Part shown: one piece after another, positions 1-35,636 of the stretch | Layout: each line of letters begins with the position of its first letter | Numbering within the stretch: the first letter of the stretch is position 1 | Virus record (IMG/VR): IMGVR_UViG_2718218358_000004 | Source of the DNA: a virus | Lineage: Duplodnaviria > Heunggongvirae > Uroviricota > Caudoviricetes | DNA: 35,636 nt | Reading direction: 5' to 3' (one strand) | The notes under the pieces: model-generated | The model's database searches: none | What the model was told of the DNA's origin: nothing | The model's input: only the letters and a program-made list of their open reading frames with translations | Made by a program: the position numbers and the translations under genes

Positions 1-258
1 ATGCAAACCGTTATTTTTGGTCGTCCGGGTTGCCCTTACTGTGTGCGTGCAAAAGATCTGGCTGAGAAATTGAGCAATGAACGCGATGATTTTCAGTATC
101 AGTATGTAGATATTCGTGCGGAAGGGATCACTAAAGAAGATCTACAACAAAAGGCAGGTAAACCCGTAGAAACCGTGCCGCAGATTTTTGTCGATCAGCA
201 ACATATCGGCGGCTATACCGATTTTGCTGCATGGGTGAAAGAAAATCTGGACGCCTGA
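1..258 (+). CDS. grxA: glutaredoxin 1
   Basis: 85-aa ORF with CPYC active-site motif; recognised as E. coli Grx1 from memory of the family and its ybjL-ybjM-grxA neighbourhood. Confidence 0.9.
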   Translation: MQTVIFGRPGCPYCVRAKDLAEKLSNERDDFQYQYVDIRAEGITKEDLQQKAGKPVETVPQIFVDQQHIGGYTDFAAWVKENLDA

Positions 259-287
259 TCGTCTGACAAGCCCTCGCGTTGAGGGCT

Positions 288-665
288 TTACTGATTTTTT
301 CTGTGCTGTGGTTTAAACAAACTACTGATAAATAAGAAACACAGTGCCCCCAGCGCACACCAGAACACCGCGCTTAGTAACCATGCCAGCTCTTGCCAGA
401 ATGAGCGGGTCGGTGAAAAAAACAGCCGCATAATAAGCATTGAACAGGGTGCCGCCAGCATTGCGCCAAATAGAGGTTTCAGGACTTCTCTACGCTGTGA
501 AAAGAAACTGGCAACTGCTCCAGGAAGAATGAAAAACAGCAAGCCGATTTCAGGATGCCCGGCAGCCCGAAAAGCGCCTTTCATGTGCGTCGCCAGAAAA
601 AGGCACACCACAATGAAGAGGACAAAACAGCAGATTGCCCCCGCCCAACGTTGTTTATGTTTCAC
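288..665 (-). CDS. ybjM: inner membrane protein YbjM
   Basis: 125-aa strongly hydrophobic ORF convergent with grxA; position and length match E. coli ybjM. Confidence 0.7.
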   Translation of the reverse strand: MKHKQRWAGAICCFVLFIVVCLFLATHMKGAFRAAGHPEIGLLFFILPGAVASFFSQRREVLKPLFGAMLAAPCSMLIMRLFFSPTRSFWQELAWLLSAVFWCALGALCFLFISSLFKPQHRKNQ

Positions 666-934
666 TCGTTCCTCCTGACACTGCGTCTATCGAACACATT
701 TTTCGCCAGTGTGGCGTTCAGTAAGATAAAGCCGCTTCGCATTCCATGCTAATATAGGCCAACGCAATTCATATAGCCGTTGATACCTAATGTGATTACA
801 CTAGTAAAATATATTGTTACTTTACTATCGTTTAGGTGCGCTGAATGAATCTGCGCCCTGAATTCTGGTAAAAAACATTATCGTAAATTACCATTTCTTT
901 CAACAGCTTACTAGTAAACAAGAAGTTAGCCTCC

Positions 935-2620
935 GTGAATATAAACGTCGCCGAATTGTTAAATGGGAATTACATTCTGTTATTATTTGTGGTCCTCGCG
1001 CTTGGGCTATGTCTCGGAAAGTTACGACTTGGTTCGATCCAACTGGGTAATTCCATTGGCGTTTTAGTCGTATCGCTGTTATTAGGCCAACAACATTTCA
1101 GCATTAACACCGATGCGCTTAATCTTGGCTTTATGCTGTTTATTTTCTGCGTCGGGGTCGAAGCCGGACCGAACTTTTTTTCCATTTTTTTTCGCGATGG
1201 GAAAAATTACCTAATGTTAGCACTGGTGATGGTTGGCAGTGCGCTGGTGATCGCCTTAGGGTTAGGTAAGCTGTTTGGCTGGGATATTGGCCTGACGGCC
1301 GGTATGTTAGCAGGCTCTATGACGTCGACACCGGTTCTGGTCGGTGCTGGCGATACACTGCGTCATTCCGGTATGGAAAGCAGGCAGCTCTCACTGGCAC
1401 TGGATAATCTGAGCCTCGGATATGCCTTAACCTATTTAATCGGTCTGGTGAGTTTGATTGTTGGTGCGCGTTACTTGCCGAAATTGCAGCATCAGGACTT
1501 ACAGACCAGCGCCCAGCAAATCGCCCGCGAACGTGGCCTGGACACTGATGCCAACCGTAAGGTTTATTTACCGGTGATCCGCGCCTATCGCGTCGGCCCG
1601 GAGCTGGTGGCCTGGACCGACGGCAAAAATCTGCGTGAACTGGGTATTTATCGACAAACCGGCTGCTACATTGAACGTATTCGACGTAACGGGATTCTGG
1701 CAAATCCAGACGGTGATGCCGTGCTACAAATGGGCGATGAAATAGCGTTGGTAGGCTATCCCGACGCCCATGCCCGACTCGATCCCAGCTTCCGTAACGG
1801 TAAAGAAGTTTTCGATCGTGACCTTCTCGACATGCGTATCGTCACTGAAGAAGTGGTCGTTAAAAACCATAACGCTGTAGGTAAACGTCTCGCACAACTG
1901 AAGTTGACCGATCACGGTTGCTTCCTTAACCGCGTCATTCGTAGCCAGATTGAGATGCCGATAGATGACAACGTCGTGCTTAACAAAGGTGACGTTTTAC
2001 AAGTCAGCGGTGATGCCCGTCGCGTAAAAACCATCGCCGATCGCATCGGCTTTATCTCGATTCACAGCCAGGTCACTGACCTGCTGGCATTTTGCGCCTT
2101 CTTTGTTATTGGGCTGATGATCGGGATGATCACCTTCCAGTTCAGCACATTCAGTTTCGGCATGGGGAACGCTGCCGGGTTGTTATTCGCCGGAATTATG
2201 CTGGGCTTTATGCGTGCTAACCACCCGACCTTCGGTTACATTCCGCAAGGTGCATTAAGCATGGTGAAAGAGTTCGGCTTGATGGTGTTTATGGCAGGCG
2301 TTGGTCTGAGCGCCGGTAGCGGTATTAATAACGGCCTGGGCGCGATTGGCGGTCAGATGTTGATTGCCGGATTAATTGTCAGTCTTGTGCCCGTGGTTAT
2401 CTGTTTCTTGTTCGGTGCTTATGTATTGCGAATGAACCGCGCACTGTTGTTCGGCGCAATGATGGGCGCACGCACCTGCGCGCCGGCAATGGAGATCATC
2501 AGTGATACAGCTCGCAGTAACATCCCTGCGCTGGGCTATGCGGGCACCTACGCAATCGCCAACGTCCTGCTGACGCTGGCAGGGACAATCATCGTCATGG
2601 TATGGCCAGGATTAGGATAA
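935..2620 (+). CDS. ybjL: putative transporter YbjL (AAE family, two membrane domains with central soluble domains)
   Basis: 561-aa ORF with hydrophobic N- and C-terminal halves and a central soluble region; matches E. coli YbjL length and neighbourhood. Confidence 0.85.
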
Positions 2621-2732
2621 AACTGAAGTTGCCCTGAAAATGAAATTTTTTTGCACAACCGCAGAACTTTTCCGCAGGGCATCAGTCTTAATTAATGCCA
2701 CTGCTTTTCTTTGATGTCCCCATTTTGTGGAG

Positions 2733-2776
2733 CCCATCAACCCCGCCATTTCGGTTCAAGGTTGATGGGTTTTTTG
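2733..2776 (+). terminator. putative rho-independent terminator downstream of ybjL
   Basis: 10-bp stem cccatcaacc (2733-2742) / ggttgatggg (2760-2769) followed by TTTTTT (2770-2775). Confidence 0.5.
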
Positions 2777-2855
2777 TTGTCTGAAATTTAAGCTATTTAA
2801 AATCATGATGTTAGAAGCACTGTTTTTTAATGATGGCGACAAATTGGCGGCAGAG

Positions 2856-3074
2856 TCAAAGAGAGAGCGCCACCTGTCCTGATTTCATTGGATGCGGCTG
2901 AACCGGATTTGACTCTTTTGGCGTTGCAATCGAACGAACAAAAGTTTCATGGGTAACAAAAGTATGGCTGCAGTTAATGTTCTGGCACTGGTTGTAACGC
3001 TCTTTGGTCAATGAAGATACCTGAAAACTGCTGCGAGTATGGGCGGCACTTCCACACAGTGGGCAAATCATCAT
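2856..3074 (-). CDS. ogr: late transcription activator Ogr (zinc-finger)
   Basis: 72 aa from Met12 of the ORF; CPLCG...CQNINC four-Cys zinc finger and overall similarity to P2 Ogr as remembered. Confidence 0.8.
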   Translation of the reverse strand: MMICPLCGSAAHTRSSFQVSSLTKERYNQCQNINCSHTFVTHETFVRSIATPKESNPVQPHPMKSGQVALSL

Positions 3075-3164
3075 TTTTCGAGTTCTCCCCATTTTTGCTA
3101 AATTCACAATAATGATACCTTATTATTCCATTTTGCAAACTTAAAAGTTCTCCATTGCGAAGAA

Positions 3165-4265
3165 TCATTCCATTTCGAAATCATCAATCTTCACTTCAAG
3201 CTCCAGACTGGTCGTAAAACCGTTATCCGGGCTGACGGTATGTGTCAGAGTCGTAATGGTCCATTCCGCATCATCTATCGGCTGTTTAAAGCCACTGACC
3301 TTCACAGGCATTTCCGTGTAGAGATCTGCCCGCCCTTCCGCCAGTCGTAGCGAGAATGACGCAACACCGCGTTGCAGGCGTTCCCACTGCATTTTCGCCG
3401 CTCGTTCGGCGTTGCTCCGGTTGGCATAAGTGCGATTAAGTACCAGAACGTTTTCATCCGTACCCACCAGGTAATCGCCCTGCTTCGCTTCCGGCTCTTT
3501 CTTCTGCTTTGCGGTCCTGCGCTTACGCTTCACCGTGGTGCTCTCTTTCTTCGCGGGTTCGCGGGTATGCAACCAGCTGGCAATTACGCCCGTGTAGGCA
3601 CCGCGATCAGCCAGGGTAAATCGGTGACTGTCGCCGTCCTTGCGTGTGATAGTGATCACCGGCAGAGGTTTACCGCTGGCGCTTTTGCCCTGTCCCTGCC
3701 GGATGAATAACAGATTGCCATTTTTCACCGACGCGATGGCACCGTACTGTCGCGCCAGCCGCATCAGAAAACTGCCGTCACTCTCATTGGTCTGGTCTAT
3801 ATGATCCACGGGTTTATCCGACAGGTCTTTACCCAGTGCCATCTTCAGCTTGTGACGTACGGCTATTTCCTTCACCACTTCCCCAACGGTGGTCTTGTGC
3901 CACGACTTTTCACGGCGGGTATTCAGCGTTTCCCTAAAATCAGCACTTCGCGCCCGGATAGTCAGGCGGTCCGGTGCGCCAGTGTGTTCAATCTCGTCCA
4001 CCGTGAATGCCCCTTTCGGGAAAAGCGGCTGCCCCTTCCAGCCCAGCGCCAGCGTAATGACCGCACCACGGCGCGGCAGCACGATTTTTCCGTCGGCGTC
4101 GTCCAACTCCAGCTCAAGCTGGTCCGCTTCAAAGCCCCGGTTATCCGTCAGCGTCAGCCCCATCAGGCGGTTATCCAGCACTGTGGTGATATCCCTGCCC
4201 TCAATACTGATGCTGAATGCGGGAGTTTTGTTACCTTTGTTAAGCAGTTCAGAGCTGAAATTCAC
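3165..4265 (-). CDS. D: tail protein D (late control gene D)
   Basis: 366-aa ORF at the position and with the length of P2 gpD, downstream of U in the tail operon. Confidence 0.8.
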   Translation of the reverse strand: MNFSSELLNKGNKTPAFSISIEGRDITTVLDNRLMGLTLTDNRGFEADQLELELDDADGKIVLPRRGAVITLALGWKGQPLFPKGAFTVDEIEHTGAPDRLTIRARSADFRETLNTRREKSWHKTTVGEVVKEIAVRHKLKMALGKDLSDKPVDHIDQTNESDGSFLMRLARQYGAIASVKNGNLLFIRQGQGKSASGKPLPVITITRKDGDSHRFTLADRGAYTGVIASWLHTREPAKKESTTVKRKRRTAKQKKEPEAKQGDYLVGTDENVLVLNRTYANRSNAERAAKMQWERLQRGVASFSLRLAEGRADLYTEMPVKVSGFKQPIDDAEWTITTLTHTVSPDNGFTTSLELEVKIDDFEME

Positions 4266-4747
4266 GACAGGAGCCCTCCCACCGTTTTACTGATATCGCT
4301 TAAGGCAGACGTTGCCGTGTCCTGCAGATTATTCAACTGCGCACTGAGATCACCGAACATATCGGACAGGGATTCATCCACCCGTTTGAGCGACAGGGTG
4401 AACTCAATCCGGCGCGGCATACCGTCGCGGAAAAACTCCGTTTTAGTCTGATTCAGTCCCTCAATCACATACATGCCGTAAATCGTGCCGCTGCCTTCAA
4501 TCAGGGGCCATGCTTTCCCCTGTTCTGCCATCTGCTCCAGTGCCAGCAACGACAGCCTGCCGCCTGTTATCTCCGGCATAAGAACACCAGAAAGCGTCAG
4601 CATGTCGTTGTCCGGTCCCAGAAACTGCGTGGACGGACGTCGATTTACCCGGCTGTTTGCCGCATGTCGCCAGCTGCGTTGATACTGCAGTTCCTGATAC
4701 GGCACGGTGCGCAGCATAAACACGTACAATCCCAGCACCATCATCAT
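4262..4747 (-). CDS. U: tail protein U
   Basis: 161-aa ORF, 4-nt start/stop overlap with D and T, P2 gpU-like size and position. Confidence 0.75.
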   Translation of the reverse strand: MMMVLGLYVFMLRTVPYQELQYQRSWRHAANSRVNRRPSTQFLGPDNDMLTLSGVLMPEITGGRLSLLALEQMAEQGKAWPLIEGSGTIYGMYVIEGLNQTKTEFFRDGMPRRIEFTLSLKRVDESLSDMFGDLSAQLNNLQDTATSALSDISKTVGGLLS

Positions 4748-7700
4748 GCGTCGTATCCCCCCTGATCGCTGTAGTTACTCCTGGCTTTTGCCTTCAGCCT
4801 GCGTTCACGTTCATCAAGCTGGCGGGCCACCTCCCGCGCAATATCCTGCGCACTTTGTCCTTGCTGCGTCTGGATGATGATCTGCGTCGGTGCCTCAATG
4901 CTGTAAACGGGCGGCACAGTGGCTGCGCGACTCACCATCGCTTCTCCACCTTTCGCTGGAAGTGCCAAAGGGTGCAACGGTGGAAGCTCTGCTGGCGCGG
5001 CAGCAACGCCCATCATTCCGGCAACAACGGCAGCCAGTGCAGCTGTATTTCTCCGGCTGGTCACGTTTGCCGGACCGTTGACAATTTCAGGCCCGTTTTC
5101 ACCGACGATGCCAAACTGCCCGTGCGGGATATACCCACCGCTGTCATACATCCCCGCAAAGCCATATCCCCATGACGGGAAACCACCCGATGGCATCATC
5201 ACTTTACCGTCTGCATTCACCGTCGCAGGTTGCTGACGCGTCACGCTTTCCGGCAGTTTTGCCTTTGCGGCCTCTTTACTGACAATGCCGAGTTTCTCCA
5301 GCAACCAGGAAACGCCGGATTTCAGGGAGTCCAGCGGATGCATGACCATATTCAGCCCTTCCGCCAGTGCCTCCCCGAATCGTCGCCCCATTGCCGCTGC
5401 ACTCTGCAGTTCGGCAGAGGTCGACTTAACGGGCGTCAGCAGATCAGTAAACCAGCCCCACAGCGCCTGTACTTTGTCGCCAATCCACTGGAACACGGGC
5501 TTAAGCGGTTCGAATGCTTCACTGACGGGACCTGCCGCCGCTTTGAATCCTTCCACCACGCCACCAAGAAATGCGGTGATGGGTTGCCAGTATTTCCAGA
5601 CAACCAGCGCCACTCCCGCCAGTGCAGTAACCACAAGACCTATCGGACTGAGCAGAGCACCTAACAGACCAGATATGGCATACAGGGCAACGCGCAGCAT
5701 CGCCAGCGGACCAGATGCAAGCACACGAAGCACCGCGCCTGCGGCAGCCAGTCCACCGCGCAGTACCGCCAGAGGATTCAGAAACATCACAGCAACAGCA
5801 CGTAAAGCGGATAATCCAGACCGCAATAGTGCAACCGGCGCACCTGCTACAGTTTTCAGGACATTTCCCGTCAGTGATGCCGTACGGCGCAAAGACGACA
5901 ACGGCGCAGTAAGTAAACCCGCTGCATTACCCGATGAAGCAAGCCCGTGTCGCAGCACTGCCAGTGGTGCGCCTGCCAGCCAGGACAACGCGTTGCTGGT
6001 TCGGGTTACTGCTGCCGTAACGGAAGGTAACGTTTTGATACCCAGCACAGAGAATCCCAGACGGATGACTGCCAGCGGCCCCAGCACTGCAGCCAGCGCC
6101 ACCGCTAAGGTGCCGAGGCCCACGGTAACGGCAGCCACCACAGCGGCTACTTTCATCAGAGTGCCCGTCAGTTCCGGGTTAGCTTCCACCCAGCGACGCA
6201 ACGCCCCCGTGACGCTTTTCACCGTGTACAGAATATCCATCAGCGGCTGGCGCAGCGTTTCGCCCAGGCTACTGAAGGTGTTCTGCGCTCCGGTTTTGAC
6301 CAGCAACCACTGAGCAGAAAGTGAGTCCTTATTGATGTCGGATTCTTTCTGCATGGAGCCGAGCGCATCATTGCCCGCTGTCAGTTTTAACTGACGCTGC
6401 AGTTCCGGCAGGTTGTTTGCCAGTTTCGCCGCGTCATCGCCAAACTCTTTACCAAACAACATGGTCATGGCAGACAGACGCTTATCCTGCGGCAGTGCGT
6501 TCACCTTCTCCAGCACACGCTGGATAGTTCCCATCGCATCCTTCGTCATCTGCTTTTCAATCACTTCAGGATTGAGTTTCAGCAGATTCATTCCTTCAAA
6601 GAAACTCTTGCTTTGCATGGTGGCAATGGACAATTCACGCACCATCGCGTTTGCTGCACTGGCTGCAACCTCTGGCGCAGCGCCCAGTGTCAGGAAGGTG
6701 GAACCCAGCGCCGCCGCTTTACGATAATCCAGACGATCAGCCACACCGCCCAGACGTTGCATCACATCAATGATGTCTGCCCCTTTCGACATGGCGTTAT
6801 CATCCAGATAGTTCAGCGCATCACCGAGCTGTTCAATATTGCGGGTAGGGATTTTGTAGAGCTGGGCGATTTTCCCCAGACTTTCTGACAGTTCATCCGC
6901 TGGCAGCTCAAAGGCTGTTGCCGCCTTTGCTGCCGTGCTGGCGAAGGCCAGCAGGTCACGTTTCTGGTCTTCCCAGCTGTCGTCAGGGTTTGCGACGTTC
7001 ATGCGCGCACCACCTTCAACCAGTGCAGCGAAGTCTACCGCACCGTTTTCCATCGGCAACTGTTCGCTGGCAGCCTTGATGGCATCCTGCATTTCATAAA
7101 AACGTGCAGTGCGGTTGCCATTATCGTCACGCAGACCATTGACCTGCTTTGCCACACCTTTCATGGCATCTTCCATGCTGGTATAGCTTTTTACTGCCGC
7201 CATCACTGGCGCGCCCATTGCCAACCCTGCCGCCGTGGTAGTGGCTCCGGCACCTGCAATACGATCACGCACCTCCAGCGAACGGGCATACCTGGCACGC
7301 GCTACATTCATCCTGCGCTGAGCTTCCCCCAGTCGCTTCAGCCGCGCCTCCTGTTTCGACAGTTCCTGGTTATAACGTGATGTTTCACGGGCTAAACGGG
7401 CAGTTGCACCCGCATCATCTTTCGCAGAAATTCCCGCCCGGTACAGTTCTGCACGCACAAGCGCCGTTTGCTTCTGCAAATATTTTTGTTGTTCTTCCAG
7501 GCGTTGGACTGCCAGCGTTTGCCGACCTAAAGCCACAAGGTGCCGTTGTGATGGTTGTTCCATCGCCTCCAGCTCAGAGCTAAGCAAATTAGCCTTCTGT
7601 CTGGCATAGTTCAGCCTGTCGCCTAACTTCTTGTTATCGGCCTGCAGCTTGCGAAATTTTTCCAGGCTGTTACCCGCCTGATTGAGTTGCTTTAATGCGT

Positions 7701-7821
7701 CACGGGAGTTTCTGATTGCGCCAGCCAGCTCTTTCGAACTGGCCTGTGCAGCACGGAATGGGCGGGTGAGTTTGTCAACCGCATTAAGAATGACCTGCAG
7801 CCGCAGGTTGTTATCACTCAT
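4744..7821 (-). CDS. T: tail tape measure protein
   Basis: 1025-aa Ala/Gly/Leu-rich ORF with coiled-coil-like N-terminus, located between E/E' and U as in P2. Confidence 0.85.
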   Translation of the reverse strand: MSDNNLRLQVILNAVDKLTRPFRAAQASSKELAGAIRNSRDALKQLNQAGNSLEKFRKLQADNKKLGDRLNYARQKANLLSSELEAMEQPSQRHLVALGRQTLAVQRLEEQQKYLQKQTALVRAELYRAGISAKDDAGATARLARETSRYNQELSKQEARLKRLGEAQRRMNVARARYARSLEVRDRIAGAGATTTAAGLAMGAPVMAAVKSYTSMEDAMKGVAKQVNGLRDDNGNRTARFYEMQDAIKAASEQLPMENGAVDFAALVEGGARMNVANPDDSWEDQKRDLLAFASTAAKAATAFELPADELSESLGKIAQLYKIPTRNIEQLGDALNYLDDNAMSKGADIIDVMQRLGGVADRLDYRKAAALGSTFLTLGAAPEVAASAANAMVRELSIATMQSKSFFEGMNLLKLNPEVIEKQMTKDAMGTIQRVLEKVNALPQDKRLSAMTMLFGKEFGDDAAKLANNLPELQRQLKLTAGNDALGSMQKESDINKDSLSAQWLLVKTGAQNTFSSLGETLRQPLMDILYTVKSVTGALRRWVEANPELTGTLMKVAAVVAAVTVGLGTLAVALAAVLGPLAVIRLGFSVLGIKTLPSVTAAVTRTSNALSWLAGAPLAVLRHGLASSGNAAGLLTAPLSSLRRTASLTGNVLKTVAGAPVALLRSGLSALRAVAVMFLNPLAVLRGGLAAAGAVLRVLASGPLAMLRVALYAISGLLGALLSPIGLVVTALAGVALVVWKYWQPITAFLGGVVEGFKAAAGPVSEAFEPLKPVFQWIGDKVQALWGWFTDLLTPVKSTSAELQSAAAMGRRFGEALAEGLNMVMHPLDSLKSGVSWLLEKLGIVSKEAAKAKLPESVTRQQPATVNADGKVMMPSGGFPSWGYGFAGMYDSGGYIPHGQFGIVGENGPEIVNGPANVTSRRNTAALAAVVAGMMGVAAAPAELPPLHPLALPAKGGEAMVSRAATVPPVYSIEAPTQIIIQTQQGQSAQDIAREVARQLDERERRLKAKARSNYSDQGGYDA

Positions 7822-8250
7822 CGTTGGCCCCGCTTCTCTGAATCGCTTTATACCGCCATTCCAGCACTTCGGTCAGCGGCATAACGTCAGTAACGGATGG
7901 CGGCCAGTGAAAAATGGTGGCGATATCTGCCACCAGATCGTCAACCGTCAGGCTGTCGGTAAACCGGCAAGCACCGACTTCTTCAACAAAAAAGTGACAA
8001 CCTCAACCGACATGGCAGTGAGATCTGCCGGGTCCATCTCTGCAATTTCCTGTGCGGTCAGTGCCGGGCTGGAGATGCGGGGGATCACGGTCATCATCGC
8101 GTTCACATCCATATCCATAATGGCCTGCAGGCGTGTACCGCGCAGCGCACCGGACTGCGGTTTACGCAGCACAATTTCGGTAATTTCTGTTTTACCGCGC
8201 TTGATAGGGGTATCCAGTTGAATGGTCTTTTCAGTCTGCTTATCGCTCAT
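7814..8250 (-). CDS. E': tail assembly chaperone E+E' (programmed -1 frameshift product)
   Basis: Minus-strand heptamer TTTTTTG at 7987-7993 inside E; I translated the -1 frame by hand and it stays open for 57 codons to a TGA at 7814-7816, overlapping the T start. Confidence 0.7.
7948..8250 (-). CDS. E: tail assembly chaperone E
   Basis: 100-aa ORF immediately upstream of T; contains slippery run near its 3' end. Confidence 0.75.
   Translation of the reverse strand: MSDKQTEKTIQLDTPIKRGKTEITEIVLRKPQSGALRGTRLQAIMDMDVNAMMTVIPRISSPALTAQEIAEMDPADLTAMSVEVVTFLLKKSVLAGLPTA
7987..7993 (-). other. slippery heptamer for E/E' -1 frameshift
   Basis: T6G on the coding (minus) strand, 13 codons before the E stop. 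Confidence 0.65.
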
Positions 8251-8304
8251 TTTGTTGTCCTGTAAATTGGGTTCTGGCGCGGAATCCCGCGCCGTTCAGA
8301 TACA

Positions 8305-8820
8305 TCAGAGGCCGAGGGCGTTGCGGTGCGCTTCCATCAGGTCCACACCGTCCACAATTTCCACCATGTTGATAAGGTCCACTTCATAGAGCACCTCACC
8401 ATTGATGGTCAGCTTCGCGTAGCTGTTGGTACTGGTCACTTTGGTGGTGTTACTTTCGCCCGTCTTCCACTCGCCGGAATCCACTTCTTTGTGACGACCA
8501 CGCACCACAAGCTCCACGGCCTGCACTTCCCCGGTATCATCACGCTGGATAGAGCCGGTAAAGCGCAACTGGATGCCATCCACAGTGGCTTTGCCCATTT
8601 GCTTAAACAGCAGCAGTTCAGTACCACCAATGGAAAATTCTGTGTCCAGCGCACTGTCATCAAGCCCCAGATCCACATCCACTGCACCCGGCATTCCGCC
8701 GCCGCGATACTTCTCATATTTGCGGGTGAATTTCGGCAGCGTCAGCGATTCAACGATCCCCTGCCAGTTGTTCCCGTCGTTAAACAGGTTCAGGTGTTTT
8801 AATTTGCGTGGTAAAGCCAT
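8305..8820 (-). CDS. FII: tail tube protein FII
   Basis: 171-aa ORF, P2 gpFII size and position directly downstream of FI. Confidence 0.85.
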   Translation of the reverse strand: MALPRKLKHLNLFNDGNNWQGIVESLTLPKFTRKYEKYRGGGMPGAVDVDLGLDDSALDTEFSIGGTELLLFKQMGKATVDGIQLRFTGSIQRDDTGEVQAVELVVRGRHKEVDSGEWKTGESNTTKVTSTNSYAKLTINGEVLYEVDLINMVEIVDGVDLMEAHRNALGL

Positions 8821-8829
8821 GTTGTCCCC

Positions 8830-10002
8830 TTACGCGCTGACCTGGCTGGCGAAATTCACCAGGTACTGATCGGTGATGCGCTGACGCAGCATCAGGTTTT
8901 CAAGTGGCGGCACTGGCGTGTAGTCGTAGTCGATGGTGAGTTTTCCGGCTTTCAGCGTGTCTTTGTCGTTCACCGACTCGTCCAGCCAGCAATCACCACC
9001 AATGAGATACCCCTGACTGACCAGGCTGCGCATTTTGGCGCGGATGCCCTCGATAATGTCGCGCGCCAGCGACGGGTTCAGCGGTTTGTCCACTGCCCAC
9101 ATGTGCGCTTCTGCCATTGTGTCCGTCAGCACCTGCGCCGTGCGGGTGTAGTTTTCGAAGGCAAAGAGCGGGTCATCACTCAGGCAGCGGGAACCCCAGA
9201 AGCGGAAACCGTCTTTACGCACAAGCGTGGTGACGTCGTTCTGGTTCAGCAGACCTGCATCGGTTGCCGGGTCCTGCAGATCCCAGAACACATCTGCAGA
9301 AATTCCGGTGACACCGTTCACGCCCACGTTGGACAGGCTTTTGTGCCACCCAGTCTGCTCATCAATTTTGGCACGCAGACCAAGCGCACGGGCGGTGGCA
9401 TATGCCGTTGCTTCGGCATTCAGCACCGTGTCCCAGCCAGTAAAGTCGGGCCAGATCAGCATTCCTTCGCGCTGGCTGAAGTTTTCACGGTAAGTGATCG
9501 CCTCCTGCACCGTCTTGCAGCCATACGCTGACAGGTAAGCAAACCCACGCAGGCTTTGCGCCACACTCAGCAACTCAGTAGCAACGGCTTTGTTATCGTG
9601 ACCTGGCACGCCGAGAATGCGCGGTTTAACACCGAGCTGTGTCTGGGCAGATAACAGGGCTTTCATGCCTGTTTTTTTACCTTCAGCAGTCACTGCGCCG
9701 ATGATATTGGTCGTGGTTTCTTCTTCTGTTTCACCCTGCGGCACACGCACAACAACGGTCACGGGTTTTGCCTGGTCAGCGATGGCATCCAGCGAACGGG
9801 CCAGCGTGCCGGACTCACCCGCTTTACCGCTGGCAGTCAGCACATCAGTGATCAGCACGGGTTTATTAAGAGGAAACATTTTTGCATCGGCATCATCGCC
9901 CGTGCAGACCATACCCACGATGGCGGTGCTCACCGTGGTAATGGATCGGGTGCCTTCGTTGATTTCAACAACGCGCACCCCGTGGTGGTAATCCTGAGCC
10001 AT
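8830..10002 (-). CDS. FI: contractile tail sheath protein FI
   Basis: 390-aa ORF, P2 gpFI size and position at head of FI-FII-E-T-U-D operon. Confidence 0.9.
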
Positions 10003-10078
10003 AGCGGCGAACCTCCTGATTGGATTAGGCTTCGCCCTATGTTGAAGTGATTGTGCCCGACAAACAGCTAAGTATAGT

Positions 10079-10096
10079 TGTACCGTTATTCACACA
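10079..10096. promoter_or_regulatory. TGT-N12-ACA dyad, candidate Ogr-dependent late promoter element (FI operon)
   Basis: tgtaccgttattcacaca, centred about 85 nt upstream of the FI start codon. Confidence 0.5.
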
Positions 10097-10144
10097 AAAT
10101 GACGGTATTTGTCTACTTGCAGTGATAATCAAAATTATGCTGAT

Positions 10145-10717
10145 TCAGGGGGATTCACTGCTCTTATTTGCCGGAAATTTTCTATAAATGGTAGAAACGC
10201 CCACATCAAAAATCAGTGCAATACGCTGTCTTGATTCTCCGGCCTCTAGTAAACGTCCAATCTGTGCCCACTGTTCGGTGGTCAACTTAGGGCGGCGTCC
10301 ACCTACTCTGCCTTTGTCGCGAGCTGCAGCAATCCCCGCCCTGGTACGTTCAACTATCAGTTCGCGTTCCATTTCAGCCAGGGCACCCATGACATGAAAA
10401 AAGAAACGGCCCATTGGGGTACTGGTATCAATACTGTCAGTCAGGCTTCTGAAATTCACACCACGCTGGCGTAACTCTTCTATCAGCGTAACAAGATGCC
10501 GCATACTGCGCCCCAACCTGTCCAGCTTCCAGACAACCAGCGTGTCTCCTGCCGATAGTGTCCTGAGCAGTTTTTTCAGCCCCGGTCTGTCGGACTTAGT
10601 GCCGCTGATTTTATCCTCAAAAATCCGCTCACATCCCGCGCAGTTCAGCGCACTACGTTGCAAATCGGTGTTCTGGTCATTTGTTGACACGCGTACATAG
10701 CCAATAAGCATGATCAT
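10145..10717 (-). CDS. serine DNA invertase (Hin/Gin/Cin/Pin family)
   Basis: 190-aa ORF; N-terminus GYVRVSTNDQ with catalytic Ser, LVVWKLDRLGRS, C-terminal HTH GVSTIYRKF; near-identical in pattern to Hin/Pin as remembered. Confidence 0.9.
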   Translation of the reverse strand: MIMLIGYVRVSTNDQNTDLQRSALNCAGCERIFEDKISGTKSDRPGLKKLLRTLSAGDTLVVWKLDRLGRSMRHLVTLIEELRQRGVNFRSLTDSIDTSTPMGRFFFHVMGALAEMERELIVERTRAGIAAARDKGRVGGRRPKLTTEQWAQIGRLLEAGESRQRIALIFDVGVSTIYRKFPANKSSESP

Positions 10718-10766
10718 CTCCTTGAATAAAAATCGGGGATGATGCCAGTTAGTCGTAATAGCTGCA

Positions 10767-10792
10767 TTTTCTTAAACGTTGGTTTGGGAGAA
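10767..10792. other. invertase crossover site (hix/gix/cix-like), right
   Basis: TTTTCTTAAACGTTGGTTTGGGAGAA; inverted copy of the site at 12615-12640 sharing the 12-bp half-site TTCTCCCAAACC. Confidence 0.55.
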
Positions 10793-11260
10793 GGTTCAGC
10801 ATTACCTGTTGGTGCGCCTGTTCCGTGGCCTTCAGAGACACCTCCAACAGGCTGGCTGAAATGCAACGGGGCGGCTTTTTCTGCTGAAGAATACCCGGAA
10901 CTGGCAAAGGCTTACCCGACAAATAAATTGCCTGATTTACGAGGTGAATTTATTCGTGGCTGGGATGATGGGCGCGGTATTGATGCAGGACGTGCTTTAT
11001 TGAGCCTTCAGGCTGGGATGCTGGAAAAGCACCGTCATATTGTTGTTGCCAATGATGGTTACGACACAAAAGATGAATGGGAACTGGCTACGATTTTCAA
11101 AAAGACATACACACAAGGACGGGGACTTGATGCCACAAATACAGGAGGGAGTCTGATCCCATCACCGACACTTCATTCACGAGGGAGTATCGGTAATACT
11201 GGCGGGAGTGAAACCCGTCCACGAAATATTGCATTTAACTTTATCGTGAGGGCTGCATAA
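10780..11260 (+). CDS. alternative tail-fibre C-terminal segment (currently not fused to H)
   Basis: Open frame from the crossover site; encodes GLGE motif at the crossover identical to that in H (aa GLLAYLGLGE); the upstream Met at 10739 in the ORF track is probably not a real start. Confidence 0.65.
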
Positions 11261-11862
11261 TGGATAACGCCGTATTAAATAGCGAGCTTATTGCCACGAA
11301 GGCGGGGAATATTACCGTCTATAACTATGATGGTGAAACTCGGGAATATATTTCCACTTCAAATGAATATCTTGCCATTGGTGTCGGTATCCCTGCATAT
11401 TCCTGTTTAGATGCCCCTGGCACACATAAGGCGGGTTATGCTATCTGCCGTTCGATGGATTTAAACTCATGGGAATATGTGCCAGACCATCGCGGTGAAA
11501 TCGTTTTTAGCACCAAAACAGGGGAATCAAAAGAAATCACAGCTCCGGGTGATTACCCTGATAATACAACCACTATCGCCCCGTTAACGCCATACGATAA
11601 ATGGGATGGTGAGAAATGGGCGACGGATACCGAGGCACAGCACGGCGCAGCAGTAGATGCAGCAGAAGCACAGCGCCAGTCGCTGATTGATACTGCAATG
11701 GCCTCCATCAGTCTGATTCAGCTGAAATTGCAGGCCGGACGTAAACTGACGCAGGCAGAAACAACCCGCCTTAACGCTGTGCTGGATTACATTGACGCGG
11801 TGACGGCAACAGATACCAGCACCGCGCCGGATGTCATCTGGCCTGAACTGCCGGAGGCGTAG
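11260..11862 (+). CDS. alternative tail-fibre assembly protein (Tfa')
   Basis: 200-aa ORF with conserved Tfa C-terminal motif (LDYIDAV...TS.APD..WPE.P); 3' ends overlap the active tfa gene convergently. Confidence 0.75.
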   Translation: MDNAVLNSELIATKAGNITVYNYDGETREYISTSNEYLAIGVGIPAYSCLDAPGTHKAGYAICRSMDLNSWEYVPDHRGEIVFSTKTGESKEITAPGDYPDNTTTIAPLTPYDKWDGEKWATDTEAQHGAAVDAAEAQRQSLIDTAMASISLIQLKLQAGRKLTQAETTRLNAVLDYIDAVTATDTSTAPDVIWPELPEA

Positions 11863-12277
11863 GCCATTCAATATCTGGCGCACCGGAAGTATCAACCAGC
11901 TCCAGTGCGTCCAGATAATCCAGCCACAAATTATATTGCGCCAGTTCCTCATCTTTCAGACGACCAATAGCGGCTTTACCGGGCCATTGCTTACTGTTCA
12001 TGTGTTCGTTGGCCTGATTAAGCAATAATTGTCTTTCTGATTCTGCCTGTTGAATAAGTTCTTCATGTGATGGTTGAGGTATTTCAGCCCATGTGGGAAA
12101 ACCATTTACCCCTGCAACTCGGATTTTCCCTTGTGGCGGTTCCGCCATATATTTTACAGAAATGTTATCAGGAATATCTAATGCATCAGCGGGCCATGTT
12201 CCATTTACTTCATAAGTATTTTTTAAATTAACAGCATAAAATGCATTTTCCGAAGGGGAATAAATATATTGATTCAT
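11834..12277 (-). CDS. G: tail-fibre assembly protein
   Basis: 147-aa ORF immediately downstream of H with conserved Tfa C-terminal motif. Confidence 0.8.
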   Translation of the reverse strand: MNQYIYSPSENAFYAVNLKNTYEVNGTWPADALDIPDNISVKYMAEPPQGKIRVAGVNGFPTWAEIPQPSHEELIQQAESERQLLLNQANEHMNSKQWPGKAAIGRLKDEELAQYNLWLDYLDALELVDTSGAPDIEWPTPPAVQAR

Positions 12278-12278
12278 A

Positions 12279-13676
12279 TTATCTTCCTATTGCGATAATC
12301 ATAGTTCCATACAAACCATTTCCGGTTGATACTTTTAAGGTTACTGATGTCCTTGTTGTCGTGTACCCCATAAGTTTAAAGGTCGGAGCAGCCGTTAATG
12401 TGCCATCAGACCATAAGGCACTAACAGCAAATGCACCTGAAGGAAATGCAATAGGGAAATTACCAGTAGTTCCGTTAGTGTCCGCCCCATAAACATTCAT
12501 CGAAAACATTTGAACAATATGACCACTTGGTAACTGAAACCAGTTTTTGCCAGATGGGAATGCAGACATATCTGGTATCTGATTTTCCCCTGTTCCCACA
12601 TTTCGTTTTGCCGCTTCTCCCAAACCAAGGTATGCGAGAAGACCAGCTACATCCTTTCCACTCAAATTGGTAAGCGTATTGTCCAGCGGTTGTTTACCTG
12701 CCAGCGCATTAAGCATTGTCGTGGCAAAGTTCGGATCATTCCCCAGTGCCGCCGCCAGTTCGTTCAGTGTATCCAGTGCCGCAGGTGCAGAACCCACCAT
12801 TGCTGCAATCGCTGATTTCACAAAAGCTGTAGTGGCAATCTGTGTATTGTTGACCGACTGTGCCGCAGTAGGTGCTGTTGGCGTTCCGGTGAGTGCCGGA
12901 CTCGACAGTGGCGCTTTCAGTGCCAGCGCATTGTTAATGGTGGTACTGAATTTCGGATCATTGTTAATGGCTACGGCTATTTCTTTCAGCGTGTCCAGCG
13001 TGGCTGGCGCACCATTAATAAGAGCCGTCAGTGCCGCCTGAACAAACGCGGTGGTCGCAATCTGCGTGGTGTTATTCCCCTCCGCTGGCGTTGGCGCTTT
13101 GGGTGTTCCGGTCAATGTCGGGCTTTCTTTGGGTGCATACTGTGAATGCGGGTCCGGTGCGGCAAGATGTTTTGCCATCTTATCATCCACGAACACCTTC
13201 AGCTCCAGTACCTTGTCATCCACATACTTGCGGGTTGCCAGCACGACGGCAGGGTCGATTTTCAGGGTGATATTGTCCGTGCTGCTGGTAATCAGCACCA
13301 TGCGCACGGTCTGGGTGCGCCCGCTGCCTTCAGCCAGTTGCGGCTTATAGCTTTCCGGGCAGTTGCCCACGGCAATTAATGCCCCTGACTCATCAAACAG
13401 GCCCACTTCACGTATCCACCAACCGCCCTCGTTTTCAGGGATCACCTGTTCAGCAATAATCTGGCTGCTGTTCTGCGGGTCGATATAGAGCATATTCAGC
13501 GCAGCCCGGCGTTTCTCATTTACCAGTGCAGTCTGCTTTGCGTCCGGCGTCGGCAATGCTCCGCCGCCATCGCCCACCGCCATATGGGTAATTTTTAGCG
13601 GCACACCGAGCGCGGCGGCGCTGGCAAGTTTCGCCGCGCCAATATCCGTCAGCAGGGTATAAAATTTTGTGCTCAT
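12279..13676 (-). CDS. H: tail fibre protein
   Basis: 465-aa ORF with internal repeated NNTQIATTAFV...LDTL modules; position between I and G as in P2. Confidence 0.85.
   Translation of the reverse strand: MSTKFYTLLTDIGAAKLASAAALGVPLKITHMAVGDGGGALPTPDAKQTALVNEKRRAALNMLYIDPQNSSQIIAEQVIPENEGGWWIREVGLFDESGALIAVGNCPESYKPQLAEGSGRTQTVRMVLITSSTDNITLKIDPAVVLATRKYVDDKVLELKVFVDDKMAKHLAAPDPHSQYAPKESPTLTGTPKAPTPAEGNNTTQIATTAFVQAALTALINGAPATLDTLKEIAVAINNDPKFSTTINNALALKAPLSSPALTGTPTAPTAAQSVNNTQIATTAFVKSAIAAMVGSAPAALDTLNELAAALGNDPNFATTMLNALAGKQPLDNTLTNLSGKDVAGLLAYLGLGEAAKRNVGTGENQIPDMSAFPSGKNWFQLPSGHIVQMFSMNVYGADTNGTTGNFPIAFPSGAFAVSALWSDGTLTAAPTFKLMGYTTTRTSVTLKVSTGNGLYGTMIIAIGR
12615..12640. other. invertase crossover site (hix/gix/cix-like), left, inside H
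   Basis: TTCTCCCAAACCAAGGTATGCGAGAA; imperfect dyad; inverted relative to 10767-10792. Confidence 0.55.
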
Positions 13677-14278
13677 GGATTCACTCTCATTGTGTCAATA
13701 ACATGGACCGCCCCGCCTTCATGCGCGGTGCCACCGGAAATAATCGTTTCGTTGATATACGGATAGATCGTGATTTCTTCGCCAAGATAGCTGGCGGCTC
13801 CCACCCAATGCGGGCCGCTGGTCTGCAGATTGATGGACATGCCGATCATGTGGCGGCTACATGGTTTGGCATCGCTTATCAGTCGCTCAAGTTCCAGATA
13901 GGTATCTTCAGTGATGCCCTGGTCCTGCACGCCGATATCCAGACGAAACGTGCCCGGTGCCTCTCCGGTCTGCCACCACTCAATAATGCGGATCAGAAAG
14001 CCGAACGGCTCCACCACCCGCCGCACGGCACTGGTGGTCCCTTTATGCTGATGAATATAAAAAGCATCCTTCACCACCTGGCGCTTGACGCTTTCTGTCC
14101 AGCCCTCGTCCCAGCGATCCACAGAGAACGCCCAAGCGAGATAAGGCAGGAAACTGACCGGACAGGTTGCTGGATTCCACAAGTCACGCAGCGGCACCTG
14201 CAGATCAGAAATCCCGCTACAGGTCTGCGCCAGTCGGCGCTCCAGTGAAGTTGAACCCGGTGGCAGCAGACTATTCAT
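13673..14278 (-). CDS. I: baseplate assembly protein I
   Basis: 201-aa ORF; position and conserved WNP.TCP...LAWAFSVD pattern as remembered for P2 gpI. Confidence 0.8.
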   Translation of the reverse strand: MNSLLPPGSTSLERRLAQTCSGISDLQVPLRDLWNPATCPVSFLPYLAWAFSVDRWDEGWTESVKRQVVKDAFYIHQHKGTTSAVRRVVEPFGFLIRIIEWWQTGEAPGTFRLDIGVQDQGITEDTYLELERLISDAKPCSRHMIGMSINLQTSGPHWVGAASYLGEEITIYPYINETIISGGTAHEGGAVHVIDTMRVNP

Positions 14279-15179
14279 CCGTTCCTCCGTTGGTCACGCT
14301 CCACTGCGTACATGATGCCGCCTGCGTTTTGTTCAGAACCACATCCGCCAGCGGAGAAGCCAGTTCCACACGTTGCACACCCTCAACATGCAGCGCGGCA
14401 AAAATAGCACTACGGCGAATATCCCGACCGAGCCGCGTCTGACTGGCGATGTACCTCTGCAGGCTGACTTTTGCCGCTGCCATTACCGGCTCTGCTTCCG
14501 GTCCCGGATAAAGAAAAATGGTGGCTTCCACACGGTACGGGATGATTTCTGCGCTGCGAACCGTCAGACGGTCAGCCACCGGGCGGACATTCTCACTGTT
14601 CAGGGCTTTCTCCACCACATCCAGCAAATCTTTTTCTGCTGTTCCGTCGCCTTCACGGCTCAGGACAGTCAGCACCACCTCTGCAGGTGACGGACTGGTT
14701 GCACTGGCATCCGCCACCCGACCGTCGGCGCTTCGGGCATGAAATTCATAAGCGGCAGTTGGCCCCGCAACAGAAAGCCCTTCAAAGGCTGCGGGCACAC
14801 GCAGGCGTAACGCTTCATCGCTTTCCATCACAGCCGCAACGGGTGGCACAGCGTCATTATCAGCAGGCGTCACCGTCAGGCGTTTCACGTTGTAGTTGGC
14901 AGCGAGCTGGTCAAGATCGCCGCCCATCGCGTAAGCCACCATCACCGCCTGCGCGGCTTCGTTAATGCGCTGGCGCAGAAGCAACTCACGGTAAGCGTTC
15001 TCCTGCAGCAATTTGGTGACGGGTTCAGATTCCAGTTCCAGCGTGCGGATCACTGCTTCCTGCTCATCTTTCGGATGAAGCGCCACAAATTCTGCCTTGC
15101 GTTCGGCAAGCAGCGTCTCAAAGTCCGGCACATCCACAATCTGCGGCGCAGGCAACTGCGAAAGGTCAATCACTGCCAT
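14271..15179 (-). CDS. J: baseplate assembly protein J
   Basis: 302 aa from Met14 of the ORF, P2 gpJ length; overlaps W and I. Confidence 0.8.
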   Translation of the reverse strand: MAVIDLSQLPAPQIVDVPDFETLLAERKAEFVALHPKDEQEAVIRTLELESEPVTKLLQENAYRELLLRQRINEAAQAVMVAYAMGGDLDQLAANYNVKRLTVTPADNDAVPPVAAVMESDEALRLRVPAAFEGLSVAGPTAAYEFHARSADGRVADASATSPSPAEVVLTVLSREGDGTAEKDLLDVVEKALNSENVRPVADRLTVRSAEIIPYRVEATIFLYPGPEAEPVMAAAKVSLQRYIASQTRLGRDIRRSAIFAALHVEGVQRVELASPLADVVLNKTQAASCTQWSVTNGGTDE

Positions 15180-15525
15180 TCTCTGCTCCTGTTGATACGG
15201 AAAGGGACACAGACACACCGTTATTCCGCCGCCCGGTCAGCTCCACCACCATAGAACCGTCAAAGTTGCTGTTGATGGTGATGGAATCCAGCGTCAGCCG
15301 TGGCTCCCAGCGACTCAGCGCCACATACACTGCCGACATGACCTGCAGGCGCAATGCCGGATTTTGTGGCTGGTCTATCAGCGCCGACAGCAGGGAACCA
15401 TATTCCCGACGGGCAATGCGGCTACCCTGTGGCGTCAGCAAAATGTCCCGCACCGACTGGCGCAGATGGTCCGTGTCTGTAATAGCTTTTCCGTTGCTCT
15501 GACTCATGCCGATATACAGCGTCAT
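15166..15525 (-). CDS. W: baseplate protein W
   Basis: 119-aa ORF between V and J, P2 gpW size. Confidence 0.8.
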   Translation of the reverse strand: MTLYIGMSQSNGKAITDTDHLRQSVRDILLTPQGSRIARREYGSLLSALIDQPQNPALRLQVMSAVYVALSRWEPRLTLDSITINSNFDGSMVVELTGRRNNGVSVSLSVSTGAENGSD

Positions 15526-16100
15526 ACCGGGCCTCCGGTTGTATCGCCGCCTTTCAGGACGCCAGTATGCTGATGCGCATCAACCACGATCCCGTTAGAA
15601 CTCATCGCTCCGCCGCCCTGGGTAACGCCACCATTGATCACCACTTCGCTGTTAATGCGCGTGCGGTCAGCCTCCAGTACAAACTCACTGGTTTTCATGG
15701 TGATGTTGTCAGCGGCCTCAATGACCATTGATTTGATGCCCCTGACATACCAGCGCCCGGTGGCGGGTTCGTATTCAAACCAGCCACCGTCAGGATGTTC
15801 TGTCACGCAGGCGTCCGCCGACGTCGACGGTGGCGCGAACTGATTCGAATAGATGGCGGGTAACGCAAAGGCGGTTTCCAGATTGCCGCCCAGACTCAGC
15901 AGCACCACCTGCTCACCTTCCGATGGTCGCCACCATGTGCGGGCATTCCCGGCACGCAGCGTCAGCCAGCTGATCCAGTTGGTTTCAAGCTCGCCCGTTT
16001 TCACCCGGCAAAGCCAGTTTTCCCTGTCCACTTCGGTGACTACCCCTGTGCGGATCAGGTTGGTGATAAGGCGCATGATTTCGGTTAATTGTGCGTTCAT
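15522..16100 (-). CDS. V: baseplate spike/assembly protein V
   Basis: 192-aa ORF with P2 gpV-like N-terminus; start of V-W-J-I-H-G operon. Confidence 0.8.
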   Translation of the reverse strand: MNAQLTEIMRLITNLIRTGVVTEVDRENWLCRVKTGELETNWISWLTLRAGNARTWWRPSEGEQVVLLSLGGNLETAFALPAIYSNQFAPPSTSADACVTEHPDGGWFEYEPATGRWYVRGIKSMVIEAADNITMKTSEFVLEADRTRINSEVVINGGVTQGGGAMSSNGIVVDAHQHTGVLKGGDTTGGPV

Positions 16101-16146
16101 AGGGAAAGGTTGCCATCAGGGGAAGAAAGGCGGCAGTGCTGCAACT

Positions 16147-16164
16147 TGTATCAGTGCTGATACA
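16147..16164. promoter_or_regulatory. TGT-N12-ACA dyad, candidate Ogr-dependent late promoter element (V operon)
   Basis: tgtatcagtgctgataca, perfect palindrome between S stop and V start; spacing to the V start codon is shorter than at the other two sites. Confidence 0.4.
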
Positions 16165-16168
16165 AAGA

Positions 16169-16615
16169 TCACCCCGCCAGCCATTGCAGAATCATGTCGC
16201 GGGTCATTGCCTCAACATCATCATTTACACCCAGCAGGCGGCGCTCTGCGTAACGGACCTCCGGTCCTTTGCGACTGACGCGATCACGCAGGCCGTAATG
16301 GTGAACACGGGCAATACGCTGCACCTTGCCTTCAAACTGTACGCTGGCAGAGTCGGCGCTGGCGGCAGTTTTCAGGTATTTTGTGGTGCGCAGCTTTGCA
16401 AACATCTGACGTTTGATGCGCCCCTTTTTACTGCGTGCTGTTACCCGTCGAGGTTCATAACTGCTGCCATCTGGATTGCGCTGCATTCTGATATTCTGCT
16501 GCTGTGTCCGGCGCAGTTCCTGCGCCAGCTGGCGCATCATGCGGCTTCTTGCGGCTGGTTCCAGATTCGCCAGCAAAGCACTCAGCCAGTCGTCCACCTT
16601 CTGCAGTTCAGCCAC
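16169..16615 (-). CDS. S: tail completion protein S
   Basis: 148-aa ORF at P2 gpS position. Confidence 0.75.
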   Translation of the reverse strand: MAELQKVDDWLSALLANLEPAARSRMMRQLAQELRRTQQQNIRMQRNPDGSSYEPRRVTARSKKGRIKRQMFAKLRTTKYLKTAASADSASVQFEGKVQRIARVHHYGLRDRVSRKGPEVRYAERRLLGVNDDVEAMTRDMILQWLAG

Positions 16616-17060
16616 GTTTCACCGTCCACATTTCTTCAGGTTCATCGGGTTCCGCTACAGCTTCAACACTCGACACACTGCCGTCAGTGCTGACCAGCAC
16701 ACGCTCCGTCAGTTGCAGGTTAAGGCTGATATCACAGACATCGTTGCGCAAAATATCCACCTCAAAGGTGAATAGTTTTTCCCGTAACGCCGGGTTATTG
16801 ATGGCATCGGGCTGGTTATCACGCAGCCACAGCAAAACCGGGGCCATCAGCAGATTCTGGTCGCCGCTGAAATCCTCAATCACCACGTTCAGGGTGTAAC
16901 GGTACTCCCATGACATAGAGCTGGCCCCCGTAGCAACCAGCGAACCGTTATCCACAAACAGATGCAGTTTGTCCGGGTTATTGCGGACATAAGGCACCGC
17001 TTTATTGAGGGCGTGGCGCAGGGATTGTGGTTTGTTCACTGTTTCGCTCCTGACACGCAA
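16608..17060 (-). CDS. R: tail completion protein R
   Basis: 150-aa ORF at P2 gpR position. Confidence 0.75.
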   Translation of the reverse strand: MRVRSETVNKPQSLRHALNKAVPYVRNNPDKLHLFVDNGSLVATGASSMSWEYRYTLNVVIEDFSGDQNLLMAPVLLWLRDNQPDAINNPALREKLFTFEVDILRNDVCDISLNLQLTERVLVSTDGSVSSVEAVAEPDEPEEMWTVKRG

Positions 17061-17292
17061 TAATCATGTCCACTTTGTCTGCACAGACCGCCCAGGCGGC
17101 CTCCGTTTCATCCAGCAACGCGTTCAGATCACCGTTAGTGCGCGGCGTTGCCTGATCCAGCCGACACGGCGTCACTCGCGGACAACCACTGACGGTAAGC
17201 TGCACCTCCGGTGAATGCCGGACGTTTCCGCAGCCGGATAATGTCAGCAGGCAAAGGAGTATCAGCCCAGCGGCGTAAATCCTCGTTCTCAC
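17002..17292 (-). CDS. lysC: o-spanin lipoprotein (LysC/Rz1-like)
   Basis: 96-aa ORF with signal peptide and lipobox LTLSGC, largely embedded out of frame in the i-spanin gene. Confidence 0.65.
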   Translation of the reverse strand: MRTRIYAAGLILLCLLTLSGCGNVRHSPEVQLTVSGCPRVTPCRLDQATPRTNGDLNALLDETEAAWAVCADKVDMIIACQERNSEQTTIPAPRPQ

Positions 17293-17563
17293 GTTTCAGT
17301 TCCTCAATCCGGTGTTGTCGTTGTCTCAGTAGTGCGCTGGTCTGTTCTGCGTCGGCATAGAGTCGCGCCTGCTCCCGGTTGTTGGTTTCTGTCAGAATGG
17401 ACAGGCTGATAAGCTGGCTGTTGCTCTTTGCCAGTGCCTGGCTTTTGCTCCGAAGCTCATCTGCCTGCGTGCTGATGGTCTGGCTGGCATCAGCCAGCCG
17501 CCACGTCTGCCAGCCCAGCGCCGCCAGTAATAACGCCAGCACAACCAGCAGCAACCGGTTCAT
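17135..17563 (-). CDS. lysB: i-spanin (LysB/Rz-like)
   Basis: 142-aa ORF with N-terminal TM helix and coiled-coil region. Confidence 0.7.
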   Translation of the reverse strand: MNRLLLVVLALLLAALGWQTWRLADASQTISTQADELRSKSQALAKSNSQLISLSILTETNNREQARLYADAEQTSALLRQRQHRIEELKRENEDLRRWADTPLPADIIRLRKRPAFTGGAAYRQWLSASDAVSAGSGNAAH

Positions 17564-17937
17564 GCTGCTACCTGTTGTGCCATCTGATTACGGGTGATCC
17601 AGAAGGCAATAACGGTCAGTAGATAAAAGACCAGGGTAATAGCCCATCCCGTCCAGGCGAGACTGACGACAATCAGCAATCGCATCATCCAGCTGATAAA
17701 TACGTTTTCTTTTCGGGTAATTGTCTTCAGCAAAGATGCCCTCAACTCCTGCCAGAGCGGGCCGTTCTTAATTAACGCAGCCAGTGATACCGGAATTACT
17801 GCCCATGTCAGCAGACAGGCTACCCAGACACCAGATGCTGCCAGTACCGGAAAAATCCCCTGCGGATACACCATTGCGGCGATTAACAGCGCTATCCATA
17901 ACATCAGAAACAGCCCGCTGATTACTTTCTTTTTCAT
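17560..17937 (-). CDS. lysA: lysis regulatory membrane protein LysA
   Basis: Start assigned to Met25 (MKKKV) right after the endolysin stop; several predicted TM segments. Confidence 0.6.
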   Translation of the reverse strand: MKKKVISGLFLMLWIALLIAAMVYPQGIFPVLAASGVWVACLLTWAVIPVSLAALIKNGPLWQELRASLLKTITRKENVFISWMMRLLIVVSLAWTGWAITLVFYLLTVIAFWITRNQMAQQVAA

Positions 17938-17938
17938 T

Positions 17939-18451
17939 TCAGTTTGCTCCCTGTAAGCACCAGGCCATCTCCCGCGCACGGCGGTTATCCAGCCCCTGAT
18001 TAAACACACCTTTTACATACACCCAGCGCGGCAACTGTCGGCACGCATCCGCCCAGCGCCGCTGATTGAGCAATTTCACCAGCGTGGAACTGCAGGCATT
18101 GCCCGTACCCACGTTGAAGGCAAACGACACCACAGCGTCATACACCTTCTGCGGCGGCTGTTGCTTCACACATCTTTCCAGCGCCCGCTCCACACGCAGC
18201 ACGTTGGAGATCAGCCCTTCTGCTGCCTGTCGCTCCGTAATGGTTTTGCCTGGAATGACGCCAGATGTATTACCAATGCCGTCGGTCCAGACACCCGCGC
18301 TGCACTGATACGGCTGCAGACGACAGCCTTCGTAATCGGCAATCAGTTTCAGCCCCTCCACGGAGGTGTGAAGCTGCTGAAAACCCGGTAGCGCGGCAGC
18401 AATAGCCAGCACGGCCCCGACAAGGCAGCGTTTAACGATTGATGGATTCAT
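17939..18451 (-). CDS. K: endolysin (lysozyme-like)
   Basis: 170-aa ORF with signal-anchor-like N-terminus and lysozyme-family pattern; P2 gpK position. Confidence 0.8.
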   Translation of the reverse strand: MNPSIVKRCLVGAVLAIAAALPGFQQLHTSVEGLKLIADYEGCRLQPYQCSAGVWTDGIGNTSGVIPGKTITERQAAEGLISNVLRVERALERCVKQQPPQKVYDAVVSFAFNVGTGNACSSTLVKLLNQRRWADACRQLPRWVYVKGVFNQGLDNRRAREMAWCLQGAN

Positions 18452-18647
18452 AGTCCTCCCGCGAGATCTGCCCGTCGCGCAGAAGCTGGTAGGCTTTGTG
18501 TTTGTAGTACCAGTTGATAGCCAGCATCAGCACACCAATCATCAGGCCGCCCAGCGTTGAGGCATCCTTGATGGACAAATCGCCCAGCCAGGCCAGCACA
18601 ACGGCGATGCAGTACGTGATAAAGGCGCTGATTCGCTCAAGCGTCAT
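18432..18647 (-). CDS. Y: holin
   Basis: 71-aa ORF with two hydrophobic segments and charged C-terminus, directly upstream of endolysin. Confidence 0.7.
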   Translation of the reverse strand: MTLERISAFITYCIAVVLAWLGDLSIKDASTLGGLMIGVLMLAINWYYKHKAYQLLRDGQISREDYESINR

Positions 18648-18650
18648 AAT

Positions 18651-18854
18651 TCAGTCCCATAGCTGGACGGTCTGCACGGTGGTGGTAGTCGGAATGTCCG
18701 GCAGCTCCACCTGCAGCCCGTGAGGTAAAAAGGGGCCGTATTCGGCAAGCCCCGGATTTGCCTTCAGTACCTGCTCCGTGACACCCTGCGTGCGCCCGTA
18801 ATGACGCCAGCAAAGCGCGTCCACCGTGTCATACTGATGCGCACGCACTTTCAT
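18651..18854 (-). CDS. X: tail protein X
   Basis: 67-aa ORF at P2 gpX position and length. Confidence 0.75.
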   Translation of the reverse strand: MKVRAHQYDTVDALCWRHYGRTQGVTEQVLKANPGLAEYGPFLPHGLQVELPDIPTTTTVQTVQLWD

Positions 18855-19381
18855 CAGATAAGCTCCACTGTGCAGTGCGGCGCGTCCTGTACCCGGCTGA
18901 TGGCCCAGCGGGCGTCACGCCATAAATCACCGCTGGCTTCCGCCAGTTCCTCGCCTCGCTTCACACCAGACGCCGTGGCGTCATAGTCCTGGTATCGTTC
19001 GTTGAGCATGGCGCGGGCCCAGCAGTAAACCGCGTTGAAATAGTGCTGAATGCGCTCACTTTTCCCGTCCAGATGTTCTGCCGGAACCTCTGCCAGCGAG
19101 GCATATCCCAGCATCTGCTGGCGTCTGCGAAACTCATACAGCTCTGCGTTGACCTCCGAAATTGCCGACAGCGCAACCTGCTTTAAACGCGGCTGCGTCA
19201 CCGTGCCGTCAGTGCGCATGACACTGCGAAACTCCGACAAGTCCACATCAGGCCAGAACGGCGTATTCCTGATGATTTCCGCCTGTTCCGGTGCCTGTTC
19301 TGGCGCAACAAACTTCATGCTGCTTTCTCCTGAAATAAAGGGCGGTGGACGGGGTTTTGATGTGGCAGTGCCTTTCGCCAC
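18854..19381 (-). CDS. L: head completion protein L
   Basis: P2 gpL position; true start may be Met22 (19318). Confidence 0.75.
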   Translation of the reverse strand: MAKGTATSKPRPPPFISGESSMKFVAPEQAPEQAEIIRNTPFWPDVDLSEFRSVMRTDGTVTQPRLKQVALSAISEVNAELYEFRRRQQMLGYASLAEVPAEHLDGKSERIQHYFNAVYCWARAMLNERYQDYDATASGVKRGEELAEASGDLWRDARWAISRVQDAPHCTVELI

Positions 19382-19413
19382 CCCGTGCCGCCCGTGCGCG
19401 GGGGCACGTTCTG

Positions 19414-20064
19414 TCAGCGGCTGTCATTGCGCAGTCTGCGCTCCAGCTGCTGTTTGTCTTTTTTCACGCCACAGCGGGGATCGAGCTGTAACGCATGGTT
19501 GAGATGATTAAGGGCGGAAGCCGGATTGCTTTCACTCAGGACAGCGCCAATCGCTTTATGCAGACGCGCCCGTGACTGGTCCGGCATATCCAGACCGTCT
19601 GTCAGCTCCAGCGTCTGCAGCAACAGATCGGCATCAAAGCCGGTGGCGGCAAGCATTGCGCTCTGCGCTGCATCTGCCATTTCCTCTGCCAGCACGGTCT
19701 GCACGTTGCGGTTACCCAGCGGCATCACCCAGCCATGACGCAGGGCATGACGCCCGATCTCCAGCGCCCCGGCATAATCTCCGGCATCAATGCGCCACAG
19801 CATCACGTACATCAGCACATCATCCTGTTGAGCGCCTCCGGCAGCCAGGACGCCCTCCGCCCAGGCGGCATATTTCGGCAGCAGCTCCACCTTTATTTCC
19901 GCTTTTTTCACCGTGGACTGAACGCCCTTGAGACGGCGGCGGTCTTCCGCCAGTTGCAGCAGCATCAGGTCATAGCCCGATGCGTGGCGAACACTGCCGC
20001 CCTCGCGGGCGGCCTGTTCAGCCTGAACGCGCAGGCGATGCTGCCGTGCGGGACTCAGGCTCAT
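19414..20064 (-). CDS. M: terminase endonuclease/small subunit M
   Basis: 216-aa ORF between N and L as in P2. Confidence 0.8.
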   Translation of the reverse strand: MSLSPARQHRLRVQAEQAAREGGSVRHASGYDLMLLQLAEDRRRLKGVQSTVKKAEIKVELLPKYAAWAEGVLAAGGAQQDDVLMYVMLWRIDAGDYAGALEIGRHALRHGWVMPLGNRNVQTVLAEEMADAAQSAMLAATGFDADLLLQTLELTDGLDMPDQSRARLHKAIGAVLSESNPASALNHLNHALQLDPRCGVKKDKQQLERRLRNDSR

Positions 20065-20067
20065 GGA

Positions 20068-21126
20068 TTACGCTCCGGTTTCGGCTGCGGCGGCGCTGAA
20101 ATCACCAATCTGGATGTTTTCCACCAGTGCGGCGCAGCGGTAGTCCTCAACCACATAGGCTTCATTAACGGATTCAAAGTTTTCAATCCGGTCACGTTTC
20201 GGGTTGTCGATAACTGAACGGCGGCGGGTGTCTTCCTGCCAGTAGATGGACAGGTTATCCAGACGGGTGATCAGCAGTGCATTCGGCGGGAAGAACGGCG
20301 CACGCACGGCCTGCAGGCCACCCATGCGTTTCTGACTGATGATCATATCGGCAGCCAGTTTTTCACTGTTTTCCTGCTCTTTGTTGACCAGCGGGAAATA
20401 CTTGTCAGACAACAGTTCACGACCGCAAATCACCACCAGATCGTCATCGTCCTGGTAGACCACGTCGATAAGCTCATTGACGGCATCCATCACCACGGCG
20501 TCCAGGTTGGCATATTCGCCACCTTTACCGACTTTCACCGCGCCCGGTGTGGTTTCACCGCCTGTGGTGGTGCTGCCCATGACGTGATCCGGTGCATCCT
20601 CACGGATTTTCTGCAGCCAGCCTTTGTTCACATCCTGCAGCAGCGGGTTTTCACTACGGTTGGAGGTTTTCGCACGCTTCACGCCGTTAAAGCCGATCAT
20701 GATGCGGTCCAGTGCCTGACGTTTCACGATGGCGTCACGGATACGCACCTGGAAATCCTGAAATTTCGCCCACAGGTCCAGCTTCGCGTAGGTCAGCACC
20801 GTGTCAAAGTTGGTCTGCTCGCATTTATATTCCACATCGACCATTAGCGTCGGATCGACAGGCTCACGCTCTTTTGCGGTGGTATCAGTGGTTCCGGCAA
20901 TGGTACTACCAACACCCAGCCCCAGCAGTTGACCGGACTGTTCAGTCACCGGGGTGACATTAATCAGCGTCAGGAAAGCGGCGGACTGCTGGATCTGGTC
21001 TTCCAGCGTCTGCTGCACGGACGGCTCCACGGTGAACTTGCTGGACAGCTCTTCAACTGCCACACCGTTCAGACGCGCCAGCTGCTGCAGGTAAGCGTTA
21101 AAAGCAAAGCGGGTATTCTTCTTCAT
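20068..21126 (-). CDS. N: major capsid protein N
   Basis: 352-aa ORF, P2 gpN size and position. Confidence 0.9.
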   Translation of the reverse strand: MKKNTRFAFNAYLQQLARLNGVAVEELSSKFTVEPSVQQTLEDQIQQSAAFLTLINVTPVTEQSGQLLGLGVGSTIAGTTDTTAKEREPVDPTLMVDVEYKCEQTNFDTVLTYAKLDLWAKFQDFQVRIRDAIVKRQALDRIMIGFNGVKRAKTSNRSENPLLQDVNKGWLQKIREDAPDHVMGSTTTGGETTPGAVKVGKGGEYANLDAVVMDAVNELIDVVYQDDDDLVVICGRELLSDKYFPLVNKEQENSEKLAADMIISQKRMGGLQAVRAPFFPPNALLITRLDNLSIYWQEDTRRRSVIDNPKRDRIENFESVNEAYVVEDYRCAALVENIQIGDFSAAAAETGA

Positions 21127-21142
21127 CAGGTTTTGTGCTCCA

Positions 21143-21976
21143 TCAGCAATTGGTCAGAGTGTCAGCGGGGGCGTTACCGCCTGTTGCACGCTGGCGGTAG
21201 TCCTGGCGGCTGTCTTCTTGACTCAGCTTATTCACCAGTTCGTTAAAGGCGGTCTGCTGTGCCTGCAGGGCAGTCTCCAGCTCAGACAGGCGTTCTTCCT
21301 GCTCAGACAGGGATTTTTCGGTGCGCGCACTCAGGTTCTGCTGCTCAGTGGCGACCAGTTCCACGGCCTTATGCACATCAGAGAACCGGGCGTCATCGGA
21401 CTGCTCTTTTTTGGTGAACAGCGCCGTGACACGGGCAAACAGGGACGGTTTGTCATCCTGGATTTCTTCCAGTTCGATCACCGTTTCCTCTGCAGCGGTA
21501 AAAAGATTGGCGGGATTCTGCTTGCGGTTTGCCAGCGGGTTATGGGCTGCACTGGCGCTGAATGTCAGCATTTCAGTGCCCAGACTGGCAGGGTCATCAG
21601 TGGCAGCCAGGCCGACCAGGTAGGCTTTGCCCGTATCAGCAAACTTCGGGCTGACTTCCATAGAGGTGAATAATTTCTGGCCTTTTTTCACCAGTTCCAC
21701 CAGTGATTCCGTTGGCTCAACGTCGGCATACAGTGCCATCTTGCCCGCCAGCGGACCCTCCGTGATTTCTTCAGCAAACAGCGCCGTCACCTTGCCGTAA
21801 CGGTTAAAGGTGCTGTCCGGCAGATAAGACTTGATGTGCTCAAGGTTAATCAGCGCGGTATACACCGCCGGGTTGTAGCTGGCTGCCATCTGTTCCAGCC
21901 ATTCACGCTGGATTTCGCGTCCGTCGGTGGTGGCACCTTCCACCCCGATGCGAAAACGCTTTGTTTTCACTGTCAT
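21143..21976 (-). CDS. O: capsid scaffolding protein O
   Basis: 277-aa ORF with coiled-coil C-terminus, head of O-N-M-L operon. Confidence 0.85.
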   Translation of the reverse strand: MTVKTKRFRIGVEGATTDGREIQREWLEQMAASYNPAVYTALINLEHIKSYLPDSTFNRYGKVTALFAEEITEGPLAGKMALYADVEPTESLVELVKKGQKLFTSMEVSPKFADTGKAYLVGLAATDDPASLGTEMLTFSASAAHNPLANRKQNPANLFTAAEETVIELEEIQDDKPSLFARVTALFTKKEQSDDARFSDVHKAVELVATEQQNLSARTEKSLSEQEERLSELETALQAQQTAFNELVNKLSQEDSRQDYRQRATGGNAPADTLTNC

Positions 21977-22054
21977 GAGCCGTGCTCCGTTAGAAAAAAC
22001 TTACTGGAGCCTTATGGTTGCGGTGATGGGGGCAGTGAAACAATGCGCGGTATT

Positions 22055-22072
22055 TGTACCGACAACCACACA
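22055..22072. promoter_or_regulatory. TGT-N12-ACA dyad, candidate Ogr-dependent late promoter element (O/P divergent region)
   Basis: tgtaccgacaaccacaca in the O-P intergenic region, centred about 87 nt from the O start codon. Confidence 0.5.
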
Positions 22073-22118
22073 AACCGCAGGCGGGGAAAGCCTTCATTCA
22101 AGGCTGTAGGTTTGTGCC

Positions 22119-23885
22119 ATGAACACCACACTGACACCCGCAGATCTCGATCCCCGTCGGCAGGCCATGCTGCTGTACTTTCAGGGATACCGCGTAGCCC
22201 GCATTGCTGAAATGCTGGGCGAGAAAGTTGCAACCGTTCACAGCTGGAAAAAACGCGATAAGTGGGGTGACTATGGGCCGCTGGATCAGATGCAGCTCAC
22301 CACCGCCGCACGCTACTGCCAGCTCATTATGAAGGAGCACAAAGAAGGGAAAGATTTCAAAGAGATTGACCTGCTGGCGCGCCAGTCGGAACGCCACGCG
22401 CGGATCGGCAAGTTTAACAATGGCGGCAACGAAGCCGACTTAAACCCTAACGTCGCCAACCGCAACAAAGGCCCACGCCGGCAGCCGGAAAAGAACGTTT
22501 TCACCGATGAACAGATTGAGAAGCTGGAAGAAATTTTCCATTCCTCCATGTTCAACTACCAGCGCCACTGGTGGGAAGCCGGAAAAACCAACCGCATCCG
22601 CAACCTGCTGAAGTCACGCCAGATCGGCGCGACCTTTTACTTTGCCCGTGAAGCCCTGATTGACGCCCTGCTTACCGGACGTAACCAGATTTTCCTTTCC
22701 GCCAGTAAGGCACAGGCCCACGTCTTTAAACAGTACATCATCGACTTCGCCAAAGAAGTGGAGGTGGAGCTGAAAGGCGATCCGATGGTGCTTCCCAACG
22801 GGGCCACTCTTTACTTCCTCGGCACCAATGCCCGCACGGCCCAGAGTTACCACGGCAACCTGTATCTGGATGAATATTTCTGGATACCGAAATTCCAGGA
22901 GCTGCGCAAAGTGGCTTCCGGTATGGCTATTCACAAAAAATGGCGACAAACCTATTTTTCCACGCCATCCAGCCTGACACACAGTGCTTATCCGTTCTGG
23001 TCCGGTGCGCTGTTCAACCGAGGGCGCAATAAAGCCGATAAGGTGGACATCGACCTGTCCCACAGCAATCTGGCCCCCGGCCTGCTGTGCGCAGACGGGC
23101 AATATCGCCAGATAGTCACCGTGGAAGATGCGGTGCGCGGCGGCTGCAACCTGTTCGACCTTGACCAGTTGCGCATGGAGTACAGCCCGGACGAATACCA
23201 GAACCTGCTGATGTGCGAGTTTGTGGACGATCTCGCGTCCGTGTTTCCGCTCAGCGAGCTGCAGGCGTGCATGGTGGACAGTTGGGAAGTCTGGACCGAC
23301 TTTCATGCACTGGCCCTTCGCCCGTTTGGGTGGCGCGAAGTGTGGATCGGTTATGACCCGGCAAAAGGTACGCAGAACGGCGACAGCGCCGGATGCGTGG
23401 TGGTGGCACCGCCAGCCGTGCCGGGCGGTAAGTTCCGTATTCTTGAGCGCCACCAGTGGCGCGGTATGGACTTCCGCGCCCAGGCGGACGCCATCAAAAA
23501 ACTGACCGAACAGTACAACGTGACATATATCGGCATCGACTCGACGGGTGTCGGTCACGGGGTTTATGAGAACGTGAAAGCGTTTTTTCCAGCCGTCCGG
23601 GAGTTTGTCTACAACCCCAACGTTAAAAACGCCCTGGTACTCAAGGCCTACGACATTATCAGCCACCGCCGTCTGGAGTTTGACGCCGGGCACACCGACA
23701 TTGCGCAGTCATTCATGGCAATCCGTCGCGCCACCACCGCCAGCGGCAACCGCCCGACCTATGAAGCCAGCCGCAGCGAAGAAGCCAGCCACGCCGATCT
23801 GGCCTGGGCAACGATGCACGCATTGTTTAACGAACCGCTGCAGGGCGAATCCGCCAATACCAGCAATATTGTGGAGATTTTTTGA
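22119..23885 (+). CDS. P: terminase large (ATPase) subunit P
   Basis: 588-aa ORF divergent from O, P2 gpP size and position. Confidence 0.9.
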   Translation: MNTTLTPADLDPRRQAMLLYFQGYRVARIAEMLGEKVATVHSWKKRDKWGDYGPLDQMQLTTAARYCQLIMKEHKEGKDFKEIDLLARQSERHARIGKFNNGGNEADLNPNVANRNKGPRRQPEKNVFTDEQIEKLEEIFHSSMFNYQRHWWEAGKTNRIRNLLKSRQIGATFYFAREALIDALLTGRNQIFLSASKAQAHVFKQYIIDFAKEVEVELKGDPMVLPNGATLYFLGTNARTAQSYHGNLYLDEYFWIPKFQELRKVASGMAIHKKWRQTYFSTPSSLTHSAYPFWSGALFNRGRNKADKVDIDLSHSNLAPGLLCADGQYRQIVTVEDAVRGGCNLFDLDQLRMEYSPDEYQNLLMCEFVDDLASVFPLSELQACMVDSWEVWTDFHALALRPFGWREVWIGYDPAKGTQNGDSAGCVVVAPPAVPGGKFRILERHQWRGMDFRAQADAIKKLTEQYNVTYIGIDSTGVGHGVYENVKAFFPAVREFVYNPNVKNALVLKAYDIISHRRLEFDAGHTDIAQSFMAIRRATTASGNRPTYEASRSEEASHADLAWATMHALFNEPLQGESANTSNIVEIF

Positions 23886-24910
23886 TGGGAAAGAGTAAGA
23901 AAAACCGCGCTGCGGCGACGAATCAGCTCAAGCATAAAAGCCAGACTTCAGCCGAAGCATTCAGCTTCGGTGATCCCGTTCCTGTACTTGACCGCCGCGA
24001 ACTGCTGGACTATGTGGAATGCGTACAGACAGATCGCTGGTATGAGCCTCCTGTCAGCTTTGACGGACTGGCGCGCACCTTCCGCGCTGCCGTGCATCAC
24101 AGTTCACCAATTGCGGTGAAATGCAACATTCTGACCAGCACCTACATCCCTCACCCGCTGCTCAGCCAGCAGGCTTTTTCGCGTTTTGTACAGGACTATC
24201 TGGTTTTTGGTAACGCCTACCTGGAAAAACGCACGAACCGCTTCGGAGAGGTCATCGCTCTTGAGCCTGCGCTGGCAAAATACACCCGACGCGGGTTAGA
24301 CCTAGATACCTACTGGTTTGTGCAATACGGTATGACAACCCAGCCGTATCAGTTCACGAAAGGCAGCATCTTTCATCTGTTGGAACCGGACATCAACCAG
24401 GAGATCTACGGCCTGCCCGGTTATCTTTCTGCCATTCCGTCAGCTCTGCTCAACGAGTCCGCCACGCTGTTCCGCCGCAAGTATTACATTAACGGCAGTC
24501 ATGCAGGCTTCATCATGTACATGACCGATGCTGCGCAGAACCAGGAGGATGTGAACAACCTCCGCAATGCGATGAAAAGCGCCAAAGGACCAGGTAACTT
24601 CCGCAATCTGTTTATGTACTCGCCTAACGGCAAAAAGGACGGACTTCAGATCATCCCATTGTCAGAAGTCGCGGCGAAGGATGAGTTTCTGAATATCAAA
24701 AATGTCAGCCGCGATGACATGATGGCAGTGCATCGTGTGCCACCGCAAATGATGGGGATTATGCCGAATAATGTTGGGGGGTTTGGGGATGTGGAAAAAG
24801 CGAGTTTAGTGTTTGTGAGGAACGAATTAATACCCTTACAGAAAAGGATGCAGGAATTAAATAAATGGCTTGAAGATAATATATTACAATTCAAACCATA
24901 TAAATTTTAA
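23882..24910 (+). CDS. Q: portal protein Q
   Basis: 342-aa ORF overlapping P stop; last ~30 codons are AT-rich. Confidence 0.9.
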   Translation: MMGKSKKNRAAATNQLKHKSQTSAEAFSFGDPVPVLDRRELLDYVECVQTDRWYEPPVSFDGLARTFRAAVHHSSPIAVKCNILTSTYIPHPLLSQQAFSRFVQDYLVFGNAYLEKRTNRFGEVIALEPALAKYTRRGLDLDTYWFVQYGMTTQPYQFTKGSIFHLLEPDINQEIYGLPGYLSAIPSALLNESATLFRRKYYINGSHAGFIMYMTDAAQNQEDVNNLRNAMKSAKGPGNFRNLFMYSPNGKKDGLQIIPLSEVAAKDEFLNIKNVSRDDMMAVHRVPPQMMGIMPNNVGGFGDVEKASLVFVRNELIPLQKRMQELNKWLEDNILQFKPYKF

Positions 24911-24918
24911 CGAAAAAT

Positions 24919-24947
24919 CAGCCTTAGCGTTCATAACGTTAGGGCTG
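24919..24947. terminator. hairpin between convergent Q and RT genes (candidate bidirectional terminator)
   Basis: 13-bp stem (with two G-U pairs on the plus-strand RNA) and 3-nt loop, 24919-24947; U-run follows on the minus-strand transcript. Confidence 0.45.
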
Positions 24948-24951
24948 TTCA

Positions 24952-26898
<1,947 letters not shown>

Positions 26899-26950
26899 TC
26901 AACTTTCTGTTTTCCAGAAGTATTTTGGCTATTTTCGGTGATAGCGCGCG

Positions 26951-26969
26951 CTCGTATCCCCGCCACGCC
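26951..26969 (-). other. candidate cos (cohesive end) site
   Basis: Minus strand reads GGCGTGGCGGGGATACGAGCGCGCGC; first 13 nt match the P2/186 cohesive-end sequence as I remember it (GGCG[A/T]GGCGGGGA), followed by a GCGCGC element also recalled from P2. Confidence 0.45.
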
Positions 26970-27348
26970 TGCCCGCTTTATGCAGTGGTTTTCATGCACA
27001 TGCATGACATGAGCAAAAGCCCGCCAGTTCTGGCGGATCTGAGCAAAGACGATCCTCAATCGATCATGCGATTTCATGCAGCATAGTCATGCACTGTCAA
27101 GGAAGTGAAAATCCGTATCTGAATGGCCACTTGAAAAACGGATCATACGGGTTTACAAAGATGAATGTTCGCTGTGAACGGGAAGCGGAAGTTAACTTTC
27201 AGATAACATAATCCATATGCACGAGAACCTCTAAAATAGAATGGGACACCTAAGCGGGGTACTTACAACGATTCTTTCCATATTCACAGTTAACACTCTG
27301 TTTGGCGTATTTTTATTCAAATAGCAAACACCAATAAAAGGAGTTTCC

Positions 27349-27684
27349 ATGAACAATATTCCCCCTATACCACAGTTAGGAATTTATGTCTCAAAAATCG
27401 ATCCCACCCTACGTATCACTGTAACCGATGTTGATATTGTTGATGGTGAGGATGATTCTCCTGATGATGAATTGTTTTATTTAGTCCACTGGATCGAGGG
27501 GGAAGATGAAAGTGATATGACAGCAATGGGATTTGAGCTAGACCCAGTAGAGTGGCAGGCTTTCGTTGAATCTGAGCAATTAGTGTTTGAGCGTGATCCG
27601 TACATGGATTCAATCCCCGAAAATTCAAACTTGGCAAAGATTCGGGATTTTCTCATGAAGACTAAACAGAATGATCATTCGTAA
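27349..27684 (+). CDS. hypothetical acidic protein (orphan accessory gene)
   Basis: 111-aa ORF with strong Shine-Dalgarno (aaaggag, 7-nt spacer), AT-rich, about one quarter Asp/Glu; opposite orientation to flanking phage genes. Confidence 0.6.
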   Translation: MNNIPPIPQLGIYVSKIDPTLRITVTDVDIVDGEDDSPDDELFYLVHWIEGEDESDMTAMGFELDPVEWQAFVESEQLVFERDPYMDSIPENSNLAKIRDFLMKTKQNDHS

Positions 27685-27838
27685 GTGTAAGCATCCATCA
27701 GGAAAATGGTTTTGTAAGTGAATCATCAACTTTTAGAGAGTCTCAGACACTCCCACTTCTGCTTCTGACACAAAGCGGACGATCACTTATCAAAATAACC
27801 GCCCACCTTACGCCTTATTTCACTCATTGCCCAAACTA

Positions 27839-27868
27839 GCCCCCATCAGAATGAATCCTCCTGGGGGC
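27839..27868. terminator. possible hairpin between convergent acidic ORF and DinI-like gene
   Basis: 7-bp GC-rich stem gccccca/tgggggc with 16-nt loop; weak U-run. Confidence 0.3.
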
Positions 27869-27876
27869 AACATTTC

Positions 27877-28110
27877 TTAATGCAGCCAGCTGTCGTCCTC
27901 CCACACCTTCTGCATAATTTTCATCACTTGTTTTCTTTCTTCATCCAGTTGCAGTCCGGTTAGTTCCACACCGTTAGAGCTACCTTTGCGAATGCGAATT
28001 ACCGTTTTGGGATACAGGGGGCGCAGATTGCGGTAAAGCTCGGATTCAAGTGCGTCCAAGGTAGACTGGCTAATCTTCTGCTCTTTATCGATCATTATTT
28101 CAATGCGCAT
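27877..28110 (-). CDS. DinI-like protein
   Basis: 77 aa from MRIEIM; pattern matches E. coli DinI (MRIEV...LxxELxxR...WExxDxW) as remembered. Confidence 0.7.
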   Translation of the reverse strand: MRIEIMIDKEQKISQSTLDALESELYRNLRPLYPKTVIRIRKGSSNGVELTGLQLDEERKQVMKIMQKVWEDDSWLH

Positions 28111-28120
28111 AAAAGTCACC

Positions 28121-28309
28121 TCAGCTGATGACATCCATTGAGCGGTTGTATTCGTGGCTTCTGATTTTTGCCATGAGTTCATCAGTCAATTCAGAAACCC
28201 ACTGCAGAGCCAGCCCCTTCTCTTCATCACTACACTCACTAGCCGCTACAAGCTTAAGAAAAAAATCAATGCGCTGGAGCTTCAAAGACTCCAAAAAATA
28301 GTCCTGCAT
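28121..28309 (-). CDS. small protein, first gene of LexA-box operon (possible Tum-like antirepressor N-terminal part)
   Basis: 62-aa ORF directly downstream of a LexA box and 10 nt upstream of the DinI-like gene. Confidence 0.45.
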   Translation of the reverse strand: MQDYFLESLKLQRIDFFLKLVAASECSDEEKGLALQWVSELTDELMAKIRSHEYNRSMDVIS

Positions 28310-28351
28310 CTTTCCTCCTATGACACCAAAACAATACTGTATACATAACCA

Positions 28352-28367
28352 CTGTTTATATTTACAG
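28352..28367. promoter_or_regulatory. LexA box (SOS operator)
   Basis: CTGTTTATATTTACAG = CTGT-N8-ACAG consensus, 43 nt upstream of the 62-aa ORF start. Confidence 0.65.
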
Positions 28368-28461
28368 TATATAATAATCTTACTGATGTAAAACGTTTTT
28401 TTACGTTCATCGGCCTGATATGCCTGGTATTATTAAGAGCACGAATTGTTAACCCGCGTAA

Positions 28462-30882
28462 TTAATACAGGTTCCGCCACTTATCATCTTCCCTCAGACG
28501 CTGGTTCCGATAGAAGATACGCAGGCCTGCTCCTGACGGAATACTGCCGCCGCGAAGGAGCAAATCGACTTCTTTCTCGCTGCCATCAAATCCCCTGGAC
28601 TTCAGTTCATAGACGAGCTGCTGTCGCTGATGGTCTGTAATTCGCTGTTTGTAGTCTTTACGCCGTTTCGGTTTCACCTGGCGTAACCTTGCAGCCAGTT
28701 CCCGGCGCTCTTTTTTGCTCATACTGTGCAGGTAATCGTGCAACTCCTTGTCATTCATACGGGTAATATCCGTTCTGGAGTCCCCATCAGCTGATTTGTC
28801 TTTCCCTTGTTGGTTCAAATTTTCAGCAAGGGGACAGTTATTGCCACGAGTCCAAGGGGCGCAAGCGCCCTGGTCGGCTGCCGCCTCCTGAACGTCAACG
28901 GCCTTACGAACCATTTTCCACTTCACCGCATGAGTGCAGATCTTGCCCTCTGCAATGGGTGACCAGATGCCATAAATACGAATACCGTGATCGCCATATG
29001 CGGTCGGTTCTTCGTTGATTTCATAAGCAGTTCTGATGAGGTGATATTTGCGGGGAACCAGTACGCCGCCCTGCTTCATGATGTAGGTGGCAAAACAACC
29101 AGCATCAGCAGCAGCCAGGATTGCATCAAGGCGCGGGTTATCCAGTACCGGCGCACCTGCTTTTTTGTCACCCTGTTGCCTTGCCGCCTGACCAGCCAGC
29201 AATCGCAGTTCACGGTAAGCCTGACGCCCCGGAATGCCAAAGAAGCGGAATTGCTGAACACGATGCAGAGACGCCCAAGCATTAACGTATTCAGCGTTAT
29301 CACGCAGGGATTTACCCGTTTCCTTGCTGATCTCCCCAGCCAGACCACGCCCGTCAATGTTCTTACTGATGTATTTCGCGATATAGCTTGTTGGCGTACC
29401 TTTGCGCGGGTTTATCAGCTCAGACTTAAAGCGTGGTCCCGTGTTATTGCCCAGCTCCTCGCGGTCTTCACGGATGGCAAACTTACGCAGTAATGCAGTG
29501 ATGGCGCGGCGGTCTTTTTTACGCATGAAACACATGAGATGCCAGTGCACAGTACCGTCATGATGCGGCTCAGCTACCCGCACGCCATACCAGCGCAACT
29601 CGGCTTTATGCATAGCCTTACGAAATGCAGCAAACATGCCGACCAGATAATCGCTACTTTGTCTTACCGTCGCGTTTGTCCAGGTCGGGTTTGGTCTGCC
29701 GTTATTGAGCGTGGAATGGAAACGCGACGGACAGGTGATAGTGTAGAAAACGGCACAGTCACTGCGCATTTCCGCGATAAGCTCCAGACCTTTAACACAG
29801 GCCATCATCTCATTGCGGCGATGCGCCGGGTTGCTGCTGCTGGCGTTTACCACATCTTCCATATCCAGCGTGTCGCCGTCTTCGTTCACCAGTTCATGAG
29901 AACGAAAAAACTCCAGCGACTTACGGCGCTGCTCACGTTTATGCATCACGGCTTCATAGCTGACATAGGGGGATGCTTTTTTGCTGACCAGGCAGACAGC
30001 ACGCAACTGCTCTTCCCGCCATTCGCAACGCATCTTCCATAATTTCCGATACCACCAGTCGGCACACAACATACGCGCCAGCGAACCCGGGATGAGTTCA
30101 TAGGGCACTGGTTTGCGGCGGTTTCTTTTCCGACGAAGTTTCTCAAACGCAGGCGGGATAACATCCAGACGCAGGGTTTCCGCTGCCACCTTTTCCCATG
30201 TCTTGCGGATTTCTTCTGGCTTAACGTCATCGGTGGCATACAAATCACCACAAGCGTCCTCAAGACACATGCTCATATGCGCTGCTACCAGGGTGGACAG
30301 GCGTTTCACCTGATCCTGGCTCATTTCAGGCAGGATCAGCAGCCCCTCCAGCCCTTGATGGCTTGCCATAAAACGGAAAGAAACAGATAGCTGACTGTCA
30401 CGTACACAATCCAGTCGCTCCAGACATGGCTTAATCGTCTCACGCAAATAGCGGGAATAAGCCTTTGGCCTGCCCAGGCTGCTGAAGTATTCAATACGTT
30501 GCATCAGCGGCTTGCTGATATGGGAAGGCTGGGCGTTTACGTCCGCCAGAATGACCATGTCCGGATTAAAACGCTGCTGCTCATGCGCCAGCTTTGCCCG
30601 GCTAATGAGCTTATCCTGCTCCATTTCGCGCTGGACAGGATCACGGGATTCATTAAAGAAATAACGCTCCCAGACCTGCTCACTCAGTGCCTCGCGGCGC
30701 AGTTGTTCCTGCTCGTTATCGGCAGCGTACAGAGTGATCAGGTTTGAAAGTGCAGACTCCGGCGCAACTTCCGCCGGGTCCAGATAAGGGTTAATGGCCT
30801 TTTTCGAGCCGTTCCATGAAAATGCTGCGGCGGCCTCGTTAAAGCCGCTGCAATTGTTCATATCGTCATGACTCATACACAC
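28462..30882 (-). CDS. A: replication initiation endonuclease A (rolling-circle initiator)
   Basis: 806-aa ORF at P2 gpA position with P2 A-like size; start may be a few codons internal. Confidence 0.85.
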
Positions 30883-31730
30883 ACTCCGTACACGGCAGAA
30901 CTATCCACGCCACGCGAAGGATCAAATCCCAACCAGCAGCTCGGCCCGGAAACAGCAATGATTTCTGTTGCAGATTTACCCTCGCCAGCTGACACGCCGA
31001 TGCTGCGTTTTGCCTTGATATAGTGGTGAGTAAAATTGCGATACAGCGAACGAATCAGGGATGTGTCATTGTTAGAAACAATGACCGGATGTCCTTCTGA
31101 TGACCGATGTTCAAGAATGGATGCCAGGTGATACTGGTCATCTTCAGTGAAACCATCAGTGTGATAGCCGGAAAACGTACCGTCATACGGCGGATCGCAA
31201 TACACCACATCCTCCACCTGCAGCATCGCCAGCGTTTCATCAAAGCTCGCGCAGATAAACGTTGCCCGCTGGGCTTTCTCTGCAAATGCGCGAATTTCTT
31301 TTTCAGGGAAATACGGATTTTTATAATTACCGTAGGGAATGTTGAAATACCCGCTCTTGTTATAGCGACATAAACCACGGTAACCGTGACGATTGAGATA
31401 CAGGAAATATATCGCCTTCATGAAATCAGTAATTTCAGTTGAGTAATTAAACTCCTGTCTTATGTTGTAATAAGCCAGCTCACTGTTTGCTTCCTCAAAT
31501 AAAACTTTGGCACGAGATATAAACGCTTCGCAATCAGCGGCAATCTTTTTATAGAGGTTGATTAAATCAGGATTAATATCCGCAACCAGATAGCTGGGGT
31601 AATCCGTCGCCATCATCACAGCACAAGAACCCGCGAAAGGTTCAACCAGTCGCGGGCCAGCAGGAAGGTATTTTTTCAGTTCGGACATAATGGCGGTTTT
31701 ATTACCCGCCCATTTCAGGATGGTGCTCAT
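30873..31730 (-). CDS. dam: DNA adenine methyltransferase (Dam family)
   Basis: 285 aa from [11 protein letters not shown]; motifs [36 protein letters not shown] closely resemble E. coli Dam as remembered. Confidence 0.85.
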
Positions 31731-31954
31731 ACAGCACCTCTGTTGTAATGTTTGCCTTTCAGCTCTGCGATTTCCTGGCAGGTAATGCAAAGCTGCACTC
31801 CAGGAATGGCACGGCGGCGTGCTGGCGGAATTGGCGCTTCACACTCAACGCAAAGCACGCGGGACACGCCCGGCGTTTTGGCACGGGCAGCACGGATATG
31901 GCGTTGGCGTTCTTCTTCAACGCGCTGCTGTACGAGATCCATTGCATCAGCCAT
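31727..31954 (-). CDS. TraR/DksA-family C4 zinc-finger protein
   Basis: 75-aa ORF with CVECEAPIP...CITCQ four-Cys motif; analogous to P2 orf82. Confidence 0.7.
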   Translation of the reverse strand: MADAMDLVQQRVEEERQRHIRAARAKTPGVSRVLCVECEAPIPPARRRAIPGVQLCITCQEIAELKGKHYNRGAV

Positions 31955-32193
31955 CAGTGGATCTCCTGCGCTTCGTTCTGGATTGCTTCAGCAGTCACAC
32001 GCAGCAGTTCTGCCGCTTCGACGTGGTTTAGCTGGCGGGAGGTGATATGACACGCCAGGCTATCGAGGCGAGCAGCCATTGCTTCAGCCCTTGCCCGGCG
32101 TTCTTCCAGACGAGCCTCTGTCAGTAAAAGATTAAGACCTGCATCATCCGGTCCGGTTTTGGTCGTGAGGGTTTCAATATTACGCATAAGCAA
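31954..32193 (-). CDS. hypothetical early-operon protein
   Basis: 79-aa ORF, start/stop coupled with flanking genes. Confidence 0.5.
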   Translation of the reverse strand: MLMRNIETLTTKTGPDDAGLNLLLTEARLEERRARAEAMAARLDSLACHITSRQLNHVEAAELLRVTAEAIQNEAQEIH

Positions 32194-32254
32194 TTCTCCT
32201 GAATTTAGATAAAGGGATGCCCGGCGGGTTTACGCCATTAATTTCATTAGTTGG

Positions 32255-32596
32255 TTAATTCGGCATGGTTAGCCGTCTGGGAAATAAGCTCACCACTGCA
32301 CGAAAATGATTCATTGCTTTAATCAACTCCCGCTTTTCGTCAGTGGTCAGCTCATTAATGCTGATGCTATGACGTTCAGCTGGAATTTTTGCCATAAAGA
32401 ATATGGCAGCCAGTGCCCGTTTATTTTGTTCATTATTGATATCCCGTGGATCACGCATATCTTTAATAAACCGCTCAAGCTCTGACTCAATATTCAAACC
32501 AAAAACTTTCGCCCTTAACTCCGCAATATGATTAAGTCCATTCAGGCGTTCACCGGGTCTTAATGGAACAGTCGCCGCAGCGCCTTCAATAGCCAT
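32255..32596 (-). CDS. hypothetical early-operon protein
   Basis: 113-aa ORF in the early operon downstream of cII. Confidence 0.5.
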   Translation of the reverse strand: MAIEGAAATVPLRPGERLNGLNHIAELRAKVFGLNIESELERFIKDMRDPRDINNEQNKRALAAIFFMAKIPAERHSISINELTTDEKRELIKAMNHFRAVVSLFPRRLTMPN

Positions 32597-32760
32597 TTGT
32601 TCCCCCGTTTTTTCGTAGATAGTTCTGCCAGTAATTCATCTTGTGAACGGCACGGATGCCAGCGTTTTCCATCCTCACCCATGATCCAGCCGTGACCGTA
32701 GTGCATTGCCGGGCTTTGCTTTACCAGCAGCGATGCAAATGATGGTTCTTTCGTCAGCAT
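32560..32760 (-). CDS. hypothetical early-operon protein
   Basis: Start assigned to Met11 just after the cII stop; small basic protein. Confidence 0.4.
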   Translation of the reverse strand: MLTKEPSFASLLVKQSPAMHYGHGWIMGEDGKRWHPCRSQDELLAELSTKKRGNKWLLKALRRLFH

Positions 32761-32767
32761 AAGCACC

Positions 32768-33283
32768 TCACAGCAAACCGAATGAAGCACCGAGGCCAGT
32801 CACGGTATCAACTGCACTCGCCATCGCAGGGTTAGCCTGTAAACGGGCCTGCAATGAAACAGCAGCCAACGCCATCAGTCGTGTTACAGAGTTAATGCTG
32901 CTGATAGCATCACGACGACCTGCACTGGTTTTTACATCGCCAGATACCGCACCTGCAGCAACACGCCCGATCTCTGCGGTTGCACTCATGACGTAATGTG
33001 GCAGTTTCTCTTTTGCCACCTCATTAATCGGTACGCATGGCAGGCAGTGAATCTGAGCCAGAAAACCATCTACCAGAGTTGAATCTTCAGTCAGATCGGT
33101 AAGCAGCCAGATTTCTGGTGCGGTTAATAAATGAGGTTGCGCTGGGTTCAACTTGTTCCGCAGAATCTGCACATTCATGCCAGCACGTTCTGCCAGTTGC
33201 ACCAGGTTGTGGCGCAATGCGAATGCACGACAGGCTTCATCAAAATGTGGATGTTTGGAAACTTGGTAATCAAACATGGTCAA
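32768..33283 (-). CDS. cII: CII-like transcriptional activator (186 type)
   Basis: 171-aa ORF, second gene after apl, length close to 186 CII (169 aa). Confidence 0.7.
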
Positions 33284-33309
33284 TGCCTCTGATGTATTTC
33301 AGAATCGAA

Positions 33310-33531
33310 CTAATTAAGGTTTAGATTGCATTCTGAAAGCGCATCAACGGTCATTGCTGCTATGTTGATCATCACTTTTTCGCGTTTTTTATCTTTGCGC
33401 AGTCGGTGACGGATAAGGCGTCCATCAGCCAACATGTCATTGATGGTATCGATGGATAGCCCTGTCAGCTCGCTATAGCGTTCAATAGTCACATGAGGGG
33501 TGGTAAGAGTGATTGAAATGTTAGGTCTCAT
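33310..33531 (-). CDS. apl: Apl/Cox-like excisionase-repressor
   Basis: 73-aa basic HTH protein, first gene of the early operon divergent from cI. Confidence 0.65.
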
Positions 33532-33650
33532 GATGCAACATTCCTCGTTTAATGATGATTAATCAGGACGAATACGGATCGTTTGTATTTTGTGAACACC
33601 ATAAACATACGATCGCACAGTGAAATCGTCAAGATAAAAGTTCACTTGGA

Positions 33651-34226
33651 GTGACCATGAATTTGGAGAAAGGCGGACGAGGCGCTATAGAGCGCATGGT
33701 AGAAGCTTATGGATTCAAGACTCGACAGGCGTTGTGCGATCATTTAGGAATCTCTAAAAGTACACTCGCCACACGCTACATGCGTGACTCATTCCCAGCA
33801 GAATGGGTAATCCAGTGCGCCCTTGAAACAGGCACCTCGCTTAATTGGCTCACAACCGGGCATGGTTCAAAGCAAACTTCAGGTAATACAAATACTATGG
33901 AAGTTGCTAAATATGTATTATCTGATGGGGCCTTGTGTGAAGACGGTTTTTATATTTTCGATAGAGAATTTCTACCGTCGGCATTCAAGAATCTTTTTGT
34001 AATCACAGATAATAATTCTGAATTTATTTGTGATAAGGAATTTGATGATATACGTGATGGTAAATGGGTAATAAGTATTGATGGCGAAATAACGATCCGT
34101 GACATTACTCGTTTACCCGGTGGAAGAATCTTCGTCGAGGGTGGAAACAGAGCCTTCGAGTGCAAGATAGAAGATGTTGAAATAATTGGGAAAATTATAA
34201 GTTTAACAATTAAGTACGTTAGGTAA
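33651..34226 (+). CDS. cI: CI immunity repressor (186 type)
   Basis: 191-aa ORF; N-terminal HTH (EAYGF...CALETG..L.WL.TG) and length match 186 CI as remembered. Confidence 0.75.
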   Translation: MTMNLEKGGRGAIERMVEAYGFKTRQALCDHLGISKSTLATRYMRDSFPAEWVIQCALETGTSLNWLTTGHGSKQTSGNTNTMEVAKYVLSDGALCEDGFYIFDREFLPSAFKNLFVITDNNSEFICDKEFDDIRDGKWVISIDGEITIRDITRLPGGRIFVEGGNRAFECKIEDVEIIGKIISLTIKYVR

Positions 34227-34241
34227 TACCGGGAGGAAACT

Positions 34242-34433
34242 ATGCTTGGTAAGGTATTTTTTGTGGTTTTATCATGCTCTTTGTTATTAAACCCACTAAC
34301 TACCTATGCTAAAAATTATCCTTGTTCTGGGAAAAAGGGAGGTGTCTCTCACTGTACCTCCGATGGAAAGTTCGTTTGCAATGATGGAACTATTAGTAAA
34401 TCAAAAAAAATCTGTACTAAAAACTCGCGATAA
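34242..34433 (+). CDS. small secreted cysteine-rich protein (orphan accessory gene)
   Basis: 63-aa ORF with strong SD (gggagg), N-terminal signal peptide, four Cys in the ~40-aa mature part, AT-rich. Confidence 0.5.
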
Positions 34434-34619
34434 ATTTTGCTTTTATATCTGCGCCTAATATAACAATGAGCCGCAGGCTAACCGCAAAAGTCACATACTC
34501 ACATAGCAAAAAATAGCTAACTTCATTATGGCTTCAGTGAGATGTATGGTCGCAGGATTTCATACATTGACACTGGTTATACATACAGTAAAAATGCTCT
34601 CTACTGGAGGGCATTTTTT

Positions 34620-35636
34620 ATGGCAGTACGAAAACTCACCACAGGAAAATGGCTTTGCGAATGTTACCCCGCCGGACGTAGTGGACGTCGTGTGCGTAAA
34701 CAATTCGCCACCAAAGGCGAAGCTCTGGCTTTTGAGCGTCACACGATGGAAGAAACCGAAGCAAAGCCCTGGCTGGGCGAATCAGTGGATCGTCGGACAT
34801 TGAAAGACGTGATTGAGCTATGGTTCAAACTACATGGTAAATCTCTGACAGCTGGGCAGCATGTCTATGACAAACTGCTGTTGATGGTTGACGCTCTGGG
34901 CAATCCCCTTGCAACTGATCTAACCTCTAAAATGTTTGCCCACTATCGAGATAAACGCCTGACAGGTGAGATCTACTTCAGCGAGAAATGGAAGAAAGGA
35001 GCAAGCCCGGTCACCATTAACCTGGAGCAAAGCTATCTAAGTAGTGTTTTTAGCGAACTATCCCGCCTGGGCGAATGGTCGTATCCGAACCCACTGGAGA
35101 ACATGCGAAAATTCACCATCGCAGAAAAAGAGATGGCATGGCTTACCCATGAGCAGATTGTTGAACTGCTGGCTGATTGCAAACGTCAGGACCCAATTCT
35201 GGCACTGGTAGTCAAGATATGCCTAAGCACAGGCGCACGCTGGCGAGAAGCAATAAATCTTACCCGCTCGCAAGTGACCAAATACCGAATTACCTTTGTA
35301 AGAACGAAGGGGAAGAAAAACAGAAGCATCCCTATCAGTAAAGAGCTTTACGAAGAGATCATGGCGCTTGATGGGTTCAATTTCTTTACAGACTGCTATT
35401 TTCAATTTTTATCCGTGATGGAAAAAACGTCTATCGTGCTCCCTCGCGGTCAACTGACACACGTTCTGCGCCATACGTTTGCGGCGCACTTCATGATGTC
35501 GGGTGGAAATATCCTTGCTTTGCAAAAAATCCTCGGACATCACGATATAAAAATGACTATGCGCTATGCCCATTTAGCACCCGATCATCTTGAGACGGCT
35601 CTGAGATTCAACCCCCTCGCAACGCTAGAAGTGTGA
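34620..35636 (+). CDS. int: tyrosine integrase (P2 Int family)
   Basis: 338 aa from MAVRKL; C-terminal R...HxxR...Y catalytic pattern (LTHVLRHTFA...MRYAHL); ends at the last base of the window. Confidence 0.85.
   Translation: MAVRKLTTGKWLCECYPAGRSGRRVRKQFATKGEALAFERHTMEETEAKPWLGESVDRRTLKDVIELWFKLHGKSLTAGQHVYDKLLLMVDALGNPLATDLTSKMFAHYRDKRLTGEIYFSEKWKKGASPVTINLEQSYLSSVFSELSRLGEWSYPNPLENMRKFTIAEKEMAWLTHEQIVELLADCKRQDPILALVVKICLSTGARWREAINLTRSQVTKYRITFVRTKGKKNRSIPISKELYEEIMALDGFNFFTDCYFQFLSVMEKTSIVLPRGQLTHVLRHTFAAHFMMSGGNILALQKILGHHDIKMTMRYAHLAPDHLETALRFNPLATLEV

Follow-up and report, generated by a model that had tools for sequence, protein, structure and literature searches.

Whether a DNA invertase gene and the pair of tail-fibre cassettes beside it form a switch that can still turn is the question raised by this locus, which lies in an E. 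coli chromosome with a P2/186-like prophage, one bearing retron Ec67. The prophage is apparently complete and close kin of isolated phages, and the module formed by the invertase and the invertible segment is placed between the tail-fibre gene H and the sheath gene. Throughout the text, the window is the whole stretch of 35,636 nucleotides that was analysed. The locus is very probably a functional switch of the Pin type, which changes the tail fibre of this prophage by site-specific inversion. Devices of this kind are already known; they are ordinary, textbook ones and have been annotated in many genomes, and the importance of the present case is slight beyond correct annotation.

The invertase gene and its possible control region

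Three features lie at the left end of the module, next to the first crossover site.

10145..10711, minus strand: DNA invertase gene, 188 aa, of the Pin/Gin/Cin/Hin small serine recombinases, assigned from Pfam domains, identity and conserved residues
10627..10689, no strand: putative recombinational enhancer within the 5' end of the invertase coding sequence, made up of two matches to the Fis consensus (10675-10689 and 10627-10641)
10739..10747, minus strand: ATGATGCCA / TGGCATCAT, possible extended -10 of the invertase promoter; on the plus strand, start codon of the ORF in the silent position

The open reading frame of the invertase spans 10145-10717 on the minus strand. Its likelier start is the ATG at 10711, to which point both the Shine-Dalgarno sequence AAGGAG, with the ATG 6 nt after it, and the RefSeq annotation of homologues, with which the length of 188 aa agrees. 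The protein matches Resolvase (PF00239, 8.6e-53) over residues 5-137 and HTH_7 (PF02796, 1.2e-15) over residues 140-183, as well as the Mu Gin structures 3UJ3/4M6F at E=4e-92, and it is 84% identical to PinE of e14 and 74% identical to Gin of Mu. Residue-by-residue alignment to 3UJ3/4M6F reveals the active-site motifs GYxRVST and KLDRLGRS, and the catalytic Ser9 (Gin S9 / Hin S10) is kept together with Arg7, Tyr5 and His106. The Fis-contact residues specific to invertases have been defined in Hin (PMC3798978). With the Hin numbering offset taken from the 1HCR alignment, their counterparts Q150/R153/L154 (Hin Q151/R154/L155) are present, and basic helix B is kept as K46/K47/R50 (Hin 47, 48 and 51). 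The enzyme belongs to the same Fis/enhancer-dependent subfamily as Hin of the Salmonella Hin/hix system. A reading made earlier from the sequence alone had assigned the gene to the Hin/Gin/Cin/Pin family, and the identities to PinE and Gin and the conserved serine bear this out.

The two Fis-consensus matches fall at nt 23-37 and 71-85 of the gene, 48 bp apart centre to centre, and the proximal one lies 97.5 bp from the crossover centre of site L. In hin, the enhancer is 65 bp long, has its two Fis sites 47 bp from each other and is located about 100 bp from hixL (PMC3798978), likewise inside the invertase gene, so that the candidate is alike in position. The matches occupy the same positions in gin and pinE, a conservation confounded by coding. 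Because the Fis consensus is degenerate (~2 chance hits per 300 nt), the pair is put forward as a putative enhancer at the level of sequence only.

Between the invertase and site L, the ATGATGCCA / TGGCATCAT motif recurs in e14 and Mu with the same spacing to the crossover site as in the window, and the peptide between motif and site is not conserved. On the minus strand the motif might possibly provide the extended -10 of the invertase promoter. A simple sigma-70 scan returned no promoter upstream of the invertase and nothing at 10739..10747; sigma-70 and terminator scans gave no excess of sites over shuffles. Rfam at the gathering threshold produced no match in the region, RybB being its sole match in the window.

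Crossover sites and exchangeable fibre tips

The segment, its two sites and the genes that it carries or adjoins are the following.

10767..10792, no strand: crossover site L, invertase-proximal, plus strand TTTTCTTAAACGTTGGTTTGGGAGAA, central TT at 10779-10780
12615..12640, no strand: crossover site R, inside gene H, plus strand TTCTCCCAAACCAAGGTATGCGAGAA, central AA at 12627-12628
10779..12628, no strand: invertible segment, 1,850 bp including the central dinucleotides, from breakpoints and cassette-exchange boundaries
12627..13676, minus strand: constant part of tail-fibre gene H, residues 1-350, Pfam Phage_tail_fib N-terminal domain (6e-65)
12279..12626, minus strand: active fibre C-terminus, 115 aa, gp53-like tip, now fused to H, Pfam Gp53-like_C (3e-7, H residues 382-465)
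11834..12277, minus strand: chaperone of the active cassette, 147 aa, in the P2 gpG position, Pfam Caudo_TAP (2e-33)
10781..11260, plus strand: silent alternative fibre C-terminus, 159 aa, collar-type, StfE-like, Pfam Collar (8e-16)
11260..11862, plus strand: chaperone of the silent cassette, 200 aa, TfaE-like, Pfam Caudo_TAP (2e-32), 91% identity to e14 TfaE

The strongest inverted repeat of the region pairs 10767-10793 with 12614-12640. Sites L and R, both imperfect dyads, are identical at 21 of 26 positions in inverted orientation, with TTCTCCCAAACC-AA in common, and the central dinucleotide, read from the shared half-site, is AA in both. As the central dinucleotides lie at 10779-80 and 12627-28, the segment measures 1,850 bp, in agreement with the 1.85 kb between inverted 26-bp sites claimed in the sequence-only reading. 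Exactly two copies of the 14-mer TTCTCCCAAACCAA are present in the 35.6-kb window, inverted relative to each other; with up to two mismatches there are three matches in the window against a mean of 0.37 in shuffles. The third match (at 26029, with two mismatches) is no more than chance would give and belongs to the retron RT gene, 13 kb distant. A shufflon or other multiple-inversion system with at least three sites, of the kind seen in p15B Min and in the shufflon-like P2 prophage of EPEC, was considered and rejected, the window having two sites only.

Site L differs at a single one of 26 bases from the pin-proximal pix site of e14, and is identical in KP12, PE144, CI5, OkiPb01682 and OkiPb01698. 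Of the related loci that were compared, 8 have an identical site R, whose GGTAT variant also appears in the cix site located inside S in the P1-like phage RCS47. Alignment to the known crossover consensus had been suggested as a check on the sites, and pix, cix and gix all align with them.

Site R covers H codons 346-354, and its inner half-site encodes GLGE (H residues 351-354). The same GLGE is present in the ORF at 10739-11260 (173 aa), as the sequence-only reading had proposed for both H and an alternative C-terminus. In the present orientation, the sequence gives an H of 465 aa with the gp53-like tip, and a Tfa of 147 aa. Inversion in silico joins H residues 1-350 in frame to the silent collar/StfE-like tip, yielding 509 aa with no stop, and the TfaE-like chaperone follows; this supports the earlier reading of the unfused ORF as an alternative fibre C-terminus. 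This 173-aa 'tail fibre' ORF should be annotated as a silent cassette and not as a gene fragment or pseudogene. Each orientation also brings its own chaperone, again as claimed, since both tfa genes encode Caudo_TAP proteins and overlap convergently by 29 bp (11834-11862); the overlap of tfaP and tfaE in e14 is also 29 bp.

The constant part of H shares 97% identity with those of Cartapus, KP12 and ST130, whose C-termini differ. The silent collar tip shares 59% identity with StfE of e14 and 99.4% with the tip expressed on the H (509 aa) of E. coli ST130, and it matches the T4 gp37 tip (2XGF) at 1e-18. A sequence search of the PDB with the gp53-like tip found no solved homologue. The chaperone of the active cassette is 65% identical to e14 TfaP in its C-terminal half. 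Coming from unrelated domains, Collar/T4 gp37-like in one case and gp53-like in the other, the two tips would be expected to give different host ranges. H in this prophage has two possible C-termini, and host-range predictions for the induced phage must count both.

Both orientations in related prophages

All four junction types occur among the 5,426 complete E. coli genomes searched at no less than 80% query coverage. H is joined to the gp53-like cassette in 7 records and to the collar cassette in 375; on the other side, the invertase adjoins gp53 in 23 records and collar in 771. An H of 509 aa is on record for ST130; in CI5 and OkiPb01682 the annotated H is a fusion of the same kind with 513 aa. 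ST130 was considered as an exact flipped twin and rejected, its gp53-like cassette being only 54% identical to the window's over 68 aa. In view of this divergence, CI5, OkiPb01682 and OkiPb01698, which have the same cassettes as the window, were used instead.

The most direct comparison is that of OkiPb01682 with OkiPb01698, two related Okinawa isolates. Their flanks show 0 mismatches over 3,814 and 1,954 nt, and the segment between them runs in opposite directions in the two isolates; its breakpoints lie within sites that match those of the window base for base. This pair is natural evidence of recent flipping in a homologous prophage. Its invertase differs from that of the window at 4 of 188 residues (N20S, L127I, A132D and N185S; 98% identity). 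In flipped relatives the homology breakpoints fall inside the two sites, and in Cartapus and KP12 the cassette-exchange boundaries are at 10793 and 12614. Both orientations are found in homologous prophages with identical sites, which disposes of the doubt, raised with the initial proposal, that only one might ever be seen. An assembly artefact was likewise ruled out, because many complete genomes independently show the identical architecture. A search of complete E. coli genomes for a flipped copy with at least 99% identity found none, the best full-length match reaching 98.0%. The only near-identical prophage, that of QA-1986 630, has the orientation of the window plus an IS66 insertion.

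From what is known of the family, the switch would operate as follows. The lysogen would make the invertase at a low level, invertase dimers would bind both 26-bp sites, and Fis, bound to an enhancer that would lie within the start of the invertase gene itself, would lead to the invertasome. Both sites would then be cut at the central AA/TT, and one half turned by 180 degrees and religated, inverting the 1,850 bp. As the sequence shows, the H promoter and codons 1-350 remain in place, codons 351 onwards (GLGE...) and the chaperone being supplied by the cassette that faces H. As either cassette may face H, with a 465-aa or a 509-aa product, a lysogenic clone would release two kinds of virion. 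By analogy with Mu and P1, these presumably differ in receptor specificity and probably recognise different LPS-core types.

Known inversion systems and alternative readings

The closest well-studied system is the P segment with PinE in e14 of E. coli K-12 (Plasterk & van de Putte 1985; PMC4272514; PMC12529663), whose pix sites, nearly identical to the two sites here, have been shown experimentally to be recombined by PinE and PinQ (PMC12529663). Besides the identities of invertase (84%), TfaE (91%) and StfE (59%), both systems share the TTCTCCCAAACCAA core, 25 of 26 bases of the pin-proximal site, and the same layout of variable tip, tfa, convergent tfa (29-bp overlap), variable tip and invertase. 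They differ in that e14, the remnant of a lambdoid phage, is defective and its fibre gene truncated, whereas here an intact P2-type H is found in an apparently complete prophage, and the second tip is gp53-like instead of StfP-like. The G segment with Gin in Mu and the C segment with Cin in P1 follow the same logic, with a constant fibre N-terminus, two inverted C-termini with their chaperones and an adjacent invertase. Gin is 74% identical to the enzyme described here, and gix and cix are 26-bp sites with an AAACC-NN-GGT(T/A)T core, as in the window, although gix has GA as its central dinucleotide where the window has AA. Mu and P1 belong to other phage families with different fibre constant parts, and their segments are larger (3 kb in Mu and 4.2 kb in P1, against 1,850 bp). 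Hin differs in flipping a promoter instead of protein-coding cassettes.

Among P2-like phages, inversion has been demonstrated by sequencing and PCR in prophages of EPEC E2348/69 (Goldberg 2014; PMC4272514), and the P2 Z/fun hotspot has been noted (bioRxiv 10.1101/2024.10.15.618418). The invertible loci of the EPEC prophages, Cartapus and KP12 sit where this one does, with H/G on one side and FI, the sheath gene, on the other. Three repeats and four variants are found in one of the EPEC prophages, in contrast to the two sites and two variants here. In Cartapus (NC_070909) and 'Klebsiella phage KP12' (OM835953) the invertase is 98% and the constant part of H 97% identical to the window's, and the sites are the same save for one base in the invertase-proximal site of Cartapus. 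Only the cassette content differs, and homology stops exactly at the two sites, and the locus is thereby a clear case, found in nature, of cassettes being exchanged precisely at crossover sites. It also exemplifies Pin-type sites common to e14 and P2-like prophages, a sharing that makes cross-talk between invertases within one cell possible.

Two other readings of the locus have to be weighed. The module might descend from a flipping ancestor and no longer invert here, the fibre being fixed in its gp53-like form by too little invertase or by a disabling effect of one of its four private substitutions. Such a history would fit the failure of the simple sigma-70 scan to detect a consensus promoter upstream of the invertase, the four residues that set the enzyme apart from the homologue seen in both orientations, and the orientation that the near-identical prophage of QA-1986 630 shares with the window. 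However, the invertase ORF is intact with all catalytic and Fis-contact residues conserved, none of N20S, L127I, A132D and N185S falls at the catalytic or Fis-contact positions checked, and both sites are base for base those of prophages found in either orientation. Moreover, inversion could be driven in trans by further Pin-type invertases of the cell, as happens to e14 with PinQ (PMC12529663). Loss of inversion in this prophage is given very little probability.

The other reading starts from e14, where the chimera StfE2, made by inversion, blocks T2 adsorption (PMC12529663), and holds that the switch serves mainly the host: the ORF at 10739-11260, a short leader plus the unfused cassette, would be expressed in the lysogen and mask a surface receptor against other phages, and inversion would amount to phase variation of a defence. 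The geometry is e14-like, with an ATG ~28 nt from the invertase start that reads in frame through the site into the cassette; this ATG is kept in the window, e14 and Mu, and the cassette and chaperone resemble StfE and TfaE (59% and 91% identity). Were this ORF expressed in such a role, inversion would bring about phase variation of a host defence in addition to altering the host range of the virion. Nevertheless, the ORF has no recognisable RBS or promoter and begins only 27 nt from the divergent start of the invertase, and its leader peptide is unlike that of e14 save for MMP and the site-encoded residues, so that the conserved motif is better explained as the -10 of the invertase promoter on the other strand. 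In addition, the gp53-like tip is without similarity to e14 StfP, whose C-terminus forms StfE2. Expression of the 'silent' ORF by the lysogen, its product masking a receptor against phages in the way claimed for StfE2 of e14, seems quite improbable, and a switch turned mainly to the needs of the host very improbable. For a tail-fibre switch of the Pin type, a function in the virion suffices, as the prophage looks complete and is near kin of isolated phages.

Crossover sites and segment layout

The tail-fibre locus of this P2/186-like prophage very probably works as an active switch of the Pin type, in which two receptor-binding tips, each with its chaperone, alternate. It is textbook knowledge that Gin, Cin and Pin invert segments encoding tail fibres; RefSeq and GenBank entries already label homologues of the locus DNA invertase, tail fibre or tail fibre assembly protein, and a switch of this kind is already known. 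The top inverted repeat within 8500-13500 (10767-10793 / 12614-12640) covers two 26-bp crossover sites. Site L, proximal to the invertase gene, reads TTCTCCCAAACC-AA-CGTTTAAGAAAA on the minus strand, and site R, contained in codons 346-354 of the tail-fibre gene H, reads TTCTCCCAAACC-AA-GGTATGCGAGAA on the plus strand. Both sites are identical at 21 of 26 positions, with their central dinucleotides 1,850 bp apart. Their 14-mer core is present in the window in exactly two copies, inverted to each other; allowing two mismatches raises this to three matches, against 0.37 expected from shuffles. The intervening segment has no spare room, two tips and two Tfa genes filling its whole length:

10781-11260, plus strand: collar-type tip, now silent
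11260-11862, plus strand: Tfa, 200 aa
11834-12277, minus strand: Tfa, 147 aa
12279-12626, minus strand: gp53-like tip, now fused to H

Both cassettes take their G-L-G-E codons from the inner half-site, and the overlap of the two tfa genes is 29 bp, the same as that of tfaP/tfaE in e14. All the elements listed by the sequence-only reading (invertase, inverted 26-bp sites, GLGE in both cassettes and tfa overlap) are present at the locus. Its proposed alignment to known crossover sites was also run, and the window sites align with those taken from annotated records: the e14 pix sites (TTCTCCCAAACCAACGTTTATGAAAA and TTCTCCCAAACCAAGGTTTTCGAGAG), the Mu gix site (TTCCTGTAAACCGAGGTTTTGGATAA) and the P1-like cix sites (TTCTCTTAAACCAAGGTATTGGATAA and TTCTCTTAAACCAAGGTTTAGGATTG). 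The invertase-proximal site is one base off its e14 counterpart, and the GGTAT variant of the H-internal site is shared with the S-internal cix. According to Kirigo et al. (PMC12529663), inversion of the P segment by PinE and PinQ takes place at the e14 repeats TTGGTTTGGGAGAAGG / CCTTCTCCCAAACCAA, whose core occurs in the window sites too.

Both orientations in natural genomes

In silico inversion of the segment between the central dinucleotides produces an uninterrupted 509-aa H. In E. coli ST130, H is likewise 509 aa, with a tip 99.4% identical to the silent cassette of the window; the gp53-like ORF stands beside the invertase, and the homology breakpoints relative to the window fall within the sites. 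Searching 5,426 complete E. coli genomes with 600-bp junction probes (coverage of at least 80%) revealed all four junction types. On the H side, 7 records join H to gp53 and 375 join it to the collar; on the invertase side, the corresponding numbers are 23 and 771. The clearest case is that of OkiPb01682 and OkiPb01698, related bovine isolates from Okinawa sharing a prophage whose flanks display no mismatches over 3,814 and 1,954 nt. They carry the 1.85-kb segment in opposite orientations, with breakpoints inside 26-bp sites identical to those of the window, and constitute a natural before/after pair for the switch. As natural evidence, this pair points to a recent inversion in a homologue 96-97% identical to the window prophage. 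What the sequence establishes (the components and their reading frames, membership of the invertase family, and both orientations in close homologues) supports the earlier interpretation of an invertible switch. We infer that the invertase is expressed and Fis-dependent, that flipping takes place in the window's strain, and that the tips differ in host range. Co-existing orientations have been demonstrated by sequencing and PCR for two P2-like prophages of EPEC (Goldberg et al., PMC4272514), and a 2024 preprint describes a DNA invertase, with inversion of neighbouring genes, as a frequent component of P2-like phages in the hotspot that separates the fibre genes from FI (bioRxiv 10.1101/2024.10.15.618418).

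The invertase, its candidate control elements and alternative readings

The invertase ORF occupies 10145-10717 (minus strand). Translation more likely begins at the ATG at 10711, which follows AAGGAG by 6 nt; the product is then 188 aa long, the length that RefSeq assigns to homologues. Pfam identifies Resolvase and HTH_7 domains, and among solved structures 3UJ3 and 4M6F of Mu Gin come closest (E=4e-92, end-to-end alignment). Identity reaches 84% with e14 PinE, 74% with Gin and 97-98% with the invertases of phages Cartapus and KP12, ST130 and the Okinawa strains. Two matches to a degenerate Fis core lie at nucleotides 23-37 and 71-85 of the gene (window 10675-10689 and 10627-10641), 48 bp apart and with 97.5 bp to the centre of site L, and occupy equivalent positions in gin and pinE. 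This layout agrees with what has been published for hin, where a 65-bp enhancer situated ~100 bp from hixL holds Fis sites at a spacing of 47 bp (PMC3798978), and the pair may represent a recombinational enhancer of that kind.

That the locus is a frozen relic seems very improbable. Ser9 and its flanking motifs are kept, as are the counterparts of residues specific to Fis-dependent invertases, namely Hin Q151/R154/L155 and the basic helix B residues 47/48/51 (McLean et al., PMC3798978). The four differences from the Okinawa invertase (N20S, L127I, A132D and N185S) all lie outside the catalytic and Fis-contact positions checked. A silent-position ORF that serves the host, as reported for e14 StfE2, is just as improbable. 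Its start codon could be provided by ATGATGCCA at 10739-10747, which sits in the interval separating the crossover site from the invertase start and is conserved there in e14 and Mu as well. However, conservation between e14 and the window does not extend to the peptide running from ATGATGCCA to the site, and the opposite strand reads TGGCATCAT, an extended -10-like element well placed for the invertase gene; for these two reasons a candidate extended -10 of the invertase is favoured over a start codon. If this promoter reading holds, autoregulation would be possible, the -35 lying against or partly within the crossover site. The top sigma-70-like match in the region (CTGAAA-18-TATAAT, 10/12; 11959-11930, minus strand) lies within the 147-aa tfa gene, directed through the silent-cassette antisense toward the invertase, in a region where such matches are not above shuffles in number.

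Cassette exchange, chromosomal setting and retron cargo

Homology to Cartapus and KP12 (95-96%) stops exactly at 10793 and 12614, and the segment interior holds different tips and chaperones in these phages, tip and chaperone varying together as units. The collar tip is akin to the T4 gp37 and gp12 collar regions; a sequence search for a solved relative of the gp53-like tip found none. In some relatives H is annotated as a pseudogene that lacks the C-terminal end, the gp53-like portion being a separate ORF (e.g. E. coli HCM-28C-2, 2599-4020); the fibre gene has therefore decayed in part of the family. E. coli QA-1986 630 (NZ_CP101920.1) carries a prophage 99.9-100% identical to that of the window at a shared chromosomal site, with an IS66-family ISCro1 in the variable part of H (1332-3947; window equivalent ~12354-12365) that disrupts the gp53-like tip.

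Chromosomal E. coli DNA makes up the left end of the window and shares 99.8% identity with many E. coli genomes:

288-665, minus strand: ybjM
935-2620, plus strand: ybjL
2700-2778, plus strand: RybB sRNA gene (Rfam, 105 bits)

RybB adjoins the left prophage boundary, beside ogr, and its region is likely the attachment region of the P2/186-like prophage. This prophage takes up the rest of the window from ~2.8 kb on, and the right end cuts the integrase gene. The order is ogr, D, U, the tape-measure gene, E, the tube and sheath genes and the switch locus; then I, J, W and V (the neighbours of H), with lysis, capsid and terminase genes behind them; and finally retron RT, DinI, replication gene A, Dam, CII, CI and integrase. 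Induced or isolated phages (e.g. KP12) and Peduoviridae (e.g. Cartapus) match it at 96% identity over ~80% of 25 kb. The prophage also encodes a DinI-like protein (27877-28182, minus strand) and a Dam-type N6-adenine methyltransferase (30873-31790, minus strand), an orphan MTase in PADLOC.

Retron Ec67 (Eco2) is carried as cargo at 24952-26712 (minus strand). Its RT-Toprim protein matches PDB 9I2F, 'Retron Ec67 protein', with 1325 bits and all 586 aa covered, and also PADLOC RT-Toprim_I-C. Rfam returned no retron RNA at the gathering threshold. A 13-nt inverted repeat (26750-26762 / 26868-26880) spans the stretch 26750-26880 just upstream of the RT gene and could form the a1/a2 arms of msr-msd. 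The called 646-aa retron ORF (start 26892) is probably over-extended by 60 codons.

Follow-up and report, generated by a model that had tools for sequence, protein, structure and literature searches.

A probable P2/186-type cos site beside retron Ec67 and the limits of its conserved module

The window (the whole stretch analysed, 35,636 nt of Caudoviricetes DNA held as IMG/VR record IMGVR_UViG_2718218358_000004) very probably carries the cos site of an apparently intact prophage of the P2/186 family (Peduoviridae), with retron Ec67 beside it, as judged by homology to annotated phage termini. On the flank of cos that leads to gene Q lies retron Ec67 (Eco2), followed by the portal and terminase genes. 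The call of a cos site with an adjacent retron is correct and was already known: Dodd and Egan (1996) had described the arrangement, and Rousset et al. (2022) the defence hotspot near cos.

Homology to phage termini and the ATACGAG allele

Read on the minus strand, the site consists of CATAAAGCGGGCA, then GGCGTGGCGGGGATACGAG, CGCGCGC and TATCACC, and the 26-mer GGCGTGGCGGGGATACGAGCGCGCGC is present exactly at 26969 to 26944 (Table 1). The string that the initial annotation quoted for the candidate site is exact, and the interval in which it was placed, 26945–26975, covers the cos sequence. In RefSeq, the P2 and 186 sequences start at the cohesive end, with nt 1–19 annotated as cosL or cos, and open with GGCGAGGCGGGGAAAGCAC-TGCGCGC (P2) and GGCGTGGCGGGGAAAGCAT-TGCGCGC (186). 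The right end of each record was joined to its left end, and each joined sequence was set against the window in an ungapped comparison with the first G as anchor. Across the 19-mer, identity is 15/19 with 186 and 14/19 with P2 and with P4; across the core from −36 to +26 (ungapped) it is 49/62 with 186, 46/62 with P2 and 47/62 with P4, and past +26 identity to the three phages is 7–16 of 44, which is background. The claimed 13-nt match to the P2/186 end amounts to 13/13 against the annotated end of 186 and 12/13 against that of P2, and the GCGCGC element said to follow as in P2 is a hexamer found at positions 21–26 in both P2 and 186.

The elements shared with these termini occur in the same order: TGCAT boxes, the inverted repeat CGCCAGAACTGGCG, TGCATKAAAACC, AAGYGGGC at the nick, the 19-mer and GCGCGC. 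AAGCGGGC, TGCAT-AAAACC and GCGCGC are common to the window, P2, 186 and P4, and the invariant parts of the core are TGCAT-AAAACC, AAG-GGGC and GCGCGC, the last of these being invariant across P2, 186, P4 and Salmonella phage SEN8 (see below). A 55-bp conserved cos core (Ziermann and Calendar, 1990) is cited in PMC5694545. The 19-mer of the window is homologous to the family pattern GGCG(A/T)GGCGGGGAAAGCA(C/T) and differs from P2 and 186 at positions 14, 16, 17 and 19, that is, at four of its last six positions, and in addition at position 20; the window reads ATACGAG-C where P2, 186 and P4 read AAAGCAT-T or AAAGCAC-T. Alignment with the proper P2 and 186 termini, proposed as a check by the initial annotation, thus found similarity, and the reading of the sequence as a cos site is upheld by homology to the P2, 186 and P4 termini over the 19-mer, GCGCGC and about 127 bp on the right-end side.

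The same allele stands at the start of the record of phage SEN8 (Felsduovirus), which opens with an identical 26-mer, has nt 1–19 annotated as "putative cos site" (19/19 identity) and closes with 125 nt that are 90% identical to window positions 27094–26970. SEN8 was plaque-purified and CsCl-banded and forms plaques, and its paper names ggcgtggcggggatacgag as cos, by annotation. Like the window, SEN8 carries cargo between cos and Q; its cargo consists of a hypothetical gene and an HNH endonuclease with no retron, and from +27 onwards the SEN8 sequence departs from that of the window. When the literature was searched for the exact 19-mer, the SEN8 announcement was the sole result, and no experimental determination of ends for the ATACGAG allele was found; among phage records, SEN8 is likewise the only one whose ends coincide with an ATACGAG cos, which there is an annotation call. 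Phage Cartapus was considered as evidence on the terminus and rejected: its record breaks off within the module at a point that bears no relation to the nicks, apparently where the assembly happened to start.

A pattern scan of IMG/VR yielded at least 120 loci, which together with the reference loci and the window make at least 127 cos matches. Among those listed, 41 of 127 have the ATACGAG allele, and every ATACGAG locus from IMG/VR that could be classified is P2-like (33/33, among the matches listed); by these sequence matches, the ATACGAG 19-mer is a common allele among P2-like elements. The IMG/VR matches listed (L011–L130) fall into discrete alleles of the cos 19-mer, namely AAAGCAC, AAAGCAT, ATACGAG, ATAGCAT, AGAGCAT and others. 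None of the P4-like (psu) loci has ATACGAG, and AGAGCAT is P4-like in 5/5 loci, a small sample among the IMG/VR matches listed; the alleles may hint at helper/satellite compatibility groups, or may reflect sampling noise.

The prophage and the cargo on either side of cos

From ogr to int the genes of the window follow the complete P2-like order, with full-length ORFs for packaging, head, tail, lysis, replication and immunity and a Dam methylase gene at 30873–31730. The cos site lies between Q and A, the canonical position; in P2 and 186, too, it has the portal gene on one side and the replication-gene end of the genome on the other. The cognate gpM and gpP genes are intact.

Table 1. Features of the cos region and the surrounding prophage in the window.
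Feature	Position	Strand	Basis or remark
Predicted 19-nt cohesive end, 5'-GGCGTGGCGGGGATACGAG	26951–26969	−	Homology to 186, P2 and SEN8 cos
CGCGCGC element just past the left nick	26944–26950	−	Conservation stops here, before the cargo junction
Right-end half of the cos module, presumed terminase recognition region	26970–27096	−	Conserved from −127 to −1
(T)GCATG(A) boxes, five	27087–27093, 27074–27080, 27064–27069, overlapping pair 26992–27007	−	In the cos module
Conserved inverted repeat CCGCCAGAACTGGCGG, terminator-like on the minus strand	27020–27037	−	Terminator scan
Retron Ec67 msr-msd, approximate ends	26746–26884	−	a1/a2 inverted repeats at 26868–26880 and 26750–26762
Retron Ec67 (Eco2) RT-nuclease	24952–26712	−	586 aa plus stop (ORF 26712 to 24955)
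13-bp-stem hairpin, likely terminator	24919–24947	.	Between the convergent RT and Q stop codons
Portal gene (P2 Q/186 W homologue)	23885–24910	+	Pfam Phage_portal, E = 6e-18; RefSeq, identical stretch
Terminase large subunit (gpP homologue), 588 aa	22119–23885	+	Pfam Terminase_5, Terminase_6N, Terminase_6C
Terminase small subunit (gpM homologue)	19414–20064	−	Pfam Phage_term_smal, E = 2e-40
Replication gene A homologue	28462–30876	−	Pfam Phage_GPA, E = 4e-127
Acidic 111-aa ORF, variable right-end segment	27349–27684	+	pI 4.05; 26 D+E vs. 7 K+R
LexA-boxed operon	27877–28367	−	LexA box 28352–28367; 62-aa ORF 28309 to 28121; DinI-like gene 28110 to 27877
Tail-fibre and tail-fibre-assembly ORFs	10739–11862; 11834–12277	+; −	Opposed

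Three features away from cos were also recorded. The tail-fibre region of CP101920, which in RefSeq is the closest match over the full length, contains an IS66 insertion that the window lacks. In the window itself, an ORF for a Gin/Cin-type recombinase (10145–10717, minus strand) adjoins the opposed fibre ORFs, and the stretch 10145–12277 looks like an invertible host-range segment. The sRNA RybB (2700–2778, plus strand; Rfam, 105 bits) lies in the host flank by the ogr end of the prophage, a location that presumably corresponds to the position reported for the Ec67 element, 19 min on the map; the second att site falls beyond the end of the window.

The retron that the initial annotation had placed between cos and Q was found there, its msr/msd and RT running from 26884 to 24952 between the cos 26-mer and Q. 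The RT-nuclease is 100% identical over residues 1–586 to PDB entries 9i2f and 9lm3 ("Retron Ec67 protein"), and production of msDNA-Ec67 and anti-phage activity are described in PMC12916289. The 13-nt a1 and a2 arms are 92% complementary, and the GGCAGA that follows a1 corresponds to the CAGA branch context given for Ec67 in PMC6868368. No retron ncRNA family scored above the gathering threshold in Rfam, where the RybB of the host flank was the sole match, so the msr/msd call rests on the inverted repeat together with the identity of the RT. RefSeq (PGAP) gives the RT as 646 aa (24952–26892), extending over msr/msd, where the solved protein has 586 aa and starts at 26712; the longer form is probably an artefact.

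The retron segment (26943 to 24911) has a GC content of 34%, compared with 55% for the cos module and 54% for genes P and Q, and the cassette starts 1–3 bases after the last conserved base of the module. From +27 to the Q terminator P2 and 186 have about 160 bp of phage DNA, in place of which the window has this 2-kb cassette. A σ70 promoter scan found fewer promoter-like sites than in shuffled sequences and no convincing retron promoter. The hairpin at the other end of the cassette is predicted at −19.9 kcal/mol (z = −4.96; 0/200 shuffles as stable) and is followed by a T-run on the minus strand. The portal gene closes with ~45 nt of AT-rich DNA that departs from the sequence of relatives, and the retron cassette may therefore have its left junction within the 3' end of Q.

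On the other side of cos, the acidic ORF and the SOS operon assigned to the right end are both present between cos and gene A. The acidic ORF gave no match in Pfam and is named hypothetical or DUF8087 in RefSeq. The LexA box is a perfect consensus (CTGTTTATATTTACAG), the operon is transcribed towards cos, its DinI-like gene matches Pfam DinI (E = 7e-23), and its layout parallels that of the p95/tum SOS operon of 186. The initial annotation's picture of cargo flanking cos on both sides extends to relatives of the window: k-mer clustering among the 35 ATACGAG loci listed divided the Q-side flanks into 28 clusters and the A-side flanks into 21, both sides being hypervariable. In E. coli E2348/69, an identical cos module has DprA-type cargo directly after GCGCGCTA. 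This locus (L005, 2340–4000) shares the right flank of the window too, and its slot between cos and Q holds a DprA-like gene and an unannotated ORF whose translation looks phosphoribosyltransferase-like; the pair resembles the DprA-PRTase defence system of Rousset et al. (2022).

Much of this arrangement is on record. Dodd and Egan (1996, Virology 219:115), as reported in PMC6868368 and PMC7826664, found Ec67 and Ec86 in 186-related prophage DNA, where according to the same two papers they replace about 180 bp between cos and the packaging-gene terminator, and a 34-kb Ec67 element with a Dam methylase is mentioned in PMC7826664. The system of Dodd and Egan (1996) shares with the window its retron, its type of prophage, the insertion site between cos and the packaging gene and the Dam methylase, and, as far as the citing papers describe it, no substantive difference between the two was detected. 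The interval cosL–Q is named as a known hot spot in PMC5694545. Rousset et al. (2022; PMC9122126) describe the gpA–gpQ region adjoining cos as a defence hotspot, retrons included; it resembles the window in having variable anti-phage cargo beside cos with retrons among the systems; gpA–gpQ is treated there as one locus, whereas in the window two cargo compartments are split by a sharp-edged 153-bp cos module.

That the site is a relic, a true homologue of cos in a prophage that is defective or never induced, so that cos is not cut and the retron is a chromosomal passenger, is distinctly unlikely. The IS66 insertion in CP101920 indicates that some copies of this prophage are decaying, and the Ec67 prophage is not known to produce phage. 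However, the ORFs of the window are full length and free of IS66, 136 E. coli records contain the cos module at ≥99% identity (135 when the module was searched alone), and its conservation is sharp-edged, as expected under selection. These observations favour the reading of a cos site in an apparently intact prophage.

Anatomy and edges of the cos module

The conserved packaging module measures 153 bp (26944–27096) and has sharp edges, with variable DNA on either side. Its right-end half, from −127 to −1, is conserved in the 36 unique ATACGAG loci among the matches listed and partly in P2, 186 and P4. In those 36 loci, conservation per column is 80–100% from about −127 to +26/28 and 30–50% outside these limits. 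When similarity to the window was extended outwards by the X-drop procedure, it stopped at +26, +27 or +28 on the Q side in 34/34 listed loci and at 123–127 nt on the A side in 23/34; blastn against phages and against E. coli genomes gave the same module limits, with homology stopping at 27095/27096. Of 5426 complete E. coli genomes, 1263 contain the module and only 14 the block of retron plus cos.

The motif TGCATG is under-represented in the window (16 observed vs. 43.5 expected), and 5 of the 16 occurrences lie inside the 153-bp module (26992–27093). P2, 186 and P4 have conserved TGCAT boxes at the corresponding positions, and on the strength of this conservation the TGCATG boxes are candidate binding sites for the small terminase subunit. 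AAAGCGGGCA adjoins the nick in the right-end half of the module, and CGCCAGAACTGGCG is conserved at −67 to −54 across allele classes; conservation similarly suggests that the inverted repeat at 27020–27037 may take part in terminase binding. The cos site of phage lambda (cosN, cosB, cosQ) provides an analogy, since it likewise combines a staggered nick site with an adjacent, one-sided terminase-binding region. It has no sequence relation to the window and produces 12-nt ends, and the extended region beside the nicks is on the left-end side in lambda, where it serves binding, whereas in the window the conserved region is on the right-end side.

An ORF of 64 aa at 26883–27077 was rejected as a gene: it has no Pfam match, and it spans both the conserved module and the retron-specific junction, which rules out its conservation in relatives. 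RefSeq (PGAP) annotates a 64-aa "hypothetical protein" across cos and the retron junction on an identical stretch; this product is chimeric and probably an artefact.

The presence of a terminator-like hairpin with a T-rich tail (27037 to 27020) on the strand of the DinI-like operon, together with the start of the retron msr about 60 nt past the module, would fit a module that is mainly a transcription boundary, which ends the rightward SOS/DinI operon and insulates the retron promoter while packaging is secondary. Such a main role is highly improbable, because the 186 counterpart of this inverted repeat lacks a T-run and t95b, annotated as the p95 terminator of that phage, is located further upstream, and because it would leave unexplained the invariant 19-mer, the GCGCGC and the TGCATG boxes, all of which are common to the satellite P4. 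Termination is at most an added function of the cos module.

The degenerate P2/186 pattern GGCGWGGCGGGGA-N7-GCGCGC has one match in the 35.6 kb and none in 100 dinucleotide-preserving shuffles (0/100). The 13-mer alone has a single match with 0 mismatches in the window, and with up to 2 mismatches it has 4 matches vs. 1.9 expected, which is not significant, so it is the longer context that carries weight. The chance that a GC-rich sequence merely resembles the P2/186 end without relation to packaging is negligible and was ruled out by the shuffles and the P2/186/P4 alignment: the exact match to 186 is limited to the first 13 nt of the 19-mer and short GC-rich motifs do recur (three 2-mismatch matches to the 13-mer lie elsewhere in the window), but the homology covers 153 bp, the elements follow the order of P2, 186 and P4, the position between Q and A is canonical, and the identical site is annotated in SEN8.

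Predicted packaging and exchange of cargo at cos

After excision and replication, the terminase (gpM and gpP) would recognize the ~127 bp on the right, where the TGCATG boxes and the inverted repeat lie; we infer this step and the nick positions from the biology of P2 and 186, the record annotations and homology. The predicted nicks fall at 26970|26969 on the minus strand and at 26950|26951 on the plus strand, a stagger of 19 bp, and would produce a linear virion DNA whose 5' overhangs are GGCGTGGCGGGGATACGAG and its complement. This DNA would have an estimated length of about 33 kb, given that the window reaches no further than the int stop codon. Retron Ec67 would lie at the left end of the packaged genome, with the msr beginning some 85 nt in and the stop codon of Q about 2,060 nt in, a distance of 187 nt in P2 and 196 nt in 186. 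At the right end would be the acidic ORF and the LexA-controlled DinI-like operon.

The requirement of cos on the Q side is probably no more than 26 nt, given that SEN8 is viable with unrelated DNA from +27 and that relatives conserve nothing past +28. If about 26 nt suffice on the Q side, the DNA beyond would be swappable, and both sides of cos would consequently be a hotspot for cargo, including defence systems. The position of the Q-side breakpoint at +26 to +28 in 34/34 listed loci may mean that exchange is tied to cos, beyond a mere tolerance of insertions; a possible route would be illegitimate or short-homology recombination from terminase-cut ends, with the footprint of terminase setting the edge. 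The retron promoter would lie some 60–85 nt from the left end, and the defence genes might be among the first or the last DNA to enter a newly infected cell. The joint proposal that exchange is tied to cos, that the retron enters first or last and that the cos alleles mark helper/satellite groups is speculative and rather unlikely to hold as a whole.

The one increment over earlier work is the boundary map of the cos module (−127 to +26), drawn from natural variation, which could guide the design of minimal P2-type cosmids. For the prophage, identification of the probable cos site fixes the physical map, in which the retron is left-terminal cargo carried with the phage, and this position would explain both the spread of Ec67 and its place in a known defence hotspot.

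Follow-up and report, generated by a model that had tools for sequence, protein, structure and literature searches.

A small acidic DUF8087 protein encoded beside cos in a 186/P2-like prophage: a portable accessory gene and a candidate inhibitor of nucleic-acid-binding proteins

What might a small, strongly acidic protein do when its gene sits beside the cos site of a prophage, and to which of the surrounding elements does that gene belong? The question is raised by an open reading frame in a 35,636-nt stretch of Caudoviricetes DNA (IMG/VR record IMGVR_UViG_2718218358_000004), referred to here as the window. The ORF list and the sequence place the coding sequence at 27349-27684 on the plus strand, stop codon included, from an ATG to a TAA, and its product is 111 aa long. 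A Shine-Dalgarno-like AAAGGAG (27337-27343, plus strand) lies 5 nt 5' of the ATG, and in copies from other genera this position is occupied by AAAGGAA, AAGGAAA or AAAGGCA. The GC content of the ORF is 40.5%, versus 51.2% for the window (GC3, 39%), and both flanking genes, one for a reverse transcriptase (RT; 24952-26892) and one for a DinI-like protein (27877-28182), are on the minus strand. The protein contains 15 Asp and 11 Glu residues (23.4%), has a pI of ~4.05 and a net charge of ~-19, that is, -0.17 per residue, and is the most acidic product among the 35 gene-sized ORFs of the window (Asp + Glu fraction of 0.234, compared with 0.155 for the runner-up). The traits for which the first-pass annotation had singled out this ORF, namely a strong ribosome-binding site, low GC content, an orientation opposite to that of its neighbours, a composition of roughly one quarter Asp/Glu and the acidic runs DGEDDSPDDE and EGEDESD, are all borne out by these counts and by inspection of the protein. 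Judged by the full-length conservation of its product across 61 clusters (clustering at 90% identity) and by pairwise dN/dS values of 0.12-0.22 against the copies from Morganella, Serratia, Proteus, Lonsdalea, Symbiopectobacterium and Buttiauxella and from a second Escherichia coli island, the ORF is a genuine gene under purifying selection.

The same annotation had taken the product for an orphan, which is incorrect, because the protein falls into both PF26332/DUF8087 and phrog_17127. The match to the phrog_17127 profile (E = 2e-70) joins residues 1-111 to profile positions 1-111 of 111, and PF26332.1 is annotated on all 61 homologue clusters, including the one whose representative, P0001, is 98% identical to the window protein; the PF26332 membership derives from precomputed cluster annotations, the copy of Pfam that was searched being older than this entry and giving no match. 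Identical copies are named 'DUF8087 domain-containing protein' in RefSeq, and the UniRef name of the protein is Ybl33. By profile coverage, the window protein is a full-length, typical member of DUF8087 (PF26332)/PHROG 17127, a membership that says nothing on mechanism because neither family has an assigned function. Nothing relevant to the family came up in the literature under its name, the accession WP_001059831 or the gene name ybl33; Table S5A of Rousset et al. (PMC9122126) gives this accession simply as 'hypothetical'. A profile search against 1.8 billion representatives recovered 35 clusters, most of which comprise proteins of 70-130 aa that span query residues 1-80; the distant relatives include proteins from Pantoea, Nitrosospira and metagenomic sequences, and the short acidic ones reach into Betaproteobacteria. 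Across the family, P8, G11 and W69 are invariant, and Y13, V25, L45, V46, D56, E63 and L78 nearly so. The distant relatives are acidic too (median Asp + Glu fraction of 0.22), and on this composition acidity is a trait of the family.

Among 5,426 complete E. coli genomes, 213 (~4%) carry the gene. At an identity of at least 99%, it is present in 131 records, which include derivatives of E. coli B (BL21 and related strains) and EPEC E2348/69, and 80 further E. coli records carry copies at 90-95% identity. One 100% identical copy is found in a record labelled E. coli DH5alpha (NZ_CP026085.1, hit H22); a K-12 derivative would not be expected to carry this prophage, and the record may be mislabelled or the strain may not be K-12. 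Close relatives are confined to Enterobacterales, and the gene is sporadic, given that a collection with one genome per species yielded five loci. In IMG/VR, we found 35 prophage-type DUF8087 loci; none of 50,697 deposited phage genomes encodes a DUF8087 protein, and a single record among 72,556 plasmids does so.

The window holds a 186/P2-like prophage adjoining the host sRNA gene rybB. The latter (2700-2778; Rfam, 105 bits) lies just past the tail-gene end of the prophage, and the integrase gene (34542-35636) is at the other end, which places the prophage at a rybB-proximal integration site; in a related prophage of E. coli B, rcdA and ybjJ flank the integrase side. An Rfam scan of the whole window at gathering thresholds returned RybB only, with no match near the DUF8087 ORF. 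From left to right, the part of the prophage under study comprises the terminase and portal genes (22119-24910), an RT-TOPRIM gene of the retron Ec67 (Eco2) type on the minus strand (24952-26892; NCBIfam retron_Ec67_fus, 4.9e-212; PADLOC RT-Toprim_I-C), the cos region, the DUF8087 gene and the DinI-like gene, with gpA beyond the latter, three genes away from DUF8087. The retron ORF, at 646 aa, is over-extended: its counterpart in locus L019 is called at 586 aa, and the true start is probably Met61 (26712), giving the same length; the N-terminal extension overlaps the ncRNA gene, for which the a1/a2 inverted repeats are found at 26750-26762 and 26868-26880, and the ncRNA itself has no match in Rfam.

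Several lines of evidence identify the 152-bp element at 26944-27095 (unstranded) as the phage cos site. It contains the cohesive-end sequence GGCGTGGCGGGGATACGAG on the minus strand (26970->26952), which matches the cohesive-end pattern; 44 of 57 positions align with the P2 cos junction (E = 8e-9); and the element is ~90% conserved in 45 P2-like phage records with differing flanks and is present in 1,263 E. coli genomes. This identity also agrees with the retron insertion site described by Dodd and Egan (1996), as summarised in PMC6868368, according to which Ec67 and Ec86 replace ~180 bp between cos and a terminator of the packaging genes in a 186-related prophage. Homology between the window and other prophages that encode the identical protein breaks sharply at 26941-26944, ~8-10 bp past the cohesive end. 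Hence cos has a variable slot on either side, the two being independent, and forms the border between a constant right end with the DUF8087 gene and a variable cargo slot, here filled by the retron. With cos so placed, the DUF8087 gene lies at the far right of the virion map, in the interval from the DinI-like gene to cosR, and the first-pass annotation was right to ascribe it to a right-end hotspot. The gene is found in ~10% of the E. coli prophages with the same cos, and the slot is empty in a Yersinia relative and holds two other genes in one from Klebsiella. Between the convergent DUF8087 and DinI-like genes, a GCCCCC...GGGGGC hairpin (27839-27868, unstranded), read from the sequence, is a candidate bidirectional terminator; it did not appear in our terminator scan, its loop being longer than 8 nt. 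Further on, a perfect LexA-box pattern, CTGTTTATATTTACAG, is located at 28352-28367, upstream of a 62-aa ORF which is followed by the 77-aa DinI-like gene (27877-28309 for the pair, minus strand). This arrangement resembles the p95 SOS operon of 186, the single 146-aa tum of which corresponds to two ORFs here, and the same layout is seen in the Yersinia and Klebsiella relatives.

The DUF8087 gene is not tied to this prophage type. The segment 27167-27720 (~555 bp), made up of ~183 nt upstream of the ORF, the ORF itself and a 36-nt tail, recurs at 84-86% identity in unrelated chromosomal islands, each time between unrelated flanks. On these alignments, the DUF8087 gene is an optional, horizontally mobile, portable module. 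Its upstream part (27167-27348, plus strand), where homology to the non-phage islands L002 and L009 starts at 27167 and 27186, travels with the ORF as a putative leader or promoter region; seven contexts align over it, and the last ~110 nt (27241-27345) are the best conserved. The divergence of the leader (JC, 0.19-0.23) is lower than the synonymous divergence of the ORF (0.27-0.41). A scan for the sigma-70 consensus upstream of the ORF found none. The top-scoring candidate is TTCACA-19 nt-TATTTT at 27283-27313, whose spacer holds an ACAG-N8-CTGT inverted repeat; its position-weight score was equalled or exceeded in 37% of shuffles, and it is not convincing as a promoter. For the leader as a structured RNA, RNAalifold, run on seven very similar copies, yielded a single compensatory pair and a covariation term of +0.5. 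At the other end, the shared 3' tail (27685-27720, plus strand) stops where the BLAST alignments with L002, L003 and L009 end, at 27720, which is the right end of the module in the window prophage; among the islands, homology extends over another ~200 bp and reaches a hairpin resembling a terminator, which the window does not have. A 71-aa ORF overlapping the 3' end in the islands was taken as non-coding, the differences between its copies being mostly amino-acid changing.

The neighbours of the module differ from one context to the next. In E. coli islands, it adjoins HEPN/DUF4160 genes or a large DEAD-box helicase gene, whereas in Morganella and Providencia it directly follows the mkoC gene of Mokosh, and in the Morganella island an 'Antirestrict' gene of the ArdB/KlcA type is ~4 kb away; leader and ORF align likewise in Serratia, Proteus, Lonsdalea and Symbiopectobacterium. 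A Klebsiella-type lineage of P2-like prophages has the order cI, tail-anchored membrane protein ('Flk_N'), DUF8087, int, which holds even where the DUF8087 protein is only 57-77% identical to that of the window, and the DUF8087 stop codon overlaps the start of int. The membrane protein of this lineage (L003, 7343-7990; L076-L079) is 215 aa long, belongs to Pfam Flk_N and phrog_5825, and shows a weak profile match to the middle part of Ant-type anti-repressors (phrog_245, 7e-7). In Betaproteobacteria, a 94-aa subfamily with a basic N-terminal extension, MGQAKLRGSKEERIAQ, which the enterobacterial proteins lack, is encoded between an integrase gene and a divergent operon for an HTH_17 (AlpA-like) protein and a GPA replicase. 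Four small integrative elements (L031, L035, L041 and L043) present this context in full, and one short fragment in part. Their order is int, a variable gene in some cases, DUF8087, the divergent HTH_17-GPA operon and defence cargo, the cargo at the far end consisting of TIR-NLR-like, Gabija-like and restriction-modification genes; no conventional repressor gene is visible in the four elements, and small upstream ORFs were dismissed as not conserved. Finally, a metagenomic copy adjoins an integrase gene, and a solitary Pantoea copy, a relic, lies at pgsA-uvrC, the site of Klebsiella prophage integration.

AlphaFold2 gave a pLDDT of 79.7 with 34 sequences and of 83.6 with 64 sequences (at least 80 for all five models), with identical topology, and the product is predicted to be a cytoplasmic SH3-like beta-barrel followed by C-terminal helices, with strands at residues 11-15, 22-31, 43-50, 61-64 and 78-82 and helices at 66-76, 84-87 and 94-109. 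In the model, the two acidic runs occupy neighbouring loops, beta2-beta3 (pLDDT of ~60) and beta3-beta4. The longer run (residues 32-41), modelled with low confidence, forms a loop whose length varies and which several relatives lack, and therefore cannot be the whole functional surface. The small size and high carboxylate density (26 Asp + Glu in 111 aa) are those of the DNA-mimic class. Sequence and structure searches, however, revealed no similarity of sequence or fold to Ocr, ArdA or any solved structure: neither the all-helical fold nor the sequence of the Ocr (T7 gp0.3) family is found, and likewise neither the sequence nor the structure of ArdA. These were the searches that the first-pass annotation had proposed for its idea of a DNA mimic or other anti-defence factor; they neither support nor refute an anti-defence role, the homology detected being to an uncharacterised DUF only, and not to an unrelated family of assigned function.

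Taking position, mobility and composition together, we tentatively favour, with somewhat less than even confidence in the reading as a whole, a prophage-expressed acidic inhibitor of a nucleic-acid-binding protein that serves in phage-host or phage-phage conflict. DUF8087 would be a 'moron', an accessory gene that is transcribed on its own and moves horizontally, at the right end of 186/P2-like prophages, lodged between the LexA-controlled DinI-like operon and cosR, in the slot of P2 tin/old and 186 orf97, and would be expressed from the integrated prophage. Its product would act stoichiometrically, its negative face blocking the basic nucleic-acid-binding surface of another protein, either as a mimic of nucleic acid or as a competitive inhibitor. 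The conflict would be one of the element with host immunity or with competing phages, and the direction could be counter-defence for the element or exclusion of its rivals. The conserved acidity of the family, its restriction to mobile elements and its repeated adjacency to defence genes are each compatible with a mimic or inhibitor. Against it, the searches found neither a convincing sigma-70 promoter nor resemblance to a known mimic. High acidity is also found in antitoxins, immunity proteins and chaperones, and the adjacency to defence genes could come about because the accessory slots of mobile elements gather such genes. A gene expressed by the resident element fits the other evidence at least as well as one that acts early against restriction, in view of the tin/old/orf97 slot, the cI-int operons, the absence from the deposited phage genomes, the single plasmid record and the variable acidic loop. 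As to the target, we considered RecBCD and judged inhibition of the Gam or gp5.9 type to be unlikely, because some prophages pair DUF8087 with an OLD-family gene; P2 Old is lethal to cells in which RecBCD is compromised (recBC cells).

The most serious rival, if an unlikely one, is control of the element's own life cycle, whereby DUF8087 would act at the protein level as a brake, titrating one of the element's small basic DNA-binding proteins, such as an excisionase-regulator of the Cox/Apl/AlpA type, the integrase or a GPA-type nickase, and thereby stabilizing integration. It earns this standing because int-proximal and immunity-slot positions recur in distant lineages. In all the betaproteobacterial elements (the four complete contexts and the fragment), the 94-aa subfamily is always encoded between the integrase gene and the HTH_17-GPA operon, a position normally held by an immunity gene, and no other regulator is visible there; in the Klebsiella-type prophages, the gene is fixed between cI and int, overlapping the start of the latter; the metagenomic and Pantoea copies are, respectively, next to an integrase gene and at a Klebsiella prophage site; and in the window gpA is three genes distant. 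Against this, the gene is optional in E. coli prophages with the same cos, the same module resides in unrelated islands beside Mokosh or HEPN genes, far from any int/rep operon, and the enterobacterial proteins are devoid of the basic N-terminal arm of the betaproteobacterial subfamily.

A bolder, and distinctly less probable, extension of such control is that DUF8087 represents a new fold family of nucleic-acid-mimic regulators which originated as the immunity-slot gene of GPA-encoding elements and was later captured at cosR and in defence islands. In the GPA-encoding elements, the ancestral brake would have stood in for a DNA-binding repressor by sequestering the Cox/AlpA-type excisionase or the GPA nickase of the element itself, and the gene would later have become a free-standing module at cosR of the E. 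coli 186-like prophages and in the defence islands.

Among the readings that invoke mimicry, a classical anti-restriction protein of the Ocr/ArdA type, blocking type I (or other) restriction-modification on entry, is the least supported, and we regard it as improbable. Size and charge density (-0.17 per residue) are within the range of Ocr, ArdA, Arn and gp5.9, a single-gene module has spread over phages and islands, and the Morganella island carries its 'Antirestrict' gene at a short distance, all of which would suit such a role. It is demoted because DUF8087 is absent from the deposited phages, is known from one plasmid record and sits in lysogeny operons. The anti-CRISPR pattern is likewise lacking: no HTH 'aca' gene is adjacent to DUF8087 in the loci examined, where the adjacent genes or elements are cos and its cargo, a DinI-like gene, the gene for a 127-aa membrane protein, an integrase gene, mkoC and irmA.

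The 127-aa protein, which has an N-terminal transmembrane segment and belongs to phrog_26730, underlies another alternative that we consider to be no better than a long shot, namely that DUF8087 and a small membrane protein together make up a two-gene unit, in the form of a superinfection-exclusion, abortive-infection or toxin-antitoxin-like pair, of which the window keeps the soluble half only. The phrog_26730 gene follows DUF8087 on its 3' side in the E. coli islands L002 (6538-6921), L034 (9538-9921) and L074 and in the 186-like prophages L068 (6538-6921) to L070, and in the Klebsiella-type phages the tail-anchored membrane protein precedes DUF8087. The two candidate partners are unrelated to each other, however, and most copies, among them those in the window, E. 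coli B, Morganella, Serratia and the betaproteobacterial elements, have neither; the 127-aa protein, which has no match in Pfam or PADLOC, accompanies a subset of the DUF8087 copies only, and is missing from the window. No neighbour is common to all contexts, as would be the mark of a toxin-antitoxin or immunity pair, and purifying selection on DUF8087 persists where the gene is alone.

The distribution of cargo across cos bears on the retron. In 39 loci with the same right end, 22 different cargos were found between cos and the portal gene, including retrons of the Ec67 type, Ec86, an RT-ATPase retron and another RT, as well as GmrSD, an OLD-family ATPase-TOPRIM protein and a nearly empty site of 176 bp. 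The last, from IMG/VR locus L061, has only these 176 bp from cos to the portal gene and looks like the ~180-bp 'empty' site reportedly replaced by retrons. That DUF8087 might be part or a regulator of the adjacent retron, as an accessory protein, self-immunity factor or anti-retron, is extremely unlikely: the gene is divergent from the retron ncRNA gene at a distance of ~470 bp, and an identical protein is encoded next to Ec86 in E. coli B, but cos separates the two, right ends at least 99% identical are paired with differing cargos, with and without retrons, and DUF8087 is present where no retron RT and ncRNA occur, so that the reading is largely refuted by distribution. DUF8087 is not retron-specific because so many cargos alternate across cos, and its gene is independent of the retron.

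If the acidic-face inhibitor that we favour proves to be real, it would add a new fold to the phage-encoded mimic proteins and would provide a function for an uncharacterised gene of E. coli B/BL21(DE3), EPEC E2348/69 and ~4% of complete E. coli genomes. In any case, the position of the gene makes the P2/186 hotspot easier to read: the tin/old slot can accommodate this small gene, while retrons, GmrSD, OLD and further cargos replace one another between cos and the portal gene. Databases list the family, but its members are uncharacterised, and small acidic proteins of this sort are numerous on mobile elements. Testing is easy, since common laboratory strains already contain the single 336-bp ORF, and its genomic setting is clean and well understood.

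Comparison with known systems brings out two sets of likenesses, one of position and one of composition. In P2, the same slot holds the lysogenic-conversion genes tin and old, which are oriented against gene A and have a transcript start of their own close to cos, and in 186 it holds orf97, annotated with 'expression from plasmid blocks 186 infection'. The DUF8087 gene shares with tin and old the strand opposite to gene A and an apparent promoter region of its own, and with these and orf97 its non-essential nature, its variability between related phages and its position between orf91/tum (DinI-like) and cosR; location, strand and dispensability are in this respect those of a tin/old-like gene. 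Tin (253 aa), Old (586 aa; ATPase-TOPRIM) and Orf97 (243 aa), by contrast, are larger, not notably acidic and unrelated in sequence to the DUF8087 protein, and exclusion phenotypes are documented for them. The second set comprises Ocr, ArdA, T4 Arn, T7 gp5.9 and several anti-CRISPRs, which, like DUF8087, are small, strongly negative, borne by mobile elements and horizontally spread; the size and charge density of Ocr, ArdA, Arn and gp5.9 bracket those of DUF8087. The latter differs from all of these in its predicted SH3-like barrel with helices, which resembles none of them, and from acidic DNA mimics in its absence from deposited phage genomes and near-absence from plasmids. A parallel in concept, for the mechanism proposed both for the favoured inhibitor and for the life-cycle regulator, is offered by the Myxococcus antirepressor CarS, which has an SH3-like fold and mimics operator DNA, and which illustrates how a small acidic barrel of the SH3 type can serve as a DNA mimic directed against a DNA-binding regulator.

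Follow-up and report, generated by a model that had tools for sequence, protein, structure and literature searches.

A probable SOS-induction operon of a 186/Fels-2-type P2-like prophage, with antirepressor and DinI homologue encoded by separate genes

Results

The DNA analysed here (hereafter the window) is a stretch of 35,636 nucleotides from a Caudoviricetes virus record, IMG/VR IMGVR_UViG_2718218358_000004. Reading the minus strand from 27600 to 28700, together with the list of open reading frames, gave the following order 3′ of gene A: a LexA box, a 62-aa ORF, a 10-nt gap and a 77-aa ORF of the DinI family. Replication gene A (gpA; 28462-30882, minus strand) was recognised by its match to Phage_GPA (E 3.6e-127), and the 62-aa ORF starts 152 nt downstream of it. 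Including its stop codon, the 62-aa ORF occupies positions 28121..28309 on the minus strand. Its Shine-Dalgarno sequence, AGGAGG (28314..28319, minus strand), was read directly from the sequence and is kept in relatives. The 77-aa ORF occupies 27877..28110 on the same strand, stop codon included, and its Shine-Dalgarno sequence, GAGGTG (28117..28122, minus strand), partly coincides with the first gene's stop codon. The CTGT-N8-ACAG palindrome at 28352-28367 forms the core of the LexA box. The box, the two ORFs and the gap between them all lie where a first-pass annotation of this DNA, made from the sequence alone, had placed them. We refer to the two genes as tumA and tumB. The prophage in the window is P2-like, and also encodes CII, a CI of the 186 type and an integrase. 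The position of tum immediately after gene A is common to the window, 186, PSP3, Fels-2 and others.

Homology to Fels-2-like phages ends just past the tumB stop codon, at a GC-rich hairpin with a 7-bp GC stem (27839..27868, minus strand). This hairpin, which lies where 186 has t95a, is tentatively a weak terminator; it folds no better than shuffled sequences (z -1.27) and has a poor T-run. The site downstream of the tum operon is a variable cargo site of P2-like phages. In the window the cargo includes a 111-aa DUF8087 ORF on the opposite strand and, at the position of orf97, a reverse transcriptase matched by the PADLOC models for RT-Toprim type I-C retrons (E 2.4e-217). A search of 24800-28600 against Rfam at E ≤0.1 returned nothing, and no retron msr/msd family was detected. 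A comparison with 186 Orf97 had been proposed in the first-pass annotation. When 186 Orf97 and Fels-2 STM2726 were compared with the window by tblastn, nothing better than E 0.31 was obtained, and the window therefore has no Orf97 homologue.

The 77-aa protein is a member of the DinI family. It matched Pfam PF06183 over the full 63-position model (E 6.6e-23; 81.3 bits against a cut-off of 24.2) and also matched phrog_189, and it aligned with the E. coli DinI structure 1GHH over residues 1-75 (E 2.7e-6). Alignment with 186 Tum, the comparison that had been suggested at the outset, was ungapped over Tum residues 71-145, with 41% identity (E 3e-24), so that the protein corresponds to the C-terminal half of Tum. 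The acidic C-terminal helix of the protein (EERKQ...WEDDSW) was aligned to that of DinI. On the strength of its family membership and this helix, TumB is predicted to bind RecA filaments and to modulate their co-protease activity.

As had been noted, the DinI frame continues without a stop as far upstream as an ATG at 28182, giving an ORF of 101 aa. We rejected this longer reading. In relatives the extension is open for 102, 91 or 81 codons and its sequence is unrelated. Since the extension is not conserved, the start of tumB is the ATG at 28110 (MRIEIM...).

The 62-aa protein is a member of phrog_698 (E 5.9e-38 with PHROG profiles). The N-terminal 70 residues of 186 Tum match the same profile at colinear positions (E 5.9e-6), and two further profiles, phrog_8554 and phrog_1993, are matched by both the 62-aa protein and the N-terminal half of Tum. 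When an alignment of six TumA sequences was compared with Tum using hhalign, residues 3-43 were placed on residues 3-43 (E 6e-5, probability 65%). BLASTP gave no alignment of the 62-aa protein with either 186 Tum or PSP3 TumA, and the homology to Tum therefore had to come from the PHROG profiles and hhalign. The 62-aa protein had no match in Pfam, PADLOC or the PDB sequence set. A phmmer search of 1.84 billion representative proteins yielded 67 matches, nearly all of them free-standing proteins of 35-100 aa; none was clearly fused to DinI, and none provided a bridge to the fused form found in 186. It appears that the 62-aa protein shares distant homology with the N-terminal half of 186 Tum, at the profile level only and with moderate statistics, and that the window holds both halves of Tum as separate genes. 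The earlier description of Tum as a DinI-related protein applies to its C-terminal half but not to the remainder.

A published counterpart of the first gene was found in E. coli HS. There, the product of ECHS_RS04495, the tum gene of DuoHS, has 100% identity to the 62-aa protein; this gene is 189 nt long and lies upstream of a DinI-like gene (ECHS_RS04500). In the Phollow study of DuoHS, delta-tum and lexA(Ind-) each abolished lysis by mitomycin C (PMC12055606). Lemire et al. (2011) described Tum as an antirepressor fused to a DinI-like half, and reported that tum is split by a stop codon in Fels-2 and PSP3, with antirepressor activity in the upstream PSP3 gene according to a personal communication (PMC3121763). 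The PSP3 record names the two genes tumA ('UV induction of prophage') and tumB, and its annotation equates them with the 5′ and 3′ halves of 186 tum. Expression of the Fels-2 operon, STM2726-2727-2728, rose 5.5- to 14.8-fold upon treatment with the mutagen MX (PMC2225428). Together with the lexA(Ind-) phenotype of DuoHS, this lends indirect support to LexA binding and damage-inducible transcription in the window.

The first-pass annotation had left three readings of the two adjacent frames side by side: two genuine genes, a single gene broken by a frameshift, or a sequencing artefact. A single 186-like tum, broken by a frameshift or nonsense mutation so that one or both ORFs are non-functional remnants, would account for the sizes of the two ORFs, as 62 and 77 aa together approach the 146 aa of 186 Tum, and for their lying in adjacent frames only 10 nt apart. 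Comparison with relatives makes such a history extremely improbable. The tumA stop falls at the same codon position in all relatives, but is variously TGA, TAA or TAG. The spacer between the genes is 10, 11 or 12 nt long, so that the frame relation of the two genes differs among lineages, yet no relative has lost the purine-rich ribosome-binding site or the MRIEIM start of the second gene. Substitutions in both ORFs are mostly at the third codon position; relative to SEN8, for example, those at codon positions 1/2/3 number 7/3/20 in one ORF and 10/6/22 in the other. This bias is at odds with decay, and both ORFs are under purifying selection. In addition, the linker of 186 Tum (about residues 47-70) is simply missing here, the ESSI-2-like phages have a LexA box and a TumA-like gene without any DinI gene, and deletion of the identical 62-aa gene in DuoHS has a clear phenotype.

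The probability that the split is a sequencing or assembly artefact within 28110-28190 is negligible. Nothing more than the adjacency of the two frames speaks for it, whereas many independent complete E. coli genomes, E. coli W among them, contain the 1171-nt stretch 27300-28470 at 100% identity. Of 5426 complete E. coli genomes searched with this stretch, 1161 gave a match, and a sequence search found the module in 56 phage records. The same two CDS are annotated in Fels-2, SEN8, SopEphi, Klebsiella and Yersinia phages, and E. coli HS. The conserved stops and ribosome-binding sites, the distribution of substitutions and the literature on Fels-2 and PSP3 therefore indicate that tumA and tumB form a genuine two-gene operon, and that neither a frameshift nor an artefact has to be invoked.

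A 6-bp hairpin spanning the end of tumA and the ribosome-binding site of tumB, with the tumA stop codon inside it, was considered as a translational-coupling structure. It is not conserved in the SEN8, SopEphi, Klebsiella and Yersinia relatives, and was rejected.

We also considered whether the DinI-like protein could itself drive induction, with the 62-aa ORF acting as a leader or accessory peptide. The phenotype of delta-tum in DuoHS would then be a polar effect on the DinI-like gene, which is conceivable in principle, and translational coupling is possible given the 10-nt gap and the overlap of the second ribosome-binding site with the first stop codon. However, the DuoHS deletion is an in-frame fusion of the start codon to the stop codon (PMC12055606). 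In Gifsy prophages, non-polar deletions of dinI left induction unchanged (PMC3121763), so TumB is probably not needed for induction. The antirepressor activity reported for PSP3 lies in the upstream gene, and the ESSI-2-like phages do without a DinI gene altogether. Finally, TumA diverges strongly among the 186, PSP3 and Fels-2 lineages whereas TumB is well conserved; this divergence, in step with that of CI, is the pattern expected if TumA is the specificity partner of CI. Induction driven by the DinI-like protein is thus very unlikely, and the antirepressor is the small upstream ORF.

The first-pass annotation had described one LexA box, at 28352-28367. That box is present, and the operator contains a second box overlapping it. 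Box 1, distal to the genes (TACTGTAAATATAAACAGTG; 28350..28369, minus strand), agrees with the 20-mer consensus at 17 of 20 positions and is found at the same position in eight of eight relatives. Box 2, the proximal one (CAGTGGTTATGTATACAGTA; 28335..28354, minus strand), agrees at 15 of 20 positions, and the 16-mer cores of the two boxes have 1 nt in common. The bare 16-mer pattern CTGT-N8-ACAG occurs twice in the window against 0.48 expected, and since 8 of 100 shuffles also reach two, this pattern alone is not significant. The other occurrence (17389-17404), whose spacer is GC-rich and whose score against the 20-mer consensus falls short of 14/20, was taken as a chance match. Scores for the full 20-mer were compared with 300 first-order Markov simulations of the window. 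Sites scoring at least 15/20 arose at a mean of 0.01 per window, a score of 17/20 was seen in none of the 300 simulations, and neither were two sites of at least 15/20 spaced 15 nt apart. The operator is therefore far beyond chance.

The arrangement of promoter elements resembles that of 186 p95. In the 186 record, p95 has the -35 sequence TTCACA, an 18-nt spacer and the -10 sequence TACTGT, which forms the first six bases of the LexA site. In the window a putative -35 sequence, TTTACA (28387..28392, minus strand), is followed after 17 nt by a putative -10 sequence, TACTGT (28364..28369, minus strand), which lies inside LexA box 1 and is the same hexamer as the annotated -10 of p95. The -35 sequence is kept as TTTACA or TTCACA in Fels-2, SEN8, SopEphi, Kp phi4.1, Yp MLG42 and ESSI2_ev015. 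A generic scan for promoters and terminators found no sigma-70 promoter at tum, because TACTGT is a weak -10 sequence. By analogy with 186, we infer that tum is transcribed from a p95-like promoter.

The two boxes differ in how widely they are conserved. In box 1 the CTGT and ACAG half-sites are invariant and the spacer is variable throughout the eight relatives, even where the identity of TumA is no more than 39-45%. In box 2, conservation of GTGG/GTAG-N8-ACAG, again around a spacer that varies, is confined to the Fels-2-like group. When 48 nt spanning the two boxes were used as a query, hundreds of plasmids were matched, of which many are small and mobilizable; the matches in pColR and pPCP1 lie immediately 5′ of the genes for colicin R and pesticin. 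Over 47-48 nt, the tum operator shares 85-88% of its sequence with those of colicin R (cra) and pesticin (pst), and on account of this likeness it is read here as a colicin-type double operator, both boxes of which would be occupied by LexA.

Alternatively, box 1 might be the only functional LexA site. Box 2 would then be conserved for some other reason, for example as the 5′ end of the transcript, and the likeness to colicin operators would be convergent or incidental. The left half of box 2 is indeed GTGG (GTAG in SEN8) instead of CTGT, its score of 15/20 is modest, and a single box is enough for 186, PSP3 and the ESSI-2-like phages. Conserved half-sites around a varying spacer are, however, the pattern expected of a LexA site. 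Colicin operators consist of two overlapping boxes with reported binding of two LexA dimers (PMC2994835), and their proximal boxes are similarly weak by the published heterology index (about 11). We regard a single functional box as unlikely, though by no means negligible, and favour the double operator.

The presumed target of TumA is the immunity repressor encoded by cI (33651..34226, plus strand). It has the same two-domain architecture as 186 CI, Phage_CI_repr followed by Phage_CI_C, and is 32% identical to it (E 1e-37). Peptidase_S24 stayed below threshold in this protein (16.7 versus 23.3 bits). A CI of the 186 type without a significant S24 domain is consistent with induction by an antirepressor, and not by repressor cleavage. 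According to papers citing Shearwin et al. (1998), 186 Tum was shown biochemically to bind CI and to prevent its binding to the operator.

When the whole window was scanned for LexA-like 20-mers, one more site was found besides the tum boxes. This site, CACTGGTTATACATACAGTA, lies at 34571-34590 and scores 16/20; its half-sites are kept and its spacer varies in three other phages. The same sequence falls within the spacer of a near-consensus promoter, TTGACA-N16-TAAAAT (34567-34595), about 30 nt upstream of the likely start of int.

Discussion

The anatomy of this locus, its homologies, its conservation and its identity to published genes lead us to identify the module, with a probability of about 0.9, as the SOS-induction operon of a 186/Fels-2-type P2-like prophage, encoding a TumA antirepressor and a TumB homologue of DinI. 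The first-pass annotation had already recognised a 186 tum-like SOS module, and this reading is borne out by the relationship of the two ORFs to the two halves of Tum and by the p95-like layout. The module is already known, and genetic tests of a near-identical form have been made in E. coli HS. Though real, it is ordinary, and no new biology comes from the tum-dinI module itself.

A mechanism can be proposed in which the biochemical steps are taken from 186. In the lysogen, LexA would sit on the overlapping pair of SOS boxes, covering the -10 sequence and start site of the p95-like promoter, and the operon would be silent. DNA damage would activate RecA, LexA would cleave itself, and both genes would be transcribed. 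TumA (62 aa) would then inactivate the non-cleavable CI, presumably by direct binding, so that the early lytic promoter is derepressed and excision and replication follow. TumB (77 aa) would most likely bind RecA filaments and tune the strength or duration of the SOS signal.

For the prophage itself, which over the stretch compared is the same as one in E. coli W, these findings mean that it should be SOS-inducible through an antirepressor and not through repressor cleavage. They also bear on annotation. The correct names of the genes are tumA (antirepressor) and tumB (DinI homologue), whereas databases mostly call them 'hypothetical protein' or, wrongly, 'levan regulatory protein'.

The double operator on tum and the LexA-like site at int raise the possibility that prophages of the Fels-2/DuoHS lineage have a two-part SOS regulon of their own, composed of a double LexA operator on tum and a LexA-repressed int promoter. 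We put this forward tentatively, judging its chances to be a little short of even. If it is right, the double operator would make induction of tum very tight, late and possibly bimodal. The int promoter would supply integrase for excision only upon DNA damage, where a moron uncouples int from cI. In the literature searched we found no description of a double LexA operator on tum or of a LexA-controlled int promoter. Both would be modest refinements, and might explain differences in induction threshold among 186-like phages.

Among related known systems are the operators of the colicin and pesticin genes, which match the tum operator nearly base for base (TACTGTA.ATA.AA.CAGTGGTT.T.T.TACAGTATT). 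They differ in that they control bacteriocin and lysis genes of small plasmids and not a phage antirepressor, and in that the -35 sequence of the plasmid promoters is TTGACA, whereas that of the tum promoter is TTTACA. The dinI-gfoA and dinI-gftA operons of the Gifsy phages are likewise LexA-controlled and likewise combine a small antirepressor with a DinI homologue (PMC3121763). In these lambdoid phages, however, dinI comes first, the opposite order of genes, and neither the antirepressor nor the repressor belongs to a related family.

Phage 186 shares with the window a -10 sequence TACTGT inside the LexA box, antirepressor and DinI content, the same type of CI and the site after gene A. It differs in having both halves fused in one 146-aa ORF, where the window has two separate genes like Fels-2, PSP3 and DuoHS, and in having a single LexA box and an orf97, where the window has two boxes and no orf97 homologue. 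The 186 tum ORF contains several in-frame internal starts, and the last of these gives a GTG-initiated product of 77 aa that is annotated as 'truncated Tum - modulates SOS induction'. PSP3 has the same split architecture at the same position, with a LexA box, but its TumA is only about 15% identical to the 62-aa protein, it has a single LexA box, and the gap between its genes is 3 nt.

Fels-2 (STM2728 and STM2726.1) is much closer, with 96.6% DNA identity, CDS of 189 and 234 nt, a 10-nt gap and both LexA boxes; there are two amino-acid differences in TumA, and Fels-2 has a further downstream gene of 243 aa that is absent from the window. DuoHS differs from the window at two bases of the box 2 spacer and in its downstream cargo, which consists of hypothetical proteins where the window has the DUF8087 ORF and the retron reverse transcriptase. 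Over the promoter, the operator and both genes, DuoHS and the window are 97% identical in DNA sequence, with identical copies of box 1, and the module occupies the same site after gene A.

Predicted LexA operators at tum and upstream of int

The first-pass annotation had proposed one LexA box in front of the tum operon, which consists of tumA, encoding a 62-aa Tum-type antirepressor, and the DinI-like gene tumB. That box is retained, but it does not stand alone, as a second predicted LexA box (28335-28354, minus strand) overlaps it. From their sequences, the two overlapping boxes are predicted to be a double operator of the colicin or pesticin type. Outside tum, the motif CTGT-N8-ACAG occurs only once more in the window, at 17389-17404 (CTGTCAGAATGGACAG). 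With a GC-rich spacer and fewer than 14 of 20 positions matching the 20-mer consensus, this occurrence is probably a chance match rather than a LexA site.

A third LexA-like box, CACTGGTTATACATACAGTA, matches the 20-mer consensus at 16 of 20 positions. The promoter in whose spacer it lies, TTGACA-N16-TAAAAT, is close to consensus (box and surrounding promoter, 34567-34595, plus strand). The promoter is approximately 30 nt upstream of the probable start of int, an ATG at 34621 (plus strand) that is accompanied by the ribosome-binding site GGAGGG and gives the N-terminus MAVRKL.... Three other phages, 4LV2017 and KP12 of Klebsiella and 813R9 of E. coli, keep the CTGG-N8-ACAG of the box upstream of int, the spacer being variable. 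The promoter with its LexA-like box is a candidate for SOS control of the integrase gene. Inserted between cI and int is a 63-aa ORF (34242-34433, plus strand) whose product has several cysteines and an N-terminus resembling a signal peptide; the ORF is likely to be a moron through which int has become uncoupled from the cI transcript.

Retron and cargo genes

A 646-aa ORF on the minus strand (24952-26892) encodes a reverse transcriptase (RVT_1, E 3.1e-31), and matches the PADLOC models for RT-Toprim type I-C retrons with E 2.4e-217. Because this match begins only at about residue 61, the true start is probably some 60 codons 3′ of the first ATG of the ORF. The msr/msd RNA of the retron was not located, and Rfam gave no matches in 24800-28600 at E 0.1 or better. 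The SopEphi record contains the wording 'DinI-like protein in retron EC67', and therefore suggests that the neighbourhood in the window is the same as that of the classical Ec67 retron prophage. A gene for a D12-class Dam methyltransferase (E 3.3e-75; 30873-31790, minus strand) extends into the beginning of gene A; the Fels-2 record compares its counterpart to 'retron EC67 DNA adenine methylase'.

The opposite strand carries a 111-aa ORF (27349-27684, plus strand; phrog_17127, E 2e-70) in the interval separating the tum operon from the retron; RefSeq lists its product as a DUF8087 domain protein. Of the 1161 E. coli genomes matching the 1171-nt query (27300-28470), only 131 contain this ORF together with the query in full.

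Occurrence and architecture of tum

The E. coli W chromosome (NC_017635, 968379-969549) carries region 27300-28470 with 100% identity, as do several further complete genomes, two of them labelled DH5alpha. Some database records name tumA homologues 'levan regulatory (domain) protein'; a Pfam search of the 62-aa product returned no matches backing this name, which looks like a propagated misannotation.

In ESSI-2-like phages (Quadragintavirus, Seongnamvirus; L007, 653-913, and L008, 671-925), a LexA box accompanies a TumA-like gene whose product is 39-45% identical, but a DinI gene is absent. Unlike the window, neither they nor 186 and PSP3 have a double tum operator. The ESSI-2-like layout is a third architecture, beside the fused tum of 186 and the split tum of Fels-2 and PSP3.

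Follow-up and report, generated by a model that had tools for sequence, protein, structure and literature searches.

The window analysed here, a stretch of phage DNA of 35,636 nucleotides, carries on its minus strand (30873-31730) an intact gene, dam, for an orphan N6-adenine DNA methyltransferase of the Dam family. In all probability the enzyme works as a phage Dam that keeps the replicating phage DNA methylated and would in this way protect it. The direct observations behind this reading concern the protein family, its motifs and contact residues, the gene context, the coupling signals, the intactness of the gene in relatives, and the difference in GATC content between relatives with and without the gene; expression, action on GATC in vivo and protection are what they point to. 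The gene itself is nothing new. Since the prophage corresponds to the retron-Ec67 element of 1990, a Dam gene in it was already known, and annotations of P2/186-like prophages list the gene as a matter of routine, in hundreds of cases. What is new is the contrast in GATC content, a GATC site at the early promoter pR, and a pair of GATC sites beside cos. An understandable misreading can also be corrected, as the methylase is a phage backbone gene sitting in a variable cargo slot, with signals that would couple it to the replication initiator, and is not a part of the retron.

The dam gene and its product

The open reading frame runs from an ATG at 31730 to a TGA at 30873-30875 and codes for 285 amino acids; these are exactly the coordinates given in an earlier note on this DNA, which left out the strand. 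A mechanical list of open reading frames holds a longer version that starts with a TTG at 31790. PGAP, in a genome with 100% identity over the segment, places the start at the ATG at 31730 and labels the gene, at identical coordinates, 'DNA adenine methylase'; a GAGG Shine-Dalgarno sequence lies 5' of this ATG. That the product belongs to the Dam family of adenine methyltransferases, as the note had proposed, is borne out by Pfam family PF02086 (D12-class N6-adenine MTase; E 2.7e-75, 253.8 bits, cut-off 22, over profile positions 1-253 of 253), by TIGR00571 'dam' (317.2 bits, curated cut-off 114.85), and by the crystal structures of E. coli Dam, here called EcoDam (2G1P and others; E 6e-73). 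Identity to EcoDam is 46.5% over 258 aligned residues, with 42-46% as the range measured. The Dam described with the Ec67 element in 1990 is said to be 44% identical to E. coli Dam. T4 Dam is also matched (E 6e-16). Against NF008152, the NCBIfam equivalog for the chromosomal Dam, the phage protein scores 284 bits, which is below the cut-off of 441; by sequence it belongs to a paralogous phage clade and is not the host dam gene. The 90%-identity cluster that contains the Dam of the window has 651 sequences, named only 'DNA adenine methylase'.

Catalytic motif IV, DPPY (aa 179-182, coded by GATCCGCCGTAT at 31185-31196, minus strand), aligns to D181-Y184 of EcoDam. The AdoMet-binding motif I region, located by the same alignment, has F-A-G-S at aa 32-35 (31626-31637, minus strand) and reads EPFAGSC over aa 30-36, so that the phenylalanine and the first glycine of FxGxG are kept and the second glycine is replaced by Cys36. 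Motif I lies N-terminal to motif IV, which is the alpha order. As a set of relatives we used 73 full-length dam homologues that adjoin a window-type gene A in IMG/VR. All 73 are intact open reading frames of 282-286 amino acids, 72-99% identical, and PFAGS is found in every one of them, so the cysteine variant is fixed; it is probably functional, although non-canonical. DPPY is at the expected position in 70 of the 73 and is shifted by an indel in the remaining three.

The residues that read GATC in EcoDam can also be followed through the alignment. Six of the eight contact residues are identical, with K9, Y119, L122, R124, P134 and Y138 of EcoDam corresponding to K6, Y117, L120, R122, P132 and Y136 of the phage protein, and the other two differ (N120 to R118, R137 to N135). 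R124 of EcoDam is the residue chiefly responsible for discriminating the fourth GATC base pair (this and the other contact roles are taken from PMC4417163). Motif and contact residues are identical in 69 of the 73 homologues; one has P132T, and three are offset by the indel. Because the positions of N120 and R137 differ and motif I has a cysteine for its second glycine, an altered preference for flanking bases is possible. Judged from these comparisons, the gene probably encodes a stand-alone, GATC-specific N6-adenine methyltransferase of the Dam family, and GATC would be its target in vivo as well. Compared with EcoDam (PDB 2G1P), the phage enzyme has the same Pfam and TIGR families, the alpha-class motif order, DPPY and six GATC-reading residues, and it differs in R118, N135, the motif I cysteine, a C-terminal tail of 15-20 amino acids, and the location of its gene, which is in a lytic operon and outside the damX-dam-rpe locus.

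The early operon and probable translational coupling

Directly upstream of dam is a gene for a TraR/DksA-type C4 zinc-finger protein (31727-31954, minus strand; PF01258 E 4.4e-11, TIGR02419 67 bits), and dam is followed downstream by the replication initiator gene A, coding for a rolling-circle nickase (28462-30876, minus strand; Pfam Phage_GPA E 3.6e-127, PGAP 'replication endonuclease'). An ori-like sequence, to which the P2 and 186 origins align, lies inside gene A at about 28834-28863. On the other side the early operon continues, on the same strand, with DUF2732 (31954-32187), DUF5347 (32255-32596), fil (32560-32760), cII (32768-33277) and an apl-like gene (33310-33531), an order that agrees with phage 186, PSP3 and Fels-2. 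The early lytic promoter pR is predicted at 33604-33632 on the minus strand (TTGACG-17-TATGTT, from a promoter scan and the sequence), in a position beside the CI repressor gene (33657-34226, plus strand; PGAP and 186 annotations) like that of the annotated pR of 186. By analogy with 186, CI would repress pR in the lysogen, so that dam would be off there.

The junctions on both sides of dam are overlaps accompanied by Shine-Dalgarno sequences. The stop codon of the TraR-like gene and the start of dam share an ATGA (GAGGTGCTGTATGAGC, 31727-31730, minus strand), and TGTATGA at this junction is kept in 72 of the 73 relatives. The stop of dam and the start of gene A again overlap by four nucleotides as ATGA (30873-30876, minus strand); this overlap was tallied in 72 of the 73 relatives, with ATGA in 59 and GTGA in 13. 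No same-strand terminator-like or promoter-like sites were predicted at or near the TraR/Dam/A junctions, and three weak terminator-like matches fall within the coding regions of TraR and A. In phage 186 the last gene of the corresponding slot (orf84) overlaps A as well, and according to the annotation of that phage, translation to the end of this upstream ORF appears to be necessary for translation of A. It is therefore likely that dam would be made exactly when rolling-circle replication starts: it would be transcribed from the CI-repressed pR in one operon (apl, cII, fil, DUF5347, DUF2732, TraR-like, dam, A), and its translation would be coupled, via the ATGA overlaps, to the preceding gene and to the initiator gene that follows.

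Two further statements of the earlier note agree with this layout. It had placed the methylase in the early operon together with gene A, and the two genes are on the same strand, overlap by four nucleotides and have no predicted terminator at their junction. It had also called the gene an orphan with no restriction gene beside it; the neighbours are the TraR-like gene, DUF2732, DUF5347 and gene A, and neither the PGAP annotation nor family searches gave a nuclease partner anywhere in the prophage. The sole sizeable unassigned open reading frame of the prophage (27349-27684, 111 amino acids) has no family match. The methylase is thus a solitary one.

The retron-Ec67 prophage and the distribution of dam

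The prophage is of the 186-like (P2/186-like) type and is integrated at rybB. A 26-bp direct repeat lies at 2765-2790 of the window, and the second copy (24 of 26 bases) is found 591 bp past the end of the window in NZ_CP101920; together these att repeats enclose about 33.5 kb. The retron Ec67 (24952-26880, minus strand) consists of the msr-msd region between inverted repeats and an RT-Toprim open reading frame of 586 amino acids (24952-26712, minus strand), which matches NF038237 retron_Ec67_fus with 705 bits (cut-off 450) and which an exact-sequence look-up found to be identical to UniProt RT67_ECOLX. Since Rfam at gathering thresholds did not give an msr family, but RybB only, the retron RNA was placed by the reverse transcriptase and by the a1/a2 inverted repeats that flank msr-msd (26868-26880 and 26750-26762). 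On its outer sides the retron is flanked by cos (26951-26969) and by the portal terminator hairpin (24921-24948).

These features recall an element described long ago. Hsu, Inouye & Inouye (1990, PNAS 87:9454) credit the Ec67 element in their title with 'Dam methylase functions', and as quoted in PMC7826664, that work describes a 34 kb element with 26-bp direct repeats. Dodd & Egan (1996), as quoted, place the retron of the Ec67 element between cos and the portal-gene terminator. The prophage of the window and the element of 1990 are the same, and the Dam gene (elsewhere called 'retron EC67 DNA adenine methylase') is inside it here too; the match to this element that the earlier note had seen therefore stands, as the reverse transcriptase is identical and both the 26-bp repeats and the placement between cos and the portal terminator agree. 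NZ_CP101920 is 100% identical to the window over 24900-32200, and has an IS66 insertion in the tail-fibre region that is not in the window, which makes it a close relative rather than the same genome.

The methylase gene is far more widespread than the retron. Among 5426 complete E. coli genomes, 1238 (about a quarter) have dam in the same TraR, Dam, A context, and the 7.3-kb segment from the retron to Dam is present to 80% or more in just 14; because of this difference, the methylase is not linked to the retron. Near-identical dam genes are also found in prophages and phages of Escherichia, Klebsiella, Salmonella, Citrobacter, Enterobacter and others. In Fels-2 (STM2730), 4LV2017 (Klebsiella), Cartapus (Escherichia) and RE2010 (Salmonella) the gene occupies the same slot between the TraR-like gene and A and has the same length, and the Dam genes of Fels-2 and other Peduoviridae are 76-95% identical to that of the window at the DNA level. 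Fels-2-type phages differ in being without the retron and in having other immunity regions and other cargo beside cos. Other phages fill the slot differently: orf81-orf84 of 186, gp35 of PSP3 and orf83 of P2 stand in the same variable position of the early operon upstream of A, where the last ORF overlaps A, and are non-essential in 186, but code for unrelated proteins (in 186 exonuclease-like, DUF5405 and PAPS-reductase-like), with no methyltransferase among them.

GATC sites and the role of the methylase

Phages that carry this Dam and those that do not differ in their use of its target. The median O/E of GATC is 0.80 in the Dam+ relatives (n=73) versus 0.34 in Dam-less 186-type phages (n=76; Mann-Whitney p 1e-26), and for other palindromic tetramers the O/E is about 0.9-1.0 irrespective of group. 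In P2, likewise a phage without Dam, there are only 25 GATC sites (O/E 0.20); strong avoidance of GATC sets the 186, PSP3 and P2 type apart from the phage of the window. The window prophage itself has 110 GATC sites and an O/E of 0.72, which is within the range of other palindromes, so that depletion of GATC in it was rejected. GATC avoidance in enterobacteriophages has been ascribed to MutH acting on under-methylated DNA (McClelland 1984; Deschavanne & Radman 1991, both as cited in PMC5014478), and host Dam has been described as limiting for high-copy DNA (bioRxiv 10.1101/2020.06.22.160242). The contrast suggests that Dam lets the lineage of the window phage keep its GATC sites, and it lends indirect support to GATC as the target that the enzyme methylates; shared ancestry could also explain it, as there are essentially three lineages (window-type, 186-type and P2). 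Sister lineages with and without Dam, with GATC usage about four-fold different, amount to a natural experiment, and if the patterns survive phylogenetic control, both GATC avoidance and the purpose of a phage Dam become testable in a tractable temperate phage.

One such pattern is seen at pR. In the window a GATC (33611-33614) lies one base upstream of the -10 hexamer, and Fels-2 and phages of its type have it likewise. When the best sigma-70-like promoter upstream of cII was taken for each locus, a GATC one base before the -10 was present in 66 of 73 Dam+ loci (23 of 27 distinct sequences), versus 13 of 76 Dam-less loci (5 of 40 distinct) with a GATC at the same spacer position. The Dam+ sites span at least eight clearly different spacer families, which belong to heteroimmune promoters, and the bases around the GATC vary.

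Another pattern is found at cos. The cohesive-end sequence GGCGTGGCGGGGATACGAG (26951-26969, minus strand) matches P2 cos in 14 of 19 bases, and 31 of the 40 bases beside it match the right end of 186; the same 19-mer is found in 72 of 75 Dam+ relatives. On the right-end side, at distances of 70, 85 and 96 bp from where cos is cut, there are three GATC sites (27036-27065) that are candidate Dam targets in the packaging region. Taken within the window alone, this cluster is not unusual genome-wide (p about 0.44); what makes the triple interesting is that it lies beside cos and recurs in relatives, Fels-2-type phages included. Within a conserved stretch of 125 bp to the right-end side of cos, Dam+ phages have near-invariant sites at -96 and -85, and sub-lineages gain further ones at -104, -70, -40 or -141. 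In a set of 43 distinct cos flanks from Dam+ phages, GATC ranks third among the 256 tetramers by enrichment (2.72 versus 0.43 expected), and 98% of the flanks have two or more sites, whereas Dam-less relatives have 0-1 GATC in the same flank. A cluster of GATC at the replication origin was also looked for and rejected, as there is none within 75 bp of the ori-like sequence. Content, pR and cos patterns together hint at self-methylation of replicating DNA and possibly at regulation too, although the patterns are confounded by shared ancestry.

The likeliest job of the enzyme would be the full methylation of fast-replicating phage DNA, with its 110 GATC sites, at times when host Dam is limiting. 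Phage DNA that would otherwise be under-methylated would thereby escape cleavage at these sites, whether by MutH or by restriction enzymes specific for GATC, and the selective agent may be either of these or something else. As E. coli already methylates GATC, the benefit would be a quantitative and not a qualitative one. The earlier note had also considered that the phage might alter the GATC methylation of its host. This is unlikely, because host Dam has the same specificity and, by analogy with 186, the CI-repressed pR would leave dam silent in the lysogen.

The pR and cos sites could also mean that the main role of the methylase lies in the phage's own control regions, where it would set the methylation state of a few GATCs. 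Under this proposal the pR site would form part of a feedback loop, as pR transcribes dam, and early transcription and/or cleavage at cos, with its GATC pair 11 bp apart, would need full methylation in the manner of IS10 pIN or P1 pac. Cleavage of P1 pac is a precedent, being under adenine methylation control (Sternberg & Coulby 1990, as cited in PMC4190342), and the recurrence of the pR site across so many spacer families of Dam+ loci, and of the cos sites at -96 and -85, speaks for the proposal. However, as the loci are closely related, common descent may account for the conservation, or else a binding motif for a protein in which a GATC occurs by chance; a GATC abuts the -10 in two Dam-less promoter families as well, and the site may be ancestral and tolerated; one Dam+ locus has a 186-type cos flank with no GATC; the triple in the window would be expected by chance in 44% of random placements; the ori-like site is without a GATC cluster; and host Dam would methylate the pR and cos sites anyway. 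A primarily regulatory methylase is for these reasons rather unlikely, and we suggest only tentatively that Dam may be wired into control circuits in which transcription and/or cos cleavage would sense a methylated as opposed to a freshly replicated genome. If true, this would mean a feedback loop and a P1-pac-like packaging checkpoint, which are undescribed for cos phages of the P2/186-like family. A different proposal is that the gene is an anti-restriction or host-range factor, giving incoming or outgoing phage DNA protection mainly from methylation-sensitive type II systems that cleave GATC (DpnII, MboI or Sau3AI-like) in the various Enterobacteriaceae it meets, and not from mismatch repair. 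The spread of near-identical genes over several genera would fit this, a Dam-type enzyme of a lactococcal phage has been shown to protect against DpnII (PMC4190342), and the retron literature describes phage Dam as an anti-RM function (including bioRxiv 10.1101/2020.06.22.160242). Yet the hosts listed are Dam-positive, so progeny DNA would already be largely methylated at GATC; methylation-sensitive GATC nucleases are incompatible with host Dam unless very rare; and early expression after induction or infection would come too late for an incoming genome. We regard it as improbable as the main role, and it overlaps with, and does not exclude, the methylation of replicating DNA.

A partnership with the retron is the least probable of the proposals, and has been largely refuted by the distribution data. 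Here dam and Ec67 would work as one unit, in which Dam would methylate msDNA-Ec67 or control expression of the retron, and this would account for their travelling together. The two do share one prophage, methylases and retrons are known from the retron literature to interact (Dcm triggers Ec86, and overexpression of Dam triggers retron-Sen2 via methylation of GATC in its msDNA; bioRxiv 10.1101/2020.06.22.160242 for the latter), and msr has the three GATC sites 145-175 bp upstream of it. These sites are, however, across cos from the retron and are kept in 73 retron-independent relatives; in phages such as Fels-2, 4LV2017 and Cartapus, TraR, Dam and A are arranged alike and there is no retron; 1238 genomes have dam against the 14 with most of the segment; and about 4 kb separates the two genes, which belong to different transcription units, with gene A, a LexA-controlled operon and cos in between. 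Action of Dam on msDNA-Ec67 itself was rejected, since there is no GATC within 26712-26892, the msr-msd region. Seen from the other side, phage Dam enzymes are now known to trigger some retron defence systems through GATC methylation in msDNA (bioRxiv 10.1101/2020.06.22.160242), and the present prophage, in which a Dam sits together with a retron free of GATC in its msDNA, illustrates compatibility neatly.

Among known enzymes, P1 Dam and T4 Dam are comparable, being orphan GATC methylases of phages as well. At P1 pac, clustered GATCs make cleavage dependent on methylation (PMC4190342); P1 differs in its headful pac packaging and in its different, larger methylase, and the resemblance to the GATC sites beside cos in P2/186-like phages is an analogy that may serve as a lead only.

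The phage methyltransferase and its place in the early operon

The window carries a P2/186-like prophage, with the host genes ybjM and ybjL and the sRNA gene rybB (2700-2778) on its left. The dam gene is on the minus strand and runs from an ATG at 31730 to a TGA at 30873-30875, encoding 285 amino acids. A mechanical ORF list puts the start further out, at a TTG at 31790. A GAGG Shine-Dalgarno sequence is found 6 nt before the ATG at 31730, and PGAP picks this same ATG in E. coli QA-1986 630, a strain with a chromosome that matches the window at 100% identity over 24900-32200. The protein covers the whole Pfam profile PF02086 (D12-class N6-adenine methyltransferase, E 2.7e-75) and reaches 317 bits on the TIGR00571 'dam' subfamily model, which has a cut-off of 115. 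On NF008152, the equivalog model for chromosomal Dam, it scores 284 bits, below the cut-off of 441, which marks it as a paralogue carried by the phage, distinct from the host dam gene. The top matches among solved structures are to E. coli Dam (2G1P and others, E 6e-73), followed by DpnM and T4 Dam. Identity to E. coli chromosomal Dam (EcoDam) is 46.5% across 258 aligned residues, and drops to 42% when the full length is counted. The earlier note had placed a Dam-family adenine methyltransferase at 30873-31730; the coordinates are exact and the family is as described, so that the observation is confirmed and its interpretation supported.

The motifs are arranged in the alpha-class order, with the catalytic motif IV, DPPY, at residues 179-182 and EPFAGSC in the motif I region, where a cysteine takes the place of the second glycine. 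In EcoDam, K9 and Y138 are responsible for recognising the first base pair, L122 and P134 contact the third, and R124, the main discriminator, touches the guanine of the fourth; Y119 intercalates, and N120 forms a hydrogen bond with a base (PMC4417163). By alignment, EcoDam R124, Y119, L122, P134, K9 and Y138 correspond to R122, Y117, L120, P132, K6 and Y136 in the phage protein, and the two changed contact positions are N120 to R118 and R137 to N135. Because six of the eight GATC contacts are identical, the key arginine among them, specificity for GATC is the outcome to be expected from the sequence.

The prophage begins with a block of late genes (ogr, D, U, T and others, through to portal and terminase), which is followed by the retron. 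After the retron come a LexA-boxed tumA/DinI-like operon, the replication initiator gene A, dam and a TraR-like gene, then DUF2732, DUF5347, fil, cII and an apl-like gene, and at the right edge the divergent cI, a small YdcA-family gene and int. All early genes are on a single strand. The dam start overlaps the TraR-like stop in an ATGA at 31727-31730 (minus), and the dam stop overlaps the A start in a second ATGA at 30873-30876 (minus). The sole promoter-like site on the early-gene strand is the predicted early lytic promoter pR (33632-33604, minus, TTGACG-17-TATGTT), which adjoins cI. No terminator is predicted at or near the TraR/Dam/A junctions, and three weak terminator-like matches fall inside the TraR and A coding regions. 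Co-transcription of dam with A, as the earlier note proposed, agrees with the shared strand, the ATGA overlap and the junction free of predicted terminators. Phage 186 is annotated with the same layout, with a CI-repressed pR beside cI, and according to its annotation translation of A appears to need translation to the end of the ORF upstream. We infer that dam would be off in the lysogen, expressed early upon induction or infection, and translationally coupled to the replication initiator. The description of the enzyme as an orphan also holds: no restriction nuclease gene is annotated or matched anywhere in the prophage, and the only sizeable unassigned ORF (27349-27684, plus, 111 aa) has no Pfam or NCBIfam match.

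Relation to the retron-Ec67 element

The earlier note also linked this prophage to the element described around retron-Ec67, and the link holds. The product of the ORF at 24952-26712 (minus, 586 aa) is identical to UniProt RT67_ECOLX in an exact-sequence look-up, and scores 705 bits on the NCBIfam model 'retron Ec67 family RNA-directed DNA polymerase/endonuclease'. Upstream of it, msr-msd is bracketed by 13-nt inverted repeats at 26868-26880 and 26750-26762. The cos site (GGCGTGGCGGGGATACGAG, 26951-26969, minus), whose adjacent 40 bases match the right end of 186 at 31/40, is only about 70 bp upstream of msr, and a terminator-like hairpin (24921-24948) is found between the portal stop (gene end 24910) and the RT stop codon. 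These two features on either side put the retron between cos and the portal terminator, where Dodd & Egan 1996, as quoted in PMC7826664, placed retron Ec67. A 26-bp sequence at 2765-2790 recurs with 24/26 bases in a related genome, 591 bp past the point where the window ends and just before rcdA, and bounds a prophage of about 33.5 kb. Hsu, Inouye & Inouye 1990, as quoted in PMC7826664, described a 34-kb element with 26-bp repeats and an internal Dam gene, in agreement with the window. With the RT, cos, repeats, size and Dam all agreeing, the phage dam is a rediscovery of a published and routinely annotated gene, known since Hsu et al. 1990.

Some details of annotation and topology belong here. 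The longest RT ORF (24952-26892, minus, 646 aa), which is also the PGAP call in the close relative NZ_CP101920, starts 60 codons too early and runs across the msr-msd RNA gene; the form identical to RT67_ECOLX begins at 26712. A 64-aa PGAP ORF spanning cos (26883-27077) is probably spurious. Integration is at the 3' end of rybB (2700-2790), with the 26-bp att core overlapping the rybB terminator. Once linear in the virion, the genome would have the retron at its extreme left and dam/A/tum at its right.

The dam gene is part of the backbone of the phage, and not of the retron. Among 5426 complete E. coli genomes, 1238 carry the 858-bp gene, and annotation places it between TraR and a replication endonuclease in almost all of them; the retron-containing 7.3-kb segment is present at ≥80% in only 14. 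The same gene order, at 76-95% DNA identity, is found in sequenced phages that lack a retron: Klebsiella 4LV2017, Escherichia Cartapus, Salmonella RE2010 and Fels-2. In IMG/VR, 73 loci have a window-type gene A with sufficient sequence upstream of it. Their dam ORF is intact in every case (282-286 aa, 72-99% identical), the start overlap TGTATGA is found in 72, and 72 junctions with A have the 4-nt stop/start overlap (59 ATGA, 13 GTGA). Motif and contact residues are the same in 69 loci; one has P132T alone and three are shifted by an indel. Five seemingly Dam-less loci in this group were all contig-end-cut or split. What lies between the TraR-like gene and A varies among phages: the window lineage has dam, 186 has a set of three genes that are non-essential (exonuclease-like, DUF5405 and PAPS-reductase-like; 2891-4748 of its locus), PSP3 has gp35 and P2 has orf83. 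This slot acts as a hotspot for genes of DNA modification. In the E. coli prophage of NZ_CP027440, a PAPS-reductase-family gene is annotated in the same 7.3-kb matched segment as Dam.

Dam and the retron cargo are compatible, not coupled. Overexpressed Dam, P1 Dam included, methylates GATC in the msDNA hairpin and triggers retron-Sen2 (bioRxiv 10.1101/2020.06.22.160242), and in the retron literature Ec86 is triggered by a phage Dcm. The Ec67 msr-msd in the window contains no GATC, so the resident Dam cannot mark msDNA-Ec67, and this route is ruled out. The three GATCs upstream of msr are separated from the retron by cos, and belong to the phage lineage and not to the retron.

GATC usage and possible regulatory targets

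The GATC-usage contrast and the patterns at pR and cos are the only parts of this analysis that go beyond the accessible literature, and are put forward as hypotheses. The window prophage has 110 GATC sites (3.35 per kb), an observed/expected ratio of 0.72 by a second-order Markov estimate, which is within the range of other palindromic tetramers. The 73 Dam-carrying loci with a window-type gene A have a median ratio of 0.80 (3.5 per kb), against 0.34 (1.3 per kb) in 76 related loci with a 186-type gene A and no Dam (Mann-Whitney p ~1e-26), and 0.20 (0.74 per kb, 25 sites) in the single phage P2, also without Dam. Other palindromic tetramers are at ~0.9-1.0 in both groups of loci alike. GATC avoidance in enterobacteriophages is an old observation (McClelland 1984), and cutting of under-methylated phage DNA by MutH was proposed by Deschavanne & Radman 1991, both as cited in PMC5014478. 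When phage DNA replicates fast, its methylation by host Dam is poor (PMC5014478), and endogenous Dam is limiting on high-copy DNA (Bobonis et al., bioRxiv 10.1101/2020.06.22.160242). A phage Dam made along with the replication initiator would keep replicating genomes fully methylated, and this would lift the pressure to purge GATC. Self-methylation of this kind is the simplest reading of the contrast. A serious caveat is that the contrast rests on about three lineages, so that it could also reflect shared ancestry.

Another reading is that Dam has a regulatory role, acting on specific GATC sites at pR and in the cos region, which we consider unlikely. In the predicted pR, a GATC (33611-33614) is one base upstream of the -10 hexamer. 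When the best sigma-70-like site 230-650 bp upstream of cII was picked blind to GATC, the Dam-carrying loci had GATC at this spacer position in 66/73 cases (23/27 distinct promoters), across at least eight unrelated, heteroimmune spacer families in which the bases beside it vary, against 13/76 Dam-less loci (5/40 distinct). If pR were methylation-sensitive, this would create a feedback loop, since the promoter drives dam itself. However, a GATC abutting the -10 hexamer also occurs in two Dam-less promoter families.

At cos, the Dam-carrying lineage has a conserved 125 bp on the right-end side, with near-invariant GATCs at -96 and -85 from the cut, 11 bp apart, and further ones at -104, -70, -40 or -141 in different sub-lineages. 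The window has three sites in this flank, at 27062, 27051 and 27036. GATC is the third most enriched of 256 tetramers in this flank, at 2.72 per flank against 0.43 expected, and only a CATG/GCAT repeat motif common to both lineages is above it; Dam-less relatives have 0-1. Methylation-gated packaging has a precedent in P1, as described in PMC4190342. Against this, the GATC triple in the window is not significant genome-wide by itself (p ~0.44), no GATC is near the ori-like sequence inside A (~28834-28863), all loci compared are related, and the Dam-carrying locus L081 (IMGVR_UViG_2537561782_000009) has a cos flank and cohesive end of the 186 type, the flank being free of GATC. L081 appears to be a recombinant and could be a natural test of the importance of the cos-flank sites.

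Other genes of the prophage

The unassigned ORF at 27349-27684 is acidic, and is found between cos and the DinI-like gene in a cargo region of low GC; in some genomes it is annotated DUF8087. Its position, where 186 has orf97 and P2 has old/tin, makes it a candidate for a defence or exclusion cargo gene. A near-consensus LexA box (TACTGTAAATATAAACAGT, 28351-28369, minus), with a second CTGT-like element just downstream, precedes the two-gene tumA/DinI-like operon (28121-28309 and 27877-28110), an SOS-inducible antirepressor module known from 186 and PSP3. At 10145-12277 a recombinase (invertase) gene adjoins tail-fibre and tail-fibre-assembly cassettes in opposite orientations, an arrangement suggestive of an invertible host-range segment. 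In the otherwise identical prophage of NZ_CP101920, an IS66-family element is inserted beside the tail-fibre gene. The small YdcA-family ORF between cI and int (34242-34433, plus) has a signal-peptide-like N-terminus. In lysogens it is presumably expressed along with the repressor, which makes it a possible lysogenic-conversion gene.

Follow-up and report, generated by a model that had tools for sequence, protein, structure and literature searches.

Introduction

Proteins of the YdcA family are very common in prophages and uncharacterised. In Escherichia coli K-12, YdcA (b1419, NP_415936.1) is composed of a signal peptide and one four-cysteine domain of about 37–40 residues, and is encoded by a stand-alone chromosomal gene located between rydC and hokB. 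[quoted passage not shown]

Dis2 (Lpg0823) of Legionella is an exported core-complex subunit of the Dot/Icm secretion system, a T4SS, and is built into its 13-fold ring. It consists of two lobes that are alike in sequence and structure, contains five disulfides, adjoins the outer membrane and has DotK, DotC and DotD as contacts (PMC8486379, PMC12716638). It was published as Legionella-specific and without structural relatives (PMC8486379, PMC12716638). Deletion of Dis2 has only subtle effects and the complex stays intact (PMC12716638).

A protein encoded in a comparable position is Glo of the P2-family Vibrio phage K139; the glo gene is flanked by cI and int within the lysogenic operon and is annotated in GenBank as 'periplasmic protein; involved in phage exclusion'. 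Glo is a small signal-peptide protein of 137 residues. Llp of phage T5 and Cor of phages phi80 and N15 are small exported lipoproteins that bind FhuA and block superinfection at the envelope. The ComEA-type receptors are small periplasmic proteins that bind incoming double-stranded DNA (PMC12378983). The slot between cI and int is itself already known as a hotspot for cargo and defence genes: a study of K139-like Vibrio phages named it a defence hotspot (PMC9122126), and the same slot was described in these terms in a preprint (bioRxiv 10.64898/2026.02.27.708500).

Here, we analyse a YdcA-family gene that lies between cI and int in a stretch of viral DNA of 35,636 nucleotides (IMG/VR record IMGVR_UViG_2718218358_000004), the whole of which is referred to below as the window. 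The layout of the locus, the properties of the predicted protein, the contents of the same slot in related prophages and the relation of the protein to Dis2 are described, and a tentative function is weighed against the alternatives.

Layout of the locus

The window consists of host flank and a P2/186-like prophage of E. coli integrated beside rcdA. Strain QA-1986 630 has an identical prophage except that an IS66 element has inserted into it there. The features of the region are as follows (coordinates in the window, strand, description).

33310–33531, − strand: Apl/Cox-like gene for an excisionase and repressor, at the head of the divergent lytic operon (match to phrog_575, 'Cox-like excisionase and repressor', with E 6e-31)
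33657–34226, + strand: cI repressor gene encoding a 186-type CI, at the head of the lysogenic operon (Pfam Phage_CI_repr, E 3e-33; Phage_CI_C, E 9e-27)
34231–34236, + strand: Shine–Dalgarno sequence GGGAGG, 5 nt ahead of the ATG of the YdcA-family gene (read from the sequence)
34242–34433, + strand: YdcA-family gene, ATG at 34242 and TAA at 34431–34433, 63 codons plus stop
34242–34310, + strand: part coding for the predicted signal peptide, residues 1–23 (n-, h- and c-regions read from the sequence)
34311–34430, + strand: part coding for the predicted mature domain, residues 24–63 (alignments, AlphaFold, match to Dis2)
34434–34531, + strand: 3′ untranslated tail of the cargo segment, particular to the 'YdcA-only' arrangement and absent from relatives with other cargo
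34532–34619, + strand: conserved int leader, the right border of the cargo slot (sequence comparison, fold, promoter scan)
34567–34595, + strand: promoter-like sequence TTGACA-17-AAAAAT (promoter scan), overlapping the int-leader hairpin
34620–35636, + strand: tyrosine integrase gene, at the end of the operon (Pfam Int_N and Phage_integrase; phrog_1; RefSeq 'phage integrase')

The RefSeq label at the position equivalent to cI is 'phage repressor protein CI'. A gap of 15 nt separates the cI stop codon (TAA, 34224–34226) from the ATG of the YdcA-family gene; on the opposite strand, the Apl/Cox-like gene is accompanied by a CII-like gene. The first-pass annotation of this DNA had described a 63-residue ORF with a strong Shine–Dalgarno sequence, and GGGAGG was indeed found 5 nt before the ATG. 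Two overlapping ORFs (34306–34458 on the + strand and 34417–34509 on the − strand) were rejected as spurious, since the observed substitutions fit the YdcA frame. A search of positions 33200–35000 against Rfam at E ≤ 1 gave no match, and thus neither the ORF nor the spacer corresponds to a known RNA.

It had also been claimed that the ORF is AT-rich in a way unlike the flanking genes. This holds in relation to int and to the whole window (the GC fraction being 0.349 in the ORF, 0.479 in int and 0.512 overall), but the ORF is matched in AT-richness by the spacer (0.376) and by the C-terminal half of cI (0.356). A low-GC block extends from about 33920 to 34619. Because the low GC content is shared by the 3′ half of cI and the spacer, composition does not mark the ORF as a separate insertion.

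In the 3′ tail, RNA folding gave a hairpin at approximately 34436–34489 without a U-run behind it. The int leader is kept upstream of int in relatives carrying other cargo (90% in L026 and 97% in L008). A strong hairpin with a U-run, AAAAAUGCUCUC-UAC-UGGAGGGCAUUUUUU, was found at 34590–34619 and ends exactly at the int ATG (34620); in this fold the Shine–Dalgarno sequence of int, GGAGGG, is buried in the hairpin. The element has the appearance of an attenuator or intrinsic terminator, and it may limit the expression of int from the lysogenic transcript.

The predicted protein

The leader of the protein contains Lys4 as its n-region and a 12-residue hydrophobic core (Val5–Leu16), followed by Pro18, which breaks the helix. 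The residues Thr21-Tyr22-Ala23, as read from the sequence, suit the −3/−1 rule of signal peptidase I. Across 27 diverse homologues the Ala at −1 is invariant, and the remainder of the leader varies freely. A signal peptide had been proposed in the first-pass annotation; the features above make it nearly certain that it is of the Sec type, with a predicted cut by signal peptidase I after TYA23.

The mature part comprises 40 residues with a mass of 4.27 kDa, a pI of 9.6 and a net charge of about +7, nine Lys/Arg residues being present against two Asp residues. The four cysteines that had been noted in a mature region of about 40 residues are Cys28, Cys38, Cys46 and Cys58; all of them lie in the mature part and are invariant among the homologues. 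The other invariant residues are Pro27, Ser29, Lys32, Gly33, Gly34, Phe44, Asp48, Gly49, Ser52, Ser54 and Lys55, and the family motif PCSGKKGG...FVCNDG..S.SKK.C is present in the window protein. By homology with Dis2, the mature domain is probably stabilised by two disulfide bonds. The AlphaFold model displays a small β-hairpin core with pLDDT values of 85–93 over residues 31–60.

Assignment as a lipoprotein was rejected: the sequence VLSC ends at Cys12, which on inspection comes earlier than is usual in lipoprotein signal peptides, and Cys12 is not conserved. The window protein differs from Llp and Cor in this lack of a conserved lipobox, which excludes an exclusion factor of the lipoprotein type. 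A metal site involving His37 was also rejected, since the His is replaced in the homologues P0052 (VKSC), P0079 (ISQC and IDYC) and P0085 (IARC).

Family assignment and distribution

The protein is identical to RefSeq entry WP_001321204.1, which is named 'YdcA family protein' (elsewhere 'hypothetical protein'). It scored 116.1 bits with the NCBIfam model NF007463 (cutoff 93) and matched phrog_6000 with an E value of 5e-34. The Pfam family PF27300 ('YdcA') is precomputed for P0001, the 97%-identical cluster representative; in the copy of Pfam predating PF27300, only a spurious weak GULLO2-like match was obtained (E 0.07). A weak, non-significant match of 34242–34430 to NCBIfam NF052673 (the Legionella lpg1681 family; E 0.11) was also recorded. 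Taken with the leader described above, these assignments make it almost certain that the gene encodes a Sec-exported pre-protein with a basic YdcA-family mini-domain.

The window protein and K-12 YdcA are 51% identical overall and have the whole mature motif in common. They differ in setting, the K-12 gene being stand-alone and chromosomal and the window copy being prophage-borne in a lysogeny operon. With the K-12 equivalog model NF007462 the window protein gave 68 versus 118 bits, which is below the cutoff and assigns it to a paralogous subfamily.

The cluster at 90% identity contains 355 member sequences, and at least 1000 contigs carry it. When 1.84 billion cluster representatives were searched with a profile, 443 relatives were retrieved at E ≤ 1e-3; relatives are encoded on more than 500 IMG/VR contigs. 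The ORF together with the spacer was present at ≥ 80% coverage in 589 of 5426 complete E. coli genomes (about 11%). The gene is therefore real, but it is already catalogued and common, and its sequence is not new.

The cargo slot between cI and int

Comparison of the cI–int spacing in related prophages had been proposed as a check on the first-pass annotation. The interval was found to be empty in phage 186 and to hold other genes in HP1, 4LV2017 and 813R9 and YdcA homologues in many other prophages. The contents of the interval are as follows.

Phage 186: empty; the cI stop overlaps the int start
HP1: four ORFs
Klebsiella phage 4LV2017: a 349-residue protein
vB_EcoM-813R9 (L007, 3791–5467): a 558-residue protein matching PD-Lambda-1, without a YdcA gene
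Haemophilus phage HP2: an unannotated 60-residue YdcA homologue, the ATG of which overlaps the cI stop, then a secreted 254-residue protein and int
Other E. coli and Klebsiella prophages: order cI, YdcA, KAP NTPase (PADLOC candidate PDC-S20), int

The relatives with other cargo share a conserved stretch of roughly 110 nt ahead of int, so that the slot can be defined as reaching from the cI stop to about position 34531. A sample of 75 divergent loci was drawn from IMG/VR with a divergent query, an earlier scan having given near-identical loci only. In 54 of these loci the homologue directly follows a CI-type repressor gene of the same orientation, and in 53 it is also followed by int. YdcA homologues occupy the slot in at least four combinations of cI and int types, with cI alleles that are 34–87% identical to that of the window; the integrases in the sampled loci are HP2-like, 186-like or window-like. 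On other P2-like contigs the homologue follows tail gene D or lies beside a short HTH repressor, and in Moraxella and Acinetobacter prophages it is found among annotated coat and tail genes.

The first-pass annotation had taken the gene to be lysogenic-conversion cargo. Its orientation on the same strand as cI and int, its distance of 15 nt from cI and the variable content of the slot among relatives agree with this view, and comparison of the sequenced loci shows the gene to be accessory cargo in the variable cI–int slot of a 186/P2-like prophage. The operon is annotated as the lysogenic transcript in 186, HP1 and K139, and a consensus scan of 33200–34900 found no terminator-like site on the + strand. 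From the synteny, the 15 nt gap after cI and the terminator-free consensus scan we infer expression in lysogens; the YdcA protein is probably made there and located in the periplasm, with its two disulfides formed.

The KAP-family NTPase gene directly behind the YdcA gene is located at 5198–6529 in L011 and at 3212–4543 in L026. A two-gene unit with this NTPase was rejected, because the window and about 589 E. coli genomes have YdcA without the KAP NTPase. Membership of a known defence system was likewise rejected, since a search of PADLOC-DB 2.0 at E ≤ 0.01 gave no match for the window protein or for the homologue in L011. Among the neighbours in the slot in relatives, PADLOC matches were obtained to PDC-S20 and PD-Lambda-1.

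Like the window protein, Glo is small, has a signal peptide and comes from a P2-family phage in which its gene separates cI from int within the lysogenic operon. Glo differs in its length and in lacking the four-cysteine motif, and the analogy is one of position only; homology to Glo was rejected (BLASTP E 0.18, with no meaningful alignment).

Relation to Dis2

Chain AN of PDB entries 7MUC and 7MUD, which is Dis2, was the only meaningful match in the PDB by both sequence and fold. A phmmer search with the mature domain alone matched both lobes with an E value of 2.2e-4, and a profile search gave E 7e-4. Dis2 was also the top Foldseek match (probability 0.97, 39% identity over 38 columns). A close homologue of Dis2 is assigned to PF27300, and hhalign gave E 2.6e-4. 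The comparison covered the proteins P0228 and P0229 as well as chain AN.

Each lobe of Dis2 matches the YdcA domain in sequence and predicted fold, and both proteins are exported; on this evidence from alignments and models, the two lobes of Dis2 turn out to be YdcA-family (PF27300) domains. The window protein has a single lobe and four cysteines, whereas in Dis2, a part of the secretion ring, two lobes are pinned by five disulfides. Structure prediction, which had also been put forward as a check, thus gave a compact β-hairpin core whose match is the Dis2 lobe. A protein published as species-specific would accordingly be built from a widespread domain.

Domain architectures and nuclease association

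Domain architectures were scanned in 62 family members of at least 100 residues. The YdcA domain always follows the signal peptide. In five of the 62 it stands N-terminal to the nuclease domain of a secreted protein, to which it is joined through low-complexity linkers (Endonuclease_NS in three, SNase in one and PLDc_2, a PLD-type nuclease, in one). Further fusions are to a PBCV basic adaptor-like module (two), to T6SS VasL (one) and to DUF4124 (one), and other long members contain two- and three-fold tandem repeats of the YdcA domain.

The PBCV-specific basic adaptor domain (PF08789) follows the YdcA domain in the two-domain members with the pattern C.C.....C(T/I)GPRGG.YC. A C-x-G-(K/P)(K/R)-GG-...-C pattern occurs in both modules; the window protein lacks the second one. 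On plasmid pRetMIM1e of Rhizobium etli (L191, 2990–4264), a two-module protein of this YdcA plus PBCV-basic-adaptor-like type is encoded 10 bp after a thermonuclease gene, and an OmpA-family gene lies two genes upstream. This neighbourhood is an association of YdcA with a secreted nuclease that is independent of the fusions.

The link between Dis2 and YdcA, the fusions to nucleases, the HP2 gene missing from the annotation and the conserved placement after the repressor do not amount to discoveries about this locus, but they are new leads. The Dis2 lobes, the fusions and the post-repressor placement provide the first concrete and cheaply testable hypotheses for the YdcA family.

Proposed function and alternatives

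We tentatively favour, as a plausible reading that falls short of being probable, a module that binds a polyanion (DNA) and interferes with the passage of foreign DNA across the envelope. An envelope or exclusion role of the kind suggested in the first-pass annotation is in general plausible. Transcription from the lysogenic promoter would run through both the repressor gene and the YdcA gene, and the product of the latter would hence be made in lysogens. Cleavage by signal peptidase I after Ala23 would free a very basic mini-domain of 40 residues, which would be active in the periplasm as a compact binding or adaptor module and would bind a polyanionic polymer, most likely DNA. Free periplasmic YdcA in the lysogen would then hamper the entry of foreign DNA, either as superinfection exclusion or by blocking uptake or transfer. 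ComEA, a helix-hairpin-helix protein with no homology to YdcA, serves as a model of how such a mechanism might work.

Binding of a polyanion or of DNA is favoured by the combination of fusions to nucleases of three unrelated folds, the tandem repeats and the occurrence of the domain in both lobes of Dis2. The defence genes among the slot neighbours, the K139 glo gene and the net charge of about +7 were also counted in favour of this function. Against DNA binding, Dis2 contacts lipoproteins (DotC, DotD and DotK) and not DNA, and nuclease fusions account for only five of the 62 long members. The lack of a PADLOC match for the protein argues against DNA exclusion, and, so far as known, phage DNA is in most cases shielded from the periplasm when it is injected. 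The stand-alone chromosomal copies (K-12 ydcA, and P0052 in a housekeeping context) indicate that the basic function is not phage-specific.

In a wider form, which we consider doubtful, YdcA would be a periplasmic DNA-binding exclusion mini-domain of a new kind, expressed from the lysogeny operons of temperate phages in many Proteobacteria, and would serve in addition as a substrate clamp of secreted nucleases and, in the form of Dis2, as a structural brick of the DNA- and protein-translocating T4SS of Legionella. If this were true, the phages concerned would include P2/186/HP1-like myoviruses and the Moraxella and Acinetobacter prophages, and the targets would be superinfecting, transforming or conjugating DNA.

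Dis2 is also the starting point for a different function, in which a Dis2-like module docks onto an outer-membrane-proximal complex, peptidoglycan or lipid and masks, stabilises or remodels the envelope. Dis2 is the only structurally characterised relative, and it is placed next to the outer membrane in contact with DotK, DotC and DotD (PMC8486379, PMC12716638); one family member is fused to the T6SS VasL domain, the Rhizobium locus has an OmpA-family gene two genes upstream, and a basic surface would fit anionic lipid head groups. The nuclease fusions could equally be explained by a module that anchors enzymes to the envelope and has no part in substrate binding, and a docking module could exclude phages without touching DNA, by blocking a receptor or the injection route. 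We nevertheless regard docking as rather unlikely, since no partner has been identified in E. coli and no gene for DotC, DotD or DotK was found near the ORF in the window, the loss of Dis2 leaves its complex intact (PMC12716638), and a generic anchor would not call for so specific a pattern as the recurrent, independent links to nucleases.

The similarity to K-12 YdcA, which extends over the whole mature motif, raises the possibility that the prophage simply adds a constitutive copy of the ydcA function, with a role in the envelope or in acid stress that benefits the host. The 3-hydroxypropionate sensitivity of the deletion mutant, the acid induction through YdcI (PMC7642389) and the chromosomal copies outside prophages are consistent with such a role. 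The phenotype, however, was seen in one study only, under a single extreme condition, and is suppressed by deletion of yieP (PMC7642389), and a contribution to host fitness leaves unexplained both the nuclease fusions and the frequent siting next to phage repressors beside defence genes. This role is improbable for the prophage copy.

A toxin-like role, also suggested in the first-pass annotation, is very unlikely. In favour of a secreted antimicrobial peptide of the defensin or bacteriocin type, or of a Pin-II-like protease inhibitor, the protein is small, cationic and stabilised by cysteines, and weak matches to potato type II proteinase inhibitors were obtained (E 0.06–1). Sec export alone would retain the protein in the periplasm, genes for an exporter, for immunity or for processing are absent from the slot, and the chromosomal copies that stand alone occur in housekeeping neighbourhoods. 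The Pin-II assignment itself was rejected, as the E values are not significant, four cysteines are present against eight, and Cys38 is not aligned with a cysteine.

Selection and conservation in E. coli

In comparison with alleles of about 93% identity at the DNA level, 11 synonymous and one or two non-synonymous substitutions were counted, corresponding to a pS of 0.257 and a pN of 0.007–0.014. The resulting pN/pS of about 0.05 indicates strong purifying selection. K24R is the only allelic change within the mature part, and across genera the leader drifts while the mature part is almost invariant. The idea that the ORF is a silent passenger, hitch-hiking with the immunity region and unexpressed or functionless in the lysogen, would suit the low GC content common to the ORF and the 3′ half of cI and the absence of the ORF from older annotations, but is highly improbable in view of the 11:2 ratio of synonymous to non-synonymous changes, the near-invariance of the mature part across genera against a drifting leader, the strong Shine–Dalgarno sequence and the recurrence of the gene behind several unrelated cI and int alleles.

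Many E. coli chromosomes, those of BL21(DE3) and REL606 among them, match the final 2137 bases of the window with 100% identity. BL21 and REL606 carry the identical gene (NC_012967.1, 882335–882526), and it is from their older annotations that the ORF is missing. In BL21(DE3) (L028, NC_012971.2) and REL606 (L192) the cI, YdcA and int genes are intact and the rest of the prophage has decayed, cII and the replication genes being truncated in BL21(DE3) and much of the late region being lost in REL606.

The window also contains a gene for a retron Ec67-family reverse transcriptase/endonuclease at approximately 24952–26892 (mapped from L193, 25741–27681). It is located at the classical defence hotspot of P2, with the portal gene on one side and the replication region on the other, and at this position REL606 has a retron St85 system.
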